Below are positions 1 to 64,000 of a stretch of 64,000 bases of DNA, piece after piece (positions within the stretch are counted from its first letter, which is position 1; every line of letters starts with the position of its first letter). Origin of the DNA: Candidatus Latescibacterota bacterium (lineage in GTDB: Bacteria; Latescibacterota; UBA2968; GCA-2709665); NCBI GenBank assembly GCA_965248435.1, contig OZ252100.1, forward strand, positions 1,920,001-1,984,000. The letters run 5' to 3'. A program made the translations under genes and the position numbers. The notes below the pieces were generated by a model. That model was not told the origin of the DNA. It searched no databases and saw nothing but the letters and a program-made list of their open reading frames with translations.

Positions 1-110
1 ACTGAGCGAAGGAGAAACGGGCTCCGTATTTCGATGCCCTCGATGACACTGCCCTGGACCTTTCGCTTCAAAGCCTCGAGATATGCAGTGATATCAGGCA
101 ATTCCGGCAT
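1..110 (-). CDS. Fpg/Nei family DNA glycosylase, N-terminal part (runs off window start)
   Basis: Reverse strand from ATG at 110 reads [36 protein letters not shown]. The PELP N-terminus is diagnostic of Fpg/Nei. GGAG lies upstream. Not in the ORF track. Confidence 0.85.
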
Positions 111-357
111 GGGCCCCTTCTCCGACCGCAGACCACGGACCACTCAAAAAGACCACCCGATTCATCTGGCCGTCCGCCGTAAAGATATGGCAAATTCTGC
201 CGTCATTCGAAATCAAAACGAGGTGGTCAGAACCCTTTTCGCGGTCCGACGAGGGCACGCCCGAAACAGGTGTCCTGGATCGGGCGCTACTTCGACCCTT
301 CCATCAGGTCGCTTGTTACTAAGTTATTGATTTATCTATGACATGGATAGAAAGTTG

Positions 358-386
358 TTGACAAAAAGATTCTTGTGCCTTAAAAT
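358..386 (+). promoter_or_regulatory. sigma70-type promoter for the SPOR-mltD-mreD-mrdA-rodA operon
   Basis: TTGACA(358-363)-N17-TAAAAT(381-386) in an AT-rich intergenic stretch. Confidence 0.75.
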
Positions 387-462
387 ATACGCCCTGTCCA
401 TTTCTTCTTTAATATACAGACGCTTACGGAGATTTACACCGTTGTCCCAGCTCGGTCGCGGA

Positions 463-1212
463 ATGAGGTCGCGAGGCGTTTGGGCGCTCTTGCTGGTTTG
501 GCTTTTCTCTTTTCCGGCTGGGTGTTCGGGTACACGCCGGGAAGTCATCTCACCGCTGACTTCCGCAAGGGAAGAATTCGACCCCATAACGCTCGATGAT
601 GATGACTTCCTGCTGCAGCCGACAACACCGTCCGGCAAGGCTCCTTTGCCAGGACGAACGCCCCCTCTCTCTCTGTCCAGGGAGATGGCATCGGGATACC
701 GAGTTCAGATTGCGGCAGTCCTTGACGGCGTGAGGGCCGAGGGAGTCCGAAAGGAAGCCGAACGAAAGTTCAAAACTTCGGCCTACACCAATTATGACGA
801 AGACACGCTACTCTACAAGATCCACCTGGGAGATTGCCGGAATGCCCCCGACGCCAAAAAGATCCGTGAGCAGGCCAAGAACGGAGGATTTCCGGAGGCG
901 TTCATCGTTCGAGCACAGATCGAAGTGGCCGCGCGTTCACCTGTCGTGCGACGACCCGAAACGGCCCTGGGTTTTCGCGTGCAGATCTTTTCTGCCAAAA
1001 GCCAGCTTGCCGCGGAAGGGGTTCAAACCGAAGCCAGAGAACAGTTGGGAAGAGACGACGTATACCTTGTACTCGAGGCTCCATATTTCAAAGTTCGGGT
1101 CGGAAATCTCCGTACGCGTAAAGAAGCCGAAGCACTCGTAAAGAAAGTCAAAGAAAAAGGATACGACGCGGCCTTTTCTGCAAGGACGCAGATCTTGGTT
1201 TCCCCGGAATAA
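463..1212 (+). CDS. Lipoprotein with two SPOR (peptidoglycan-binding) domains
   Basis: Lipobox-like FPAGC. Two repeats GYRVQIAA...YKIHLG and GFRVQIFS...YFKVRVGN...A...GY..AF. Start set at 463, downstream of the promoter. Confidence 0.85.
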   Translation: MRSRGVWALLLVWLFSFPAGCSGTRREVISPLTSAREEFDPITLDDDDFLLQPTTPSGKAPLPGRTPPLSLSREMASGYRVQIAAVLDGVRAEGVRKEAERKFKTSAYTNYDEDTLLYKIHLGDCRNAPDAKKIREQAKNGGFPEAFIVRAQIEVAARSPVVRRPETALGFRVQIFSAKSQLAAEGVQTEAREQLGRDDVYLVLEAPYFKVRVGNLRTRKEAEALVKKVKEKGYDAAFSARTQILVSPE

Positions 1213-1299
1213 CCGTCTCCCAGGAAAGTAAATCTCCTCTCCCACGCGGAGAAGCTTTCTATGGAGACGTGTTCTCCCCTGAACGACCGGGTGAAGATT

Positions 1300-3192
1300 A
1301 TGAGAACTCCCCCATTCCGTATTGTCTGTCTGCTTTGGGTCATGAGCCTCGCCGGCTGTGCGACGTTCGGTTCCAAAGCACCTCGACCGAAAACCGCGGT
1401 GCCGGCGTCTGCCAAATCCGCGACCGATGCTCCGGCCGATAGTGCTTCCGAAGGCCCCGATGCACCTTTCCATCCTCTGGGACAGATCGATCATCTCCTC
1501 AGGCAGTCATTCACCAGTCTACAGGAAGGCCGACGGCTCGATGCGAGGGCCTCGCTCGATAGCGCCGCTACCCTCCTGACCGAAGTCGTTTCCGACGCGG
1601 AAGAAGCCGAGACTTCATCGCATCGCCTGGGGGGCGTGCTGCGCGTCGCACTGGAACTCTACCACGACCTGATCCCCCAGACCCTGCCCGTAGAGCCGGA
1701 TTCGCCCCTCGCCCATCTTCTGCTCGCCCTGCCATCATCGCTTTCCTCACAACTCGACCAACATCCCTTCTTCGAAGAGTTCATCATTCGGAGGCTAGCA
1801 GGCACCTCCGACGTCCCGATCGACTATGTACCTGAGGTTGTCGAAAGCATCCACTACTTCAGGACCATCGGGCGAAAGGTCTTTGCACGCTGGCTGTCTC
1901 GCTCCAGCGCTTACCTTCCCATGATCCGACAGATCTTCTGGGAAGAGGGCCTCCCCCTGGATCTCGCCTACAAGGCGATGGTCGAAAGCGGCTTCAATCC
2001 TCGGGCTTATTCCAGGGCCAGGGCGGCAGGCGTCTGGCAGTTTGTTCCCCGCACAGCGGTCCTCTATGGCCTTCGTCGCAACACCTGGGTAGACGAGCGC
2101 CGCGACCCGGAGAAGTCCACGCGTGCGGCAGCGCGCCATCTGCAAAACCTTCGCGGCCTTTTCGGAGACTGGCGGCTGGTGGTCGCAGCGTACAATTGCG
2201 GACAGGGACGGCTGCAGCGAATCCTCGAAAAATCTGGAACCCGTGATTTCTGGAAATTGAAAGGGCTGCCAAAAGAGACAGAAATGCACGTGCCTCGCTT
2301 CATGGCGGCCATGATCATCTCCCAGGACCCGGAATGGTTCGGCTTTGTGGACATAGACTACGAGACTCCAGTAACATACGATGTGGTCCCCGTATCCGAA
2401 TGTGTAGACCTGAAAGTCGCCTCGGAGTGTGCGCTGACGACCCACAAAGAAATGAGCCGCTTGAACCCCGAACTTCGGTGGGGCTACACGCCTCCACTCG
2501 GTCGCAGGGGCACCTATTCGCTGAGGGTCCCCAAAGGTGCGACCGAAACCTTTATGCAAAACTATGCGAAGGTCCCCTCGAGCCAAAAGGTACAGATGGT
2601 AGATTACCTCGTTCGCCACGGGGACACGGCTTCCGGGATTGCAACGCGCTTGAGGGTCAGCACAAGGGCCCTCCTTGAAGCGAACAGGATCCGCAACCCC
2701 CGACGGCTCCGGGCCGGCAGTAGGCTCAAGATCCCCATCCGACCTGAGCGCTACTCGCGCGCTCAAGAAATCGCGAATACAGGTAGCGAGGTGGGGGACC
2801 CTCCGAGTCAGGCCAGTCACTTCAATGTCACATACGAGATTCAGGAAGGGGACACACTCTGGGAAATCGCTCGCGATCGTGGCGTTACAATGGAACAGCT
2901 TCAAGCCTGGAACGGGCTTGTGCGCACTCACACGATTCATCCTGGAAAGAAACTGACCATTTGGCGCCCCCGATACGCCTTTGCGATGGCGAACCGCCAT
3001 TCGAAGGACGAAGGTGAACATCTCTATACAGTGAGGCGCGGAGACACGCTCTGGGAGATTGCCCGAGCGTTCGGGACGAGTGTCAAAGACCTCAAGAAGT
3101 GGAATGAGATCCGGGATCCATCCAGGCTCCGGGCAGGAGCAAGTATTAGAAGTATACGGGCAGCGGGAACCGAAAATCGACTGAGCAAATGA
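1300..3192 (+). CDS. mltD: Membrane-bound lytic murein transglycosylase D-like (SLT plus three LysM)
   Basis: LAGC lipobox. SLT motifs MVESGFNP, AAGVWQF, DERRDPEKST and AAYNCG. Three LysM repeats. The last codons may be frameshifted (see findings). Confidence 0.9.
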   Translation: MRTPPFRIVCLLWVMSLAGCATFGSKAPRPKTAVPASAKSATDAPADSASEGPDAPFHPLGQIDHLLRQSFTSLQEGRRLDARASLDSAATLLTEVVSDAEEAETSSHRLGGVLRVALELYHDLIPQTLPVEPDSPLAHLLLALPSSLSSQLDQHPFFEEFIIRRLAGTSDVPIDYVPEVVESIHYFRTIGRKVFARWLSRSSAYLPMIRQIFWEEGLPLDLAYKAMVESGFNPRAYSRARAAGVWQFVPRTAVLYGLRRNTWVDERRDPEKSTRAAARHLQNLRGLFGDWRLVVAAYNCGQGRLQRILEKSGTRDFWKLKGLPKETEMHVPRFMAAMIISQDPEWFGFVDIDYETPVTYDVVPVSECVDLKVASECALTTHKEMSRLNPELRWGYTPPLGRRGTYSLRVPKGATETFMQNYAKVPSSQKVQMVDYLVRHGDTASGIATRLRVSTRALLEANRIRNPRRLRAGSRLKIPIRPERYSRAQEIANTGSEVGDPPSQASHFNVTYEIQEGDTLWEIARDRGVTMEQLQAWNGLVRTHTIHPGKKLTIWRPRYAFAMANRHSKDEGEHLYTVRRGDTLWEIARAFGTSVKDLKKWNEIRDPSRLRAGASIRSIRAAGTENRLSK

Positions 3193-3695
3193 GAATCATC
3201 CGAAATGCTCTCTTGATCTTGCTGGCGCTGTTGCTGCAAACGACCTGGGTGGATAAGATTGCCGTCGCCGGCATCAAACCCGATATCGTCCTCCTGGTTC
3301 TCGTCTACATAGGGATCACCGAGGGTCAAATCGAAGGGACGATCTTCGGCTTTGCCTCGGGATTCCTGCTCGACGTCTATGACCCCGGGGCGATGGGCAT
3401 CAATTCGCTATGCAACAGCCTCGTCGGTTTTCTCGTTGGATATAGCCATATTGGCGTCGTGGCAGAAGATTTCCGGGTGCAGACGCTGTTGTTCTTTGTT
3501 GCTACACTTTTTCACGATCTGATCTACTTTGCACTCTACACATTTCCCAAGACGCAGGGGTTTATCCATCTCTTTCTTGTTTCGGGAATCGGCACCGCCT
3601 TCTACACGGCCATAGCAGGCCTCTGCCTTTCCTTGTTGCTCTCGATTCGGTTCGAGGAAGGAATCTACTTAGATGCTCGAAGGCTTTATGGCTAA
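3189..3695 (+). CDS. mreD: Rod shape-determining protein MreD
   Basis: Hydrophobic 168 aa with IKPDIVLLVLVY and GFASGFLLD, immediately before PBP2 and rodA. Confidence 0.9.
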   Translation: MRIIRNALLILLALLLQTTWVDKIAVAGIKPDIVLLVLVYIGITEGQIEGTIFGFASGFLLDVYDPGAMGINSLCNSLVGFLVGYSHIGVVAEDFRVQTLLFFVATLFHDLIYFALYTFPKTQGFIHLFLVSGIGTAFYTAIAGLCLSLLLSIRFEEGIYLDARRLYG

Positions 3696-5589
3696 CGGCG
3701 CGCGCGAGTCCCGCTCGCGCTGCCTCCTCGGAGCATTACTGATCCTCTTCGGAGTCCTCTGTATAAGGCTCTACTTGCTGCAGATTGCAGACTGGGAGCA
3801 CTATCGTATCCAGTCTGAGAAGAACACTATGCGGCCGGTCCCCATAGAGGCCAGCCGTGGGATGGTAAGGGACCGTAACGGAATCATCCTTGTTGACAAT
3901 CGCCCATCATACACGATTTCCATCATCCCTCCTCGACTTCTGCGAAACACCGAACCTTCCATCCGTGACCGAGTCGTTTCTCGGCTCGGCGAAGCGATCG
4001 ACCTGCCCGAGTCCCTCATCCGAAAGAGGCTCTATTCCAAGAAGCGGCATTTCTACGAGCCCGTAAAACTGAAACGAGATGTCGGCTTTGTAACGGTCTC
4101 GCTCATTGAAGAGGACCTCTACGATCTTCCCGGCGTGGCCATTCAAGTCGAATCCAGAAGGGGTTACCCTTCGTTCAACGGCCGGTTCCCCCTGGCCCCT
4201 CACATCCTCGGTTACGTGGGTTTGATCGATCCTGACGAATATCGGCAGGTGGCGCCGCTCGGCTACAGCTATGACGATCAGATGGGAAAACGAGGAGTAG
4301 AACGTCTCTGTGAAGCCATGCTGAGGGGTCAGGATGGCATAAAGTACATAGAAGTCAATGCCTGGGGTCGCGAGGTGGGGAGCTTTCCGGACAAGACGGG
4401 CGCCCCGGTTCCCGGAAAGGACATTACGCTCACGATAGACTGGCGCCTCCAGCTGGCTGCCGAACAGGCGTTGCACGACAGCCTCGGCGGAAGCATCGTG
4501 GCGATGGACCCCCGAAACGGCCAACTCCTTGCGCTCGTCAGCAAACCTGGATTCCACCCCCGTTCGATTCGAGACCCTGAGGAATGGGCAGCGCTCCAGT
4601 CCGACCCCAACAAACCCCTTCTCAACCGGAGTCTCCAGGGCGAGTATCCACCTGGTTCGATCCTCAAGATGGTCCCCGCCATCGCCGCCCTGGAGATGGG
4701 GCTGCTTCATCCGGACGAGCCCAAGTACGCCCCGTGTGAAGGCGAACTGACCTATGGAGACCGCGTCATCAGGTGTCATCAGGCCTCAGGTCACGGAAAG
4801 CTTACACTGCGGCAGGCGCTCGTGCAGTCGTGTGATACCTTCTTTTATCACCTGGGGCTGGAGGTGGGTATCACCAACTGGAGCCGGTATGCCAGGGCGT
4901 TCGGATTCGGGCGGCCGACCGGGTTGGACATTGCTGCGGGCGGAGATGGAGAGGCCGCGGGCCTCGTCCCGACAGATCGAAAATACTACGAAAAACGATT
5001 TGGCCAATGGGTCGAAGGATTCATGCTGAACCTTGCGATCGGACAAGGAGAAATGCTGGCAACTCCCGTTCAGCTCGCAAGATACGCGGGCGCGCTGGCC
5101 GTAGGCACGCTTCAACGCCCGCACACTCTCATGGCGGAGACAGGAAAGCATCCCCCCGAACCTGTTCAGGTTTCGGAAAATACACTGAAGCAGATCAGAA
5201 GTATGCTCTACGATGTGGTGCATCACCACATGGGTACAGGCAGGCTGGCCCGCGTCGAGCATTCGGACGTGGCTGGAAAGACCGGTACGGCGCAAAACTC
5301 GCACGGAGAGGATCATGCCTGGTTTTTGGCCTTGGCCCCCGTCGACGATCCGCAGATCGTGATTGTCGTTCTGGTGGAGAATGGGGGGCAGGGAGGTGAA
5401 GTGGCGGCACCCATCACACGGAAGATTCTGGAACTCTATTTTCGATCAGTCGCCCCGGACCTGGATTCCGAGATTACCGTCGCACAGAGATGGGATGATG
5501 ACGCGCAGGATGGGATCCAACAGGCCGGGGCGCCGAGTCTCTCAGTAAACACCGCGCAACCCGCCGAACAAAAACCCATTTCGAGATAG
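3688..5589 (+). CDS. mrdA: Penicillin-binding protein 2
   Basis: N-terminal TM, RGMVRDRNG, PGSILK (SxxK), SCD (SxN-like) and KTGTAQ. Confidence 0.95.
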   Translation: MANGARESRSRCLLGALLILFGVLCIRLYLLQIADWEHYRIQSEKNTMRPVPIEASRGMVRDRNGIILVDNRPSYTISIIPPRLLRNTEPSIRDRVVSRLGEAIDLPESLIRKRLYSKKRHFYEPVKLKRDVGFVTVSLIEEDLYDLPGVAIQVESRRGYPSFNGRFPLAPHILGYVGLIDPDEYRQVAPLGYSYDDQMGKRGVERLCEAMLRGQDGIKYIEVNAWGREVGSFPDKTGAPVPGKDITLTIDWRLQLAAEQALHDSLGGSIVAMDPRNGQLLALVSKPGFHPRSIRDPEEWAALQSDPNKPLLNRSLQGEYPPGSILKMVPAIAALEMGLLHPDEPKYAPCEGELTYGDRVIRCHQASGHGKLTLRQALVQSCDTFFYHLGLEVGITNWSRYARAFGFGRPTGLDIAAGGDGEAAGLVPTDRKYYEKRFGQWVEGFMLNLAIGQGEMLATPVQLARYAGALAVGTLQRPHTLMAETGKHPPEPVQVSENTLKQIRSMLYDVVHHHMGTGRLARVEHSDVAGKTGTAQNSHGEDHAWFLALAPVDDPQIVIVVLVENGGQGGEVAAPITRKILELYFRSVAPDLDSEITVAQRWDDDAQDGIQQAGAPSLSVNTAQPAEQKPISR

Positions 5590-5596
5590 TCCTGAC

Positions 5597-6817
5597 ATGA
5601 ATCTACCCCGCTACATCCAACGCGATCTCGATCTCCTCCTCCTGCTACCCGTGCTGACAGCGGTCACCCTTGGAATCGTGACGATCTACAGCGCGACTTA
5701 CGACTGGGACCTCGGAACCGCAGGAAGGGTCTACCAGAAGCAGATCGCCTGGGCGATGATTGCCCTCTTCGCCCTCGTTCTTACGGTAACCATCCCACTC
5801 AAGTTCTATTACGCATTCGCTTACATCATTTACGGCATCGCGATCCTCCTCCTGGTCCTCGTCCTGGAATTCGGCGACCGTCGATGGTTCGATCTCGGTC
5901 CCGTCTATGTCCAACCATCGGAGCTGGCAAAGATCGCAACGGTTCTTGCGCTTGCGCGATACCTGTCTCGGCGCAACCTGAATCTGACGCGAGTGCGTTC
6001 TTTTCTCGCGCCGCTCGGGCTCGTCCTCCTGCCGGCGATCCTCGTCTACAAACAGCCCGATCTCGGTACCTCGTTGGTCTTCTGCGCGATCCTTTTGCCG
6101 ATGTTCTACTGGGCGGGATTGTCTCCGGTAAACCTTTTCTTCATCATCTCCCCGGCCCTCAGCCTGATCTGCGCCTTTCATTCTCTTGCGCTCGGAATCC
6201 TGATCATTCTTATCGCTTTGATCTTATTTCTTGTACGCCCGCACCTCTGGGCCACAGTCACTCTGCTCGTCGTCAATCTCACCGTGGCTGTAGGCGCACC
6301 CTATATCTGGGACAACAAGCTGCACGATTACCAGCAGCGGCGCATCCTTACGTTCCTGAACCCCGGCATGGATAAACTCGGTGCCGGTTATCAGGTGATC
6401 CAGTCTCGCGTTGCCATCGGGTCCGGCGGCCTCAGCGGGAAGGGATTCCTTCAGGGAACCCAGACCAAACTTGCCTTCTTGCCCGAACAGCATACTGACT
6501 TCATCTTCTCCGTCGTCGGCGAGGAATTCGGGTTTATCGGTGCGATATCGCTTCTGGCCCTCTTCTTTTTCGTCATCTGGAGGGCCATAAAGATCGCAAC
6601 GCTCACGAAAAGCCGTTTCTCGAGCCTCGTTTCAGTCGGCCTGGCTTCGATCCTCGTCTTCCACGTCTTCGTAAACATCGGGATGACAATCGGGGTAATG
6701 CCGGTAACCGGGTTGCCTCTACCCTTCCTGAGTTACGGAGGGTCTCCACTGGTTACGAACATGACCTTGGTTGGGTTTCTTCTGAACATCTACGCCCGCC
6801 GTCACGAGTACTACTAA
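5597..6817 (+). CDS. rodA: Rod shape-determining protein RodA (SEDS glycosyltransferase)
   Basis: QPSELAK, QPDLGT, GYQVIQS, LPEQHTDFIF and PVTGLPLPFLSYGGS. Confidence 0.95.
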   Translation: MNLPRYIQRDLDLLLLLPVLTAVTLGIVTIYSATYDWDLGTAGRVYQKQIAWAMIALFALVLTVTIPLKFYYAFAYIIYGIAILLLVLVLEFGDRRWFDLGPVYVQPSELAKIATVLALARYLSRRNLNLTRVRSFLAPLGLVLLPAILVYKQPDLGTSLVFCAILLPMFYWAGLSPVNLFFIISPALSLICAFHSLALGILIILIALILFLVRPHLWATVTLLVVNLTVAVGAPYIWDNKLHDYQQRRILTFLNPGMDKLGAGYQVIQSRVAIGSGGLSGKGFLQGTQTKLAFLPEQHTDFIFSVVGEEFGFIGAISLLALFFFVIWRAIKIATLTKSRFSSLVSVGLASILVFHVFVNIGMTIGVMPVTGLPLPFLSYGGSPLVTNMTLVGFLLNIYARRHEYY

Positions 6818-6879
6818 AGAAGCCCGACTGCGATGCAGTCAGGCCCCTGCGAAAAACGCTCTTCTTTCCTTCCAGCCCC

Positions 6880-9800
6880 TCAGGCCGCCTCCACTCTCCT
6901 GGTTTTTCTACTCTTTCCGTTTTCAGCCGAAACCCAGACCTGCCCCCCGGTCAACTCCACGATCTCAGAAATCAAGCGCTCAGAAGGCACGACAGACATC
7001 TGACGCGGCCGGATGATCGTCCTTCGATCTTTTCTCAGATTCAGGTGTAGATAGAAGGAACCCGACCCTTGATGCTGCCTCAGAAGGTGCTTCAACGCCT
7101 CGAGGCGCTCTTCTGAGAGGTCTTCCCGGCCAACCATCAAGTTGACCGAACCGGAAAACGTTTCCCGGGCATGTTCAATCGACATCGCGTCTTCCAGCTG
7201 GATGGAAGTTCTTCCATTGCGGATGGAAATCCTCCCGTCACACACAACGACTTCATCCGTAACAAGCTTGTCTGCGAGCCGCGAGTAGACATCCGGAAAG
7301 ACCACGACGTCGATCGAGTCTTCCAGATCTTCTACGGTGACAAAAGCCATGGGCCTTCCGTTCCGGTCGATATGGGACTTCACTTCTACTATTATGCCAC
7401 CCAGCCTGACTTTCGCCCCATCGGAAAGCCCTTCCAACTCCTTTAAGGGTTTGGTGCCGAGGTAGAGTAGATCCTTCTCGTAGCGCTCCATCGGATGCCC
7501 GGAAAGGTAAAACCCGATCATCTCCTTTTCCCGCGCCAGCTGTTCTTTTACGCTCCACTCTGCTACTTCCGGTAAGATCTGATTGTTCACGATCTCGGCC
7601 TGGGCCTGCATCCCCTCCGTCTCGAAAAGTGTGATTTGACGCCGGTGCCGGTCGACCTGGGCGGCCAGGGCCACCTCCAGTGCACGATCAAGTCCCGCCA
7701 GCAGACGCGCCCGGTTACCCTCCAGGGTCTCGAAGGCACCCGCACAGATCAAGCCTTCAATCGCGCGGCGGTTCACACTGCGCATGTCGATCCGCTCACA
7801 AAAATCAAAGAGGGACTCAAAGGGCTCGCCCTCCTCTCGCGCCGCAACGATGCTGTCTACAGCACTCCTTCCGACGTTGCGCAAGGCGGCCATGCCCATC
7901 CGAAGCCCTGAACCCGAGGCCACAAAGTTGGCATAACTCTCGTTCACGTCCGGCGGCAGCACCTCCATCCCCATCCGACGACACGCCTCGATCACGGTCA
8001 CGATTCTATCGATGTTTCCGATTTCCCCATTCAGACTCGCCGCCATGTATTCCTTCGGGTAATGGGCCTTTAGGTACGCGTTTTGATAGGCCACGACGGC
8101 GTAGGCTGCTGCGTGTGATTTATTGAACGCATATCCGGAAAAGACATCGATATCAGCGAAGATCTTCTCAGCCATCTTCCTGTCGTGCCCATTGGACAGA
8201 CACCCCTGAATAAAGCCATCCCGATGTTCCTTCATCTCCTCAGGCTTCTTCTTTGCCATGGCGACGCGGATGACGTCGGCCCGAGCTAGTGTAAACCCGG
8301 CAAGGGCCTGCAGGATCTCCATAACTTGCTCTTGGTAGACCATGACTCCGTAGGTTTCTGAAAGGAGTGGTTCCAGACTTGGATGGTCGTAAGCGACTTC
8401 CTCCTTGCCTTGTTTCCGCGCGATGAACTTTGGAATGTATTCCATGGGTCCGGGACGATACAGAGCGTTCATCGCCATCAGGTCTTCGATCGTGTCGGGC
8501 TTGAGCTGTTTGAGGTACTCCCTCATTCCCGGGCTTTCGAACTGGAATACGCCTACCGTGTCGCCGCGGCTGAACAGGTCAAACGTCTCCCGATCGTCCT
8601 CGGGGATTTTTCTAAGATCGAAGCCCGGAGTATGTTTGCAGATTTGTTCGACCGCTTCGTCAGCCAGACTCAGCTCCTTCAGCCCCAGAAAATCCATTTT
8701 TAACAACCCAAGATCCGAACAGGTGGGTCCGTCATATTGGGAGGTCACCTTGCCATCCTTCGGTGCCCGATAGAGAGGGACATAGTCCGTGAGCTCGCTC
8801 GGCGCGACGATCACAGCCGCCGCGTGAACCGATGCGTGCCGGGCCAGGCCCTCGAGGTTGCGAGCGTGCCTCAGGAGATTCCCCTTCTCATCCGGGGATT
8901 CGGCCATTTCCTTCAGCTCGGGAACCTGGTCGATGGCCTTGTCAAGCGTGATCTTCAATTCGTTCGGGACGAGCTTCGCGATGCGGTCCACCTCCGGAAA
9001 AGGCATGTCCAGCACGCGGCCGACGTCTCGGATGGCGGCCTTGGCCCCCATCGTCCCGAAAGTAATGACCTGGCAGACGTTCTTCTCACCGTACTTCTGG
9101 CTAACATACCTGATTACCCGGTCCCGATCTTTATCTGAGAAGTCGATGTCGAAGTCAGGTCGATCGATCCGCTCCGGATGCAGCATGCGTTCGAACAGAA
9201 GGTTGTATCTAATCGGGTCGACGTCGGTAATCTCTAAAACGTAAGCAACTAAACTGCCCGCACCAGAGCCACGACCCGGCCCCACCGAAATACCACTCTC
9301 TTTTGCAAAACGAACGTAATCCCAGACAATGAGAAAGTAGTCTGAATAACCCATGTTCTTGATGACATCTAATTCATAGTCGATCCGCTTCTTAAGTCTA
9401 TCATCGATCCGTTCATATCGCCTTTCGAGCCCTTCCCAGGCGAGAACGCTGAGGTATTCACCCGGATCCGAACGCCCCTCGGGCAACGGAAATACGGGCA
9501 TGTGGGCCTTCCCGAACTCAAGCTCCAGATCGCATTTTTCTGCTATCTCGAGAGTGGTCTCCAGGGCGTTCGGCAGATCCTCGAAAAGCGTTTGCATTTC
9601 ATTCGCGGACTTGAAGTAGATCTCCTTCGGGTAGCACATGAGATCCGGATCATTTAGCGTCTTCCCGGTTTGAATGGCCACGAGAATGGCGTGCGAGTCA
9701 TGTCCATCGGCCTTCAGGAAGTGTGAATCGTTCGTGGCGACCAGAGGGACGGACATCTCCTTGTGAAGTTGCTGGAGGCCTGCGTTGACTTTCTCCTCTC

Positions 9801-10347
9801 GATCGATCCCGTGCCGCTGGATCTCCAGATAGTAGTCCGTTCCGAAGCATTCCTGATACCACTCCACGGCCTTCCGGGCGACCTTGATCCCTTCCCGCTC
9901 GATCAAATGCGGGATCTCGCCGCTCAGGCAGGCCGAGAGACAGATCAGCCCATCGGCATGCTCCTTCAACAAGCTCTTGTCCAGCCTAGGCGAATAATAA
10001 AACCCTTCTAAATAGCCCGAGGAGACCAGTCTGACGAGGTTCTTGAAGCCGGTCGCGTTCTTGGCAAGCAGCACGAGGTGGTTCGCGCCGCTCTGGATGC
10101 CGCGGGCCGCCTGCCGGGAAAATCGGCCCTCGATCGCGCAGTAGACCTCGCAGCCGATAATCGGCTTCACGCCGACCCGCCGCATTTGATTGTAGAACTC
10201 TATCGCCCCGAAAAGATTGCCGTGATCCGTGATCGCGACAGCCGGCATACCCTCCTCTGCGGCCAGATCGGCGATGTCGTGGATTCGACAACCGCCGTCA
10301 AGCAGGCTATACATCGTATGGCTGTGGAGATGGACGAACTCTGCCAT
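6880..10347 (-). CDS. dnaE: DNA polymerase III alpha subunit
   Basis: FVHLHSHTMYSLLDG (PHP), GRGSGAGS, PDFDIDF, LLKMDFLGL, YAFNKSHAAAY and a C-terminal OB fold. Confidence 0.98.
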   Translation of the reverse strand: MAEFVHLHSHTMYSLLDGGCRIHDIADLAAEEGMPAVAITDHGNLFGAIEFYNQMRRVGVKPIIGCEVYCAIEGRFSRQAARGIQSGANHLVLLAKNATGFKNLVRLVSSGYLEGFYYSPRLDKSLLKEHADGLICLSACLSGEIPHLIEREGIKVARKAVEWYQECFGTDYYLEIQRHGIDREEKVNAGLQQLHKEMSVPLVATNDSHFLKADGHDSHAILVAIQTGKTLNDPDLMCYPKEIYFKSANEMQTLFEDLPNALETTLEIAEKCDLELEFGKAHMPVFPLPEGRSDPGEYLSVLAWEGLERRYERIDDRLKKRIDYELDVIKNMGYSDYFLIVWDYVRFAKESGISVGPGRGSGAGSLVAYVLEITDVDPIRYNLLFERMLHPERIDRPDFDIDFSDKDRDRVIRYVSQKYGEKNVCQVITFGTMGAKAAIRDVGRVLDMPFPEVDRIAKLVPNELKITLDKAIDQVPELKEMAESPDEKGNLLRHARNLEGLARHASVHAAAVIVAPSELTDYVPLYRAPKDGKVTSQYDGPTCSDLGLLKMDFLGLKELSLADEAVEQICKHTPGFDLRKIPEDDRETFDLFSRGDTVGVFQFESPGMREYLKQLKPDTIEDLMAMNALYRPGPMEYIPKFIARKQGKEEVAYDHPSLEPLLSETYGVMVYQEQVMEILQALAGFTLARADVIRVAMAKKKPEEMKEHRDGFIQGCLSNGHDRKMAEKIFADIDVFSGYAFNKSHAAAYAVVAYQNAYLKAHYPKEYMAASLNGEIGNIDRIVTVIEACRRMGMEVLPPDVNESYANFVASGSGLRMGMAALRNVGRSAVDSIVAAREEGEPFESLFDFCERIDMRSVNRRAIEGLICAGAFETLEGNRARLLAGLDRALEVALAAQVDRHRRQITLFETEGMQAQAEIVNNQILPEVAEWSVKEQLAREKEMIGFYLSGHPMERYEKDLLYLGTKPLKELEGLSDGAKVRLGGIIVEVKSHIDRNGRPMAFVTVEDLEDSIDVVVFPDVYSRLADKLVTDEVVVCDGRISIRNGRTSIQLEDAMSIEHARETFSGSVNLMVGREDLSEERLEALKHLLRQHQGSGSFYLHLNLRKDRRTIIRPRQMSVVPSERLISEIVELTGGQVWVSAENGKSRKTRRVEAA

Positions 10348-10775
10348 CAGAAAGACCCTCTTGGTGGATCAGGCGGTCCATTGAGCCCGAAGGCGAATCG
10401 GGCGGAAGGTTACAATTCAGGAGAGATCTGGGGAATTTGATAAGGAGGGAGAGCGGCGAAGCCCAAGATGAAGGCACAACCGGAGATTTTCTAATTTAAT
10501 CTGTTGTGTTCCCCGAAGTCAAGCGACAGATTGGCAGCGAAAGATAAGGCTCGAAATAACCAACGGTTCGGAAAATATTTTTTCATCGGTTGCTGCCACA
10601 ACTGCTGGAGCGTTCATTGACGGAGGTACCCAATATCCTGCGACAGACCTCAAACCCAGTGCGGAGAGCTGTCCAATGGCGAGAAAAACTTTCCGTTTTC
10701 TTCGCGCTTGCCCCCCCAGCCCCTCTATGCCACTCAAGCCTCACAAAAACAAGCTTCTACATCCAATCGGAAAGG

Positions 10776-10792
10776 TTGGTACGGCGGTTGCT
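10776..10792 (+). promoter_or_regulatory. sigma54 (-24/-12) promoter
   Basis: TTGGTACGGCGGTTGCT against consensus YTGGCACGNNNNTTGCW: one mismatch, exact GG-N10-GC spacing. Confidence 0.7.
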
Positions 10793-10802
10793 AAAATTCC
10801 AC

Positions 10803-10887
10803 CCGACTCTGAGTGGTACCGATTGGTCGAGCCCCCTCCGGTCTGTAGGAACCCATGAGGTGACCGACGCCGGAGGGGTCTTTTTAT
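10803..10887 (+). ncRNA. Candidate sigma54-dependent small RNA (~85 nt)
   Basis: Starts ~12 nt after the -12 element. Ends in a CCCCTCCGG/CCGGAGGGG stem plus TTTTT. No credible ORF. Confidence 0.5.
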
Positions 10888-10921
10888 TGCCCCTTCTGGA
10901 CCGCTTTTGACTCTCCGATTC

Positions 10922-11007
10922 TGGAGTGTTGGAGCGGTGGACGACTCGGCAGAAGCCCGGCAATGTCTTGGCTTCTGTTTCTATTCCTCCAGCTCTCCAT
11001 TACTCCG
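10922..11007. repeat. Long imperfect palindrome (REP-like hairpin)
   Basis: Outer arms GGAGTGTTGGAGCGGTGGA and TCCAGCTCTCCATTACTCC enclose an inner stem CAGAAGCC/GGCTTCTG. Confidence 0.5.
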
Positions 11008-11146
11008 ATCCCCCAGCCCTCGCGCTTCTTCTCCTCATTCCTCCAACTTCGCAGCAACTCAGCTGTCTTTCCCTACAACTCCGGATTATAAGTCCTCCTG
11101 CTGAATTGCCTTGAACTCCCCTACCCTTTGGTTTACCTTTGAAACG

Positions 11147-12424
11147 ATGTCAGACAGACTCGAGATTCAGCCTCTTCGAGGCCCCGCAGACGCCGATGTC
11201 GCCGTCCCCGGCTCAAAGAGTTACACGAATCGTGCACTCATCGTCGCGGCGCTCGCCGACGGAAAATCCCAAATCTCCGGGGCGCTTCAAAGTGAAGACA
11301 CGCACTTCATGGCCGAGGCCCTGAGAGCCCTGAACATCGACGTCCAGTCCGAAGGCCCGACATTCTCGGTTGAAGGGACCGGCGGACGCATTCCGGCTTC
11401 ACGGGGCGATCTCTTCATCGGAAACTCGGGGACAGCCGCGCGTTTTCTCACTGCAGCCCTCGGCCTTGGCCGGGGCACCTACACGTTGGATGGGGTTCCG
11501 AGGATGAGGCAGCGACCGATCCAGGACCTGATCGATGCTTTACGACCCCTCGGTGTTGAAGTCCACAGCAAAGCCGGAAACGGCTGCCCCCCCGTCGTCA
11601 TACACGCTTCAGGAATAAAGGGAGGCCAAACTTCCATCGTCGGCTCTTGGAGCAGCCAGTACCTATCCGCAATCCTCCTCGCCGCACCCTATGCCCAAAA
11701 CGATGTGGAGATTCAAGTCGAGGGAAATCTCACCTCTCGACCCTACATAGACATCACCCTGGACACCATGCAGGAATTCGGTGTCCAGGTTCGCAACGAC
11801 AGCTACGAGCAGTTCAAGGTCGTTTCCGGGCAGCATTATGCTCCAACGAGCTACGTCGTCGAACCGGATGCCTCGAACGCGTCTTACTTCTTCGCCGCTG
11901 CCGCGCTCACGGGAGGCCGCGTCAAGGTACTCGGCCTGACGGAAAGCTCTGCACAGGGCGACGTCGGATTCGTCGGTATCCTGGAGAAGATGGGATGCAC
12001 GGTTTCCCAAACCTCAGATGGCACCGAAGTCCGCGGACCTCGGGAACTTTCAGGAATAGATATCGATCTGAACCTCATGCCCGACACGGTCCCGACCCTT
12101 TGCGCAATCGCTCCCTTCGCATCAAGTCCCGTCTGCGTACGCAACGTGGCCAACCTGCGAATCAAAGAAACAGACAGGATTGCAGCCCTGTCGACTGAAT
12201 TGCAGAAACTGGGTGCACGAGTGGACGTACGACCCGATGGCCTCACCGTCCACCCTGTGGACCGAATCACCCCCACAGAGTTGGCAACTTACGACGACCA
12301 CCGGATGGCCATGAGCCTGGCGCTGGTTGGACTTGTCGCGCCTGGCATCGTGATTCGGGACCCAAGCTGTGTAGAGAAGACGTTTCCAAGCTACTTTCAG
12401 GTCCTGGGGTCCCTCCAGAATTGA
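11147..12424 (+). CDS. aroA: 3-phosphoshikimate 1-carboxyvinyltransferase (EPSP synthase)
   Basis: PGSKSYTNRAL, GNSGTAARF, RMRQRP, SSQYLSA, NLRIKETDR and DDHRMAM. Confidence 0.97.
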   Translation: MSDRLEIQPLRGPADADVAVPGSKSYTNRALIVAALADGKSQISGALQSEDTHFMAEALRALNIDVQSEGPTFSVEGTGGRIPASRGDLFIGNSGTAARFLTAALGLGRGTYTLDGVPRMRQRPIQDLIDALRPLGVEVHSKAGNGCPPVVIHASGIKGGQTSIVGSWSSQYLSAILLAAPYAQNDVEIQVEGNLTSRPYIDITLDTMQEFGVQVRNDSYEQFKVVSGQHYAPTSYVVEPDASNASYFFAAAALTGGRVKVLGLTESSAQGDVGFVGILEKMGCTVSQTSDGTEVRGPRELSGIDIDLNLMPDTVPTLCAIAPFASSPVCVRNVANLRIKETDRIAALSTELQKLGARVDVRPDGLTVHPVDRITPTELATYDDHRMAMSLALVGLVAPGIVIRDPSCVEKTFPSYFQVLGSLQN

Positions 12425-12482
12425 TTCCCATCTCTGAGCACAACTTTGTTCCGCCCAGATCAACCCCTATCACCGAAGGCCC

Positions 12483-13661
12483 GTGATGCCCACCGAAGTC
12501 CTCCTCGTAGATGACGAAACGAATATCCTCATGACCCTGGGAGAGACGCTGAGGGCCGCTGGATTCGAAATTTTCCAGGAGGAGAGTGGCGAGGCTGCCT
12601 TGGGCCGGCTCGCGATTCATAAGCCGGACCTTATGGTCGTGGACCTCCGAATGCCGGGGATGAGCGGACTGGAATTGATCAAAGCGGCCAGGAACACTGC
12701 TCCCGACACGGTTGTCATTATCTTGACGGGATACGGAGATTTGAACAGCGCCGTGGAGGCGCTTCGGCTCGATGCTTACGACTACCTGACCAAGCCGGTC
12801 GACGCGGATAGGCTGATTCAGACGCTCCGGAAGGGGGCCGAACACCGCAAGCTTACCCTTGAAAATCGTGCGCTCATTCGGAGCCTGGAAGAGGCGAACC
12901 GGATCAAATCGGAGTTCATCAGTGCCATGTCACACGAATTCCGAACTCCGCTGGGGCACATCCTGGGGTTCGTACAAATCCTCCAGGATACACTCGAAGG
13001 CCTTACTGAGAAACAGGATCGCTACCTTCAGAATATTCAGTCGGCAGCAACGAGACTCCTCACCATGTTTGAAGACATCCTCCAATTCTCTATACTCAAG
13101 AGCGGCCACGACCGGATCAGTCCGATCCGCTTCGCGCTTTCGGAGTTCCTGGAAAGGAGCCTCGAGGCCTTCAAAGGTGCGATGGAGACGAGAAACCTCA
13201 CGGTCCAACTCGCCTCACCAAAGCCGGATCGTACCATAACCGCTGACCCGGAAACCTGTCGAAAAATTCTTTCCCTGCTGATCGACAATGCGGTCAAGTT
13301 CACCCAGGAAGTGGGGCAGATTCAGATAAAGACGGAGATCCTCCCCGAACCCGCGCTGCCTGCCGGTGTGTTGGAACCTGAAATGGCCGATACGATCGCA
13401 GACGGCTGGCTCCACATCACAGTCGGCGACACCGGCCCAGGAATCTCACAGGCCGACCGCGAGCGTATCTTCAACCTGTTCGAACAGGGGCGGACAGCCA
13501 TCGGTCGATCGGAAGAGGGCACAGGCCTGGGGCTTCCCCTGGCACGCAGCCTCGCCCGCATGCACGGCGGGACGATCACGCTGGACAGCCGTCCAGGAGA
13601 GGGAAGCAACTTCACCATGATCATTCCGCTCGGGGAATCCCTGGACCCTTCCCCAACCTGA
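12483..13661 (+). CDS. Hybrid REC-HisKA-HATPase histidine kinase
   Basis: LLVDD...VDLRMPG...KP receiver, SHEFRTPL H-box, DNAVKFT, DTGPGI and GTGLGL. Confidence 0.93.
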   Translation: MMPTEVLLVDDETNILMTLGETLRAAGFEIFQEESGEAALGRLAIHKPDLMVVDLRMPGMSGLELIKAARNTAPDTVVIILTGYGDLNSAVEALRLDAYDYLTKPVDADRLIQTLRKGAEHRKLTLENRALIRSLEEANRIKSEFISAMSHEFRTPLGHILGFVQILQDTLEGLTEKQDRYLQNIQSAATRLLTMFEDILQFSILKSGHDRISPIRFALSEFLERSLEAFKGAMETRNLTVQLASPKPDRTITADPETCRKILSLLIDNAVKFTQEVGQIQIKTEILPEPALPAGVLEPEMADTIADGWLHITVGDTGPGISQADRERIFNLFEQGRTAIGRSEEGTGLGLPLARSLARMHGGTITLDSRPGEGSNFTMIIPLGESLDPSPT

Positions 13662-13675
13662 ACACCCCTCCACGA

Positions 13676-14737
13676 TCATCCACCTCTTGGTCTCAATACG
13701 ATCTTCGGATCACTGCTAGATCCCGTAATCTGGACGCTCACCGGAATCACCTCGGTCCCGAACAAGGCCCCGAACGTGCGTCCGAGACTCAAGCCCCCGA
13801 TGTTCACTTCGGAAATCGGAATTTCCGCATCTAAGACATAGTCTAGATCCCCCTGGACCCCGGTCGATCCTCTCAACCGGCACGGGATGCCCGCCGCGCG
13901 TACGTGCAGGTCATCCAGAACCATTTTCTCGCCTGTCAGTCTGAAGGAAGCGCGCAAGTCGTGTAGTGGAATCCCTCTGAAATCCACAAAACCCGCCTGC
14001 GGCACCTCCGATGCCAGCGTTTCCAGGATGTGCCAATTTGTGATCTCCCCCTCGCGCATTCGTAGCTGACCACGTACTTCCAGTCCGGTTGAGTCCGGCG
14101 ACCCGGATACGGACACAAGAACCTCCATCCGCCCAAAAATCGGCACGGCCCAATCCAGACCCTCTTCTACCACGCAGTTGACGTCCAGACTGTCGCCCTG
14201 AAATGTAGCCTGGATCGGCACGCGGCCGTTCTGATCCCCCCTGCGCCGACCGACCTCGATCTCGCCCGACAGGGCCCCACCACAAACTTCGGCCATCAAA
14301 TCCTTGACCACGATGCGCTTTTCTGTCAGCCTCGCCTTCCCCAGAACGTGGCGATAGGTCACTCCGCCAATGACCAACGCATCTACTCGCGCCGATGCAT
14401 CACCAGGCTCTCCCCGAATCATCTCCCAGGTCCCCATCGATATCTCGGCCTGCTCTGCCAGAAGGAAGGGAGCTGAACCAGGGATTTCGTCTTCCATAAT
14501 CTTGAGCTCTTGAATCGAGACCTTTACATTTGTATATACCCGAACCTGTAGCCCTGTGATTTCCACAGGTCTCTCAAAGGCCTCCTGCAACCCTCCCACA
14601 ATCCGGCCACGAGCCCAATCCAACCCGAACAGGGTCCAGAACCCGGCCAGCCCGGCGCCGAGCAAACCCACGAACACCACGAGCAGCAAGGCAGTTCTGA
14701 CGCCCTTCTGCCGAAACATCCTCCGGTTCAAGACCAA
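13676..14737 (-). CDS. AsmA-like family protein
   Basis: N-terminal TM anchor followed by RPVEITGL and a beta-rich body ending GDLDY...IPVSVQITGSSSDPKI. Confidence 0.7.
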   Translation of the reverse strand: MVLNRRMFRQKGVRTALLLVVFVGLLGAGLAGFWTLFGLDWARGRIVGGLQEAFERPVEITGLQVRVYTNVKVSIQELKIMEDEIPGSAPFLLAEQAEISMGTWEMIRGEPGDASARVDALVIGGVTYRHVLGKARLTEKRIVVKDLMAEVCGGALSGEIEVGRRRGDQNGRVPIQATFQGDSLDVNCVVEEGLDWAVPIFGRMEVLVSVSGSPDSTGLEVRGQLRMREGEITNWHILETLASEVPQAGFVDFRGIPLHDLRASFRLTGEKMVLDDLHVRAAGIPCRLRGSTGVQGDLDYVLDAEIPISEVNIGGLSLGRTFGALFGTEVIPVSVQITGSSSDPKIVLRPRGG

Positions 14738-14749
14738 GGAGATCTCCCC

Positions 14750-14779
14750 AAAAAAAAGAGCCCACCGGGCGGCGGACTC
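14750..14779 (-). terminator. Intrinsic terminator after the M48 peptidase gene
   Basis: Minus strand GAGTCCGCC-GCCC-GGTGGGCTC followed by a T8 run. Confidence 0.7.
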
Positions 14780-14782
14780 GAA

Positions 14783-15640
14783 TCAATTGCCCCGGCGTGG
14801 GGTCCGCCGCTTTCGGCCCGCTTCTCGCTTCGCAATACGGGCCTTGATGAACTGAAATCGATCAGAATCCATCTTCAAGCCGGGCTTGGCGGGCAGCTTT
14901 GCGATCCCGGCGCGGACCTTGGCGATCCGCTCCTGCGTGGCAGGATGCGTGGAGAACCAGACGCCTGCATCCTCCTGCTCCGACTCCTGTTCTGCGAGTA
15001 ATTTCTCGAAGAACGTCGCCATCCCCTCCGGATCCACCCCCGCCGAATACGTCTCCTCCACGGCAAACCGATCCGCCTCGAGCTCCGCATCGCGCCCGTA
15101 TTTCAGCAGCGTGAGTCCGGCACCCAGCTGCGCGAACTGCCCGGCCACGTCGCGCGCCACCGTCCGATCCCCGCTTCCGCCGACCGCCAGTTCGATCAGC
15201 ACCCCCAGCCCGAACCGCTTCGTAATCTGACGGGCCCCGTGTCGACCCACAACGTGACCGATCTCGTGGCCCATCACCCCCGCGAGCTCTGACTCGTTTT
15301 CCGCCGTCGTGATCAACCCCAGATTCACGTAGAGCCATCCACCCGGCACGGCGAAGGCGTTCACCTCGTCCGTATCCACCACCTTGATATGATAGGTAAT
15401 GTCCGTTCGCCGGGAGTGGCGCGCCAGCGCCTGCCCCAGGCTGTCCACGTAGCCCTGGACGATCGGATCTCGGTAGATGGGGAGAGAGCGCTCGATCTCG
15501 CGGGCGGCCTGCTCGCCGATCTCTACCTCTTGCTGGGTCGAAAGCAGGTTGAGCTGACCGAGGGCAGTGCAGGACACCCCGCCCAGGCCGGCCGCTGCGA
15601 TCAACATCGACGCGCGAAACAGCCTTGAGAATCCGTTCAT
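14783..15640 (-). CDS. M48 family metallopeptidase lipoprotein (BepA/YfgC-like)
   Basis: GVSC lipobox, VNAFAVPGG, HEIGH zinc motif, ELEAD and STHP. The ATG at 15640 overlaps the ldcA stop. Confidence 0.9.
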   Translation of the reverse strand: MNGFSRLFRASMLIAAAGLGGVSCTALGQLNLLSTQQEVEIGEQAAREIERSLPIYRDPIVQGYVDSLGQALARHSRRTDITYHIKVVDTDEVNAFAVPGGWLYVNLGLITTAENESELAGVMGHEIGHVVGRHGARQITKRFGLGVLIELAVGGSGDRTVARDVAGQFAQLGAGLTLLKYGRDAELEADRFAVEETYSAGVDPEGMATFFEKLLAEQESEQEDAGVWFSTHPATQERIAKVRAGIAKLPAKPGLKMDSDRFQFIKARIAKREAGRKRRTPRRGN

Positions 15641-16545
15641 GACGGCCTGTTCACCTTGAAGGTCATTCGACCCGCCTCCTCGACGATCACCGGAAGCCCG
15701 ACGGGCAACACGGTGCGACCCCGACCGTGACCGTATGGAAGCCCGCTGTAGACGGGGCACGGGACCGATTCGGCGAAGGCCGTGAAGACCTCCAACGGAG
15801 ATCCATCTTCCTTCGCCTCTGCATCGCATTCCTCGAACTGCCCGAAAACAACCCCCCCGACGCGATCGAATATGCCCGCCATGCGGAGCTGGAACAACAT
15901 GCGGTCCAGCCTGTAAGGGGGTTCGTTCACGTCCTCAAGGAAAAGCACAGACCCATCCAGATCCGGCAGGTAAGGCGTCCCCACCAGGGAGACCATGAGC
16001 GAAAGGCAGCCCCCTAGCAAAGGTCCTTCCACCCTTCCTGTCCTCAGCGCCCGCAGCCCCCCTACGGTAGAGTGCTGGCCTTCTGTGAGGCCATTCCAGA
16101 GGGCAGCCTCGGTCGGCTCGGCCAGTCCGTCGGAGTCCACATCCTTGCAAAGCACAACGCCTGAATAGCTCACGAGTCCCGTCCGGGCGTAGAGTCCGAG
16201 CTGAAGGGCGGTCGTGTCGCTAAATCCTACAAAAATCTTCGGATCTTCCCGGACCAGATCGTAGTCCACCAGATCGAGAAGGCGGGCAGATCCGTAGCCA
16301 CCGCGGGCGGTGAAGATGGCCCGCACCTCCCGGTCGCCCAGCATCTGATTCAGGTCCGCGGCGCGGTCTGCGTCGCTCCCGGCGAGATACCGCGTTCTCG
16401 CATATAGCGAAGCCCCCTCTCGCACCCCATAACCCCTCCGTTGGAGGTAAGAAATCCCATCCAGAAGCCGCTCACGATCGACTGGACCGGAAGGGGCAAT
16501 CACTCCCACAGTATCTCCGGGGCGCAAGAGAGGCGGAAGAATCAC
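15637..16545 (-). CDS. ldcA: LD-carboxypeptidase (peptidase S66)
   Basis: IAPSG, YLAGSDADRA, RGGYGS, GFSDTT, FLEDVNE and PYGH. Confidence 0.92.
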   Translation of the reverse strand: MILPPLLRPGDTVGVIAPSGPVDRERLLDGISYLQRRGYGVREGASLYARTRYLAGSDADRAADLNQMLGDREVRAIFTARGGYGSARLLDLVDYDLVREDPKIFVGFSDTTALQLGLYARTGLVSYSGVVLCKDVDSDGLAEPTEAALWNGLTEGQHSTVGGLRALRTGRVEGPLLGGCLSLMVSLVGTPYLPDLDGSVLFLEDVNEPPYRLDRMLFQLRMAGIFDRVGGVVFGQFEECDAEAKEDGSPLEVFTAFAESVPCPVYSGLPYGHGRGRTVLPVGLPVIVEEAGRMTFKVNRPS

Positions 16546-17957
16546 GAATCCTCCCCCGCTTCAACATGCTTTGCAGAGCGCTCTTTAAAGCGAGTTAACA
16601 GCCCGTACGCAAAAGCGGTCAATGTATCGTCTCTCGCCCCCATCACAACCACACGATCTCCGGACCGCACGATCGCTTCGAGTCTTTCCGCAATCGCTTC
16701 CCGCTCGGGAATGAATTCTGAAAAGCATCCCTGACCGGCGATCGCATCCACCAGGTCGCTGGACGAAATGTTGCGCTCTGCGGTCCCTCCGGCATAAAAG
16801 ATCTCCGGCATTATGAGCAGGTCGCCCTCGTCCAAGCCCCCCACGAACGCTTCGACCAATCCATCCCTCAGAAAAAGCGTAGGAGCGAACCCGTGGGGTT
16901 GAAAGAGGACGATCAATCTGCCCGGAACCGCCTTCAATGTGTTCAATGATGCTGCGATCTTGTCCGGATTGTGGGCAAAGTCGTCGATCACAGACACGCC
17001 GCCCGCCTACCCCAGGAACTGGAGCCGCCTTCGGATACCGCGAAATCCTGCCAGCTCGTCCGCAGCCGCGTCCAGAGAAACGCCAAGCTGGTTGGCGGCA
17101 GCAATCGCGGCCAGAGCGTTCGAAACGTTGTGTCTTCCAGCTACCTGTAGCCGACAGGACGCCCCATTCACCCGAAATCGAATTCCATTGGCCAGGGCCT
17201 CCAGTTTCGTTGCCCTCACGTCCGACCTCTCCAAACCGAACGTAACGACGTTCGGGTTCACGTCCAGCATCGTTGCCGATTCCCCGCAATCGGCGTTGAT
17301 CACCGACGCCTCCCGTGCCCGCTCGCAAAACGCACCGAAGAGGACCTTGAGCTCATTCACCGGTTTGTGATCCAGGGCAATGTTCGTCACGACGGCAACA
17401 GCGGGATCGTAGAGCTCGATCGTGCCGTCGCTTTCATCCGCCTCGATGATCACGAGGTCGGGATCTCCGCAGACTGCGTTCCCCAGGTATGGAAATGTCT
17501 GCGCGTCCAACATCATCCCCCCGTTGATCACCGTCGGATCTCTCCCCGCGCCCTTCAGTATGTGTCCTATCATCCCCGTGACCGTCGACTTCCCGCTCGT
17601 CCCACCCACCGCGACGCCATCCCTTCCGTTGAAGAGCGAAGAAAGCAGCTCTGCTCGCCTTCGGATCGTGATCCGCTTCGCAAGGGCCGACCGGACATCC
17701 AGGTTCGAATCCTCCACCGCCGTGGAGGTGACGACCTCCTCCACCTGTTCGTCCACTCCCGATCCATCCTGGGAGTACAGCCGGATCCCCTGGGCAGTCA
17801 GACGATCGTAGAGGTCCCGATTCTCACCCCGGTCTCGACTTCGGTCTGACCCCCTCACGGTATGGCCACGATGCCGCAACACTTGTGCGAGGGCGCTCAT
17901 ACCGCTCCCCCCGATTCCGCACAGAAAGAACGTTTTCCCTTTGTTTATCGTTGACAA
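16542..17957 (-). pseudogene. MurC/Mpl-like Mur ligase interrupted by an in-frame TAG (17007-17009)
   Basis: GIGGSGMS, GTSGKSTVT, EADESDG and GRHNVSNA, then RRLQFLG*AGGVSVIDDFAHNP and FQPHG in the same frame. Confidence 0.85.
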
Positions 17958-17997
17958 GGCAATTTACTCTATAAGGTGTAGATAGCAGATCGTCACA

Positions 17998-18026
17998 AGT
18001 CTAAATGCTCACCCGGGGTTTGTCAA
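17998..18026 (-). promoter_or_regulatory. sigma70-type promoter for the Mur ligase-ldcA operon
   Basis: Minus strand TTGACA-N17-TAGACT. Confidence 0.65.
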
Positions 18027-18064
18027 GCACCGGACCTTCTCAGGATCGCATCACCGGAATGCAC

Positions 18065-18091
18065 AAAAAAAACAGGACCAGAATGGTCCTG
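18065..18091 (-). terminator. Intrinsic terminator after the YjfB-like gene
   Basis: Minus strand CAGGACCA-TTC-TGGTCCTG followed by T8. Confidence 0.75.
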
Positions 18092-18122
18092 CCTCAAGAA
18101 AGGTCTTCAAACTGAAATGTGA

Positions 18123-18314
18123 TTAACCTACAAGATCCACCTCGCCCCCAAGTCCGCTCATATCAGCTGTGCCGGGCGGTGCTTGCAGCTTCATCGACAT
18201 CGCAACGCCCACCATCTTCGTCGCGAGGTCCATCTGGGCCTGGAGGGATTGTCCGAGCACCGCCTCGATCAACCCCGCCGCCATCTGATTCTGTATGGAG
18301 GCCGCATGCATCAT
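18123..18314 (-). CDS. Small YjfB-like putative motility protein
   Basis: 63 aa helical M/Q/A-rich protein ending GLGGEVDLVG. Coupled to the upstream gene and followed by a terminator. Confidence 0.55.
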   Translation of the reverse strand: MMHAASIQNQMAAGLIEAVLGQSLQAQMDLATKMVGVAMSMKLQAPPGTADMSGLGGEVDLVG

Positions 18315-18925
18315 GAAACGAGTCCTCCCGGGGATTCCCCAGCTTCATCATTCCGTCGTGCACGGATCATGTCGAGCTGAGTCTGGTGGAAATGATCCAG
18401 GAGTTCATTTACCTGAATAAAGGTCCGCTCGATGCTTTCGTCGATCGTCTCGCTTACCTCGGCGATCCCTTCCAGGAATTCCCGAGCCTTCTGAAACCCT
18501 GCATCGATCGCTCCTCGTACAACCGACAGAAGACCGCCGATCTGCTCCTCACCAAGTCCGCCTGCTTGATTTCCTCCAAAGGCCCCGAGGAAACCGGTCG
18601 CAAACGCCACGATACGGCGGGCAGCTGCCTCAGGAGATGTGTCGTTTTTCGAACCCCCTGCCTCGTCCACGCTCGCGTCGATATTTGTGTCAGAAAATGC
18701 CACCTTTAGCTGCTCCATTACCGAGTCTTTCAGAATTCCGTTCACGGCCTCGACGTTCAGCCGCCCTGACAGAGATATTTCCACGCTGTCATTCGCAGCC
18801 TGCACGCGAGTCGGCGACTCCTGTGACTTCGCCTGAGCCTTCTTTTCTTCCGCGCGGACAGCTTCGCGTTGTGCTCGGAACTGGGCAAGTAGCGCCTCGG
18901 TCCTGATGTCGTTTCGGATCGGCAT
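18311..18925 (-). CDS. DUF5610-like protein
   Basis: DSVEISLSG, DTSPEAAARRIVAFATGF and GAIDAGFQKAREFL. Confidence 0.65.
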   Translation of the reverse strand: MPIRNDIRTEALLAQFRAQREAVRAEEKKAQAKSQESPTRVQAANDSVEISLSGRLNVEAVNGILKDSVMEQLKVAFSDTNIDASVDEAGGSKNDTSPEAAARRIVAFATGFLGAFGGNQAGGLGEEQIGGLLSVVRGAIDAGFQKAREFLEGIAEVSETIDESIERTFIQVNELLDHFHQTQLDMIRARRNDEAGESPGGLVS

Positions 18926-18968
18926 AGGCCGTACCCAAGGTTTGAAATCCTTCCCCCCCTATCTAATA

Positions 18969-18995
18969 TTATCGACAGATCTTGCGGAAACTTGA
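18969..18995 (-). promoter_or_regulatory. sigma28 (FliA/SigD)-type promoter
   Basis: Minus strand TCAAGTTT-N11-GTCGATAA against consensus TAAAGTTT-N11-GCCGATAA. Confidence 0.7.
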
Positions 18996-19038
18996 GCCGA
19001 AATGCCTGCCAACACGCCGTTTTCACAAACAGCCTCTG

Positions 19039-19067
19039 TTGACACCGGATACGGGCAGTCGTATATT
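19039..19067 (+). promoter_or_regulatory. sigma70-type promoter for glyQS
   Basis: TTGACA-N17-TATATT. Confidence 0.7.
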
Positions 19068-19072
19068 CTGCC

Positions 19073-19170
19073 CGTCGGGAATGTCGACCAATGGCTGACG
19101 CAACCCCTCAAAACACAAAGGGTTCCAAGATTCAAGGTGGAACCGTGGGACGCAATCTCTTTTCCTGGAC
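19073..19170 (+). promoter_or_regulatory. Short T-box-like leader of glyQS (candidate)
   Basis: AAGG-TGGAACC-GTG at 19134-19147 matches the T-box antiterminator bulge. GGC at 19093-19095. Alternative hairpins present. No canonical Stem I. Confidence 0.4.
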
Positions 19171-19176
19171 TTTCAG

Positions 19177-22176
19177 TTGACTGAGTCTCCCAATCTTCAA
19201 AACCTGATACTTGATCTCGAGCGGTTCTGGGCCTCCAAGGGCTGTCTTATCTGGCAGCCCTACAGCGAAAAATTGGGGGCCGGCACGATGAACCCCGCCA
19301 CTTTTCTGAGGGTGATTGGACCTGAGCCCTGGTCCGTGGCCTACGTCGAACCCTCCTTCCGTCCAGACGACGGACGATTCGCGGAAAATCCAAACCGGAT
19401 GCAGATGTTTCTCCAATACCAGGTCATTCTGAAGCCTGACCCGGGTAACCCCCTGGAGCTCTACCTGAAAAGCCTGGAGGCCGTGGGTATCGACACCAGC
19501 CGCCACGATATCCGATTCGTTGAGGACAACTGGGAGTCCCCAGTACTTGGGGCGTGGGGTCTGGGATGGGAGGTCTGGCTCGACGGGATGGAAATCACCC
19601 AATTCACCTACTTCCAGCAAGCCGGTGGCATGGCACTCGACCCGGTCGCCGTAGAGATCACCTACGGCCTGGAGCGAATCGCGATGTATCGGCAGGAGGT
19701 CCGCGACGTCTGGGAACTCAGGTGGAACGACCGGGTGACCTACGGAGAGATGCTCAAACAGCAGGAGATAGAATACTGTCACTACGCCTTCAACACAGCC
19801 AGCGTGGAACGCCTCCAGAGTATGTATTCCCTCTTTGCCGAGGAGGCCAGGGAAGCGTTGGGTCGAGGTCAGATCTTGCCCGCCTACGACTATGTGGTGC
19901 GCTGTTCGCACGCCTTTAACCTGCTCGATACCCGAGGCGCAGTCGGCGTGACCGAACGCGCACGCTTCTTCGGAGAGATGCGGGAGCTCGCCCGCCAGGC
20001 GGCGGAAATGTTCGGCGAGCAGCGGAAGGAGAAAGAGTTCCCCCTGCTTTGCAAGAAACCCGACGCCGAAAAGGCCAAATCGCGGAGCGAAGATCTTCCC
20101 GATCTGGATGCCGCCGACCTTCTTCTGGAAATCGGCTCTGAAGAACTCCCGGCCTTTGACGTTCGCAGCGGCACAGACCAGCTTAGAACCCTTTTGGCCC
20201 GGCGCTTAGATGAGGAACGACTGGCATACGAGAAGATACAGATCGGGGGTACGCCGAGAAGGCTCTCGGCACTCGTCACCGGTTTGGCCGGCCGACAGCC
20301 GGACGAGGAACGCTGGGTGAGGGGACCCACCGTCAACGTTGCGTATGATGAATCGGGTGCGCCTACGCGCGCACTGGAAGGCTTCTGCCGTGGTCAGGGC
20401 GTCCGACCGGAAGAGGTCGAGAGACGCAAAGACGAAAAGGGAGTGGAATGCGTCTACGCTCTGCGGAAGGGCGAGGGTCGCAGAACACAAGAGATCCTAT
20501 CCACCCTTCTGCCCGAGCTCATCGGTGACCTCAAGTTTGGCAAGACGATGCGTTGGGATTCGGACGGCGTCTCCTACCCGAGGCCGATTCGATGGCTTGT
20601 GGCGCTTTTTGGAAGCCAGGTCATCCCGATCACCTACGCTCGCGCGGACGCCGGTCGAGCGAGTTTCGGCCTTCGAAGTGAAGGCACACCCGCAATCGAA
20701 TTCAGATCTGCAGATGAATACCAGTCCGTGACCGAGAAACAGGGTATCCTGGTCGACCGTGACCTCCGTCGAAGAAAAATCCAAGCGCAGGTGCGTAGGC
20801 TCGCTGAGGAAGTCGGTGGTGTTGTCGCTGAGGATCCAGACCTCCTCGAGGAGGTCACCGACCTGGTCGAGGCGCCGTTCGGGCTAAGGGGGAGCTTCGA
20901 CGCGTCCCACCTCGAACTCCCTCAAGAAGTTCTGACTACGGTCATGTCCAAACATCAGCGGTACTTTCCGATCCTCGATTCAAAAACGAGTCGGCTCCTG
21001 CCTCACTTCATCACGATCGCCAACGGCCGTTCGATCGACCCGGAAACCGTCCTGCGCGGAAACGAGGGCGTGATTCGGGCACGCTACGCCGACGCGGCGT
21101 TTTTCTACCGTGAGGATAGTCGCAAACCCCTGGAGGACTACCTTCCGAGCCTGGATGCGCTCACCTTCCAGGAAAATCTGGGATCGGTACTCGATAAGAC
21201 ACACCGCGTCGAAAAACTCGTGCCCGCCTTGTCATCCGATCTGGGCCTCGCGGAAAAGGAACAGGAGATGGCCCTGCGCGCTGCCAGGCTCTGCAAGGCC
21301 GATCTGGCCACCAGCATGGTGATCGAACTCACCTCTCTTCAGGGCGTTATGGGACGCTATTACGCCCTGGCCTCGGGCGAGCCGGAACCGGTCGCCGAAG
21401 CCATACAAGGCCACTACCACCCGCGCTTTCCCGGGGATGTGCTTCCCTCCTCACTTCCCGGGTTTGCGCTGTCCGTGGCCGACCGTCTCGACAGCCTCGC
21501 CGGGCTCTTCTCCGTTGGCATAAAGCCCAGGGCGACCGCCGATCCTTACGGACTCAGGCGAGACGCGCTCGGGTTGCTGGCTAACCTGATCGGACACCGC
21601 TGCCGCTTTTCCCTCAAAAAGGGTCTCGAGGCCGCGGCTGATCTGCTTCCGGTAGAGAAGGATCGGGATCGGCTCCAGGATGCCCTCGATTTTATCCTCA
21701 GACGGCTCGCCGTTCAGTTGCGAGACGAGGGGTTCAAGCACGACGTCGTCGAAGCGACGATTGAAGGCGGCTGTGACGATCCGTTCGAACTTCGACAGAT
21801 TGTCGAAGGCCTCACGAAAATGGTCGAGTCCGAGGACTGGCTGGAGACGCTCCACGCCTACTCCCGCTGCAAACGGATCGTGAAAGATCTGCCTGAGCAA
21901 CTCGATCTGGATCCAAGCGCCGACAAGGAAGAGGCAACACAGAACCTGGGGAAGGCTTTTCACTCCGCAAAGGAGCGAATGGATCGCGCAGAGGACCGAA
22001 TCGAGACACTCGGTCAAATCCTTGAAGACCTTCGAAATCCGATCAACACCTTCTTCGACGACGTCCTCGTGATGTCCGAGGACGAAACCCTTCGCAACGC
22101 ACGCCTCGCCCTCGTCCAGCGCATCGCTGCCCTGCCTGACGGTACTGCCGACCTGAGCCTTTTGGAAGGCTTTTAA
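19177..22176 (+). CDS. glyQS: Glycine--tRNA ligase, fused alpha+beta subunits
   Basis: Alpha motifs [26 protein letters not shown] and ITYGLER continue in one ORF into beta motifs [19 protein letters not shown] and DPYGLRR. Confidence 0.97.
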
Positions 22177-22230
22177 GCGCTTCTTCTCGAAGGACAACGT
22201 CCGATCGCCTCACGCCATCTCCCAAACGAA

Positions 22231-24297
22231 TTGGAAACTCAGGACTCAATATTGGACCTCAGGGAGAATCTTTCATCCTGGTGCCTCTATGCAGTCCTCC
22301 TGGGCATACTCACCTTCGCCGCATTCGGCAATCTATCCACCCATCTGTTTCATACCCACGACCAGGAATATCTGCAGGACGCCGCTGTTTCTCAGGGAGA
22401 CTTCTGGTTCTTCGTTTCGCCAGAGAGGATCTATCCAGGGAGGCCTACCTTCAACCTCTATCTCTGGGCCGCTTACAAATTCTTCAAGGAAGACCCCGCC
22501 GGTTATCACCAGCTTCAAGTCTGGCTCCACTTTCTGGCCAGCCTGCTCGTCGCCTTTACTTTCAGAAGGCTAGGGGCAACTTTCGAGCTGAGCCTTATCG
22601 GTGGTCTCCTATTTCTGATGAATGTGGCCCACTTCGACCCCGTGCACTGGATTTCAGCAACCCATTACATCTTGGCACTCATCTTCGGGTTAGTCGCAGT
22701 GCTGCTATACTCCCGGTGCCTGGAAACAAGCCGCTACCGTTGGTCCTTTGCCGCAGCCTCAGCACTGGCAGTGGCCATATTCGCGCATGCCTCCACATCG
22801 GCAGTAACCTTGTTCTTCCTGATTTTGACTTTGTACAAGAAACAGCCGCGATTGAAAGCGATCTATATGCTGCTTCCCCAATTCACTGTCGCAGGGCTAT
22901 GCGGTATGGTCCTCATCCTTGTCTATCCCAAAGAACCCCAGATGAGTGTAGTTCTCAATGTCTCTCAACCTGTGGATGTCATTCGTAACCTGTTCTGGTT
23001 TTCTGGAAGGCTAGTCACAACCGCTCATTGGCTTCCGGAATCTTTGGATCTGGCGGAATACACGGCCTGGGAACTCGCAATCGGATTCATTCTCCTGTCT
23101 CTGTCTATTTTCCTTTCAATGCGTAACCGCGGTTTACTATTGCTTTGGACGGCATGGTTGATCGCATTGACTTTGCCATTCATAAGTATAGAGATAAGGC
23201 CAAATTTAACTGGACCATCCAGATATATCTATCTCTCTTCTCTGGGTTCTTCATTCATTCTTGGCTGGATAGTTCACACGCTTGTATGTTGGGTAGGGAA
23301 GCGATGGATCAACCTCACGCGACCCCTCTTTCTAGGCTGTCTAGGAGTATTGGTAGGGACAAGTTTGCTGGGACTACGAAGAGCCGAAGCCATTTCACTA
23401 GAAATTTCGGCCGGAACCTATATATATAAAAGAAAGCAAATTGAAGTAGGCCTTCAGCTGCTGAAGCGTGCAATCGCTCGAAATCCACGCGTCTTGCCTG
23501 CTGATGCATATTTTACACTCGCAGCGAATAGCTTTTTCATTGGAAAATCCACTGAGCCAATCCTGCAAAAGGCTCTCCGAGAAGATCCTGCATCTCCGGA
23601 ACTCAACATGCTTCTTGGAGTCTCCGCCTTCCTTCACGATGATCCTCAGATTCGCCTAGCCGGAGATAAGAGAGTTGAGGAAGCGCTAAACGCATCTGAT
23701 CAGGACATATTGCTTATTACTAAAACTGGGGTCGCCTATAACAATCTGGGAGGATTCTTTTATGGTACAGGAGATATGGCCACCGCGGCAAAACTGTTTA
23801 TGCGAGCTATTCAGCATGATCCAGGGCATATTTCCTCCACATTGAACCTGGGGAGGGCACTTTACAAAAGTGGCGAAAAGCAGAAGGCGGCTACGATCTT
23901 CAAGCGTCTTTTGGAGCTTCCGCTATCTGACGACTTCATCATACAATGGATGGGAAGGGTAAGCGACATTTTGGCCGAGCAGGACTACGGACAGGAAGCG
24001 ATCGATTCCTACAAGAAAGTTATCTCAGTTAATCCACAGGACACGCTCTCTCACTATAATCTAGCCATTACGTTAGAAAAAGTAGACAGATTGGAGGAGG
24101 CTGTTGAGACTTACGAGACATACTTACAGTTTCAACCCAAGGATTTGAACGCCCTTCTTGGCCTTGCTCGTTCCTACGCTGAAATAGGTCGGAGCGAAAA
24201 AGCGATCGAAGAGTATCGGCGAACTCTGTCTATCAGTCCAGACAACCAGGAAGCCAGATCCAGACTCGAGGCGTTACTGGAGCGCAAACGACAATGA
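22231..24297 (+). CDS. GT-C-like multi-TM plus C-terminal TPR protein (TMTC-like), paralogue 1
   Basis: About 10 hydrophobic segments, first-loop HDQEY, GRP, PAGYH, VHWIS and SRYIYLSS, then TPRs (AYNNLGG, SHYNLAI). Confidence 0.7.
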   Translation: METQDSILDLRENLSSWCLYAVLLGILTFAAFGNLSTHLFHTHDQEYLQDAAVSQGDFWFFVSPERIYPGRPTFNLYLWAAYKFFKEDPAGYHQLQVWLHFLASLLVAFTFRRLGATFELSLIGGLLFLMNVAHFDPVHWISATHYILALIFGLVAVLLYSRCLETSRYRWSFAAASALAVAIFAHASTSAVTLFFLILTLYKKQPRLKAIYMLLPQFTVAGLCGMVLILVYPKEPQMSVVLNVSQPVDVIRNLFWFSGRLVTTAHWLPESLDLAEYTAWELAIGFILLSLSIFLSMRNRGLLLLWTAWLIALTLPFISIEIRPNLTGPSRYIYLSSLGSSFILGWIVHTLVCWVGKRWINLTRPLFLGCLGVLVGTSLLGLRRAEAISLEISAGTYIYKRKQIEVGLQLLKRAIARNPRVLPADAYFTLAANSFFIGKSTEPILQKALREDPASPELNMLLGVSAFLHDDPQIRLAGDKRVEEALNASDQDILLITKTGVAYNNLGGFFYGTGDMATAAKLFMRAIQHDPGHISSTLNLGRALYKSGEKQKAATIFKRLLELPLSDDFIIQWMGRVSDILAEQDYGQEAIDSYKKVISVNPQDTLSHYNLAITLEKVDRLEEAVETYETYLQFQPKDLNALLGLARSYAEIGRSEKAIEEYRRTLSISPDNQEARSRLEALLERKRQ
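22275..22565 (+). repeat. Near-identical 291-nt direct repeat, copy A (paralogue 1)
   Basis: Matches 26442-26732 with about 7 mismatches by eye. Confidence 0.9.
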
Positions 24298-24304
24298 TAT
24301 GTAG

Positions 24305-26368
24305 GTGGAGAACGTGACGATCCAAGGCTCAATACTCGGCCTCCGAGAGAATATTTCAACTTGGTGTATCTATTCACTCCTGATGGGGCTGCTCACCTTT
24401 GCTGCATTCGGAAATCTCTCTACCCATCTGTTTTCAACGCACGACCAGGAATTTCTGCGGGACGCTGCTGCTTCGCAGGGGCCCTTTTCCTTTATTGTTT
24501 CGCCAGAAAGGAGCTATCCACACCTGTATCTCTGGGCCGCCTACAAACTCTTTAGGCAAGATCCCGCCGGTTACCATCACCTTCAGGTCTGGCTCCACTT
24601 TCTGGCCAGCCTGCTCGTTGCGCTTACTTTCAGGAGACTTGGCGCAACCTTTGAGCTGAGCCTCGTCGGCGGCCTCCTGTTTCTGATGAATGTGGCCCAC
24701 TTCGACGCCGTTCACTGGATATCTGCAACGCATTACATCTTTGCACTCATCTTCGGGTTAGTCGCGGTGCTGCTATACTTCCGGTGCCTGGAAACAAGCC
24801 ACTACCGCTGGTCCTTTGCCGCAGCCTCGGCCCTGGCAGTGGCCATGTTCGCGCATGCCTCCACAGGGGCTGTCACATTATTCTTTCTGATTTTGAGTTT
24901 GCAGAAGAAGCTGCCGCGATTGAAGGCGATCTATATGCTACTTCCCCAATTCGCTGTAGCAGGGCTATGCGGTGTGGTACTAAACCTTGTCTTTGCCAAA
25001 GAACACCAGATGAGTACAGTTCCCATTGTCTCTCAACCTGTGGATGTCATTCGTAACCTGTTCTGGTTCTCTGGAAGGCTGGTCACAACCGCTCATTGGT
25101 TTCCGGAGTTCTTGGCTCTGGCCGAACACACCAACTGGGAACTCGCAATCGGATTCATCTTCCTGGCTCTGTCTATTTTTCTTTCTATACGTAATCGGGG
25201 TTCGTTATTGCTTTGGACGGTCTGGTTGATCTCATTGACGTTGCCATTCATGAAACTAGGGGCAATGCCACATATTACTGGGCCATCCAGATATGTCTAT
25301 CTCTCTTCCCTTGGTTCTTCATTCATTCTCGCATGGACAGTTCATACGTTTGTCGGTTGGGTGGGGAAGCGGCAGCACGACCTCGCGAGACCCCTTTTAC
25401 TAGGCTGTGTAGGAATACTGCTGGTGTTTAGTCTACTGGGGTTACAAAGAACCGAAGCCATCTCACTACATCTTTCGTCTGGAATCTATATATACAAAAA
25501 AAACCAGCCTGAAATAGGCCTGCAACTTTCGAGGCGTGCAATCGCTCGTAATCCACGTGTTTTGCCTGCTGATGCATATTTTAGACTCGCAACGGGTAGC
25601 TTTGCCACCGGAAAATCCATTGAGCGCATCCTCAGAAAGGCTCTCGAAGAAGACCCTGCGTCTCCGGATCTCAACATGCTTCTGGGCGTTTCTGCCTTCC
25701 TGTCTAAGGATCCTCAGGTTCGACACGCGGGTGAAAAAAGGGTCGAGGAGGCACTAAATGCCTCTAGGGATAGCAAGTCCCTCCGTTTGAATACTGCAGT
25801 AGCATTCAACAATCTTGCAGCATTCTATCTTAACGCAAAAGACTATCACCGTGGGATAGAAATCTACAAGAAAGCCCTGAGCTATGACCCTACAAGCCCG
25901 AAGGCGCTCTTCAACCTAGGGAATGCTTTTTACCACATTGGTGAACCACAAAAAGCGATCGAAATCCTTAAGAATCTCCTAAAAGCTCAGCCTCCAGACG
26001 GCATCGCCTGGATGTCAGCGAGAAACCTGAGCACCATTCTAGTTGAGCAGGGATTGGACGAGGAAGCGATTCCTTTCTACACGCGGGCCATCGATGCAAA
26101 TCCTCAAGACAGTCTTTCTCATCATTCCCTCGCAATCGCACTAAAACAAACGGGTAGATTCGAGGAGGCTGTTCAGGCCTACAAAACCTACTTGATGTTT
26201 CAACCCGACAACTGGCAAGCTCGATTGAGTCTAGCTCAGGCCTACGAGAACCTCGGAAGGATTGAGGAGGCTATCGCTGAATATCGAGATGCGCTTACCC
26301 TAGGGCCCGACAATGGTGAAGCCAGAGCAAATTTAGAAACCCTCCTAGAGTTTAAAAACGCCAAGTAG
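24305..26368 (+). CDS. GT-C-like plus TPR protein, paralogue 2
   Basis: Same architecture. 5-aa in-frame deletion in the PERIYPGRPTFN loop. Confidence 0.7.
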   Translation: MENVTIQGSILGLRENISTWCIYSLLMGLLTFAAFGNLSTHLFSTHDQEFLRDAAASQGPFSFIVSPERSYPHLYLWAAYKLFRQDPAGYHHLQVWLHFLASLLVALTFRRLGATFELSLVGGLLFLMNVAHFDAVHWISATHYIFALIFGLVAVLLYFRCLETSHYRWSFAAASALAVAMFAHASTGAVTLFFLILSLQKKLPRLKAIYMLLPQFAVAGLCGVVLNLVFAKEHQMSTVPIVSQPVDVIRNLFWFSGRLVTTAHWFPEFLALAEHTNWELAIGFIFLALSIFLSIRNRGSLLLWTVWLISLTLPFMKLGAMPHITGPSRYVYLSSLGSSFILAWTVHTFVGWVGKRQHDLARPLLLGCVGILLVFSLLGLQRTEAISLHLSSGIYIYKKNQPEIGLQLSRRAIARNPRVLPADAYFRLATGSFATGKSIERILRKALEEDPASPDLNMLLGVSAFLSKDPQVRHAGEKRVEEALNASRDSKSLRLNTAVAFNNLAAFYLNAKDYHRGIEIYKKALSYDPTSPKALFNLGNAFYHIGEPQKAIEILKNLLKAQPPDGIAWMSARNLSTILVEQGLDEEAIPFYTRAIDANPQDSLSHHSLAIALKQTGRFEEAVQAYKTYLMFQPDNWQARLSLAQAYENLGRIEEAIAEYRDALTLGPDNGEARANLETLLEFKNAK

Positions 26369-26397
26369 AAATGAATCTTCCCTAGGTCCAAGAGAAC

Positions 26398-28446
26398 GTG
26401 ATTTCCCAACACGACGTGTTTGCGATCCGCGAGACTGCTTTATCCTGGTGCCTCTATGTGGTCCTCCTGGGCATACTCACCTTCGCCACGTTCGGCAATC
26501 TATCCACCCATCTGTTTCATACCCACGACCAGGAATATCTGCAGGACGCCGCTGTTTCTCAGGGAGACTTCTGGTTCGTCGTTTCGCCAGAGAGGATCTA
26601 TCCAGGGAGGCCTACCTTCAACCTCTATCTCTGGGCCGCTTACAAATTCTTCAAGGAAGACCCCGCCGGTTATCATCACCTTCAAGTCTGGCTCCACTTT
26701 CTGGCCAGCCTGCTCGTCGCCTTTACTTTCAGGAGACTTGGTGCGAATTTCGAGCTGAGCCTTATCGGTGGTCTCCTCTTTCTAATGAACGTGGCGCACT
26801 TCCGCGCGGTTCACTGGATATCTGCGACGAGCTACGTCCTGGCACTCATCCTCGGCCTCGGGACGGTCCTGCTCTTCTTCCGCCGATTGGAGACGGGTCG
26901 CCGTGAGTGGACGCCGGCTGCCGCGCTCGTGTTGGCGGCCGCAATATGCGCCCACCCCTCGGCTGCGATTGTTGCCCTGCTGTGCCTGTTTCTGGCTCTA
27001 CAAAGAAGGCTGGCGATATGGCGTGCTGCCTATGCGTGCCTTCCTCTCTTCGCCGCCACGTTCATTTCCGGAGTTGTGCTGACGGTCGTCTATTCGGGCG
27101 CCCCTCAGGTCGAGGCGACCCTCCGAGCCCCTGAACTCCTGGCTGTCATCCGCAACCTGCTCTGGATGGGAGGAAGGCTCTTCACGAACGCTTTTTGGCT
27201 CCCCGAATTCGTTCTCCTCGAAGAGTACACCTATTGGGAACTGGCAGCAGGTTTTCTTGTTCTATCTGGTTCTCTATTCCTGGCTGTCCGTAATGGCTCC
27301 TCGCTCTTGTTTTGGACAGTCTGGTCAGTTGCGTTTATTCTGCCATTCATCACATCTCAAATCCTCGGCAACGCGTCTGGACCATCTCGATATCTTTATC
27401 TCTCGTCCGTAGGCGCCTGCTTCATTTTCGCCTGGGCAATTCAGACGCTGACAATTCGTGCAAAGAGGAGAAGCAAGAACGCGTCACGGGTGCTTCTCGC
27501 AGGCATTGTGTCAATCATACTGGTTTCCAGTTTCTTTGGACTGGGTAAAACCGAGGCTGTCTCTCTTTATCATTCCGGAAGGACCTATTTTGCCCGAGAA
27601 GACAAGCAGCTTGCGTTAACGCAGTTTGAAAGGGCGATTACACAAGCTCCTGCCGTTTTACCATCTGACGCATACACACGCCTGGCGCACACCGCCTTTA
27701 CTCTGGGAAAATCTGTCGAGCCTATTCTTCGGACTGCCCTGGCAAGAGACCCTGAATCTCGCGAGCTCAATATGCTTCTAGGTGTCTCCGCCTACCTTAG
27801 CGACGACCCTCAGAATCGTGAGGCCGGTGACAAAAGGGTTCAGGAAGCGCTACAGTCCTCACAGGATCACGAGCTTGGCCACGATACGGCGGTGGCATTT
27901 AGTAATCTGGCGGCGTTTTATGTAGAGACGACAGATTATCAAACAGCAATCCATCTATGTAACAGGGCTTTGGATTATCGCTCCCATCATCCTCCGGCTC
28001 TTCTTAATTTGGGGAGTGCGCTATACCAAATTGAGGAAACGGACAAAGCCCTGAAGATCTTCCAAATGCTACTGAGGGTTCAACCTGACAACTGGAAAGC
28101 CACGGTGGGCTTGGCTCGGTCATATCAGAGGCTGGGCAAAGTCGACGAAGCGGTCATCGCATTCCGACGTGTTCTATCTCTGAATCCGAGTTTTCCGGAG
28201 GCCCATTTTGACCTGGGTGCTCACCACTTTAATCGCGGAGAATTTAGCGAAGCAGCCGAAAACTTTCGGGAAACTCTACAGCTCTCGCCTGATTTTTTGC
28301 CTGCCCGTCTGGCCCTGGCTCGGTCTTACGCCAGGATAGGCCAATATCACCTGGCCATTCAGGAGTATCGACACGCGCTGTCTCTCCATCCTGACAACGA
28401 CGAAGCCAGGTCACGTCTCAAGAGCTTGCTGGAGCTCAAACGCTAA
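26398..28446 (+). CDS. GT-C-like plus TPR protein, paralogue 3
   Basis: Same architecture: HDQEY, GRP, SRYLYLSS and TPRs. Confidence 0.7.
   Translation: MISQHDVFAIRETALSWCLYVVLLGILTFATFGNLSTHLFHTHDQEYLQDAAVSQGDFWFVVSPERIYPGRPTFNLYLWAAYKFFKEDPAGYHHLQVWLHFLASLLVAFTFRRLGANFELSLIGGLLFLMNVAHFRAVHWISATSYVLALILGLGTVLLFFRRLETGRREWTPAAALVLAAAICAHPSAAIVALLCLFLALQRRLAIWRAAYACLPLFAATFISGVVLTVVYSGAPQVEATLRAPELLAVIRNLLWMGGRLFTNAFWLPEFVLLEEYTYWELAAGFLVLSGSLFLAVRNGSSLLFWTVWSVAFILPFITSQILGNASGPSRYLYLSSVGACFIFAWAIQTLTIRAKRRSKNASRVLLAGIVSIILVSSFFGLGKTEAVSLYHSGRTYFAREDKQLALTQFERAITQAPAVLPSDAYTRLAHTAFTLGKSVEPILRTALARDPESRELNMLLGVSAYLSDDPQNREAGDKRVQEALQSSQDHELGHDTAVAFSNLAAFYVETTDYQTAIHLCNRALDYRSHHPPALLNLGSALYQIEETDKALKIFQMLLRVQPDNWKATVGLARSYQRLGKVDEAVIAFRRVLSLNPSFPEAHFDLGAHHFNRGEFSEAAENFRETLQLSPDFLPARLALARSYARIGQYHLAIQEYRHALSLHPDNDEARSRLKSLLELKR
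26442..26732 (+). repeat. Near-identical 291-nt direct repeat, copy B (paralogue 3)
   Basis: Matches 22275-22565. Confidence 0.9.
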
Positions 28447-28523
28447 GTGAATTGCGTTGAGTCTACCCGAAACGATTCTGCGTATTTTGATCCTCAAACC
28501 GTTGTCGTGAGATCCTATGGAAT

Positions 28524-30988
28524 ATGACCAACCAAGGCTCAATACTCGGCCTCCGAGAGAATGTTTCATCCTGGTGCCTCTATGCAGTCCTCATGGGGCT
28601 GCTCACCTATGCCTCTTTCGGAGACCTCTCCACGCACCTGCTGTTCAGCCACGACGCTGAATATCTGCAGGACGCTGCAGTTTCTCAGGATGACTTTTCC
28701 TTCGTCGTCTCACCGGAGAGGATCTATCCGGGCAGGCCCACCTTCAACCTCTACCTTTGGGCCGCTTACAGGCTCTTCGAGAACGTCCCCGCCGGCTACC
28801 ATCTGCTCCAGGCCTGGATCCACGCCATCGCGAGTCTGCTCGCCGCTTTTACGTTCAGGAGACTAGGCGCAAGCCTCGAGATCTGCCTGGCTGCAGGCCT
28901 CCTGTTCTTGATGAACGTGGCCCACTTCAGAGCCATTCACTGGATATCGTGCTCGAGTTACATCCTGGCCCTCATTCTGGGTCTTTGCGCTGTCCTGCTC
29001 TTTTGGGAAGGGCTGGAGAGGGGTCGTCGCGGCTGGATCCTAGGGTCCAGTCTTCTGCTGGCGGCAGCCGTCTTCGCCCACGCCTCGACGGTTGCGATCC
29101 CACTGTTCTGCTTCTTTCTGGCGGTGCGCAGAACGTCGTCGATTCAGAAAGCAATCTACATCGCCCTTCCCCAACTGGCCACCGTGGCGGTGTGCAGCAT
29201 TGTGGTCTTGGCCGCATACCCAAACACGTTTCAGGCCGCAGCCATCGTAAGAGCGCCTCAGCCTTTCGACATGGTCCGCAACCTGATCTGGTTCTGGAGC
29301 AGGCTTGCTTCGACCGCCCATTGGCTCCCCGGCTTCCTGGACCTGGAAGGCGTGACCCATTGGGAACTGGGCGCTGGATTTCTGTTCTTGATCGGTTCTC
29401 TCTATCTGTCAGTGCGCAGAGGCCCAGACCCTTGCCTCTTGACCTGGACGGTCTGGTCGATCCTGTTTTGTCTTCCATTCATAAATTCTGCGAGTCTGAC
29501 GGGAAACATACCCGGGCCATCACGGTATCTCTATTTCGCGTCCCTGGGTACTTCCTTCATTCTGGCCTGGATCCTTCATGCAATCGTGTTTCGATTGCTG
29601 AATCTTTCTCGAGCGGGAGAACGTGCTGCTTTCCTAGGCGTCCTGAGTCTGATCGTCGTTCTCAGTCATTTCGGTCTCGCAAGGGCAGAGGCAATTTCCC
29701 TTTACCACGCAGGCCGAAGATATATTGCCCGGGGAGACCATGCCCCAGGCGTCAACCAGCTGAAGGCGGCGATTGCTCGAAGCACGAATATACTACCCAT
29801 CGACGTCTATAGTCGGCTTGCAATGAGTTCATTCGTCCTGGGCAAATCTTCTGAATCGATACTTCGCAGTGCTTTATTGAAGCATCCCGATTTACACGAA
29901 CTCAACATGCTCCTGGGAATGTCCGAGTTGTTGCACAGCGACCCTCAAGTTCGAGAGGCCGGTGAAAGGCAAGTTCGAGACGCGGTAGAAAGCTCTGTCG
30001 ATAAGGAATTGCTTCGCTGGTACGCCGCTATCGCCTACAACAATCTTGCGACATTCTACTCCGGATCAGGCCATAAACGGACTGCGATAGAACTCTACTT
30101 CAACGCCATTAGGTCTTATCCAGACTATCCGACTGCAATTTGTAACCTGGGAAGGGTTCTCTACGACAGCGGCGACAGAAAAAGGGCCGCAGACGTCGTC
30201 CATTCTCTATTGCAGCTGCAGTTGCCTGATGGATTCATAATGCGACGTGGCTCGGAGACTTCATGTCCTCGGAAGGTCGAAAAGAAGATGCAGCAGCATT
30301 CTACAAACTGTCCGCCAGCGTGAGCCCCGAAGATGGCTCGGCACATCATACCCTGGCGATCACGCTGGCCGAACTGGAAAGATTCGAAGAGGCGATTGAA
30401 GCCTACCATTCATGTCTGAGGTATCAACCCGACAACCTTAAAGCCCGTCTTGGCCTGGCGGCGTCCTACGAGAGGCTCAACAGGATTGGCGAGTTGATTG
30501 CGACCTACCGACACGCTGCATCGCTGAAACAGGACAGTTCATCCTTTCATAATCTGGCTATCACGTTAAAGCAGTCTGGCAGATTGAAGGAGGCTATCCA
30601 AGCCTACAACGCATACTTAAAGTTCCAACCCGACAACTGGAGGGCCCAACTCAGCCTGGCTCAGGCCCATGAAAGTCTGGATGAGATCGATGAAGCTATT
30701 TTGGCATATCAAAAGGGTTTGTCACTGAATCCCCATTTTGTGGAGGCTCACTTCAATCTAGGGGTGCACTACTTCAAACGCGGGGAATTCGACGAAGCTG
30801 CCGAAAGCTTTAGCCAGGCTGTCCGGCTCTCCCCCGACTTCTTGAATGCTCGCATTGGTCTCGCGCAGTCTTTCGAAAAAATGGGTCAACGTGAAGAAGC
30901 AGTTCGAGAGTATCGAAACGCACTCTTGCTCAATCCGAACGATCGTAAACTGATGGCCAGTCTTCAGGCCCTTTTGGCACACGAATAG
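28524..30988 (+). pseudogene. GT-C-like plus TPR protein, paralogue 4, frameshifted near 30245
   Basis: ORF 28524-30323 loses similarity after DGFIMR. The TPR tail continues in another frame (TWLGDFMSSEG..., ORF 30263-30988). Confidence 0.75.
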
Positions 30989-30993
30989 CGTGG

Positions 30994-32852
30994 ATGATAC
31001 AAAATAGTTCTGGCAAAGCTCCTATACTCGCGATACGCGAGAATATTTTGACCTGGTTCCTGTATGCACTGCTCATGGCGGGACTGACTTTTGTAGCCTT
31101 CGGGAACCTCTCCACACATTTGTTGCACGACAATGATCCGGAGTACCTGGAAGATGCCGCCGTTTCCCAGCGAGACTTTTCCTTTGTTACTTCCCCAGGA
31201 TCTATCCAGGCAGGCCGACCTTTAATCTTTATCTTTGGGTCGCATACAATCTGTTCGGGGACGATCCTGCCGGGTATCATAACCTTCAAGTCTGTCTACA
31301 CCTGGCCGTCAGTCTGCTCCTCGCGTTTACATTCAGGAGGCTCGGATCGAACTTTGAGTTGAGTCTCATTGGGGGCCTCCTCTTCCTGTTGAATGTGGCC
31401 CATTTTCGGGCCGTTCACTGGATCTCCTGTACGAGTTACCTGCTTGCGCTTTTTCTGGGGCTAACGGCGCTTCTTCTCTATTCCCACGGTCTGAGGACGA
31501 GAAACTCCCGCTGGTCCTACGCGGCGGCCGCAGTCCTGGCGGTCGCCATCTTTGCTCACGCCTCAACGGTGGCGATCACGTTGCCCTTGCTGATTTTGAC
31601 TCTGACGGCAAAGCTTCCAAAACTTAAAGTTATCCACATGCTGATTCCCCAATTCGCCATCGCGGGAATCTGTGGAATCCTACTCATCTCTGTCTATCCA
31701 AAAGCGCCCCAGCTCGTAATGGCTTCCAGGGCCTCTCAGCCTGTGGATCTCGTGCTCAATCTGTTCTGGTTCTGGGGAAGACTGATTACGACCGCTCACT
31801 GGCTTCCAGAGTTCCTGGATCTGGCAGAAACCACCGTTTGGGAACGTACGGCGGGATTCTTTTTCTTCGGTCTATCCGCTTTTCTTTCGGTGAGACGCGG
31901 GTTGTCCGTACTTTGGACGGTCTGGCTGATCGCATTTTCGCTTCCGTTTGTTGGCTCAGATTTGTGGCCGAATGTCCCTGGACCGTCTCGATACCTCTAT
32001 CTTTCCTCACTGGCTTCTTCATTCATTCTTGCCTGGATGATCTACGAGCTTGCAAGGTGGTTAGGAAGAAACCGGATCGGACTTGCCAGGGCCGTCCTGG
32101 TGGCGATCGTTGGAGTACTCCTGAGTTCCAGTATTCTGGGACTAAGAAGGGCCGAGGCGGTTTCTCTATATCACTCCGGATGGAATTACATCACAGACCA
32201 GGAGTACGAAACAGGCCTTGGACAACTAAGGCGCGCAATCACGCAGAATTCACGCATTCTGCCCCCTGATGCCTACTTGCGACTCGCGACGAGCGGCTTC
32301 ATCATCGGTAAATCCGCGGAGGGGTTGCTCCAGAAAGCCCTGGAGGATGATCCAACCTCTCCAGAGCTCAGCATGCTTCTGGGGGCCTCCGCCTTTCTCC
32401 ACAAGGACGACATGGGTAGACAAGCCGGCGAAAAGAGAGTTCGGGAGGCGCTTGAATCATCAAAGGACGACAAACTGCTCCGATGGAACACGGCCGTCGC
32501 CTTCAATAATCTTGCAGGATTCTACCTCGAGGCAGCGGATCATCAAACAGCAATCGATCTGTCATACCAGGCCTTCCTCTATAGCCCAAACTATTCCATG
32601 GCCCTTCTCAACATGGGAAACGCGCTGCACAACAACGGCGAACCCGGTGAAGCCATAGAAATCTTCAAGACACTTCTAAAGTTACAGCCCTCGAATGACA
32701 TCGCGTGGAATGCAATGAGAAACCTGGGTCTCATCCTGGCTGAAAAAGGCTTGAAAGAAGAAACCATCTTTTACTACCAACAGGCCGCAGCACTGGATCC
32801 AGACAACGAAGAAGTGAGATCCAACCTGAAAACGCTCTTGGAAGGTAAATAG
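30994..32852 (+). pseudogene. GT-C-like plus TPR protein, paralogue 5, frameshifted near 31198
   Basis: CCA-GGATCTAT against CCAGAGAGGATCTAT in the paralogues (4-nt loss). The shifted frame reads IYPGRPTFNLYLW and runs into ORF 31359-32852. Confidence 0.8.
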
Positions 32853-32856
32853 TCCG

Positions 32857-33585
32857 GTGTATGATAAACGAAAAGCCTCTTACAATTACGACGCTATTCC
32901 GGCCGGGTACTACGATCGCGTATTCAAAACCGGATTCTCGACGAGACGATTCTGGCACCAATTCAAGTTCCAATCCGTCATTGCTGACCTCCCCGAAGAA
33001 GCAAAAACGATACTGGATATCGGGTGCGGCCCCGGTTCATTGACTTCCCTGATACAAGGTCATATCAGGTCTGTCGGAATAGACTGTTCAGCCAGCCAGG
33101 TTGCCTATGCAGAGAGGAATTATGGCTCTGACTCAAGGATATTTCTTGCGGCGGAGGTCCCGAACCTCCCATTTGTAGACGGTTCGTTCGACGTTGTCAC
33201 GATGGTGGAGGTCCTCGAGCACCTTCCGCTGCACGTGGTAGAGGAAACGCTATCCGAAGTCGTACGACTCCTAAAGCCAAATGGGAGTTTCTTGATTACA
33301 ACCCCGAATTACAAAAGCATGTGGCCGCTACTCGAGCGGATCATCCCTGTTCTGGGCGCTCCCAGCTATGATGAACAGCACGTATCCAGGTTCACGCCTC
33401 GCCGGATCGAGATTTTACTCGCATCCCACGGTTTCAGCACGAACAGTCTAAGCTCGATTTTTATTCTCTCGCCTTTCGTATCCTTCCTTTCCTGGAGATT
33501 AGGTGCCCGACTATTCAGCCTGGAACGAAGACTTGCAAAGAAGCTGGGGTCTTTGATTCTCGGGCGATTTTACCTGGCACCCTGA
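32857..33585 (+). CDS. Class I SAM-dependent methyltransferase
   Basis: ILDIGCGPG, LPFVDGSFDVV, EVLEHL and LKPNG..ITTPN. Confidence 0.9.
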   Translation: MYDKRKASYNYDAIPAGYYDRVFKTGFSTRRFWHQFKFQSVIADLPEEAKTILDIGCGPGSLTSLIQGHIRSVGIDCSASQVAYAERNYGSDSRIFLAAEVPNLPFVDGSFDVVTMVEVLEHLPLHVVEETLSEVVRLLKPNGSFLITTPNYKSMWPLLERIIPVLGAPSYDEQHVSRFTPRRIEILLASHGFSTNSLSSIFILSPFVSFLSWRLGARLFSLERRLAKKLGSLILGRFYLAP

Positions 33586-35996
33586 TGCTTAAATATTCAT
33601 CGACATCTAGAATCCGGGTAGCAGCCATCCTCCTGGGCATCATCCTGCTGTCAGGCTGGCTCCGGTTCTCAGGCCTGGACTGGGGAACGGACCCGGACAC
33701 GGGCACATTCCACGCCTTTCACCCCGACGAAGCGACCATCATCCAGAACGCAAAATGGCTCGGCGTCGACCTCCAACAGATCATCGCTTCATACGGAAAG
33801 GCCCCCGTTTACCTCCTCTGGGCGCTTGCCACCTCTGCAGGCTACCTGTTCGACATCGACCCATTCGATCTCGAACAGAACCGGTCCAGACGCTTCGTCC
33901 ACGTTCTCGCGCGAGGAATCTCGGCCGCCCTGGGCACCCTCACCGTATGGATCCTCTTCTCGATCGGGGTTCGTCTGCACGGCGTATGGACCGGTCTCTT
34001 GTCCGCTGCTTTTCTGGGATGCTGTGCGGGACACATCCAGCAGAGCCACTACTACACCGTTGAGGTATCCCTCACGTTCTGGTTGTGCTTGGCCATCCTC
34101 CTCCTGCTGCAGATGCCTTCAAACCGAAAGGCACTCTACCTGGCATTCGGCGTGGTCTGTGGCCTGGCGATCGGCACACGCCTAGTGGGCATCTGGCTCG
34201 GGATCCCCTTTTTGATTACCCACCTGTGGCCACAGAACGGCCGATCGCAGGAGACTTGGCGCACATTGATGACCCCGCAGATTCTCACCTGTGCGGTCTC
34301 CGCGCTCGCAGTCACGCTCGCCTGCGAGCCTTTTCTCATTCTTGACCCAGGCCATTACTTCAGTCACACAGAGCTGACCAGGCTGATGCCGAGCTTGAAG
34401 GTGGCCAAGGGAGAGCAGGTCGTGATCTGGTCCCTTTTCGACTTCTCCACCACCCCCTACCTGTTCTACTTCACTCACCTCTTTCGCTATGCGCTGGGCG
34501 TGCCGCTCGAGATCGTCGCTTTGCTGGGCGTGTTGCTGGCCCTCGCGCGAAGAAGAAGGCATGAGCTCGTGATACTGGGCTGGATAATTCCATACTTCCT
34601 GACCGTTGGCGGCCTGCACACCATGCCCATCCGATATACCACCCCATTGCTGCCGTTCCTGGGCTTGTTGGGCGCCTGGACGTGCGTCGAGGCGTCTTTG
34701 TGGCTGCACCGACGCTGGAGGCTGCTGCCGATAAGTGCCCTGCCGGTCCTATCCGTAGGGCTTCCTGCCCTGGCCCACGGCGCCTCCATCAGTGAGATCT
34801 TTCGCCAGAAAGACAGCCGGATCGCTGCCGCGCATTGGATTCGTGAGCATATCCCCGAAGGGTCCGTCGTCCTGACCGAACGGGGGGGGTTTCAAACCTT
34901 CTGGATGGTGCCTGAGGCGCGCTACCGGAGAAAGGTCGTAGAAGCGAACTACTTTGTTACTGCCGAAAAGTGCGTGCCTTACTGGTCTCAGCTCAATTTC
35001 CTGGAATCCAAACTCCGGGGCGTGGAGTGGCTCGTCCTGATCGAGGAGAACCGGATGCGTCAGTTCCTGGAGGTTCCGGATCGATATCCGATTGCCTACG
35101 GGTTCTATAACAGACTGGCATCCGGGAAGCTGGGGTTCGAAGGCGTAGCCAGCTTTAAGGTCTCCCCAACGATCTTCGGCTGGCGGTTCTCTGAAGCGGG
35201 GGCCGAGCCGACGATCACCGCCTATGATCACCCCCGTGTGTGGGTCTATCGCTCGACCGGTACAGACGTGAAGGCGCTGCTGGCAGATTGGACGAAAAGG
35301 ATGGGGCAGGATGAGCGATTCGCCGACCGCTATATCCGTGCAGGGGTGAAGGCCTATCGAGAAAACGACTGGGAGGCGGCCGCAGCAGAATTTCGTCATA
35401 CGGTGGAACGGCAGCCCGAATTCATGTTGGGGCACCTTCTCCTGCGAGAAGTGTATCTCAAACAGGGAATGGCGGAGGAGGCAGCCAGGGAATGGCAACT
35501 CGCCTCGAAAGATGGGAATGGAATCACGTTTCAGGCTCTCCTCGGACTGGCTCAGGCCGGTCTGGTGGACGAAGGAACTGCCTATCTAGACCAATTCTTG
35601 CGAGTTTCAAAGGGAAAAGGCTCAATAGATTCCCTCAAAATCGCTCAGATTGAATCGACGATTCGATTTGTCCTGGAAACGAAACAGCGTGAGACCGAAA
35701 CAGATTACCTGCGCGACGTCCGGCTGAACCCGGACAACGTAGACCCGATTTTCAATCTGGGTGTTCTATACTATCGTCAAGGAAGATACGAGCAAGCCGC
35801 ATCATATTTCGCGAGGGTAATCGAGTTATCTCCCCATGACCCAGAGGCCCGCTTGGGACTGGCAGGAGCTTACGCCCGTGTGGGCCGAAGAGAAGACGCC
35901 ATCAGGGAATTTCGCGGTGTCCTATCCATCAATCCAGAGGACGCACAGGCAAAGTCAGGTCTGGAGTCCTTGTTGAAACTGGAAAAGAATGAATAA
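33585..35996 (+). CDS. GT39/PMT_2-like GT-C glycosyltransferase with C-terminal TPRs
   Basis: LRFSGLDWG...FHPDE first-loop motif, ARGISA, SHYYTVE, RYTTPLLPF and TPRs (FNLGVLYYRQG). Confidence 0.75.
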   Translation: MLKYSSTSRIRVAAILLGIILLSGWLRFSGLDWGTDPDTGTFHAFHPDEATIIQNAKWLGVDLQQIIASYGKAPVYLLWALATSAGYLFDIDPFDLEQNRSRRFVHVLARGISAALGTLTVWILFSIGVRLHGVWTGLLSAAFLGCCAGHIQQSHYYTVEVSLTFWLCLAILLLLQMPSNRKALYLAFGVVCGLAIGTRLVGIWLGIPFLITHLWPQNGRSQETWRTLMTPQILTCAVSALAVTLACEPFLILDPGHYFSHTELTRLMPSLKVAKGEQVVIWSLFDFSTTPYLFYFTHLFRYALGVPLEIVALLGVLLALARRRRHELVILGWIIPYFLTVGGLHTMPIRYTTPLLPFLGLLGAWTCVEASLWLHRRWRLLPISALPVLSVGLPALAHGASISEIFRQKDSRIAAAHWIREHIPEGSVVLTERGGFQTFWMVPEARYRRKVVEANYFVTAEKCVPYWSQLNFLESKLRGVEWLVLIEENRMRQFLEVPDRYPIAYGFYNRLASGKLGFEGVASFKVSPTIFGWRFSEAGAEPTITAYDHPRVWVYRSTGTDVKALLADWTKRMGQDERFADRYIRAGVKAYRENDWEAAAAEFRHTVERQPEFMLGHLLLREVYLKQGMAEEAAREWQLASKDGNGITFQALLGLAQAGLVDEGTAYLDQFLRVSKGKGSIDSLKIAQIESTIRFVLETKQRETETDYLRDVRLNPDNVDPIFNLGVLYYRQGRYEQAASYFARVIELSPHDPEARLGLAGAYARVGRREDAIREFRGVLSINPEDAQAKSGLESLLKLEKNE

Positions 35997-36020
35997 CCTC
36001 CGACGCATACCAAGAATCTC

Positions 36021-36049
36021 TTGACAACCCTGTTTTTATCCTATATCGT
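36021..36049 (+). promoter_or_regulatory. sigma70-type promoter
   Basis: TTGACA-N17-TATCGT upstream of the receiver gene. Confidence 0.5.
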
Positions 36050-36121
36050 AGTGGATACAGACACTTAAACGATTGCGTCGGGTTTTCATTCGACTCCGCC
36101 ATCTTGCGCGGGCATCCTGAA

Positions 36122-36523
36122 ATGGCCAACGAAACCATCCTCGTCGTAGAAGACAACGTGATGAACATGGAATTGATCACCGACATCCTTGAGGTCAAGG
36201 GATATGAGGTCCTGCAGGCTACGACGGGTTCTGATGCCCTTGATCTTGTCAACTCGAAGCACCCCGACCTGATCTTAATGGACATCCAGCTCCCCGGTTT
36301 GGATGGGCTGACCATAACCGGTATCATCAAGGACAACCCTGATATCCGTGATATACCCATCGTGGCTATCACAGCCCACGCGATGCGTGGCGACGAGGAA
36401 AAGGTTCGCGAGGCCGGATGCGATGGCTACATCTCCAAACCGATCGATACGCGCAAACTCCCGGACACAATTCAGGGCTTCTTAGACAGCCGCCGGCAGG
36501 GCGCTTCCCCAAACGAGGGCTGA
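36122..36523 (+). CDS. Single-domain response regulator (DivK-like)
   Basis: ILVVEDN, LMDIQLPG, TAHAMRGD and GCDGYISKP. Confidence 0.93.
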   Translation: MANETILVVEDNVMNMELITDILEVKGYEVLQATTGSDALDLVNSKHPDLILMDIQLPGLDGLTITGIIKDNPDIRDIPIVAITAHAMRGDEEKVREAGCDGYISKPIDTRKLPDTIQGFLDSRRQGASPNEG

Positions 36524-36526
36524 GGC

Positions 36527-37627
36527 ATGGGCAAATCCACCGTACTCGTAGTAGATGACAACCCCCAGAACCTGGAGCTCCTCGAGGCTTATCTCATCCC
36601 AGAGGACTACAATGTTCTGACTGCTCTTGACGGCCTGGAGGCGCTAAAGCAGGTAGAGGAGGTGTCTCCTGACATCGTCCTTTTGGACGTTATGATGCCC
36701 AACATGAACGGGTATGAGGTCTGTCAGAAACTGAAAAACGATGAAACGACTCGGTTCATTCCCGTCGTAATGGTCACCGCACTGAAGGAGCTGGACGACA
36801 AAATTCAAAGCATCGAGGCAGGCGCAGACGATTTCCTGACGAAGCCGATCAACAAGCTGGAGCTCCTCACCCGAATCAAGTCCCTCATCCGCGTGAAGCA
36901 TCTGCACGATGATCTCGCAAAGAGTTACCGTGACCTCATGGAGCTGGAGAATACGAAAGACCACCTTACTCAAATGATCATACACGACCTCAAAAACCCG
37001 CTTACCGGGATAAAGGCCAATCTCGAGATCGTGGGCATGGAAGAACTCCGAGAGACTCAGGAATGCCTGGACGCCGCTCAGCGCAGCTGCGACCTGCTGT
37101 TCAACATGATCCAGGATCTTTTGGACATCTCGAAGATGGAGGATGGACAGCTCACGCTTAACAAAGAACCGTGCAACTTGGAAGAAATCATCGGTGCCTC
37201 GGCAAAAGAGTTCGAGGTCACGTCGCTCGCCGAAAACAAAGAGATTGTGTTGGAGCTGAGTCCTGATCTGCCACCGCTGAATTGCGACCGCAATCTGCTT
37301 TATCGTACCATGTCCAATCTATTGATCAATGCGATCAAGTATACGGGTCGTGGAGGGACGATAACCGTTCACGCCTTAGTCGTGGAGGGATCGTTTCAGG
37401 TGAGGGTAGAAGATACCGGGCAGGGAATTCCAGACGAATACCTGGAGAAGGTATTCGAGAAATTCGGTCAGGTTGAGAGCAGATCGCGAAGCGGTACGGG
37501 TCTTGGGCTTACCTTTTGCAGGATGGCGGTGGAAGCTCACCAGGGGCGAATCTGGGTGGAGAGCGAAGAGGGTGTAGGCAGCAGATTCATATTTGAGATT
37601 CCCGAAAATCCTTCTTCCGACGCCTGA
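36527..37627 (+). CDS. Hybrid REC-HisKA-HATPase histidine kinase
   Basis: VVDD...LDVMMP, IHDLKNPL, NAIKY, DTGQGI and GTGLGL. Confidence 0.93.
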   Translation: MGKSTVLVVDDNPQNLELLEAYLIPEDYNVLTALDGLEALKQVEEVSPDIVLLDVMMPNMNGYEVCQKLKNDETTRFIPVVMVTALKELDDKIQSIEAGADDFLTKPINKLELLTRIKSLIRVKHLHDDLAKSYRDLMELENTKDHLTQMIIHDLKNPLTGIKANLEIVGMEELRETQECLDAAQRSCDLLFNMIQDLLDISKMEDGQLTLNKEPCNLEEIIGASAKEFEVTSLAENKEIVLELSPDLPPLNCDRNLLYRTMSNLLINAIKYTGRGGTITVHALVVEGSFQVRVEDTGQGIPDEYLEKVFEKFGQVESRSRSGTGLGLTFCRMAVEAHQGRIWVESEEGVGSRFIFEIPENPSSDA

Positions 37628-37635
37628 TGGGTTCG

Positions 37636-38973
37636 TCAGAACTTCATGTGGGACTGAATGTTTAGAATGCGTCGTCTCCGGAAGCCTCCCGTCTCGTCAG
37701 GCTCGTAAGTATATCTCACCTCCCACACCACCAGCAGACCCTTCACGGGTTTGACTCCAACTCTGCAGCCAAATAGGCGGTCTGGCTTCAAGTCCAGACG
37801 TCCTGACCTGGATACGCGTTTCCGGTCCTGGTAAAACGCGTCAGCGTGAGAAAGCCTGGGAATAGTTTTGAGAAACGAAGGCTTTAGAGAAGCTTCTGCA
37901 TCCAGGCGTCTGTCGTCTTCTCCGTTGCCGGACAGGTACTGGTATGAGGCCCGTGTTTCCACGAAGGGTCCTAATGAAATCGAAAGATCTCCAAACAGAC
38001 CCTTCGATGATGCCTCGTTCAAGGTAGCCTCTTTTGTGAGCAGATTCCCGGTCTCCGGCTCAACGCGGGCTCGATCCAGTTCGTAAAGCGCGTCGAAATG
38101 GGTCGGACTCAATTGCCCCCTCACCCAGCGGTACTCCGCCCGCACTTTTCCGCCTTTGAATGCGACCTCTACGCCGGGCCCGTGCAGCCCGCTCCCGCCT
38201 CCCCTCGCTGCCACAGTTTTTAGCACCCCGCCGTAAAGCGTCAATCGAGTTGAAAGTCGTCCTTGAAGGGGGTAAGCCATATCAAATCCGAAGGCCCCGT
38301 AAGGATCTCTTCCCGCGCCCCTTCGCAGCGAGTCTGGAATCCCCCTCAACTGATCCGTGTCAATCGCGAACGTCGTACCATATTCGAAGGGTCCGGCTGG
38401 CTGGAATGCAGCACGCCCCCCAATCACCGCACCGCCACGATCCAAATCCAAAAGATTATTGATGAGCACGCGAAACGTCGTGCTGCCGCCTGATAGGCCC
38501 CCCACGCGCAGGTCTACGCCGGTCTTTTTCACCCCTGGGGCTTCGAGCGTGTTTCGATATCGCCACATGATCGCCCCTCGACCCAACGTAATGTCTTCCA
38601 GATCACCCACCTTCAGGGAAAAGCCCCGGTCGTCATTTTTGTTCTTTCTGGATCGGACATAGTGGATCTTCCGAAGCAGGCTCTCCAGGCTTTTTCGCCC
38701 GCTCGAGAAATCCCATCCCCGGTTCTGGAACCCACCACGGTCGTCCAAAAACAGTTCGAGATCCAGCACTGCTTCAAACTTCTCGGAGAGGAACCTTGGT
38801 TGCAGGACGAGACGCTGCCACTGCTTGGCCTTCACGGTAACCGTCCCCACCAACCCATACAGAGACAGTCCCTCGGCCGCACCGGGAAGTGTCTGCGCCT
38901 CTGTATTGGCCGTGACGATAAAACCGATCGAGACAGCGAGTATTCGACGTCCCCTCAAGGTCCCTCCTTTCAT
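37636..38973 (-). CDS. Hypothetical exported protein, probable outer-membrane beta-barrel
   Basis: Signal peptide, alternating beta-strand pattern and C-terminal Phe. Confidence 0.5.
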   Translation of the reverse strand: MKGGTLRGRRILAVSIGFIVTANTEAQTLPGAAEGLSLYGLVGTVTVKAKQWQRLVLQPRFLSEKFEAVLDLELFLDDRGGFQNRGWDFSSGRKSLESLLRKIHYVRSRKNKNDDRGFSLKVGDLEDITLGRGAIMWRYRNTLEAPGVKKTGVDLRVGGLSGGSTTFRVLINNLLDLDRGGAVIGGRAAFQPAGPFEYGTTFAIDTDQLRGIPDSLRRGAGRDPYGAFGFDMAYPLQGRLSTRLTLYGGVLKTVAARGGGSGLHGPGVEVAFKGGKVRAEYRWVRGQLSPTHFDALYELDRARVEPETGNLLTKEATLNEASSKGLFGDLSISLGPFVETRASYQYLSGNGEDDRRLDAEASLKPSFLKTIPRLSHADAFYQDRKRVSRSGRLDLKPDRLFGCRVGVKPVKGLLVVWEVRYTYEPDETGGFRRRRILNIQSHMKF

Positions 38974-39060
38974 TTGAACGCCCCGTTCTCCAATCTTACG
39001 ACATACCCTCTGCAATGGTCAAGCCGGGCATAATAGATTCGAGTTGCTGATCGGAGCAAA

Positions 39061-39089
39061 TTGACAAGCAGGTGACTGAAAAGTATCTT
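39061..39089 (+). promoter_or_regulatory. sigma70-type promoter for rsmD
   Basis: TTGACA-N17-TATCTT. Confidence 0.6.
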
Positions 39090-39128
39090 GTCGCCACCCT
39101 GCAATCCAACTCCTGGACAACTGAAACA

Positions 39129-39713
39129 ATGCGGGTCATTACGGGAAGTTTAAAAGGCCGAGTTATCCCCTTCGATGTAGAACAACACGGGGAGATCCGC
39201 GTGACATCTCAGAGGGTGAAGAAGGCCGCCTTCTCTATTCTTGGGGAGAATCTCACGAACACGCGGTTTCTGGACCTTTGCGCAGGGTCGGGGCAAATCG
39301 GGCTGGAGGCCGCCAGTCGCGGCGCCCAAGTCGTGATGAACGAACCGGACAAAACAAGACATCGGTTCATCGACAATCTCCGCCAATCCTGGGGTGTGCG
39401 TGAGTCCGTCGAGCTCCTCGGCTTGTCTGCCGAAAGACTGGCAATCACCCTCGGAGCTGAGGGAAGGTGCTTCGAAATCATCTTTCTGGATCCGCCCTAC
39501 AACGATGAGAGTGATGGGCGTCCACTCTCCATTTCTCTGCTCGCCAAGATCGCCGCGACCTCTTTGTCAGCCACCCCTGGGCTCATCCTCGTCCAACACG
39601 CCAGCAAACTCGAGATGCCGGAGTCGGTCGGCCTGCAGTCCAGATTGAAGCAAAGGCACTACGGGGGCACTGCGCTCACGCTCTACAAAAGCGACACGGA
39701 GGATCGACATTGA
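39129..39713 (+). CDS. rsmD: RsmD-family RNA methyltransferase
   Basis: MRVITGSLKGR, FLDLCAGSGQIGLEAASRGA, DPPY and YGGT. Confidence 0.88.
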   Translation: MRVITGSLKGRVIPFDVEQHGEIRVTSQRVKKAAFSILGENLTNTRFLDLCAGSGQIGLEAASRGAQVVMNEPDKTRHRFIDNLRQSWGVRESVELLGLSAERLAITLGAEGRCFEIIFLDPPYNDESDGRPLSISLLAKIAATSLSATPGLILVQHASKLEMPESVGLQSRLKQRHYGGTALTLYKSDTEDRH

Positions 39714-39771
39714 TGGTTGTTGTTTTGAGCGAGATATTGCTCTCGCTTCGATGGTCGGAGGTATCGCTTGG

Positions 39772-39807
39772 AAAAACAAAAGCCGCCACAGAAACTGTGG
39801 CGGCTTT
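39772..39807. terminator. Bidirectional intrinsic terminator
   Basis: AAAGCCGCCACAG-AAA-CTGTGGCGGCTTT between convergent genes. Confidence 0.8.
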
Positions 39808-39836
39808 CCCGGGACGGGTTGGGGATACTCTGAATC

Positions 39837-41090
39837 CTAGGCGATGGCGGAAAGAAAGGCCATGTCTTTCTCAGCATCTCGCATCATGTCGGCCTCCCAA
39901 TCGATGAGATCTTCTGGCTCCATGGCGAGCTGAGTGAAACTAAAGGATTGTATGGCAGGTATCAGCGAATCGCCACCCGATCCAAACCCCAAGTTTCGGC
40001 TCACTGCATCACCGATGTGCACGAGCGAGGCCAGCTCCGGGTCCAACTCTGCTCGATCCGGGGCGTGGTGATGGGCGATCGCTTCGACGAGTCGCTTGGG
40101 GATCCCCCAGTGTTCAGCCAGTTCTCGACCTAGCTTGGCGTGCGTGAATCCCAACCCCTGCTCCTCGGCTTCCAGAACGGAAACGCCGTCTTCTCTTACG
40201 CGGCGAAATACGTCTTGATAGAAATCTGTGTAAAGACCGTCCAGAATCAGCTTTCCGATATCGTGAAGGATGCCGGAAGTAAAACACTCCGGACGAAGGA
40301 TCCTCATCTTGTTCGCGATGAATCGAACGATCGATCCACACGCGGCAGAATGCCGCCAGAATTCCTTCTTGTCCAGCTCGCTACTACCTCCCACGCCTTT
40401 CATAGCCTCCAACACTGAGATACTCAAGACCGCGTTCTTCACGGTCTGATTGCCCAGAAGGGAGATGGCGTCCGAAAGCGATTTGATCTCCCGGTTAAAC
40501 CCGAAAAACGCCGAATTTGAGAGCTTTAGCAGCTTGAGTGTAATAGAGGGATCGGTCTCGATCACCTTGGCCAGGTCACCTGCGTCAACATCCGCGTCTT
40601 CAAACAAGGATTCGACCTGCGCATAAACTGCAGGCAGCGTCGGAAGATCTTCAATCTTGTCTACATCCACTTCCAGCTTTGCTGGTCCCCCGTCGGCAGG
40701 CACGGGTGGGGTGGAATCCAGAATCTTCCAGATCCTGGAAAGGAGGCCCTCGGGCGTGAATGGTTTCTGAATATACCCGTTAAAACCTTTTGCCATGCCC
40801 TGCTTGATCGCACTCTGGTCTCCGCTGAGCATCGCGATACCCACGTGATTGAGATGCGGCATGCGTCGCATCAACTCCACCGCTCGAGTAAAGTCCCCAT
40901 CCATCCTCGTATCCACGAGGATCAGATCCGGCCCCGCTTGAAGTTTATGAATCACGTCCGTTGCCGAGTCAGCGTCAACCACGCGAAAACCGCCAATCCG
41001 CTCAAGGAATATCCGGATAAATTCCTGATCGACCTTGTCGCGCTGAGCGATGATGATGGTTTTAGGGTCCTCACCCTTTTCTACACTCAA
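39837..41090 (-). CDS. REC-HDOD domain signalling protein
   Basis: Receiver-like N-terminus, then LPTLP, DPSITLKLLKLSNSAFF, FWRHS, GILHDIGKL and HHH. Confidence 0.88.
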   Translation of the reverse strand: MSVEKGEDPKTIIIAQRDKVDQEFIRIFLERIGGFRVVDADSATDVIHKLQAGPDLILVDTRMDGDFTRAVELMRRMPHLNHVGIAMLSGDQSAIKQGMAKGFNGYIQKPFTPEGLLSRIWKILDSTPPVPADGGPAKLEVDVDKIEDLPTLPAVYAQVESLFEDADVDAGDLAKVIETDPSITLKLLKLSNSAFFGFNREIKSLSDAISLLGNQTVKNAVLSISVLEAMKGVGGSSELDKKEFWRHSAACGSIVRFIANKMRILRPECFTSGILHDIGKLILDGLYTDFYQDVFRRVREDGVSVLEAEEQGLGFTHAKLGRELAEHWGIPKRLVEAIAHHHAPDRAELDPELASLVHIGDAVSRNLGFGSGGDSLIPAIQSFSFTQLAMEPEDLIDWEADMMRDAEKDMAFLSAIA

Positions 41091-41239
41091 GATGCGCTCT
41101 CCAAGAGGTGTGTGGCTTGATTGGATCTACGCGATGCCGTATATTGCTGCGCGTAAACTCACTCGGCAAAAAACGATGTGATTCTGCGGCAAACGAGAGT
41201 CCCGACTCCCAGCTGAATTCGCAAGCAGGAGACAGCACA

Positions 41240-41767
41240 ATCCAATCGACGAGTGTTCGAAATCTGACTCAAGTGGCGATGGCTGCGGCCCTTGCCTTCG
41301 CCCTTGCCGTAATCGGCAAGGCCATCCCCCTTCGTCTGCCTCAGGGGGGGTCCATTACGCTTGAGTCTGTCCCCGTCCTATTCATTGCGTTTCGTTACGG
41401 TTTTTGGTCGGGATGCTCGACGGGGCTTCTCGTGGGATTGCTGAACCTCCTGCTCGATCCGTTTATCCTTCACCCCGTACAAATCCTCCTAGACTACCCC
41501 CTTCCCTTCGCCCTTCTGGGTACATCAGCTCGCTTTGCCACTCGGCCGTGGATGGGCGTTCTTCTCGCAAACGCACTTCGCTTCCTATCACATTTCCTTT
41601 CTGGCGCAATCTTCTTCAGCAGCTTCGCACCCGAAGGAATGGACGTCTGGGGCTATTCGGCAATATACAATTCCCTCTATATCGTACCGGAAACGTTCCT
41701 TGGCCTCTTGCTCATCCCGACACTCCTTCGTCGTATTCCATCTCGTCATCAAGCAAGCACGTCATGA
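41240..41767 (+). CDS. thiT: Energy-coupling factor thiamine S-component ThiT (start uncertain)
   Basis: LPQGGSI, HPVQILLDY, RFLSHFLSGAIFF and APEG...YSAIYN. Confidence 0.88.
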   Translation: MQSTSVRNLTQVAMAAALAFALAVIGKAIPLRLPQGGSITLESVPVLFIAFRYGFWSGCSTGLLVGLLNLLLDPFILHPVQILLDYPLPFALLGTSARFATRPWMGVLLANALRFLSHFLSGAIFFSSFAPEGMDVWGYSAIYNSLYIVPETFLGLLLIPTLLRRIPSRHQASTS

Positions 41768-41774
41768 CGGCACC

Positions 41775-42923
41775 TCAACCTCGAGTTGCCGATCGATAAG
41801 TCCAATCGAACAGAACCCTGAATTCGATCTCCTGGATTTCTTCCATAAGCCGAGTCTCCTCAGGCATTCCATTCTGGGTATTGTGCAGACAAAGTTCCAG
41901 AAAATAGAGAGGGTCCCAGGTCTTCCGATCTTCCAGGTGCCTCAAAAACTCGAGCGCGACATCCCTTGCCTTTCCAAAGTCGGGAATTTGAAGCACGCGA
42001 AGTAGGTAGCCCACTACCTGTTCTCGGATTTCACTAAACATCCCAAGCCCACCGGCCTTCCTGAACCAGCCCCTCGCGTTCTGAAAATCAGGCTCGCGAC
42101 GATGCACGATACCGTGCAGGTAATCTGCCTCAGCGCAAGGCCGGTCTCGGCTCACCTCCTGACAGATCGTGTGACAGGCCTCGAGGTCATCGATTCTTTG
42201 ATAGAGCCCGGCTTGAACAAGCCGTGCAGAGGACTCCGACGAGTCGTCGCCCGTATGAAGAAGGTCCCCGAACGCTATCCTGTCCAGGTAAGACTTAATG
42301 AATGGATGGCGAACCTGCTGGGGAACCAGCCTCCTGGGTCTTTCGGGGGGACGGTTCGATGGGGTCACATTCCACACAGCCAGGTCGCTGTCGAGCACGT
42401 CCAATTCATGGCCGCCGTAAATGAACCGTATGGCGAATTCCCATAAAACTTCGGGGACATTGCGATAAACGCCTAGAAGGTCCACCGTCTCCCGCTTTAG
42501 CAGGGCGGCACTCGGACCCCAAGGGGCATCCAATACACACCCGATTCTTGGACCGTAACGACTTATGTCCGCCATATCCAATGACCAGTTCCTCTCGGAG
42601 CCGTCTCTAACCGTCATACAGTGAACACACGCGCTTGCTGATGGATTGGCCTGTAAACTGATAACCTGCTGTTCGATCTTGTTACCATCCCAAACCACGC
42701 CGAGGTGCGCGTGAACCACGTACGAACCTGTGGCCTGCTCCCGAGCCGCATTCAACGCCGAGGTGTTCGCCCCGGGTTCGAAGGGCATGTACTCGACCTT
42801 GATGACCTCCGTGAGCTCCGTCGGGTAGGTCTGCGCCGAAATTCCTTGCAGCGTCTCCTGAGCTTCGGTGCTTTGGCCTGATCCAGATGGCATCACCAAC
42901 AGAATTGAGACTTTCTCTGACAT
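41775..42923 (-). CDS. Hypothetical protein: degenerate GT2-like N-domain plus HRRE-motif C-domain
   Basis: SAQTY...ALNAAREQATGSYV (GT2-like, no DxD). C-terminal HGIVHRREPDFQNARGWF. Confidence 0.55.
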   Translation of the reverse strand: MSEKVSILLVMPSGSGQSTEAQETLQGISAQTYPTELTEVIKVEYMPFEPGANTSALNAAREQATGSYVVHAHLGVVWDGNKIEQQVISLQANPSASACVHCMTVRDGSERNWSLDMADISRYGPRIGCVLDAPWGPSAALLKRETVDLLGVYRNVPEVLWEFAIRFIYGGHELDVLDSDLAVWNVTPSNRPPERPRRLVPQQVRHPFIKSYLDRIAFGDLLHTGDDSSESSARLVQAGLYQRIDDLEACHTICQEVSRDRPCAEADYLHGIVHRREPDFQNARGWFRKAGGLGMFSEIREQVVGYLLRVLQIPDFGKARDVALEFLRHLEDRKTWDPLYFLELCLHNTQNGMPEETRLMEEIQEIEFRVLFDWTYRSATRG

Positions 42924-42956
42924 AGATTCTCGTTTCTCTTCGCTTTTGACCTCGAG

Positions 42957-43883
42957 TCAGATGTCGCCGCGGGGGAGACTGCGGTAGACAAGGCCATGGA
43001 TTTCACCAGGCCCCATTTGCAGAAGCTGCTCTATCTGCATCACATCGGCCATTACCAGAGGCGGACATTCCCGCGAGGCAAGGCGATAGGCTTCCTCTAC
43101 ATCGTAGTTAACCCCTTTAAGGCGATACAGGTGTGCCAATGATTCCAGCTGTCTTGATCTTCTTAAGGAATTCGTCACCCCAAGCTTGAAATAGTAGAGA
43201 CGTCGATCTCGACCATCCCCCCACAGTAAGCTTTCCGGTTCAGGTACCCTTTCCATGGCTTCTGACATCTCCGCCTGCAGCCGTTCGATACGGTCATCAA
43301 ACACCTCGAGCAGGGCTACCAGCACCTCCCGGCGCGATCCTCTGGGTTCCTCGTCCATCATGTCCTGAAGGACGATCGCCGCCTTACCATAGAAGGAGTA
43401 ACTTTCCAGGCGGTCATCGCCGAAAAGCTCCGTCTCGACCACCTCCGCACGACGCACAAGCCCCTCCAAATCAAGAAATTCATCCCCAACCCCGGCGTGG
43501 TCATCGTCCGCCCGCGCAACCTGAATGCCGACCAAGAGCGCCCGTTCTATGGCCTGTTCGATCCCACCGCTCCTGTGCTGAACCGGATCAGGGCGCTGCG
43601 TCACCAGGTCATCCGTTTCAAACCCCTCCCCTCTCAACACATCCAGCGAATCATCGCGCCTTACCCCAAGCCCATCCATAAGATCCAAAAGGACCTCTCC
43701 AAGCGCAACCTCCCGATCGCGTACTCGCCTTGCAACCCGTCCGTCCAGGCAAGCTTCCACGACCTGTCGAGCGACCCAATCGCTCTTGTCAACGTGTGAC
43801 TTTCTTCTCGGCCACGGTCCGCCGCCGGTCAACCTCAAAACGACCAATATCACCAGCAGCAATGCGATTCCCACAATCAGCAT
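42957..43883 (-). CDS. Hypothetical membrane-anchored protein
   Basis: N-terminal TM and a helical soluble domain; co-oriented in the operon. No family recognised. Confidence 0.6.
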   Translation of the reverse strand: MLIVGIALLLVILVVLRLTGGGPWPRRKSHVDKSDWVARQVVEACLDGRVARRVRDREVALGEVLLDLMDGLGVRRDDSLDVLRGEGFETDDLVTQRPDPVQHRSGGIEQAIERALLVGIQVARADDDHAGVGDEFLDLEGLVRRAEVVETELFGDDRLESYSFYGKAAIVLQDMMDEEPRGSRREVLVALLEVFDDRIERLQAEMSEAMERVPEPESLLWGDGRDRRLYYFKLGVTNSLRRSRQLESLAHLYRLKGVNYDVEEAYRLASRECPPLVMADVMQIEQLLQMGPGEIHGLVYRSLPRGDI

Positions 43884-43894
43884 GGTTCGCCTTT

Positions 43895-45574
43895 CTAAAC
43901 CCGGAACAGCTCACCCATTCGCCGACCCAGGAAACGTCCAGCCAGCGAAAGACTGATCATCAGCAGAAGCATACCCAGGATGCCCATCGCGCTCGCAATG
44001 TAGGGGCCATCCGAAATTCTCCCCAGAAGCGCATAGATGGCCTTCGTAATCGGATAGTACTCGTCCTTCAGAGCCAGAATCAGACTATCGCTCACCTCGA
44101 GCATCGCGAAGGCGAAGCAGAGGATTCCTCCTGCGACCAGGTTCGCTATGATGAGCGGAAAGGTGATCTCCAGCGTGGTACGCATCTTGGATGCACCCAG
44201 ATTTTGAGCTGCCTCCTCCAGAGTGATGCTTGTCTGTTGAAAGCCGGCATAGGCGGCGCGAACCATGTATGGCAAGCGCCGGACGGCATACGCGATGACG
44301 AGCAAAGGCACGGGATAGTGCCTCGCATCCAGGAAGGTCCCGGAAAATCCGGCCAGATAGCCGAATGCCAGCACCAATCCGGGAAGTGCAAGGGGCAGCA
44401 TCGACAAGGCATCGAGCACTCCTTTAAAGGGAATGCGGGTGCGGGTAAGCAGGTAGGCGATGCTTACACCCAGAACAATATCGGCCACCGTGCTCAACAC
44501 AGACAACATCAAGCTCATGCTGATACTCGATGAGGATATCGGATGTTCGAAAACATTGGTGTAGTACTTCGCAGTCACCTCCTGGGGGACGACCGACATG
44601 AACCACTGCTCTGAAATAGATGTTAGAAACACACTTATGTGCGGAAGCAGGGCCACGCCCGTCAGGCACAGCATGAACCCATAGATAAATACAACCTGCC
44701 GCCTTGAAGCGCGCTGCAACCCGGCCGACCCTCTGCCGACCACGTCGTAGTGCCTGCCGCCAAGGAGGGTTTTTGAGAGGAAGAAGAAGAAGGCCGTCAG
44801 CAGGAGCACAAACACGACCAAGGCATACGCCATCGGGTTTTCGTTGATATCAGAAATCGAGTTGAATATTTCAACAGCAACAACCTTTCGATAGTTGAAT
44901 ATTAAAGGTGTCCCCAAGTCGGTGAACGCCCATATGAACACGATAATCGCCCCTGCAAAATATCCTGGGAGCATCAGGGGAAACGTGACCGTTCGAAACA
45001 GTCGAAACCCTTTACTTCCGAGATTTCGGGCCGCCTCGTCCAGGCTGGGGTCGATGTTGGAAAGGGCAGCCGCGACGTTCAAATACATAATGGGATAGAG
45101 ATGCAAAACCTCGAGGATCACGACGCCCGCAAACCCTCCACCGAACCAGTCCACAGGGTGATCGACCAAACCTAGTTTAAGCAGGAGCAGGTTGATCGAT
45201 CCAAACCTGGCAAACATCTGTTGCATCCCGATGGCGCCAACAAAGGGAGGGAGCACCATCGGCACCAGAATCAGACCGTTCAGGAATCCCTTTCCGCCAA
45301 AATCGTAACGCGCAATCAAGAAAGCAATCGGAAGGGTGAGAAGCGTCGTCGCAAGGGTTGTGATTACGCCCAATCGGAAGCTGTTCAGGATCATCTCACG
45401 ATAGATGGGATTGGTCCCCATCAATCTAAAGTAAAGCGTGGTCAATTCCCCATCTATCACGAACGCGTTGACAAAGGCGTACCAGAGTGGATAGAAAAGA
45501 AAAACGGCAAAAAACGCGGCGAGCGCTAGAAGAAACGTTAGAATGGGCCAACTCAGGTCGTAACGCCTCAGCAT
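43895..45574 (-). CDS. ABC transporter permease, FbpB/ThiP type (duplicated TM domain)
   Basis: PPFVGA, two EAA loops (DEAARNLG, EEAAQNLG) and DLGTPL. Confidence 0.9.
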   Translation of the reverse strand: MLRRYDLSWPILTFLLALAAFFAVFLFYPLWYAFVNAFVIDGELTTLYFRLMGTNPIYREMILNSFRLGVITTLATTLLTLPIAFLIARYDFGGKGFLNGLILVPMVLPPFVGAIGMQQMFARFGSINLLLLKLGLVDHPVDWFGGGFAGVVILEVLHLYPIMYLNVAAALSNIDPSLDEAARNLGSKGFRLFRTVTFPLMLPGYFAGAIIVFIWAFTDLGTPLIFNYRKVVAVEIFNSISDINENPMAYALVVFVLLLTAFFFFLSKTLLGGRHYDVVGRGSAGLQRASRRQVVFIYGFMLCLTGVALLPHISVFLTSISEQWFMSVVPQEVTAKYYTNVFEHPISSSSISMSLMLSVLSTVADIVLGVSIAYLLTRTRIPFKGVLDALSMLPLALPGLVLAFGYLAGFSGTFLDARHYPVPLLVIAYAVRRLPYMVRAAYAGFQQTSITLEEAAQNLGASKMRTTLEITFPLIIANLVAGGILCFAFAMLEVSDSLILALKDEYYPITKAIYALLGRISDGPYIASAMGILGMLLLMISLSLAGRFLGRRMGELFRV

Positions 45575-46656
45575 TCTGTCTCTCCGGAGTCTCTCAAAAT
45601 AACTACGGCATCCTGGCTAAAGCGCAACCTCACTCGATCGCCGATTTCCGCTTTCTGCTTGAGCGGGTTGTACTCCACCACCTTGAAACGGGTTCCACCC
45701 TCCAGGCCAACACAGTACTGCTCCACGTCTCCGAGGTAAATCAAATCGCTCACCTGTCCAGAAACCACATTGTCTGACCTGCTCGGTTCGCCGTCAAGCA
45801 GGTCAAGGGCCTCCGGGCGTACAGCGCAAAGCACGCGGTCCCCTCTCTGAATCTCTTCATAGCCTACCCGTCCGCGTATCAGGCCGACCGCCGTTTGGAC
45901 ACGGATCAGCGGGTCGACATCCACAACTTCTCCAGACAGGAAATTTATCTCTCCAATGAAATCCGCCACAAACTCGCTCACCGGCCGTGAATAGAGCTGG
46001 CGCGGTTCCCCGACTTGTACGACCTTCCCCATCTGCATCACCGCGACTCGGTTCGCCATGGAGAGTGCCTCTTTCTGGTCGTGCGTAACGTAGATCATCG
46101 TAATTCCGATTTCTTTGTGCAGAGTCTGAATCTGCTCACGCATCTCCAGCCGAAGCCGGGCGTCCAGGTTCGAAAGCGGCTCATCCAGCAACACAACGTC
46201 TGGCTCAATCACGAGTGCCCTTGCAAGTGCAACCCGTTGCTGCTGTCCCCCGGAAAGCTGGTTCGGAAATCGGATTGCGTACGCATCCATTTGTACCATC
46301 TTCAGCGCGCGATCCACGCGCTCTGTTCTTTCTTCGGGGGAGACCTTCTTTATTCTCAATCCGTATTCTACATTTTTTGCGACGCTCATGTGTGGCCATA
46401 GGGCGTAGTTTTGAAATACCATTCCTGTGTTGCGCTCGTGGGGAGGCACATCTGCCATATCCCGATCATCGAAAAGGATACGACCCCCCTCCAACTGATA
46501 AAACCCCGCAATAAGCCTGAGCAAGGTGGTTTTGCCACACCCTGACGGCCCGAGCAGGAAAAAGAACTCCCCCTTTTCAATCTCGAAACTCGCACGATCC
46601 AGGGCGACAACACTTCCGAACCGCTTGGTCACGTTTTCCAGCGTCACGCTTACCAT
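45568..46656 (-). CDS. ABC transporter ATP-binding protein (FbpC/PotA type, TOBE)
   Basis: GPSGCGKT, LSGGQQQR, LLDEPLSNLD and VTHDQ. Confidence 0.95.
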   Translation of the reverse strand: MVSVTLENVTKRFGSVVALDRASFEIEKGEFFFLLGPSGCGKTTLLRLIAGFYQLEGGRILFDDRDMADVPPHERNTGMVFQNYALWPHMSVAKNVEYGLRIKKVSPEERTERVDRALKMVQMDAYAIRFPNQLSGGQQQRVALARALVIEPDVVLLDEPLSNLDARLRLEMREQIQTLHKEIGITMIYVTHDQKEALSMANRVAVMQMGKVVQVGEPRQLYSRPVSEFVADFIGEINFLSGEVVDVDPLIRVQTAVGLIRGRVGYEEIQRGDRVLCAVRPEALDLLDGEPSRSDNVVSGQVSDLIYLGDVEQYCVGLEGGTRFKVVEYNPLKQKAEIGDRVRLRFSQDAVVILRDSGETEC

Positions 46657-46696
46657 GGATGCAGATTCCTGTCCGGTCAGCTTCCGATTCGCTAGA

Positions 46697-48100
46697 CTAG
46701 GGCCTCCGGATATACCAGACGTAGGCGACCATCGCGAGCGCGAGCGCCATTGGAAACAACAATGTCAGCAGGTTTCCAAATTGCAGATACACGCTCTGCT
46801 CGTGGGTCCCGTACTTCTTGCGCGCGAAAGCTGTCCACTCACCCAGCATTCTATTGCGGAGCTCTGGATCCCGCCACATCCTTCCCATCTCCAAGGATTC
46901 GGATTCATTGACGGGTACTTCGGCTAACCGCTCGAGTTCATCCGCCGATACACCATCACTCGCCGCCTTCTTCCAGGCCCGTTTGAGTTCTTCGTGAGAA
47001 TCGATGATTAAAACGCCGATCAGGTCGTTGAGCAATCCCCATCGGCTGGAAACCGTTTCCGAATTGTATTCAAGGTCAGAAGTCCACTCGAATGGATTCA
47101 GTGTCACAGCTGCTTCGGATCGCAGCTCTTCATAGAGGTCGGGCAGTACTGTAAAGCGGTTCAACTGTGTCGCCCTCGGTCCCCCAGGCACCCCCTTTTT
47201 CAGGAACCAAAGCTTTTGCCCACGTTCGGACATGACAAACCTGACAAATGTTTCCGCTACGATCAGGTTCGGAGCGCCCTTGAGAATCGCCAACCCATCG
47301 GGGTTCACGATGCTCAGATTCTCAGGAATCACGAAACCGATCGACCCCTTACCCACTCGATCCATCTGGGCCCACGCATAGAAATCTATCGAAAGCGCAT
47401 ATGCAACCTCTCCCACCGCTACATCCCTGGGCGCCTGAGAGCCTCCTGACCCGAACCTTCGGACGTTTCCACCCAGGGTGGTGATGACCTCCCACCCGCG
47501 ATCCCACCCATATCCCTGAAGAATGAGTTCGTAAGCCATGTGAACGCTCCCGCTTGTTCTCGGATCCCCTGACCCGACCCAGGAAAACAGTCGTGGATTA
47601 CCCAGGTCAGCCCAGGTTTTAGGCACGGGCAGGTCCAGCAGATCGAGCACCTTTCGATTGAAGACAATGCCAAAGCCTGCCAGCGTTGCACCGTACCATC
47701 GGTATCTTGAGTCGTAGAGTGGAATGCCACCAAGACGCCTGGGCAGTCGATCGAGTATGTCCTCTGAAAGTGGGCAGGGGAACAACAGCCCTTGGTCTGC
47801 AAGTTCCAAATAAGGATCCAGTCCCCCTCCGAAAAAAACGTCGATGTCGATCCCGTCTTCATTGTGCCCGAACTCGGAGCGAATGTATTTAATGATGGAG
47901 CTCGTCCCCCCTACATCCAGCCACTCCAGCAAGACTTCATTCCCCGTTCGTTCGTAATAGTCTTCTTGAAAAGCCTGCTCGAATTCTGTCTGGACTTCAT
48001 CAGGGTGGGGTGAGATAAGCACCAGCCGGTCCGAAGCGCCCCAGACCTCCCCAACGGACAAAAGCAAGGCACCGATCGCACCTCCGATCGCCTTGATCAT
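46697..48100 (-). CDS. ABC extracellular solute-binding protein (Fe3+/thiamine type) with a C-terminal TM helix
   Basis: Signal peptide, ISPH, DVFFGGG, PKTWADL, DPRTSGS and a hydrophobic C-terminus. Confidence 0.85.
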   Translation of the reverse strand: MIKAIGGAIGALLLSVGEVWGASDRLVLISPHPDEVQTEFEQAFQEDYYERTGNEVLLEWLDVGGTSSIIKYIRSEFGHNEDGIDIDVFFGGGLDPYLELADQGLLFPCPLSEDILDRLPRRLGGIPLYDSRYRWYGATLAGFGIVFNRKVLDLLDLPVPKTWADLGNPRLFSWVGSGDPRTSGSVHMAYELILQGYGWDRGWEVITTLGGNVRRFGSGGSQAPRDVAVGEVAYALSIDFYAWAQMDRVGKGSIGFVIPENLSIVNPDGLAILKGAPNLIVAETFVRFVMSERGQKLWFLKKGVPGGPRATQLNRFTVLPDLYEELRSEAAVTLNPFEWTSDLEYNSETVSSRWGLLNDLIGVLIIDSHEELKRAWKKAASDGVSADELERLAEVPVNESESLEMGRMWRDPELRNRMLGEWTAFARKKYGTHEQSVYLQFGNLLTLLFPMALALAMVAYVWYIRRP

Positions 48101-48164
48101 GATTCGGCCTTCGGGTCGCAAGTGTAGATCTCTCAGGTTCTTATCACAAGTTAAGGAAATTGCT

Positions 48165-48193
48165 ATGGTAGGGAACCCGCATGTCAATGTCAA
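48165..48193 (-). promoter_or_regulatory. sigma70-type promoter for the ABC operon
   Basis: Minus strand TTGACA-N17-TACCAT, with a tandem TTGACA repeat. Confidence 0.6.
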
Positions 48194-48215
48194 TCGCTTT
48201 CCAATCGCACAGTTC

Positions 48216-48245
48216 AAAAAAAAGCCCTGATCAGCGGATCAGAGC
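48216..48245 (-). terminator. Intrinsic terminator after the Vgb-like gene
   Basis: Minus strand GCTCTGATC-CGCT-GATCAGGGC followed by T8. Confidence 0.75.
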
Positions 48246-48275
48246 ATCGCGATACAGAGCTTGATGAAAATACGC

Positions 48276-49472
48276 TTAGGGTCCGGTTTCCCCTACCCGA
48301 CCGATCCTATCCTTCCCCTGGTCCGCGAACCAGATCAGACCCATGGGGTCAACCACAATGTTGGTGATTTCAGCCCCATGGTCCTCTATTTCATAGACTC
48401 GAAATCTCTTCGACTTTTGAACAAACCTAGCGATTCTCATTGAGTTCGAGCTCCCAATCCAGATCCGGTCGCTGAAGTCTACTGCCAGGGCTTGCGCACC
48501 TGAGACCGCCGACGGAACTTCGTAGAGGGACGTTGTTCCGGAATCGGGGTCAAAAACACCCAGCCCGTGTACACCCGACCGTGTGAACCAGACGCGACCG
48601 TCTAGATCGAGGGCAATCTGCCAGAGTTTTACACCACTCCCCGGAAGGTCGAACTCTTCGATCTCCCTTCTATTCGGATTCAGCCGCCCCAGCTTGCCTG
48701 CGCCACGCTCCCCGAACCACAAGTTCCCCTCGGAATCCAGTTCCAGACCATCCAGGCCCGCCGCGGGTGTAGGGAGGCGGAATTCCTCAAAAGACCCGTC
48801 TGAGGGGTCTAGCAGGCCGATTCGATTTCCGGACTCTTGTGTGAACCAGAGCAATCCCCTACGGTCGAAAGCAAGACTGTAGGGGCGGCTTCCAGGCGTT
48901 GGAATGGCGAATTCACGAATTTCTCCGGAAACAGGATCCAATCGGCCGATTCGGTTTGCCCCGATCTCGGTAAACCAGACCTGTCCGCCTTTGTCGATCG
49001 CGATACTGTGCGGCTGACCCCCGGGCGTCGGCAGTGGATAATCAGTAAAGGTGCTGGTTTTCGGATCCAGTCGGCCGATTCGATTTGCTCCAATTTCGGT
49101 AAACCAGACGATGCCGTCTGTGTCCACGACGAGATCGTGGGGTCGGCTCCCAAGTTCCGGCAGTTCCCAGATCGCAACACGACCGACCGTCTCCTCCACC
49201 TGAACCGCACCGCTTTCCAAGCGAGGATCGAAGGCCGCCACGAAAAGCATGAAGTCCTGAAAATCGACGACACCGTTGCCATTCAGATCGAAGGCAGCCA
49301 GATTAGACCCGTAGGCCTCAACCAGTGCGACGAAATCGTCCTGGTCAACGCGGCCGTCGTCGTCGAAATCGGCGCCACCGGGAACCTGAGCCCAACTCCA
49401 GATAGGCAGAAGGCAGAGCACAAGAATCCACCCTGTCCTGCCTCCCGGCATCGCGTGCAATATCCAGAACAT
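48276..49472 (-). CDS. Secreted Vgb-like beta-propeller with an N-terminal dockerin/EF-hand module
   Basis: ADFDDDGRVDQDDF and DLNGNGVVDFQDF, then repeats of G.VWFTEIGANRIGRLDP. Confidence 0.8.
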   Translation of the reverse strand: MFWILHAMPGGRTGWILVLCLLPIWSWAQVPGGADFDDDGRVDQDDFVALVEAYGSNLAAFDLNGNGVVDFQDFMLFVAAFDPRLESGAVQVEETVGRVAIWELPELGSRPHDLVVDTDGIVWFTEIGANRIGRLDPKTSTFTDYPLPTPGGQPHSIAIDKGGQVWFTEIGANRIGRLDPVSGEIREFAIPTPGSRPYSLAFDRRGLLWFTQESGNRIGLLDPSDGSFEEFRLPTPAAGLDGLELDSEGNLWFGERGAGKLGRLNPNRREIEEFDLPGSGVKLWQIALDLDGRVWFTRSGVHGLGVFDPDSGTTSLYEVPSAVSGAQALAVDFSDRIWIGSSNSMRIARFVQKSKRFRVYEIEDHGAEITNIVVDPMGLIWFADQGKDRIGRVGETGP

Positions 49473-49478
49473 CAGGAG

Positions 49479-49844
49479 CTACTTTGCCTGCGCCTGAGGC
49501 GGATCCGTCAAATAGCTCGCCACTGCCCGGTCCACCGTATCGAATGTTCGAAAAATCCCTGCCAGTTGCGTCACCATCAGAATGCTGTCGATCTTTTCGG
49601 TGATGCCTGTCAGCCTCAGATCGCCGCCCTCATTTCGCAGGGTCGTCAAACTGGCGATCAAAACCCCGAGCATAGCACTCCCGAACCATTTCACTTTTGA
49701 AAAATCAATGACGACATTCTTGATGCTGTCACTCACAAGCTTCTTAACGTGGTCGTGAAAGGGTGCCACATCAGGACCGCTCATCAAAGCTCCGCCCATT
49801 TTCAGAATGGCTACGTCCTTGCGAATCTCTTCATCGATGCGCAC
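49479..49844 (-). CDS. STAS domain anti-sigma factor antagonist
   Basis: VVIDFSKVKWFGSAMLGVL...GGDLRL. GTG start after AGGAGG. Confidence 0.88.
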   Translation of the reverse strand: MRIDEEIRKDVAILKMGGALMSGPDVAPFHDHVKKLVSDSIKNVVIDFSKVKWFGSAMLGVLIASLTTLRNEGGDLRLTGITEKIDSILMVTQLAGIFRTFDTVDRAVASYLTDPPQAQAK

Positions 49845-49948
49845 GGATACCTCCTTCATTCAAAAGAATGCTCGCCGCAGGACAAATGATCGGACCCATC
49901 ATATCCATGATAACCACAATTCTGAAGTTTGTTACTACCGGGCTGTCC

Positions 49949-51400
49949 CTAAGAACCGTGCGATGCCAACTTCAGCACCCCTCTTGCCGCTTCGAGCCGC
50001 ACCTCCGGCGACTGTTCATTTAGGTATTTTCTCAGGGTCCTCAAATGTTCGAGATTCCCGGATTCGCCTAAACCCTCTAGCGCAAGCGTTCTCAGGTCAG
50101 TATATTCGGTTTTTTCCAAAACATCCTTTAACGCTTTCTGCGCGGCGGGCAAAGAGATTCCGCGCAGTGCCTCCACGATCGCGCGCCTCAAAGGTAGCCG
50201 GTTATCCCGAGAAAATGCGTCGCTGAGTGCCGCCACAGCCTCACCGCTCTCCATCCCCCCGAGCGCCTTTACGGCCGCGAACTCGATCGGTTCGCTCCTT
50301 GACCAGATCAGGGCTTCCCTGAGCGAGACGACGCGCCGGACATCTCCGATCGCTCCAAGCACCTCCAGCGAACGTGCCTTTTCCACGTCATTCCGATACT
50401 GGATGTCCCCCAGCTCTGATGAAATCCCGGAACCGAATCCAAGTATTGCGAGCGTCCGTGCCGAGGCCAGCTTTATGGGGTTTATCGGATCTGTTCTGAA
50501 AGCCGCCATAAGGAGCGGAACGGCGGAGCTATCTCGGATGTGGGCGAGCCCCTGTGCTGCCAGACTTCGATCCGAAGCATTCCCGGCCGTCGAGAGCATC
50601 TCTTGCAGGTAAGGCCCGATCGTCTTGGAGCCAGTCGTCCCCAGTGCCTCCAGGCACCTCTGACGCACGTCATAGTATCTTATTTGTTTGAATGCTTCGC
50701 CCAAATACGCGGCCGCCGTAGAATCGCCAAATATCTCCAGCGCCTCTATTAACACAATATCGAGCATCCGCGAGTCCTGGCTTAGCAGACGCTCACCGAT
50801 TGCGGGCAGACTCTCTCGATCGCCAAGTCGGGCAAGCGCGACCGCAGCAGCGCCCTGTACTAAGGGGTCAGGATCTTCACGAAACGCTGTGCGAATGTCG
50901 GCAATCCCTTCAGGCCTTCCGAGACGCCCTAGACCACCCACTGCACTCGATCGCAGGTGGCCCTCTTCCGCATTCCGCAGAACGTCCCTCAGCATACCTG
51001 CCGTGCCAAGGTTCCCCAGACGTTCCAGGGCAGTGGCCGCCTCCATACGAAAGAAAAGGTCCCACCTCTCATCATCCAGCAGGGCCTTCAGAGGCGCCTT
51101 CGCCCTCTGGTCACCGGATTGACCCAGCGCCCGAATCGCCCTGAAGACAATGACACCGCTCTTTTTTGAAAGGGCCTGGACGAGCACCCGAGTCAAACGC
51201 GGGTCATCTGTCTCCTGGAGCAGGTCGATGGCGTTTGCTGCTAGGACACCTTCCACCTGCTTGTCCTCGAGCAGGTCGAACAAGGTATCTGTCGCTTCCC
51301 TTTTTGATTGAGTAAGCTCCTCCTGGTCGACGCCGCAACCCCACACCAAGAACGAGACCAATATTGCACCTGCGTAATTCAGTATTCTCCTGGTCGCCAC
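49949..51400 (-). CDS. HEAT-repeat (PBS lyase-like) lipoprotein
   Basis: LVWGC lipobox and many A..ALG.LG repeats. GTG start after AGGAGG. Confidence 0.8.
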   Translation of the reverse strand: MATRRILNYAGAILVSFLVWGCGVDQEELTQSKREATDTLFDLLEDKQVEGVLAANAIDLLQETDDPRLTRVLVQALSKKSGVIVFRAIRALGQSGDQRAKAPLKALLDDERWDLFFRMEAATALERLGNLGTAGMLRDVLRNAEEGHLRSSAVGGLGRLGRPEGIADIRTAFREDPDPLVQGAAAVALARLGDRESLPAIGERLLSQDSRMLDIVLIEALEIFGDSTAAAYLGEAFKQIRYYDVRQRCLEALGTTGSKTIGPYLQEMLSTAGNASDRSLAAQGLAHIRDSSAVPLLMAAFRTDPINPIKLASARTLAILGFGSGISSELGDIQYRNDVEKARSLEVLGAIGDVRRVVSLREALIWSRSEPIEFAAVKALGGMESGEAVAALSDAFSRDNRLPLRRAIVEALRGISLPAAQKALKDVLEKTEYTDLRTLALEGLGESGNLEHLRTLRKYLNEQSPEVRLEAARGVLKLASHGS

Positions 51401-51440
51401 TTCTACCTCCTGATCGTTCTCCCGTTGATCGCGGTCTGGT

Positions 51441-52445
51441 TTAACTTCCAAATTCTCCGAGCACACCGGTAAGCTCCTCTGCCCCTTTACCCATAATGAT
51501 AGAAATGTCCCACTCGAATTCACCCTTTCCGGGTACGATCCCACACGCCTTAACGCCCTCCGCGACATCCAGGCGATCCACCTGAGAAGTAGACGGCTCC
51601 AGGGCAATGTGATGGAGATTATTCCATCCCCCTTCGTTTATCCAAAGGCCGAGAAAGGGAAGCTTCTTCGCGGGAAAGAGAAATCCAATGAACTCGCCGT
51701 TCGGATAAAGCAGAGCACAGCGGCCTTGCTCCATTCGAGTCGTGAAGATCTTTTCGGCCTCTTTGTTTCTGCTAGAACGAAGTGCGCTCCGGTCGTAAGA
51801 CTTATTCAGGGTCAGATCCGTTACCTTCGGCCAATCGTGAAGCGTTTGGGGCGGTCCAAGACGATCCCCGGTGCTCGAATAGGCCACGACATTCGTACCC
51901 TCCGGGATCAAGATCTTGGTTCGGGTTTCGGCTTTGAAAAGCGGATGAAACGCGTATAGAAACGGCATGTCGTAGGGACTCTCGTTAACCACGCGGTAGG
52001 AGAGGCGAATATAGGGCTGGTCCATTCGAGCGAGCATCTCGAAGCTGATGTCGCGCTCAAACACGTAAGGGAACCTCACGCCACGCACACTCATCTGGAC
52101 CCGTCCCGGCTTGACCTGATACTCCCACGGAAGGGTCCAGACTTCCCCGTGGTCCGGTACCCTCACGGCATCCCAGGGAAAGATGGGATAGGGACAGGGA
52201 CCCACCGTGGGGAAACAATCATCCGCTCCGTCCCGCTCGTAATTTTCGAACGAATCTCCATAGGTACGGTGGCGATACGAAATATTTGTTCGAGATAGAA
52301 ACTCACGTTTTGTCTTCTTGTTGAGCAAGGAGATCATTTTCCCGCCGAGTGCGGGCAGAACAGTAAGGGAGAACCTGGTGCTGTCCATCGTGAGTGCCGT
52401 AATATCTGGTTCGAGCTTCTCTTCCTTTACTTTCATCTTGTTCAT
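51441..52445 (-). CDS. Galactose mutarotase/aldose 1-epimerase-like protein
   Basis: PALGGKMISL, DDCFPT, PDHGEVW, FHP, LGLWINEGGW and ALEP. Confidence 0.75.
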   Translation of the reverse strand: MNKMKVKEEKLEPDITALTMDSTRFSLTVLPALGGKMISLLNKKTKREFLSRTNISYRHRTYGDSFENYERDGADDCFPTVGPCPYPIFPWDAVRVPDHGEVWTLPWEYQVKPGRVQMSVRGVRFPYVFERDISFEMLARMDQPYIRLSYRVVNESPYDMPFLYAFHPLFKAETRTKILIPEGTNVVAYSSTGDRLGPPQTLHDWPKVTDLTLNKSYDRSALRSSRNKEAEKIFTTRMEQGRCALLYPNGEFIGFLFPAKKLPFLGLWINEGGWNNLHHIALEPSTSQVDRLDVAEGVKACGIVPGKGEFEWDISIIMGKGAEELTGVLGEFGS

Positions 52446-52531
52446 GGCAATCTGTCCTTTCCCCGTCAATTAAGATCTAAAGGCATCTCAGATGAAACTC
52501 GACCCTCAGTCATCCGAATCCCAGGGTCCGC

Positions 52532-53392
52532 CTAGGTTCCAACAAAGACATCTTGATAGACCTGCTTCAGAAATTTGAGACCTTCACTCGCAAGCTGCTC
52601 CGGAGAATCCGCCAGCTGCCTCCAGATACAGATCAACTTCGCGATCCGCTCCATAGCCGGATCGAACGATTCGATCGTGATGCATCCGTCATAACTCACA
52701 CTGTTGAGCGCCTCGAAAAAGTCGGTCCAGGGAACAAGCCCTCTCCCGGGTATCCCCCGCTGGTTTTCACAAGCGTGCACGTAGCCGAGGTGCTTGCCCG
52801 CGTCCAACACCGCCTGAGGGATATCATCCTCCTCGCGAATCATGTGAAAGGTATCCAGGTGGACCATGACATTCGACATCCCGACATCCTCTATGAACCT
52901 GACGGCGTCGGAAGCGATGTTGATGAAATGCGATTCGAACCGATTGAGCGGTTCGATGCCAATAATGAGATCTGAGGTCTCCTCTGCATATTCGGCGGCA
53001 GCCCTGCACGCCTCCACGCCCCATTTCCATTCATCCTCAGACCGCATTCTCCCAGACAGGTACCCCCACCCACAGTAGATGGCCCCGCCAAAGACTTTCG
53101 CACCTGCCTCGTTGCTCAGATCGATCAAACGCCTTGAGAAGTCCATCCCGTTCTGGCGGACCTTCGGGTCAGGGGATATGACGTTGTACTCGGGCGGCAT
53201 CCCGTAGCCCGTGTTGATCGTCAGACCCAGGTCGCCGGCGGCCCGTTTCGTCTTCTTGGCTGGAAAATTGTCTGGATCGAAAGGGATGAGCTCGACGGCA
53301 TCGAATCCCATCTTCTTGCATTTATCCAGAACGGGCAGATCCTTCTCTACGAACGTCTCTTTGAACAGGAGAGAATGGATTCCGAATATCAT
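52532..53392 (-). CDS. D-psicose/D-tagatose 3-epimerase family
   Basis: GIEPLNRFE, HLDTFHM, HACEN.RG and IESF metal-binding motifs. Confidence 0.88.
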   Translation of the reverse strand: MIFGIHSLLFKETFVEKDLPVLDKCKKMGFDAVELIPFDPDNFPAKKTKRAAGDLGLTINTGYGMPPEYNVISPDPKVRQNGMDFSRRLIDLSNEAGAKVFGGAIYCGWGYLSGRMRSEDEWKWGVEACRAAAEYAEETSDLIIGIEPLNRFESHFINIASDAVRFIEDVGMSNVMVHLDTFHMIREEDDIPQAVLDAGKHLGYVHACENQRGIPGRGLVPWTDFFEALNSVSYDGCITIESFDPAMERIAKLICIWRQLADSPEQLASEGLKFLKQVYQDVFVGT

Positions 53393-53428
53393 CTCACATT
53401 CCTAAACTGTTTTGCGGTGACACCCTGA

Positions 53429-54457
53429 CTAGAATTTTCCGTCCCTGCGTTCATACATCGTCGGCTTGTCCAATACCCTCCCGGCATTCATCACCCAGGA
53501 TGCAACCCACAGGGTGACCTGTTCCAGATCGACTCGGGGAGGCCCAAGCAGGGAGATCAACTTATCCGACTTTCCGAGGAATGCCAGCTCACTCTCGGCG
53601 CCCTCGAAGATCGGTTCCACTCCCATCAACTCCCCCAATCGAGTCGCCAGCCGACGGCTCGAAATCGGCTCTGGACCGGTCAGATTGAACACGGGCGGGG
53701 GGCTGTCGCACAATGGGAAGCACCGGGCGAGATAGGCGTTCGCGTCCCCCTGCCAAATCTGGTTCACGTAGCCCGTCGTGAGGTCGATCGGTCTGCGGCG
53801 CCAGACCTTTTGGGCAACGTCCAAAATGATCCCATACCGTAGTTCAGTGGCGTAGAACAGCCGGATAATCACAGCGGGAGTTCGCTGTCGTTCTGAATAG
53901 AAGCCGACCAGCCGCTCCCCGCCCAACCTGGAAGCGGCGTATTCACCTACCGGATCCTCGTCAGAGGTCTCGCTTGCGCCGCCCAACGACACCTGTGTAA
54001 GGCCGTAGACATTCCCTGTCGAAACCAGGACGATCCGCGACCTTGGAAATCGCTGAACGACCTTGGCGGGAAGCAGCGTGTTCGTCGCCCACGTCCCGGG
54101 TTCGTTCCCTGTCGTCCCGAACTTGGACCCGGCCAGGAGGATGATGTGATCTATGTCCGGAAGCGCTTGAAGGCTTTCATCGTCAAGAAGATCGCACAAG
54201 ATCGTACGGACGCCTGCCGCTTCCAACGCCTCCTGAACTCCTGCGGTGGAAAACCTGGAGACCCCGATAACCCCTTTGGCCCCCGCCCGAATCAGCAGCT
54301 CCGCCAGCGATGGACCCATCTTCCCCGCAGCTCCCAGGATCAACACCTCCCCGTCGATCTCGGAGACGGCCTCGACGACCTCCGGGGAAGGCCGTGTCAT
54401 CTGCTCGAGCAGAGCATCTTCTGTTTCCAGTGGCACCCGGGTCAGGCTCGCATCCAT
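53429..54457 (-). CDS. NAD-dependent epimerase/dehydratase
   Basis: ILGAAGKMGP, STGNVY, GEYAASR, RLFYA and NQIWQGDAN. Confidence 0.85.
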   Translation of the reverse strand: MDASLTRVPLETEDALLEQMTRPSPEVVEAVSEIDGEVLILGAAGKMGPSLAELLIRAGAKGVIGVSRFSTAGVQEALEAAGVRTILCDLLDDESLQALPDIDHIILLAGSKFGTTGNEPGTWATNTLLPAKVVQRFPRSRIVLVSTGNVYGLTQVSLGGASETSDEDPVGEYAASRLGGERLVGFYSERQRTPAVIIRLFYATELRYGIILDVAQKVWRRRPIDLTTGYVNQIWQGDANAYLARCFPLCDSPPPVFNLTGPEPISSRRLATRLGELMGVEPIFEGAESELAFLGKSDKLISLLGPPRVDLEQVTLWVASWVMNAGRVLDKPTMYERRDGKF

Positions 54458-54789
54458 CGTCCTCAAAGCGCGCCGACCCCCAGCAGGCTTTTTACATAAA
54501 TCAATATTAAACAAATATATATTCCAATAATTGGACCCGAAAACAACCTTCGAATCCTAATATAGAACGCAAACCCGTTCAACACAACCCAAAATTGACC
54601 GACTAGACCCTGAAAATGCTGGACTTGAGTCCCGGAAGGTGCGTCTAAGGGTGTCTATCAGGAGACCTTCAGGCAGGAAAAATACGGAGTGGAGGACCGC
54701 TTAAAGGAGAGGTGAACCGAAACTGATCTTCTATCTTGCACCCTACTCGGTACCCGAACCCCGGTACCCGTGTTTTGTATTCCCGGATT

Positions 54790-56247
54790 CTAATCCAATC
54801 CCAGCCGTTCCCAGATCTGATCTACACGCGCCTTGACCTCGTCGCTCATGACGATCTTTTCGGGCCAGTCTCGGGTGAAGCCCTCCTCAGGCCACTTCCG
54901 CGTCGCGTCGATGCCCATCTTGGACCCGAACGTAAATGATCGGCTCGAGTGGTCCAGCACGTCGATCGGACCCGGGGTGAAATGGACGTCCCGTTTGGGA
55001 TCGATGTTGTTCAACGTCACCCACCAGGCTTCCTTCGCGTCTTGAACATTCACGTCTTTGTCCAGAATAACGATCACCTTGGCCAGCATCATCTGGCCGA
55101 GGCCCCAGAGGCCGTTCATCACTTTATACGCATGCCCAGGATACTGCTTGTCGATCGAAACGAAAACGAGGTTGTGGAAGATTCCTTCCGCCGGCATGTG
55201 ATAATCCTCGATCTCCGGAAGCATCAACTTCATCAGTGGGAGAAAAATCCTTTCGGTGGCGTGCCCCATCCAGAAATCTTCCATGGGAGGCTTGCCGACA
55301 ATAGTGGTCTGGTAGACAGGATTCTTGCGCATCGTCATCGCTGTGACGTGGAATGCGGGATAGTGGTCCGCGAGGGAGTAGAAGCCGGTGTGGTCACCAA
55401 ACGGGCCCTCCCGAACCAGCCTCTCTGTAGGGTCGACATAGCCCTCCAGCACGATTTCAGCTTCGGCCGGCACCTCCAGGTCGACCGTAACACCTTTCAC
55501 GAGCCCCATCGGGCTTCTGCGCAGAAAGCCCGTGAAGATAAATTCGTCGATCGCGGGCGGCAATGGGGCCGTCGCGCTGAATACCGCCGCAGGATCTCCA
55601 CCTAACGCGACCGCGACTTCGAGCCGCTCGCCACGACGCTTTGCAAGCTCGAAATGCCGGGCGCCCACCTTGTGTCGCTGCCAGTGCATCGCCGTCTTGT
55701 TTCTGTCCAAGACCTGCATTCTGTACATGCCGACGTTGCGCACGCCCGTTTCCGGGTCCCGTGTGATCACCAGGGGCATCGTAATGAACGGCCCGCCGTC
55801 CTGGGGCCAGCAGGTCGTCACCGGGAGTCTCCCGAGGTCTACTTCGTCTTCTCTCAGGACAGTTTCCTGACAGACGCCCGAGCGGACCCTCCTGGGGGGA
55901 AAGCTGGTCATCTCCTTGAGCATGGGCAGCATCGCCAGTTTTCCCATCAAGGAATCGGGCACCTCCAGCTTGAGCATAGCCGCAAGGCGGTTCCCGATCT
56001 CATCCAGATCATCCACGCCAAGAGCCATCGACATCCGGCGCCTGGAGCCGAAAAGATTGATGCCGAGGGGGATCTCACTGCCTTTGACGTTCTCGAACAG
56101 CAGTGCCGGACCGCCGTCCCGGCTTTTCATGATCCTGTCTGCAATCTCCGTCACCTCGAGGGTGGGGTCCACCTCTACGCCGATCCGCCTCAACTCGCCT
56201 GAGCGGTCGAGATCGGAGATAAATTCTTGGAGATTCTTATAGGCCAT
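54790..56247 (-). CDS. UbiD-family decarboxylase (probable menaquinone biosynthesis, MqnL-like)
   Basis: WPQDGG, NVGMYR, EGPFGDHTGFY, GKPPMED and KMGIDAT. Confidence 0.9.
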   Translation of the reverse strand: MAYKNLQEFISDLDRSGELRRIGVEVDPTLEVTEIADRIMKSRDGGPALLFENVKGSEIPLGINLFGSRRRMSMALGVDDLDEIGNRLAAMLKLEVPDSLMGKLAMLPMLKEMTSFPPRRVRSGVCQETVLREDEVDLGRLPVTTCWPQDGGPFITMPLVITRDPETGVRNVGMYRMQVLDRNKTAMHWQRHKVGARHFELAKRRGERLEVAVALGGDPAAVFSATAPLPPAIDEFIFTGFLRRSPMGLVKGVTVDLEVPAEAEIVLEGYVDPTERLVREGPFGDHTGFYSLADHYPAFHVTAMTMRKNPVYQTTIVGKPPMEDFWMGHATERIFLPLMKLMLPEIEDYHMPAEGIFHNLVFVSIDKQYPGHAYKVMNGLWGLGQMMLAKVIVILDKDVNVQDAKEAWWVTLNNIDPKRDVHFTPGPIDVLDHSSRSFTFGSKMGIDATRKWPEEGFTRDWPEKIVMSDEVKARVDQIWERLGLD

Positions 56248-56297
56248 ACGCCTCATATCCTCAGGTGATCATCTCAGATTTCTTGAGAGTGGGATAT

Positions 56298-56918
56298 TCA
56301 GGATCCCTCTCTCTGTCTCCGTTCCAACTCCGCCTGATACTCCTCAGGCGTGTCCAGATCCCGAAGGATTCCCGCATCTTCTTCGGGCAATTCCAAAGTG
56401 TCCTCAGGATGCCCCCGCATGACCGGTTTCAGCCCCTGATCCTCCGACAGGGCCGCAATCTCTTTTCGATATCGGTTCAGGTCCAGCAGCGCCGGATGCC
56501 CTCGCCTTCCCCGATATGTTGGGATCACGATCCCCTTCGCCCCATCTCGATAGGCCGAAACTACACGGCTCACCACCCCAGCCTCGATCTGGGGCTGATC
56601 CGCCAGCGCGATCAGGGCCGCGTCGGCCGAGCCGGGGAGTGCGGAAATCCCGGAACGAACGCTGGACAGCATTCCCTTCGGATAGTCGGAGTTCAGGCTG
56701 AATCGCACGTTGCGGCCGGCCAGGCTCTCCCGCACCAGTTCGGCACGATGTCCAAGGACCACGACGATCCCGTCCAAATCGGCCGAAAGCAGTGCATCTA
56801 CGACGGACTGAAGGATGGTCTTTTCACCGAAGGGGAGCAGCTGCTTGGGTGACCCCATTCTGGAGGAGATCCCGGCGGCGAGGACAATCGCATAGACTTG
56901 CTTGGGACCCACGGCCAT
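56298..56918 (-). CDS. MocA/YgfJ-like nucleotidyltransferase (molybdenum cofactor cytidylyltransferase family)
   Basis: VLAAGISSRMG.PKQLL, GMLSS, LADQP, GRRGHP and DLDTPEEY. Confidence 0.88.
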   Translation of the reverse strand: MAVGPKQVYAIVLAAGISSRMGSPKQLLPFGEKTILQSVVDALLSADLDGIVVVLGHRAELVRESLAGRNVRFSLNSDYPKGMLSSVRSGISALPGSADAALIALADQPQIEAGVVSRVVSAYRDGAKGIVIPTYRGRRGHPALLDLNRYRKEIAALSEDQGLKPVMRGHPEDTLELPEEDAGILRDLDTPEEYQAELERRQREGS

Positions 56919-57069
56919 AGGGCTATAGTATAACAAAAAGCTTGAGGGCGAACCATAAATTAGGGTTACACAACCACATACAGGAATGATAGTGCAAAAA
57001 GGCCAGTTTATGGCCCTCGTAACCGACGAAATAAGCCCTTGTATATTTTTATCTTGCATCCCCAAACGA

Positions 57070-57190
57070 CAAACAAAGCATGGGGTTCGGGCGGGCTGTG
57101 ATTGAGAGGGATGGAGGTCCCAGAGGGCGACCGGCGTTCCCACCGGTCACTGACCCCTGCGTAAATGCTCGTAAGTTGCACTTTTGCTCA
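57070..57190 (-). ncRNA. Candidate structured RNA
   Basis: Minus strand has a 10-bp GUGACCGGUG-GGAA-CGCCGGUCGC stem (GNRA loop, G-U pairs), a GGGA-CCUCCA-UCCC hairpin, a closing stem and a U-rich end. Promoter TTGATT-N17-TATTGT at 57195-57223. Confidence 0.4.
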
Positions 57191-57344
57191 ATACACAATA
57201 TGGCATAACCCCCATAAAATCAATAGGTTTTTCCTGAAATAGTATTCATTTATCTTGACATTTCAATTCTAGAGATTAAATTTTTCCAGATTCATTCAAG
57301 TCTTCGCGTAGAAGAAGCCCATAAACGGAGCAGAAACAGCGGCC

Positions 57345-57584
57345 TTGCATTGCGAAAGTTGTGGAGAACGTGCGGTAACCCGTGCCGTGACGCGCGTAAG
57401 TGGTGGCGAAAAAAGGGTTTACTATTGGTGTGATCCTTGTGCCGATGCAGAGGAACGGGAACCTGCCCCACTAACCAGGCCTTGCGAGCAGTGCGGTCAG
57501 AAGGAAGGAACGGTTAAGCTGACCCGGATGAGGGAGGGATATCGAACCGTCTCATACCTCTGCGAGGCCTGCGCGTCGAGTTAG
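57345..57584 (+). CDS. Small protein with two McsA-like CxxC...CxxC zinc-finger modules
   Basis: CESC-X22-CDPC and CEQC-X22-CEAC. GGAG upstream and TTGACA at 57255. Confidence 0.7.
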   Translation: MHCESCGERAVTRAVTRVSGGEKRVYYWCDPCADAEEREPAPLTRPCEQCGQKEGTVKLTRMREGYRTVSYLCEACASS

Positions 57585-57612
57585 TGTCAAGCTTTTTAGG
57601 CTGGGGAAACCC

Positions 57613-58332
57613 GTGGAAGAAAACCGGACAGTTCTCGTCGTCGATGACGATCCAGATTTCCTGAGAGGAATCTCCGATACCCTCGGAAGAGAGGGCTACG
57701 AGGTCGTCACGGCCCGAATCTGGACCGAGGCGATCGCCGGAATCCAGGAGAAGACCCCGGACCTGGTCCTTCTCGACCTCACCCTGCGTACAGTGAGGGG
57801 CGAAACCTTGCTTCAGTTTATCCGTGAGCTGGACGAGCATCTCCCGGTTGTCATCGTCTCCGCGGAATTCGACGAGGATCATCTGGCCAGGCTCGGGGCA
57901 CGGGGATTTGTGCGAAAACCGTTTCAGGAGGATGACCTCATACTCGTTATCGAACAGGTCCTTGCTGAACACCCTGCCCCTCCCCTCGAGCACGCCCCCG
58001 CGCCAGCTGCGACGCTTGAGTCCGAGGCAGGAAGCGCGCCTGAGGTGCCGCCCTTGCCGAGCGGGCAGACTCCTTCTCCGCCGCCGGCTCCAGCTGTGTT
58101 GCCAGGGACGGGCGCAGGGATTTCGGAACGTCAGCGTCAGACTGAAATCACCAGACCACAAAGCCGAAGAAGGCGAACCGGAAAACGCCACAGCTCTTTC
58201 GCAAAAGGCTTCCGTGGATATGCACTCGCCTTCGTTCTTTGCCTGCTGATTGGCCTTTTGTTCTGGGTCGTCAGACAAACGTTTTCTGTCGGATTTTTCG
58301 GCGTTAGTGTCACCAAAACTACAACAGAGTGA
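57613..58332 (+). CDS. Response regulator receiver with a Pro-rich linker and C-terminal TM helix
   Basis: VLVVDDD, LLDL and RKPF, then a Pro-rich region and ALAFVLCLLIGLLFWVV. Confidence 0.85.
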   Translation: MEENRTVLVVDDDPDFLRGISDTLGREGYEVVTARIWTEAIAGIQEKTPDLVLLDLTLRTVRGETLLQFIRELDEHLPVVIVSAEFDEDHLARLGARGFVRKPFQEDDLILVIEQVLAEHPAPPLEHAPAPAATLESEAGSAPEVPPLPSGQTPSPPPAPAVLPGTGAGISERQRQTEITRPQSRRRRTGKRHSSFAKGFRGYALAFVLCLLIGLLFWVVRQTFSVGFFGVSVTKTTTE

Positions 58333-58347
58333 CGTCTGGTTTCCCAT

Positions 58348-61300
58348 ATGAATTCTAGAAAGTTCGTTAACCCTCCCGCAGAATTCCGCCTCGTGCCCTT
58401 CTGGTTCTGGAACGGGGCCGTGGAAGAGGGAGAGATCCTCCGGCAGATCCGGGAGATGCGCGAGAAAGGTGTCGGCGGTTTTTGTTTGGCCGCTCGCCCG
58501 GGCCTGCGTCTGCCATACCTCTCCCAGGTGTGGTTCGATCGGGTTCAGCTGGCCGTAGAAACTGCGGCATCTCTTGGTCTGCGGGTGTGGCTTCACGATG
58601 AGTTTCCTTTTCCTGGTGGCATGAGCTCGGAAAGAGTCGCGCTGGGGAATCCAGACCACCGTGCCCAATATCTCATCTTTGAAGAAACGACCGTGCAGGG
58701 TGGACAGCAGGTGGACATGCTGTTGCCGTGGGCGACGGTGCTGCGCGCGATCGCGATACCCCTCAGACGAGACCGCAGTCTGTGGGATGAGGCCCTCGAT
58801 ATCAGAACCCACATCGGTTCTCATCATCGACAGGAGGTCTTTCGGGAATCAAACAAGACAGATGGATATCACGGCAAGCAATACTTTACTCAGGACGCCG
58901 TGCATAGACTGTTTTGGAAAGCTCCCGCAGGACGCTGGCGGGTCCTCGTCTTCCTCCAGAAGGAGTTTGAAACCCCGCAATTCTCGGGGACGCACTTCGA
59001 CGCCTTCAACCGGGAAGCCGTTGATTGTTTCCTGGAGACGACATTCGGACCCTACGCGGAGTCGATCGGAAAGCACTTTGGCAGAACGGTCTCTACCGTT
59101 CTGACGACGGAAACGGTAGAGAGGGAAGATCGTTTGCTCTGGTCCCCTCTCCTTCCACAAATCTTCCGGGAGCGCAACGGCTATGACCTCCTCGACAGTC
59201 TTCCCGGCCTGATCACAGGGTTTGGTCAGAATACGCCTCGAATACGCTACGACTATTTTCAGACCTTGAGTGAATTGATTCGGGACAATTATCACGGGGC
59301 CTGTCAGGATTGGGCTGCCCAGCATAAAGTCAACTATGCGAGCGCTGTACCCGTCCTCAGAAACGCGCATCAGACACGCATCCATCTCCCGGGGAGCAGC
59401 GGCGGCAGGGAAAAGATCGGGGCCCTGGAGATAAAGGGGAGCAACGGAAGTGCGTCTGTATACCGTTGGAACCCCAAATTTTCCGCCTCCCTGGCACACC
59501 AGACCAAACTGCAACGCGTCTTCAACACCTCCTATCAGGGCACAGGCTGGTCCTTGACCCTCCAGGACATGAAGTGGATCGCCGACCGACTGGCATCCCA
59601 GGGTTGCAACCTGTTCACGGCGTATGGTTTTTCCTACACGCTGGATGGACTGCGCAAACACGATACCCCGCCCTCCCAGTTCCACCAGAATCCCTACTGG
59701 AAACACTTCAGGCTCTTTGCCGACTATGTCGGCCGGCTCTCCTTCATACTTTCCCAGGGTCAACACGTCGCGGACATCGCACTCCTGGACCCGGTCACCA
59801 GCTTGTGGACTCACCTTTGTCACCCGGACCTGGGCTGGCAATATGTGGGATCGGATCCTGACGAGAAGAAACTGGCAACGCGCCTGGCTGGAGACTGGAC
59901 CTATCTGATGGATTCACTCAGCCGCATGCAACGAGGTTACGACTGTCTGGACCCCGAAATGTTGGGCAACGCCAGGGTGTCCGGCGGTCGCCTGAAGGTG
60001 GGACCGGCCTCTTACGAGGCCCTCGTGATTCCCCCTATCGCGAATCTCGAACCTCAAGCTTTTGAGCGTATCCGTCAATTTTACAACGCGGGCGGCAAAG
60101 TGATATGCCTGGGGCTGTTGCCCGTGGAGGACATTCAGGAGGAACCGTCCGTAGTCGAGGCCTTTTCCCGGATGACCGACATGGAACCGAGTCGGATGAT
60201 CCGGGATTACAGTGGACACGAATTAGGCGTACACGTCATCCAGCGCGGAAACCTCTACTTTATTCGAACCGGCGGTTCTATCGAAACAAATCGTGCGGCG
60301 AGGGTGCTGGGAGACCTCCTCGATCGGATTTTGCCTCGGCGCGTGACCGTAGAGACAGACAAGCGATACAGCTCTTCCATCCTTTGCCAACACCGTAAGG
60401 AAGAAAACGGGGAAATCTTCTTCCTCACGAATACATCTCAGGTTGCCTTCGACTCCAGAATCGGATTTCGAGTGCCGACCAAATTCAAGAACGTCGAGCG
60501 GTGGGATCTGGAATCCGGCCGGCGTTATCCCATGCCATATAAGCGTGAGGGAAGGCAGGTCAGAATCGATCTCCTATTCCAGCGCTTTGAGTCTCTCGTC
60601 ATTGTGTTCTCGGAGGAGAAGCCGCCGAAGCCGGTCGCCAAAGAGGACGTCGAGCAGCTCCCCCTCGACCTGGCAGGCACGTGGAAGGTCGATCCGGAGG
60701 AGGACAACTGCCTCAGGCTGGACCGGTTCCACATGCAGGTCGACCTCAAGAACAACGGAGTCAGACAGGGATGGCACAAACCCGAATTTTCAGACCGTCG
60801 TTGGTTTACGGCAGAACCCAAACCGTTCGTTGAGCAGATGCAGGGGCTATCGACACTGCCCAGCCTGCCATTCGACTTTTCCTCCGATGACCTTACGTCA
60901 AGAACTCGAATCAATCTTCCATTGGTCTGTTGGTTTCGTACCACTTTCACGTGCGACACGATACCTGCGAAGCTCGCTCTGGTCATGGACAGAAATGCCA
61001 TTCTTGGCAACTACCAGGTATACCTTAACGGATACAAGCAACCGAGCAATGCGTTCCGACCCACCTTCAGATACGATCACGCCAACGTGACCTGTGCAGT
61101 TGGGAGACGGGTTTTGAGAGGGAAGAACGTCCTGGCGGTGCGAGTTGAAATCGATGACCTTACTCACGGATTGGTTGACCCCCTCTTTCTTTTCGGGCGC
61201 TTCGCTGTAAAGCGGGGACGAACGACACACCTGCGACTGGCCGCAACGGTCGACCAGGGTCCCTTTAATCGTCTGGATGATCTGGGGCTGCCGTTTTATT

Positions 61301-61596
61301 CCGGAACCGTCGCCTACACCAGGGATATCGTCTTTCCCAGTCTCTCAAATACGAAAGAGTTTACTATCTCTCTGGAAAAAGAACTGAAGGGCCTGACGGA
61401 CATCTTCGAGCTCCAGATCAATGGCCACTCTCTGGGCGTACGCCCCTGGGCTCCCTATGCCTGGACGGGAAAGACAGCCTGGCTTAAGCGCGGCAAGAAT
61501 CGCGTGATTCTCAGATCCACGAATACGCTCGCCCGCCTCCTTACAGGCAAGGAATTCAAACCCAGATCGCACCGGATGATGCCGGTAAAGGTCTAA
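58348..61596 (+). CDS. GH106 (alpha-L-rhamnosidase)-like protein, possibly catalytically inactive
   Basis: PFWFWNG, WLHDEFPFPGG, GYDL...L, RYDY, ASLAHQ and PPSQFHQ.PYW, with C-terminal beta-sandwich (FYSGT, G.RPWAPY). Confidence 0.75.
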   Translation: MNSRKFVNPPAEFRLVPFWFWNGAVEEGEILRQIREMREKGVGGFCLAARPGLRLPYLSQVWFDRVQLAVETAASLGLRVWLHDEFPFPGGMSSERVALGNPDHRAQYLIFEETTVQGGQQVDMLLPWATVLRAIAIPLRRDRSLWDEALDIRTHIGSHHRQEVFRESNKTDGYHGKQYFTQDAVHRLFWKAPAGRWRVLVFLQKEFETPQFSGTHFDAFNREAVDCFLETTFGPYAESIGKHFGRTVSTVLTTETVEREDRLLWSPLLPQIFRERNGYDLLDSLPGLITGFGQNTPRIRYDYFQTLSELIRDNYHGACQDWAAQHKVNYASAVPVLRNAHQTRIHLPGSSGGREKIGALEIKGSNGSASVYRWNPKFSASLAHQTKLQRVFNTSYQGTGWSLTLQDMKWIADRLASQGCNLFTAYGFSYTLDGLRKHDTPPSQFHQNPYWKHFRLFADYVGRLSFILSQGQHVADIALLDPVTSLWTHLCHPDLGWQYVGSDPDEKKLATRLAGDWTYLMDSLSRMQRGYDCLDPEMLGNARVSGGRLKVGPASYEALVIPPIANLEPQAFERIRQFYNAGGKVICLGLLPVEDIQEEPSVVEAFSRMTDMEPSRMIRDYSGHELGVHVIQRGNLYFIRTGGSIETNRAARVLGDLLDRILPRRVTVETDKRYSSSILCQHRKEENGEIFFLTNTSQVAFDSRIGFRVPTKFKNVERWDLESGRRYPMPYKREGRQVRIDLLFQRFESLVIVFSEEKPPKPVAKEDVEQLPLDLAGTWKVDPEEDNCLRLDRFHMQVDLKNNGVRQGWHKPEFSDRRWFTAEPKPFVEQMQGLSTLPSLPFDFSSDDLTSRTRINLPLVCWFRTTFTCDTIPAKLALVMDRNAILGNYQVYLNGYKQPSNAFRPTFRYDHANVTCAVGRRVLRGKNVLAVRVEIDDLTHGLVDPLFLFGRFAVKRGRTTHLRLAATVDQGPFNRLDDLGLPFYSGTVAYTRDIVFPSLSNTKEFTISLEKELKGLTDIFELQINGHSLGVRPWAPYAWTGKTAWLKRGKNRVILRSTNTLARLLTGKEFKPRSHRMMPVKV

Positions 61597-61645
61597 TCTC
61601 TCTTCAGAACTCCACGCTCTACGCCATTGTCTGGCGCACAAAATT

Positions 61646-61684
61646 CGGGGCTTACATCGTTTTGATGTAAGCCCCGCTTCTTTG
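61646..61684. terminator. Intrinsic terminator between convergent genes
   Basis: Perfect 13-bp stem CGGGGCTTACATC/GATGTAAGCCCCG followed by CTTCTTT. Confidence 0.75.
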
Positions 61685-61769
61685 CCCATTCTCAGGTTCG
61701 GCATGGACGAATCGGGCAACCGCCTCTACCTGTCCTGCCTGGCTCTATCGCTTCACTTGAATCGAAGGT

Positions 61770-62906
61770 CTAAGCCTGTGGGAGCTTGACCGTCAATGTG
61801 GTCCCATCCGCTTCGTTCGACGCGATGGAAATATCGCCACCGTGGGCGACCGTCACCAGGTAAGCGTAAGTCGTACCGAGCCCCGACCCTCCTTTGCCCT
61901 CTTTGGTGCTGTTGAACTTCTCGAAGAACGCCTCCACCCTGTCGGGCGGGACAGGCGCTCCGCCATTCTGAATGCTCACGACAGCGAGCCCGTTCTCGCC
62001 GGAGAGCGTCACGCTGACCGCGCGTTTCCCCTCATCGGGAAGCTCGATCACGTGCTCGATGGCATTTTTGATCAGATTCTGGAACACGCCGGTAAGCAGA
62101 TCCGCGTCGGCAGCCACCGTGCCTCCCGCAAGAGTGCCCTGGAGCTGGATGCTCACCAGCGCGCCATAAACGGTCTCCTGATCGGCTATGGCCTGCTTGA
62201 GCAGGGGCTCAAGGTCGACCTCGCGCTTATCGAGTGCAAATCGTCCTGTTTCAAAGTCCTGCAGCAGTTTGATCGAATCGATAAGCCGGGACGTAGCCAG
62301 GGCGCCCTCGTGGATTTTCTTGATCCAGTCACTCCGGTCATCGTCCGGATCCCCGGTATCGAACTGCAGGAGCATGTCCGAGTAGCCCAGAATGGGGCTG
62401 ATCTTGTTCTTCAATTCGTGTCTCAAGAAGGCCTCGTGCTCCCGCTTGATCCGGGCAATTTCTTCGACGTTCTCTCTGAGCGCCTCTTGCAGGATGTGGA
62501 TGAAAAGGTGGGTTTTCACGCGAGCTAACAATTCAGGAGCGTTAAAGGGTTTGGTCACGTAGTCTACAGCCCCGAGCTCGAATCCCTGCACGATATCCTC
62601 GGTCTCGGTCTTCGCGGTGAGGAAAACGACCGGGATGTCGGCCGTTTCTGGATCTGACTTGAGCCGTTTACAGGCCTCGAATCCGTCCATCTCGGGCATC
62701 ATAATGTCCAGCAGGATCAGGTCCGGGCGCACCTTCTGGACGAGCTCCAACGCCTGGATGCCATTCTGAGCGACGTTGATCTGATATTCCTGTTCCCTGA
62801 GGATAGTGCCCAGTACCTGGATGTTCTTCGGAACGTCTTCCACGATGAGGATGCGCAGCTGCTTGTTGTCGATGTTCACGATATAAGAGCTTTGGAAATC
62901 GTCCAC
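61770..62906 (-). CDS. Hybrid REC-histidine kinase
   Basis: ILIVED, LDIMMP, HELKN, NLIKNA and GSGLG. Confidence 0.9.
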   Translation of the reverse strand: MDDFQSSYIVNIDNKQLRILIVEDVPKNIQVLGTILREQEYQINVAQNGIQALELVQKVRPDLILLDIMMPEMDGFEACKRLKSDPETADIPVVFLTAKTETEDIVQGFELGAVDYVTKPFNAPELLARVKTHLFIHILQEALRENVEEIARIKREHEAFLRHELKNKISPILGYSDMLLQFDTGDPDDDRSDWIKKIHEGALATSRLIDSIKLLQDFETGRFALDKREVDLEPLLKQAIADQETVYGALVSIQLQGTLAGGTVAADADLLTGVFQNLIKNAIEHVIELPDEGKRAVSVTLSGENGLAVVSIQNGGAPVPPDRVEAFFEKFNSTKEGKGGSGLGTTYAYLVTVAHGGDISIASNEADGTTLTVKLPQA

Positions 62907-62909
62907 CGA

Positions 62910-64000
62910 TCACGTCCTGGCAAGACTGTCGGCCTCCTGGATGATCGATCGGAACTCCTTCAGCGACTCTGAAAGTCCGTCCATATCGAAGGCAGCTGAC
63001 TGGCGGGCAAGTTTCTGGCTCCACTCAAGGAGGGGCTGATACTCATGCCGGCCGCCGGTTGCCTTCATCAAATCCGCAAACGCTTCCACTTCGTTGATCG
63101 TCAGCGTTTCTGCCAGCTGTTCACTCGTCGTTTGCTGACCCTTGAGAACAGACACCAGCTCCGGAAGCTTTTCCCTGGCCGCGGAGCTCATCTGGCCAGG
63201 AGACCACGCCTCGGCCTGAGCACCTTCCGCGATGATCTCCATCTCTGCCTCGAGATCCCCCAGCCTCGTGCTGTCCACCACCTCGATGCCCGGCAGGGAA
63301 ACCTGAAACGTGCTCCCGACACCCTCCTCGCTCGAAACCGTGACGTTTCCCTGCATTATCTCCACAAGGCTGTGAGTGATGGCAAGTCCAAGCCCCGTTC
63401 CACCGTACTCGTTGATGCTCTGACCGCTCTTCTGGGTGAAGGCGTTGAAGATTTCATCAAGCTGATCGTTCGGGATACCTGTCCCCGAGTCCTCCACTTC
63501 AAAACTCAAGTCTACAAACCTGTTGCCGTTGCCCGAGGTCACGCTTCGGACGGCGATGCGAACGTGGCCCTTGTGAGTAAACTTTACGGCGTTGTCCACC
63601 AGATTTCCAAGAACCTGGCTCACACGCTTCTCGTCCACACTGATGGACCGCGGCATGTTGGGATCTACCTCCATCTCGAATCCCAAGCCCTTTTCCTTCG
63701 CTTTTGCCGAGTATCCAGCTTCGACGTCTCCAAACATCTTCAACGTATCTGTGGGCGCTGATTTCAGCTCGAGGCCCCCCGATTCCGACCGCGACAGGTC
63801 CAGGATGTCATTGATCAACGCGAGCAGCGACCTCCCGCTGGTTTCGATCGAAGACAGGTACTCCTTCTGCTGCGGGTCACTCGCCGATCTGTTCAAGATC
63901 TCGGCAAATCCGAGGATCGCGTTCATCGGTGTCCGGATCTCGTGGCTGATGTTCGCGAGGAATACGCTCTTCGCGCGATTGGCGGCCTCCGCCCGTTCTG
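62910..64000 (-). CDS. Sensor histidine kinase, C-terminal part (starts beyond window end)
   Basis: Frame stays open to the window edge through ANRAKSVFLANISHEIRTPMNAILGF, then NAVKFT, DSGTGI and GTGLGL. Confidence 0.92.
   Translation of the reverse strand, partial: ERAEAANRAKSVFLANISHEIRTPMNAILGFAEILNRSASDPQQKEYLSSIETSGRSLLALINDILDLSRSESGGLELKSAPTDTLKMFGDVEAGYSAKAKEKGLGFEMEVDPNMPRSISVDEKRVSQVLGNLVDNAVKFTHKGHVRIAVRSVTSGNGNRFVDLSFEVEDSGTGIPNDQLDEIFNAFTQKSGQSINEYGGTGLGLAITHSLVEIMQGNVTVSSEEGVGSTFQVSLPGIEVVDSTRLGDLEAEMEIIAEGAQAEAWSPGQMSSAAREKLPELVSVLKGQQTTSEQLAETLTINEVEAFADLMKATGGRHEYQPLLEWSQKLARQSAAFDMDGLSESLKEFRSIIQEADSLART

Follow-up and report, generated by a model that had tools for sequence, protein, structure and literature searches.

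An inserted tandem array of putative TMTC-like GT-C glycosyltransferases with TPR tails in a Candidatus Latescibacterota genome

A window of 64,000 nucleotides from a Candidatus Latescibacterota genome (contig OZ252100.1) contains five head-to-tail paralogous genes whose products appear to diverge from the other TMTC-like GT-C glycosyltransferases as a separate branch, one that Pfam does not recognize. These proteins are most likely periplasm-facing glycosyltransferases that use polyprenyl-phosphate sugars. The best explanation of the whole, to which we give slightly better than even credence, is that of divergent TMTC-like GT-C enzymes with an extracytoplasmic acceptor, encoded by an array that was inserted at this locus and now varies. 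The features of the region, with the five paralogues named c1 to c5, are listed below.

19177-22176, plus strand: fused glyQS (GlyRS alpha + beta), 999 aa; upstream border of the variable slot (Pfam, synteny)
22177-33584, no strand assigned: inserted segment of 11,408 nt, the array plus methyltransferase (GC/GC3, synteny in G006 and G008)
22231-24297, plus strand: c1, intact paralogue, 688 aa, with a predicted GT-C membrane domain at about residues 1-385 and a TPR tail (ORF)
24305-26368, plus strand: c2, paralogue with open ORF, 687 aa
26398-28446, plus strand: c3, intact paralogue, 682 aa (ORF)
28524-30988, plus strand: c4, frameshifted paralogue with the longest TPR tail (ORFs 28524-30323 and 30263-30988)
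30994-32852, plus strand: c5, frameshifted paralogue with the shortest TPR tail (ORFs 30994-31362 and 31359-32852)
32857-33585, plus strand: class I SAM-dependent methyltransferase, 242 aa (Pfam Methyltransf_11, 1.8e-20, 73.8 bits)
33585-35996, plus strand: GT39/PMT-like GT-C protein with a periplasmic domain and C-terminal TPRs (Pfam PMT, PMT_2, TPR)

The five paralogues of the initial annotation are therefore present, together with the methyltransferase and the PMT/GT39-like TPR gene that it had placed after them. Pairwise DNA identity among c1-c5 is 58-74% over about 2 kb in all ten pairs, so that their paralogy is far beyond chance. The c2 membrane domain is 78% identical to that of c1, and a tract near the 5' end of c3, about 98% identical to c1, appears to be a gene-conversion tract. 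The array arose by lineage-specific tandem duplication, with the membrane-domain parts partly homogenized by gene conversion. Pfam TPR matches span from about residue 385 to the C-terminus, and the tails measure 303, 302, 297, 437, and 235 aa in c1 to c5, in agreement with the differing lengths first proposed. In translation, the loop-1 motifs are, in order, HDQEY, HDQEF, HDQEY, HDAEY, and NDPEY, and the copies also carry PAGYH, V/IHWIS, and SRY.Y. The motifs quoted earlier, these and the FHPDE of the GT39-like protein, thus hold, except that GRP is missing from c2.

Gaps between genes from c1 to the methyltransferase are 7, 29, 77, 5, and 4 nt, and the methyltransferase stop overlaps the start of the GT39-like gene by 1 nt (TGATG), as tight a coupling as had been claimed. 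The methyltransferase matches Methyltransf_11/25/23 and has the glycine-rich motif I, LDIGCGPG, in its translation. Neither a signal peptide nor any other evident export signal is seen in its sequence; it could act solely on a cytoplasmic precursor and not on a glycan in the periplasm, and the glycan methylation suggested earlier becomes less plausible. The GT39-like protein scores above the curated cut-offs of both PMT (35.2 bits against 22.7) and PMT_2 (32.1 bits against 26.1), with FHPDE at residues 44-48, placed by eye after the first hydrophobic segment, and it can stand as the sixth GT-C gene originally described. It is found in 17 of 18 same-family genomes and is a resident gene that the bacterial family conserves.

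Database searches with the array membrane domain found no match, to a glycosyltransferase or otherwise, either among Pfam models or among PDB sequences. There were no PMT or PMT_2 matches in c1-c5, and no match to PF08409 (TMTC_DUF1736) up to an E-value of 10 in the four array membrane domains scanned. An AF2 model of c1 residues 1-440 (pLDDT 85.3, pTM 0.87) is a confident one, and as predicted in it the domain adopts a GT-C fold. In a VIA-align comparison to 48,161 chains, ranks 1 to 20 are all solved GT-C-fold chains (Z 10.8-21.4, 273-361 residues aligned), nearly all of them glycosyltransferases; chain U of GPI transamidase accounts for three (Z 12.0-14.1). AglB has the highest Z (21.4, 329 residues aligned, rmsd 4.1), with Pmt1-Pmt2 (Z 20.5), ArnT (Z 19.7), Pmt4 (Z 19.3), and PglB (Z 18.9) also among the matches, and the rows that come next after the top 20 have Z of 9 or less and are TPRs. 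The best-ranked Foldseek matches are likewise GT-C chains (TM 0.36-0.54). The model and hydropathy give eleven membrane helices rather than the roughly ten first counted. Across 33 sequences, the density of Lys plus Arg per residue is 0.13-0.28 in predicted cytoplasmic loops and 0-0.076 in periplasmic ones. Given the odd number of helices and these positive-inside loop charges, the TPR tail is predicted to lie outside the cytoplasm. The N-terminus would be cytoplasmic, and the loop-1 Asp44 and Arg331 would be periplasmic, which places the conserved Asp on the side of the membrane that the initial annotation had supposed.

The link to TMTC was traced through this genome's own PF08409 proteins, L007 and L008, the sole matches in a genome-wide search. 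The array membrane domain matches L007 at E 3e-8, and by hhalign the membrane-only profile A2 aligns to L007 (98%, E 2.7e-13, 144 columns) and to L008 (96.8%, E 2.3e-10, 350 columns). By these profile comparisons, the array membrane domain is homologous to both. We compared the array family with six TMTC motifs (M1-M5 and M7, with M6, PxxP, left out) as defined in PMC7801869, among them M3 RxD, M4 KET(Q)xxT, and M5 DW. M1, the DD of loop 1, is kept as (H/D)-D-x-E, whose second position, Asp44, aligns to the DD of L007 and L008. Just G-R-P is retained from M2 (SHKSYRP) and just S-R-Y-x-Y, with Arg331 and Tyr334, from M7 (ERxxY). M3, M4, and M5 are absent, with NVAHF.AVHWIS, AHAS/T, and AHW in the corresponding places. 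The family thus retains two of the six motifs (M1 and the Arg/Tyr of M7) plus the RP of M2. Replacement of M3, M4, and M5 by His-containing motifs excludes a TMTC-type active site, and that of the array family would differ from it. The TMTC likeness of the first description therefore stands as homology to TMTC_DUF1736 proteins, but does not extend to a PF08409 match or to most of the compared motifs.

The family has conserved positions of its own. In 161 family rows, Asp44 is present in 143 (with 10 gaps), Arg71 in 152, His93 in 151, His134 in 156, His186 in 146, Arg260 in 151, His266 in 140, Glu281 in 148, Arg331 in 152, and Tyr334 in 158; all five window copies have Asp44.

Catalytic activity, donor, and acceptor are inferred, as are the parts played by Asp44, Arg331, and the histidines, and we propose the following mechanism. 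Each array protein would be an inner-membrane enzyme of eleven helices, with a cytoplasmic N-terminus and a periplasmic TPR solenoid. On the cytoplasmic side, an ArnC/GtrB-like GT2 encoded elsewhere in the genome would charge polyprenyl phosphate with a sugar, and the lipid-linked sugar would then be flipped across the membrane. There the TPR tail would hold an extracytoplasmic acceptor, to which the GT-C domain would transfer the single sugar. Asp44, which lies in periplasmic loop 1, may serve as the catalytic base or acceptor-activating residue, and Arg331 of SRYxY, in the last periplasmic loop, may bind the donor phosphate. Since most of the difference between copies lies in the TPR tails, each copy probably has an acceptor of its own. 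Candidates for the donor synthase were sought and found: this genome has ten GT2 matches, ArnC/GtrB-like ones among them, the best 70% identical to a GT2 of G024.

As acceptor, we somewhat favor a protein over an envelope glycan. The same chemistry could instead serve a glycan or lipid of the envelope (capsule, LPS core or lipid A, or a peptidoglycan-linked polymer), in the manner of ArnT and of three-component GT2-flippase-GT-C systems, with the TPRs docking the enzyme to envelope machinery instead of selecting protein substrates; we consider this unlikely, though it deserves serious weight. Glycan-modification systems of the three-component type are described in PMC11127046. In G024 and G027, family copies come after a GT2(312)-PMT_2-GT9-GT2(309)-epimerase cluster, whose GT2s align full-length to ArnC (3.5e-52) and PgfS (2.6e-70), although ArnC/PgfS and AglJ-like matches fall under the NCBIfam equivalog cut-offs. 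The GT9 (heptosyltransferase) suggests LPS rather than protein acceptors, and these clusters, which also hold two ArnC-like GT2s and a GT-C protein of the PMT_2 type, are as much a pointer to envelope glycans, weakening the case for the protein acceptor first envisaged. The rank of ArnT among the best structural matches fits an envelope acceptor too, as does the strain-to-strain variability of the array described below. Surface-glycan modification loci, such as the serotype-converting gtr loci, vary between strains. However, the closest sequence relatives are TMTC_DUF1736/TPR proteins, and those characterized in animals have proteins as substrates; TPR tails as long and diversified as these are typical protein-binding modules; and the window around the array holds no O-antigen or capsule genes.

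More doubtful is that the GT-C fold has no glycosyltransferase activity here and serves, as a pseudo-enzyme or a scaffold that binds lipid or polyprenol, to anchor TPR platforms in the periplasm. PIG-U, the GT-C-fold subunit of GPI transamidase, is non-catalytic, and chain U of that complex is among the fold matches above. Moreover, none of the metal/phosphate binders proposed for TMTC in PMC7801869 (Lys/Glu of KET, Asp of DW, Glu of ER) is kept. The family has no universal neighbor across 32 loci in other genomes, GT39-like genes adjoin it at two of them and methyltransferases at two, and most family loci are without a glycosylation neighbor. Against a scaffold, Asp44, Arg331, Arg71, Arg260, Glu281, and five histidines are 87-98% conserved and sit in periplasmic loops or at helix ends, a pattern better fitted by a catalytic or ligand site. 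At least three contexts also associate the family with genes for ArnC-like GT2s and sugar-nucleotide enzymes; in L016 and L022, a split transketolase, a methyltransferase, and a sugar epimerase/dehydratase lie between family copies.

Array and methyltransferase together make up an insertion of 11.4 kb, which occupies a variable slot bounded by glyQS and the conserved GT39-TPR gene. GC content is 0.519 in the inserted segment and 0.565 in the flanks, and GC3 is 0.52-0.63 against 0.69-0.70 in glyQS and the GT39 gene. The GT39-TPR gene directly follows glyQS in G006, and in G008 the slot after glyQS holds PMT_2-TPR, methyltransferase, and GT2 genes. This weakens the case for the single system that the cluster was first taken for, with the GT39-TPR gene resident and the rest inserted. 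In the searches made, the genus has one other genome, which lacks the array family, as do 17 of 18 genomes of the bacterial family. Within the phylum the family is often multicopy or in tandem, and prokaryotic full-length TMTC homologs were already noted in Eisenhaber et al. 2021 (PMC7801869), so the layout is not unique.

Of the five copies, no more than three are intact here, c4 and c5 being frameshifted. The c4 frameshift at 30238/30239 comes from the loss of 7 nt by comparison with a close strain (the X5 contig has 7 extra bases behind 30238), and P0019 reads through the site. That of c5 at 31195/31196 is likewise a 4-nt deletion by comparison with a close strain (4 extra bases behind 31195 in the X5 and X7 contigs). 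Both deletions are reproduced in contigs of two runs. An in-frame 6-residue deletion in c2 removes GRPTFN, including the near-invariant Arg71, and c3 carries H266F. A sister strain has a different c4 frameshift and a 3.6-kb deletion joint; the array differs between two close strains, and is now eroding or varying. The nearby mpl gene has an in-frame TAG. For every array pair with computable dS, dN/dS is 0.12-0.32, a range that shows long purifying selection on the array, c4 and c5 included, so that the lesions in those two are recent. That the array in this strain does little or nothing today, being what decay has left of an island acquired horizontally, would accord with all these lesions (including the losses of Arg71 and His266, the sister-strain changes, and the mpl TAG), the patchy distribution, and the low GC3, but is the least probable reading in view of three ORFs of about 685 codons still open, the low dN/dS, and gene spacing that is still operon-like.

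The array family encodes a putative membrane enzyme that is uncharacterized and TMTC-related. ArnT (GT83) shares the GT-C fold, and ArnC-like GT2s occur near the family in G024/G027 and in this genome, but ArnT lacks a TPR tail and modifies lipid A, and the cluster here, in contrast to ArnT/ArnC and three-component systems, has no GT2, flippase, or sugar-nucleotide gene. PMT/GT39 O-mannosyltransferases share the fold, with the Z scores given for Pmt1-Pmt2 and Pmt4, and an acidic loop-1 motif. The array family profile has no detectable sequence homology to the membrane domain of the neighboring GT39-TPR protein (hhalign 2.6%), in which the last 95 or so TPR residues share 33-40% identity with the TPRs at the C-termini of c1-c4. 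Animal TMTC1-4 (CAZy GT105; PF08409), the cadherin O-mannosyltransferases, have the same N-terminal multi-helix GT-C domain followed by non-cytoplasmic TPRs, an acidic loop-1 residue, RP in loop 1, RxxY in the last loop, and paralogue sets with differing TPR parts. They differ from the array in the PF08409 match and in M3-M5, as defined in PMC7801869, and in a bacterial host the donor would be a polyprenyl-phosphate rather than dolichyl-phosphate sugar. The array genome has no Pfam Cadherin domain. Closest are the bacterial TMTC-like TPR proteins, of which the literature searched yielded no experimentally characterized member: L007 and L008 have the same architecture and size as the array proteins (657 and at least 704 aa), but keep FxxDD, YRP, GRSD/E, KE, DY, and ERxLY, which the array family lacks, and are single, dispersed genes in this genome, whereas the array is in tandem.

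The array comprises five TMTC-like GT-C/TPR paralogues in tandem (c1 to c5), followed by a methyltransferase gene and a PMT/GT39-like TPR protein gene (the GT39 gene). They are consecutive reading units on the plus strand, and the pairwise DNA identity of c1 to c5 is 58-74% over about 2 kb in all ten pairs. The features, in window coordinates, are as follows.

22231-24297, plus strand: c1, open reading frame
24305-26368, plus strand: c2, open reading frame
26398-28446, plus strand: c3, open reading frame
28524-30988, plus strand: c4, reading unit, frameshifted
30994-32852, plus strand: c5, reading unit, frameshifted
32857-33585, plus strand: SAM methyltransferase, 242 aa (Methyltransf_11, 73.8 bits)
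33585-35996, plus strand: GT39-TPR protein, 803 aa (PMT 35.2 bits and PMT_2 32.1 bits, both above cut-off), with C-terminal TPRs

Intergenic gaps from c1 to the methyltransferase measure 7, 29, 77, 5 and 4 nt, after which the methyltransferase and GT39 genes overlap by 1 nt (TGATG). Every motif quoted in the initial annotation is present in the translations. All five paralogues are likewise present, but frameshifts split c4 (30238/30239) and c5 (31195/31196), and c2 lacks GRPTFN, removed by an in-frame deletion. The earlier figure of about ten transmembrane segments needs revision, as the AlphaFold2 model and hydropathy give a membrane domain of 11 helices.

Pfam, searched at E values up to 10 with the first ~420 residues of four membrane domains, returned no relevant family. 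No match for the membrane domain was found by phmmer against PDB chains, and the family profile recovered only TPR chains from PDB sequences. NCBIfam gave TPR families only, plus one weak Agl23 match (5.1e-5) in c2. In the ESM Atlas, the closest clusters consist of hypothetical proteins, 18-19% of which carry PMT_2; we take this as a lead only. For c1 residues 1-440, AlphaFold2 modeling from a 28-row alignment reached pLDDT 85.3 and pTM 0.87. Compared with 48,161 PDB representatives, the model's best 20 matches all have the GT-C fold: 17 are glycosyltransferases and three are GPI transamidase chain U. They include AglB (Z 21.4, 329 residues aligned, rmsd 4.1), Pmt1-Pmt2 (20.5), ArnT (19.7), Pmt4 (19.3), STT3B (19.2), PglB (18.9), ALG12 (18.0), AftA (17.1) and, lowest of the 20, EmbA-EmbB (10.8); beneath these lie TPR proteins at Z of 9 or less. 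Foldseek concurs, with GT-C chains at TM 0.36-0.54, probability 0.97-1.00 and E from 4e-4. As modeled, the c1 membrane domain is a GT-C fold.

Besides the five copies themselves, a six-frame search of the window's genome with the c1 membrane domain recovered a pair of distant paralogues, L007 (E 3e-8) and L008 (2.4e-5). The same two proteins are the only ones in that genome to match PF08409 (TMTC_DUF1736), at 29.1 and 38.1 bits, respectively.

G000:C1:180802-184128: L007, TMTC_DUF1736 and TPR protein
G000:C1:1638992-1642486: L008, TMTC_DUF1736 and TPR protein

Both are canonical bacterial TMTC-like proteins, themselves uncharacterised, in which the TMTC-type motifs FxxDD, YRP, GRSD/E, KE, DY and ERxLY can be seen by eye. 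A membrane-only family profile, A2, built from 33 sequences (the window's and those of named MAG loci), was compared with each by hhalign. The probability was 98% for L007 (E 2.7e-13, 144 columns, 32% identity) and 96.8% for L008 (E 2.3e-10, 350 columns). Against the membrane domain of the neighboring GT39-like protein, it reached only 2.6%.

In the 33 A2 sequences, Lys and Arg make up 0.13-0.28 per residue in the five predicted cytoplasmic inter-helix loops, versus 0-0.076 in the predicted periplasmic ones. With 11 helices, this charge distribution places loop 1 (HDxEY), loops 4 and 5, and the TPR tail on the predicted periplasmic side. The initial annotation had named a membrane domain of another fold, or a conserved Asp facing the cytoplasm, as grounds for abandoning its proposal; the predicted fold is GT-C, and loop charge predicts the Asp to lie outside. 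A MAFFT alignment of 161 family rows shows the following conservation.

Conserved residues, with number of the 161 rows
Loop-1 Asp44, 143; Arg71, 152; His93, 151; His100, 153
Asn131, 134; His134, 156; His139, 112; His186, 146
Arg260, 151; His266, 140; Glu281, 148; Arg331, 152; Tyr334, 158

Seven TMTC motifs are defined by Eisenhaber et al. in an excerpt of PMC7801869, and our comparison took in six, leaving out M6 (PxxP in TM9). Judged by that excerpt, the family keeps M1 (the loop-1 acidic pair), the Arg and Tyr of M7 (ERxxY, here SRYxY) and, from M2, RP only. Where TMTCs have M3 (RxD), M4 (KET) and M5 (DW), the family has NVAHF.AVHWIS, AHAS/T and AHW instead. By sequence, the family is thus a relative of the TMTC-like proteins whose conserved loop residues are differently built and rich in histidine.

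A word-indexed search found 30 family proteins, five of them the window's own. An exhaustive search with A2 found about 321 representatives of 50% identity clusters at E of 1e-30 or below. The lower tiers (35,398 at 1e-3 and 6,840 at 1e-10) were set aside, since canonical TMTC-like proteins and the TPR with which A2 ends inflate them. Named loci come from MAGs of Latescibacterota, Gemmatimonadota, Planctomycetota, Eisenbacteria and Handelsmanbacteria. At 1e-20, family matches occur in 59 of 168 genomes of the window's phylum, relatives that are not independent samples. Broken down by bacterial family, the figures are one of 21 for its own, and 12 of 31 and 43 of 76 for two others. At least ten matches were scored in each of several genomes of the phylum.

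In a FastTree phylogeny (the only tree method applied) of 161 membrane domains, c1 to c5 fall in one nine-row clade with support 100, the other four rows being metagenome proteins P0003, P0006, P0008 and P0019. The array is therefore a lineage-specific expansion. By the Nei-Gojobori method, dN/dS is 0.12-0.32 for every pair with computable dS, dS being saturated for most pairs at the larger distances. Between c1 and c2, dS is 0.45 in the membrane part versus 1.29 in the TPR part, with dN/dS equal (0.26 and 0.28), and c1 and c3 share one tract of 98% identity. This pattern is consistent with gene conversion acting on the membrane parts, the tails being older and diverged.

The window's frameshifts are deletions, of 7 nt in c4 and 4 nt in c5, between short direct repeats. 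Contigs of a strain we call organism A match the window at both; they stem from two non-independent runs (depth 41 and 14), which may be of the source sample. Given the direct repeats and this recurrence, sequencing error is an unlikely cause. Contigs of a sister strain, organism B, come from another study and are read at contig level, which does not resolve allele frequencies. After 30238 they have an additional AATGCGC, and after 31195 an additional CAGA; each insertion restores its reading frame, and the c4 read-through agrees with P0019. Organism B has a c4 frameshift of its own, 2+2 nt missing at 28871/28874, which is consistent with P0019 beginning at MNVAHF. One organism B contig (depth 4.1 in run X5 and 2 in run X7) joins 31433 to 35078 and so passes over 3,644 nt: what remains of c5, all of the methyltransferase gene and the first two thirds of GT39. 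The X5 and X7 contigs leave parts of the array uncovered, and such gaps were not read as absence. From this comparison, the array lesions are real deletions between short direct repeats, recent and strain-specific. Independent frameshifts and a deletion in two close strains show that the array locus is evolving quickly.

Of 30 related genomes, 23 have the GT39-TPR gene and five the array family; among the 18 of them that belong to the same bacterial family, the numbers are 17 and one. In genome G006 the order is mpl ... glyQS-GT39-hypothetical, with glyQS, the fused GlyRS gene found upstream of the array in the window, directly adjacent to GT39. In G008 (contig C21, 11111-15587, minus strand; locus L064), the slot between these two genes is occupied by a PMT_2+TPR protein of 975 aa, a methyltransferase of 255 aa that shares 25% identity with the one in the window, and a GT2 of 256 aa. 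In the window the slot holds c1 to c5 and the methyltransferase, 11,408 nt with a GC content of 0.519 versus 0.565 elsewhere, and a GC3 of 0.52-0.63 versus 0.696 in glyQS and 0.690 in GT39. By synteny and composition, the array and methyltransferase are therefore inserted in a variable slot that has repeatedly gathered GT-C/TPR and sugar-related genes. The single glycosylation system first proposed, spanning array, methyltransferase and GT39-TPR protein, is accordingly not one inherited unit: GT39 is resident and the rest inserted. A promoter and terminator scan found no convincing boundaries, and one 11/12 promoter-like site upstream of glyQS.

Several features of the surroundings may be recorded here. 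The last ~95 residues of the GT39 protein (three TPRs; window 35700-35996) are 33-40% identical to the C-terminal TPRs of c1 to c4 and share the ending ...A.S.LE.LL..., which may reflect common origin or domain exchange. The window's glyQS (19177-22176, plus strand) encodes GlyRS alpha and beta fused in 999 aa; fusions of similar length are the rule among its protein-search relatives. The best named of these carry the label Latescibacteria and reach 62% identity, so the window's organism probably belongs to that candidate phylum or to a neighboring one. A gene for an mpl-type Mur ligase (16542-17957, minus strand) has an in-frame TAG at 17007-17009, the same frame continuing on both sides. An alternative genetic code, considered for this TAG and for one inside a relative's match, was rejected because TAG ends 13 of 44 window ORFs; the mpl TAG is therefore a nonsense mutation or the mark of a pseudogene rather than recoding. 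Just downstream of the cluster (36104-37627, plus strand) lie a stand-alone response regulator and then a receiver-histidine kinase hybrid, and a similar hybrid lies upstream of the array (12483-13661, plus strand).

The comparison also took in 32 family loci outside the window's genome. Tandem pairs or triplets of family genes occur in seven of them; a GT39-like gene is close by in two, and a methyltransferase in two. When the neighbors at these loci were clustered, no partner proved universal, with ABC exporters seen in seven loci and sulfatases in four. Loci L016 (2560-7100) and L022 (11022-15568), from MAGs labelled as different phyla, conserve a cassette between family copies. It encodes a transketolase split into parts of 266 and 306 aa, a methyltransferase of 440 aa and an NAD-dependent sugar epimerase/dehydratase, and has the look of a pathway for a branched or methylated sugar. 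That methyltransferases recur alongside family copies, in the window, L016 and L022, and also in the slot of G008, is no more than suggestive. Two genomes of one genus share the order GT2(312)-PMT_2-GT9-GT2(309)-epimerase followed by two or three family copies (L074 in G024, 655-10769; L073 in G027, 4804-15158). Their GT2s match ArnC (3.5e-52) and PgfS (2.6e-70) over full length, below equivalog cut-offs. This cluster adjoins serS, as the window's array adjoins glyQS; that both neighbors are aminoacyl-tRNA synthetase genes may be due to chance.

The genome search called for at the outset found ten GT2 matches to a query of the G024/G027 type, the best 70% identical and 1.47 Mb from the array. 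The genome's ArnC/GtrB-like GT2 lies at G000:C1:3415382-3416299, and an epimerase gene adjoins a GT2 that is AglJ/dolichyl-phosphate-hexose-transferase-like. The genome thus has candidate enzymes for making polyprenyl-phosphate sugars, ArnC-like GT2s among them, outside the array cluster. The Cadherin domain (PF00028), also sought, was not found in this genome (97.5% complete).

On balance, we lean toward reading the array as periplasm-facing GT-C glycosyltransferases that would use polyprenyl-phosphate sugar donors, with the TPR tail of each one guiding it to its target. By analogy, Asp44 and Arg331 would take the roles of the loop-1 Asp and last-loop Arg of solved GT-C enzymes. A protein acceptor is favored by TMTC kinship and by the long, diversified TPRs. 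Any sugar methylation would act on a cytoplasmic precursor, since the methyltransferase has no export signal. An envelope glycan or LPS could instead be the acceptor; the GT9 and ArnC-like neighbors of family copies and the variability of the array between strains speak for this, and we consider it plausible, if rather unlikely. That the GT-C fold serves a non-catalytic use seems improbable; the array would then be a bacterial instance of the fold put to another use. Least probable is that the array, with the lesions described, is simply a decaying island.

A broader proposal, which we offer as speculative and doubtful as a whole, would make the family a distinct GT-C glycosyltransferase family meriting its own CAZy and Pfam entries. 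A histidine-rich active site (His93, His134, His139, His186 and His266 with Asp44 and Arg331) would stand in place of the TMTC Lys/Glu/Asp set. The copies, ten or more per genome in the window's candidate phylum, would form a repertoire of periplasmic protein glycosyltransferases whose TPR tails select different acceptors, a bacterial counterpart of TMTC1-4. Tandem arrays would be fast-evolving, strain-specific contingency loci for surface glycosylation, possibly with a methylated sugar.

If active, the array enzymes would bring candidate phyla about which little is known into the range of TPR-guided extracytoplasmic glycosylation and provide a natural paralogue series, differing mainly in TPR tails, suited to the study of acceptor choice. 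The quick evolution of the locus between close strains is of interest for surface variation. Within a limited library, literature searches found no characterised bacterial TMTC-like enzyme, and neither they nor those on GT105 in bacteria and on Latescibacter glycosyltransferase/TPR proteins found a description of the array branch. Full-length prokaryotic TMTC homologues are already noted in the excerpt of PMC7801869, and a GT-C fold prediction for GT105 is cited in an excerpt of PMC8476585. Bacterial TMTC-like GT-C/TPR proteins are numerous; the array branch is one unseen by Pfam, with different conserved loop residues. We have not filed the array as TMTC because it does not match the Pfam model of that family and lacks three of the six motifs considered, but it is related to the TMTC-type enzymes and is predicted to work alike.
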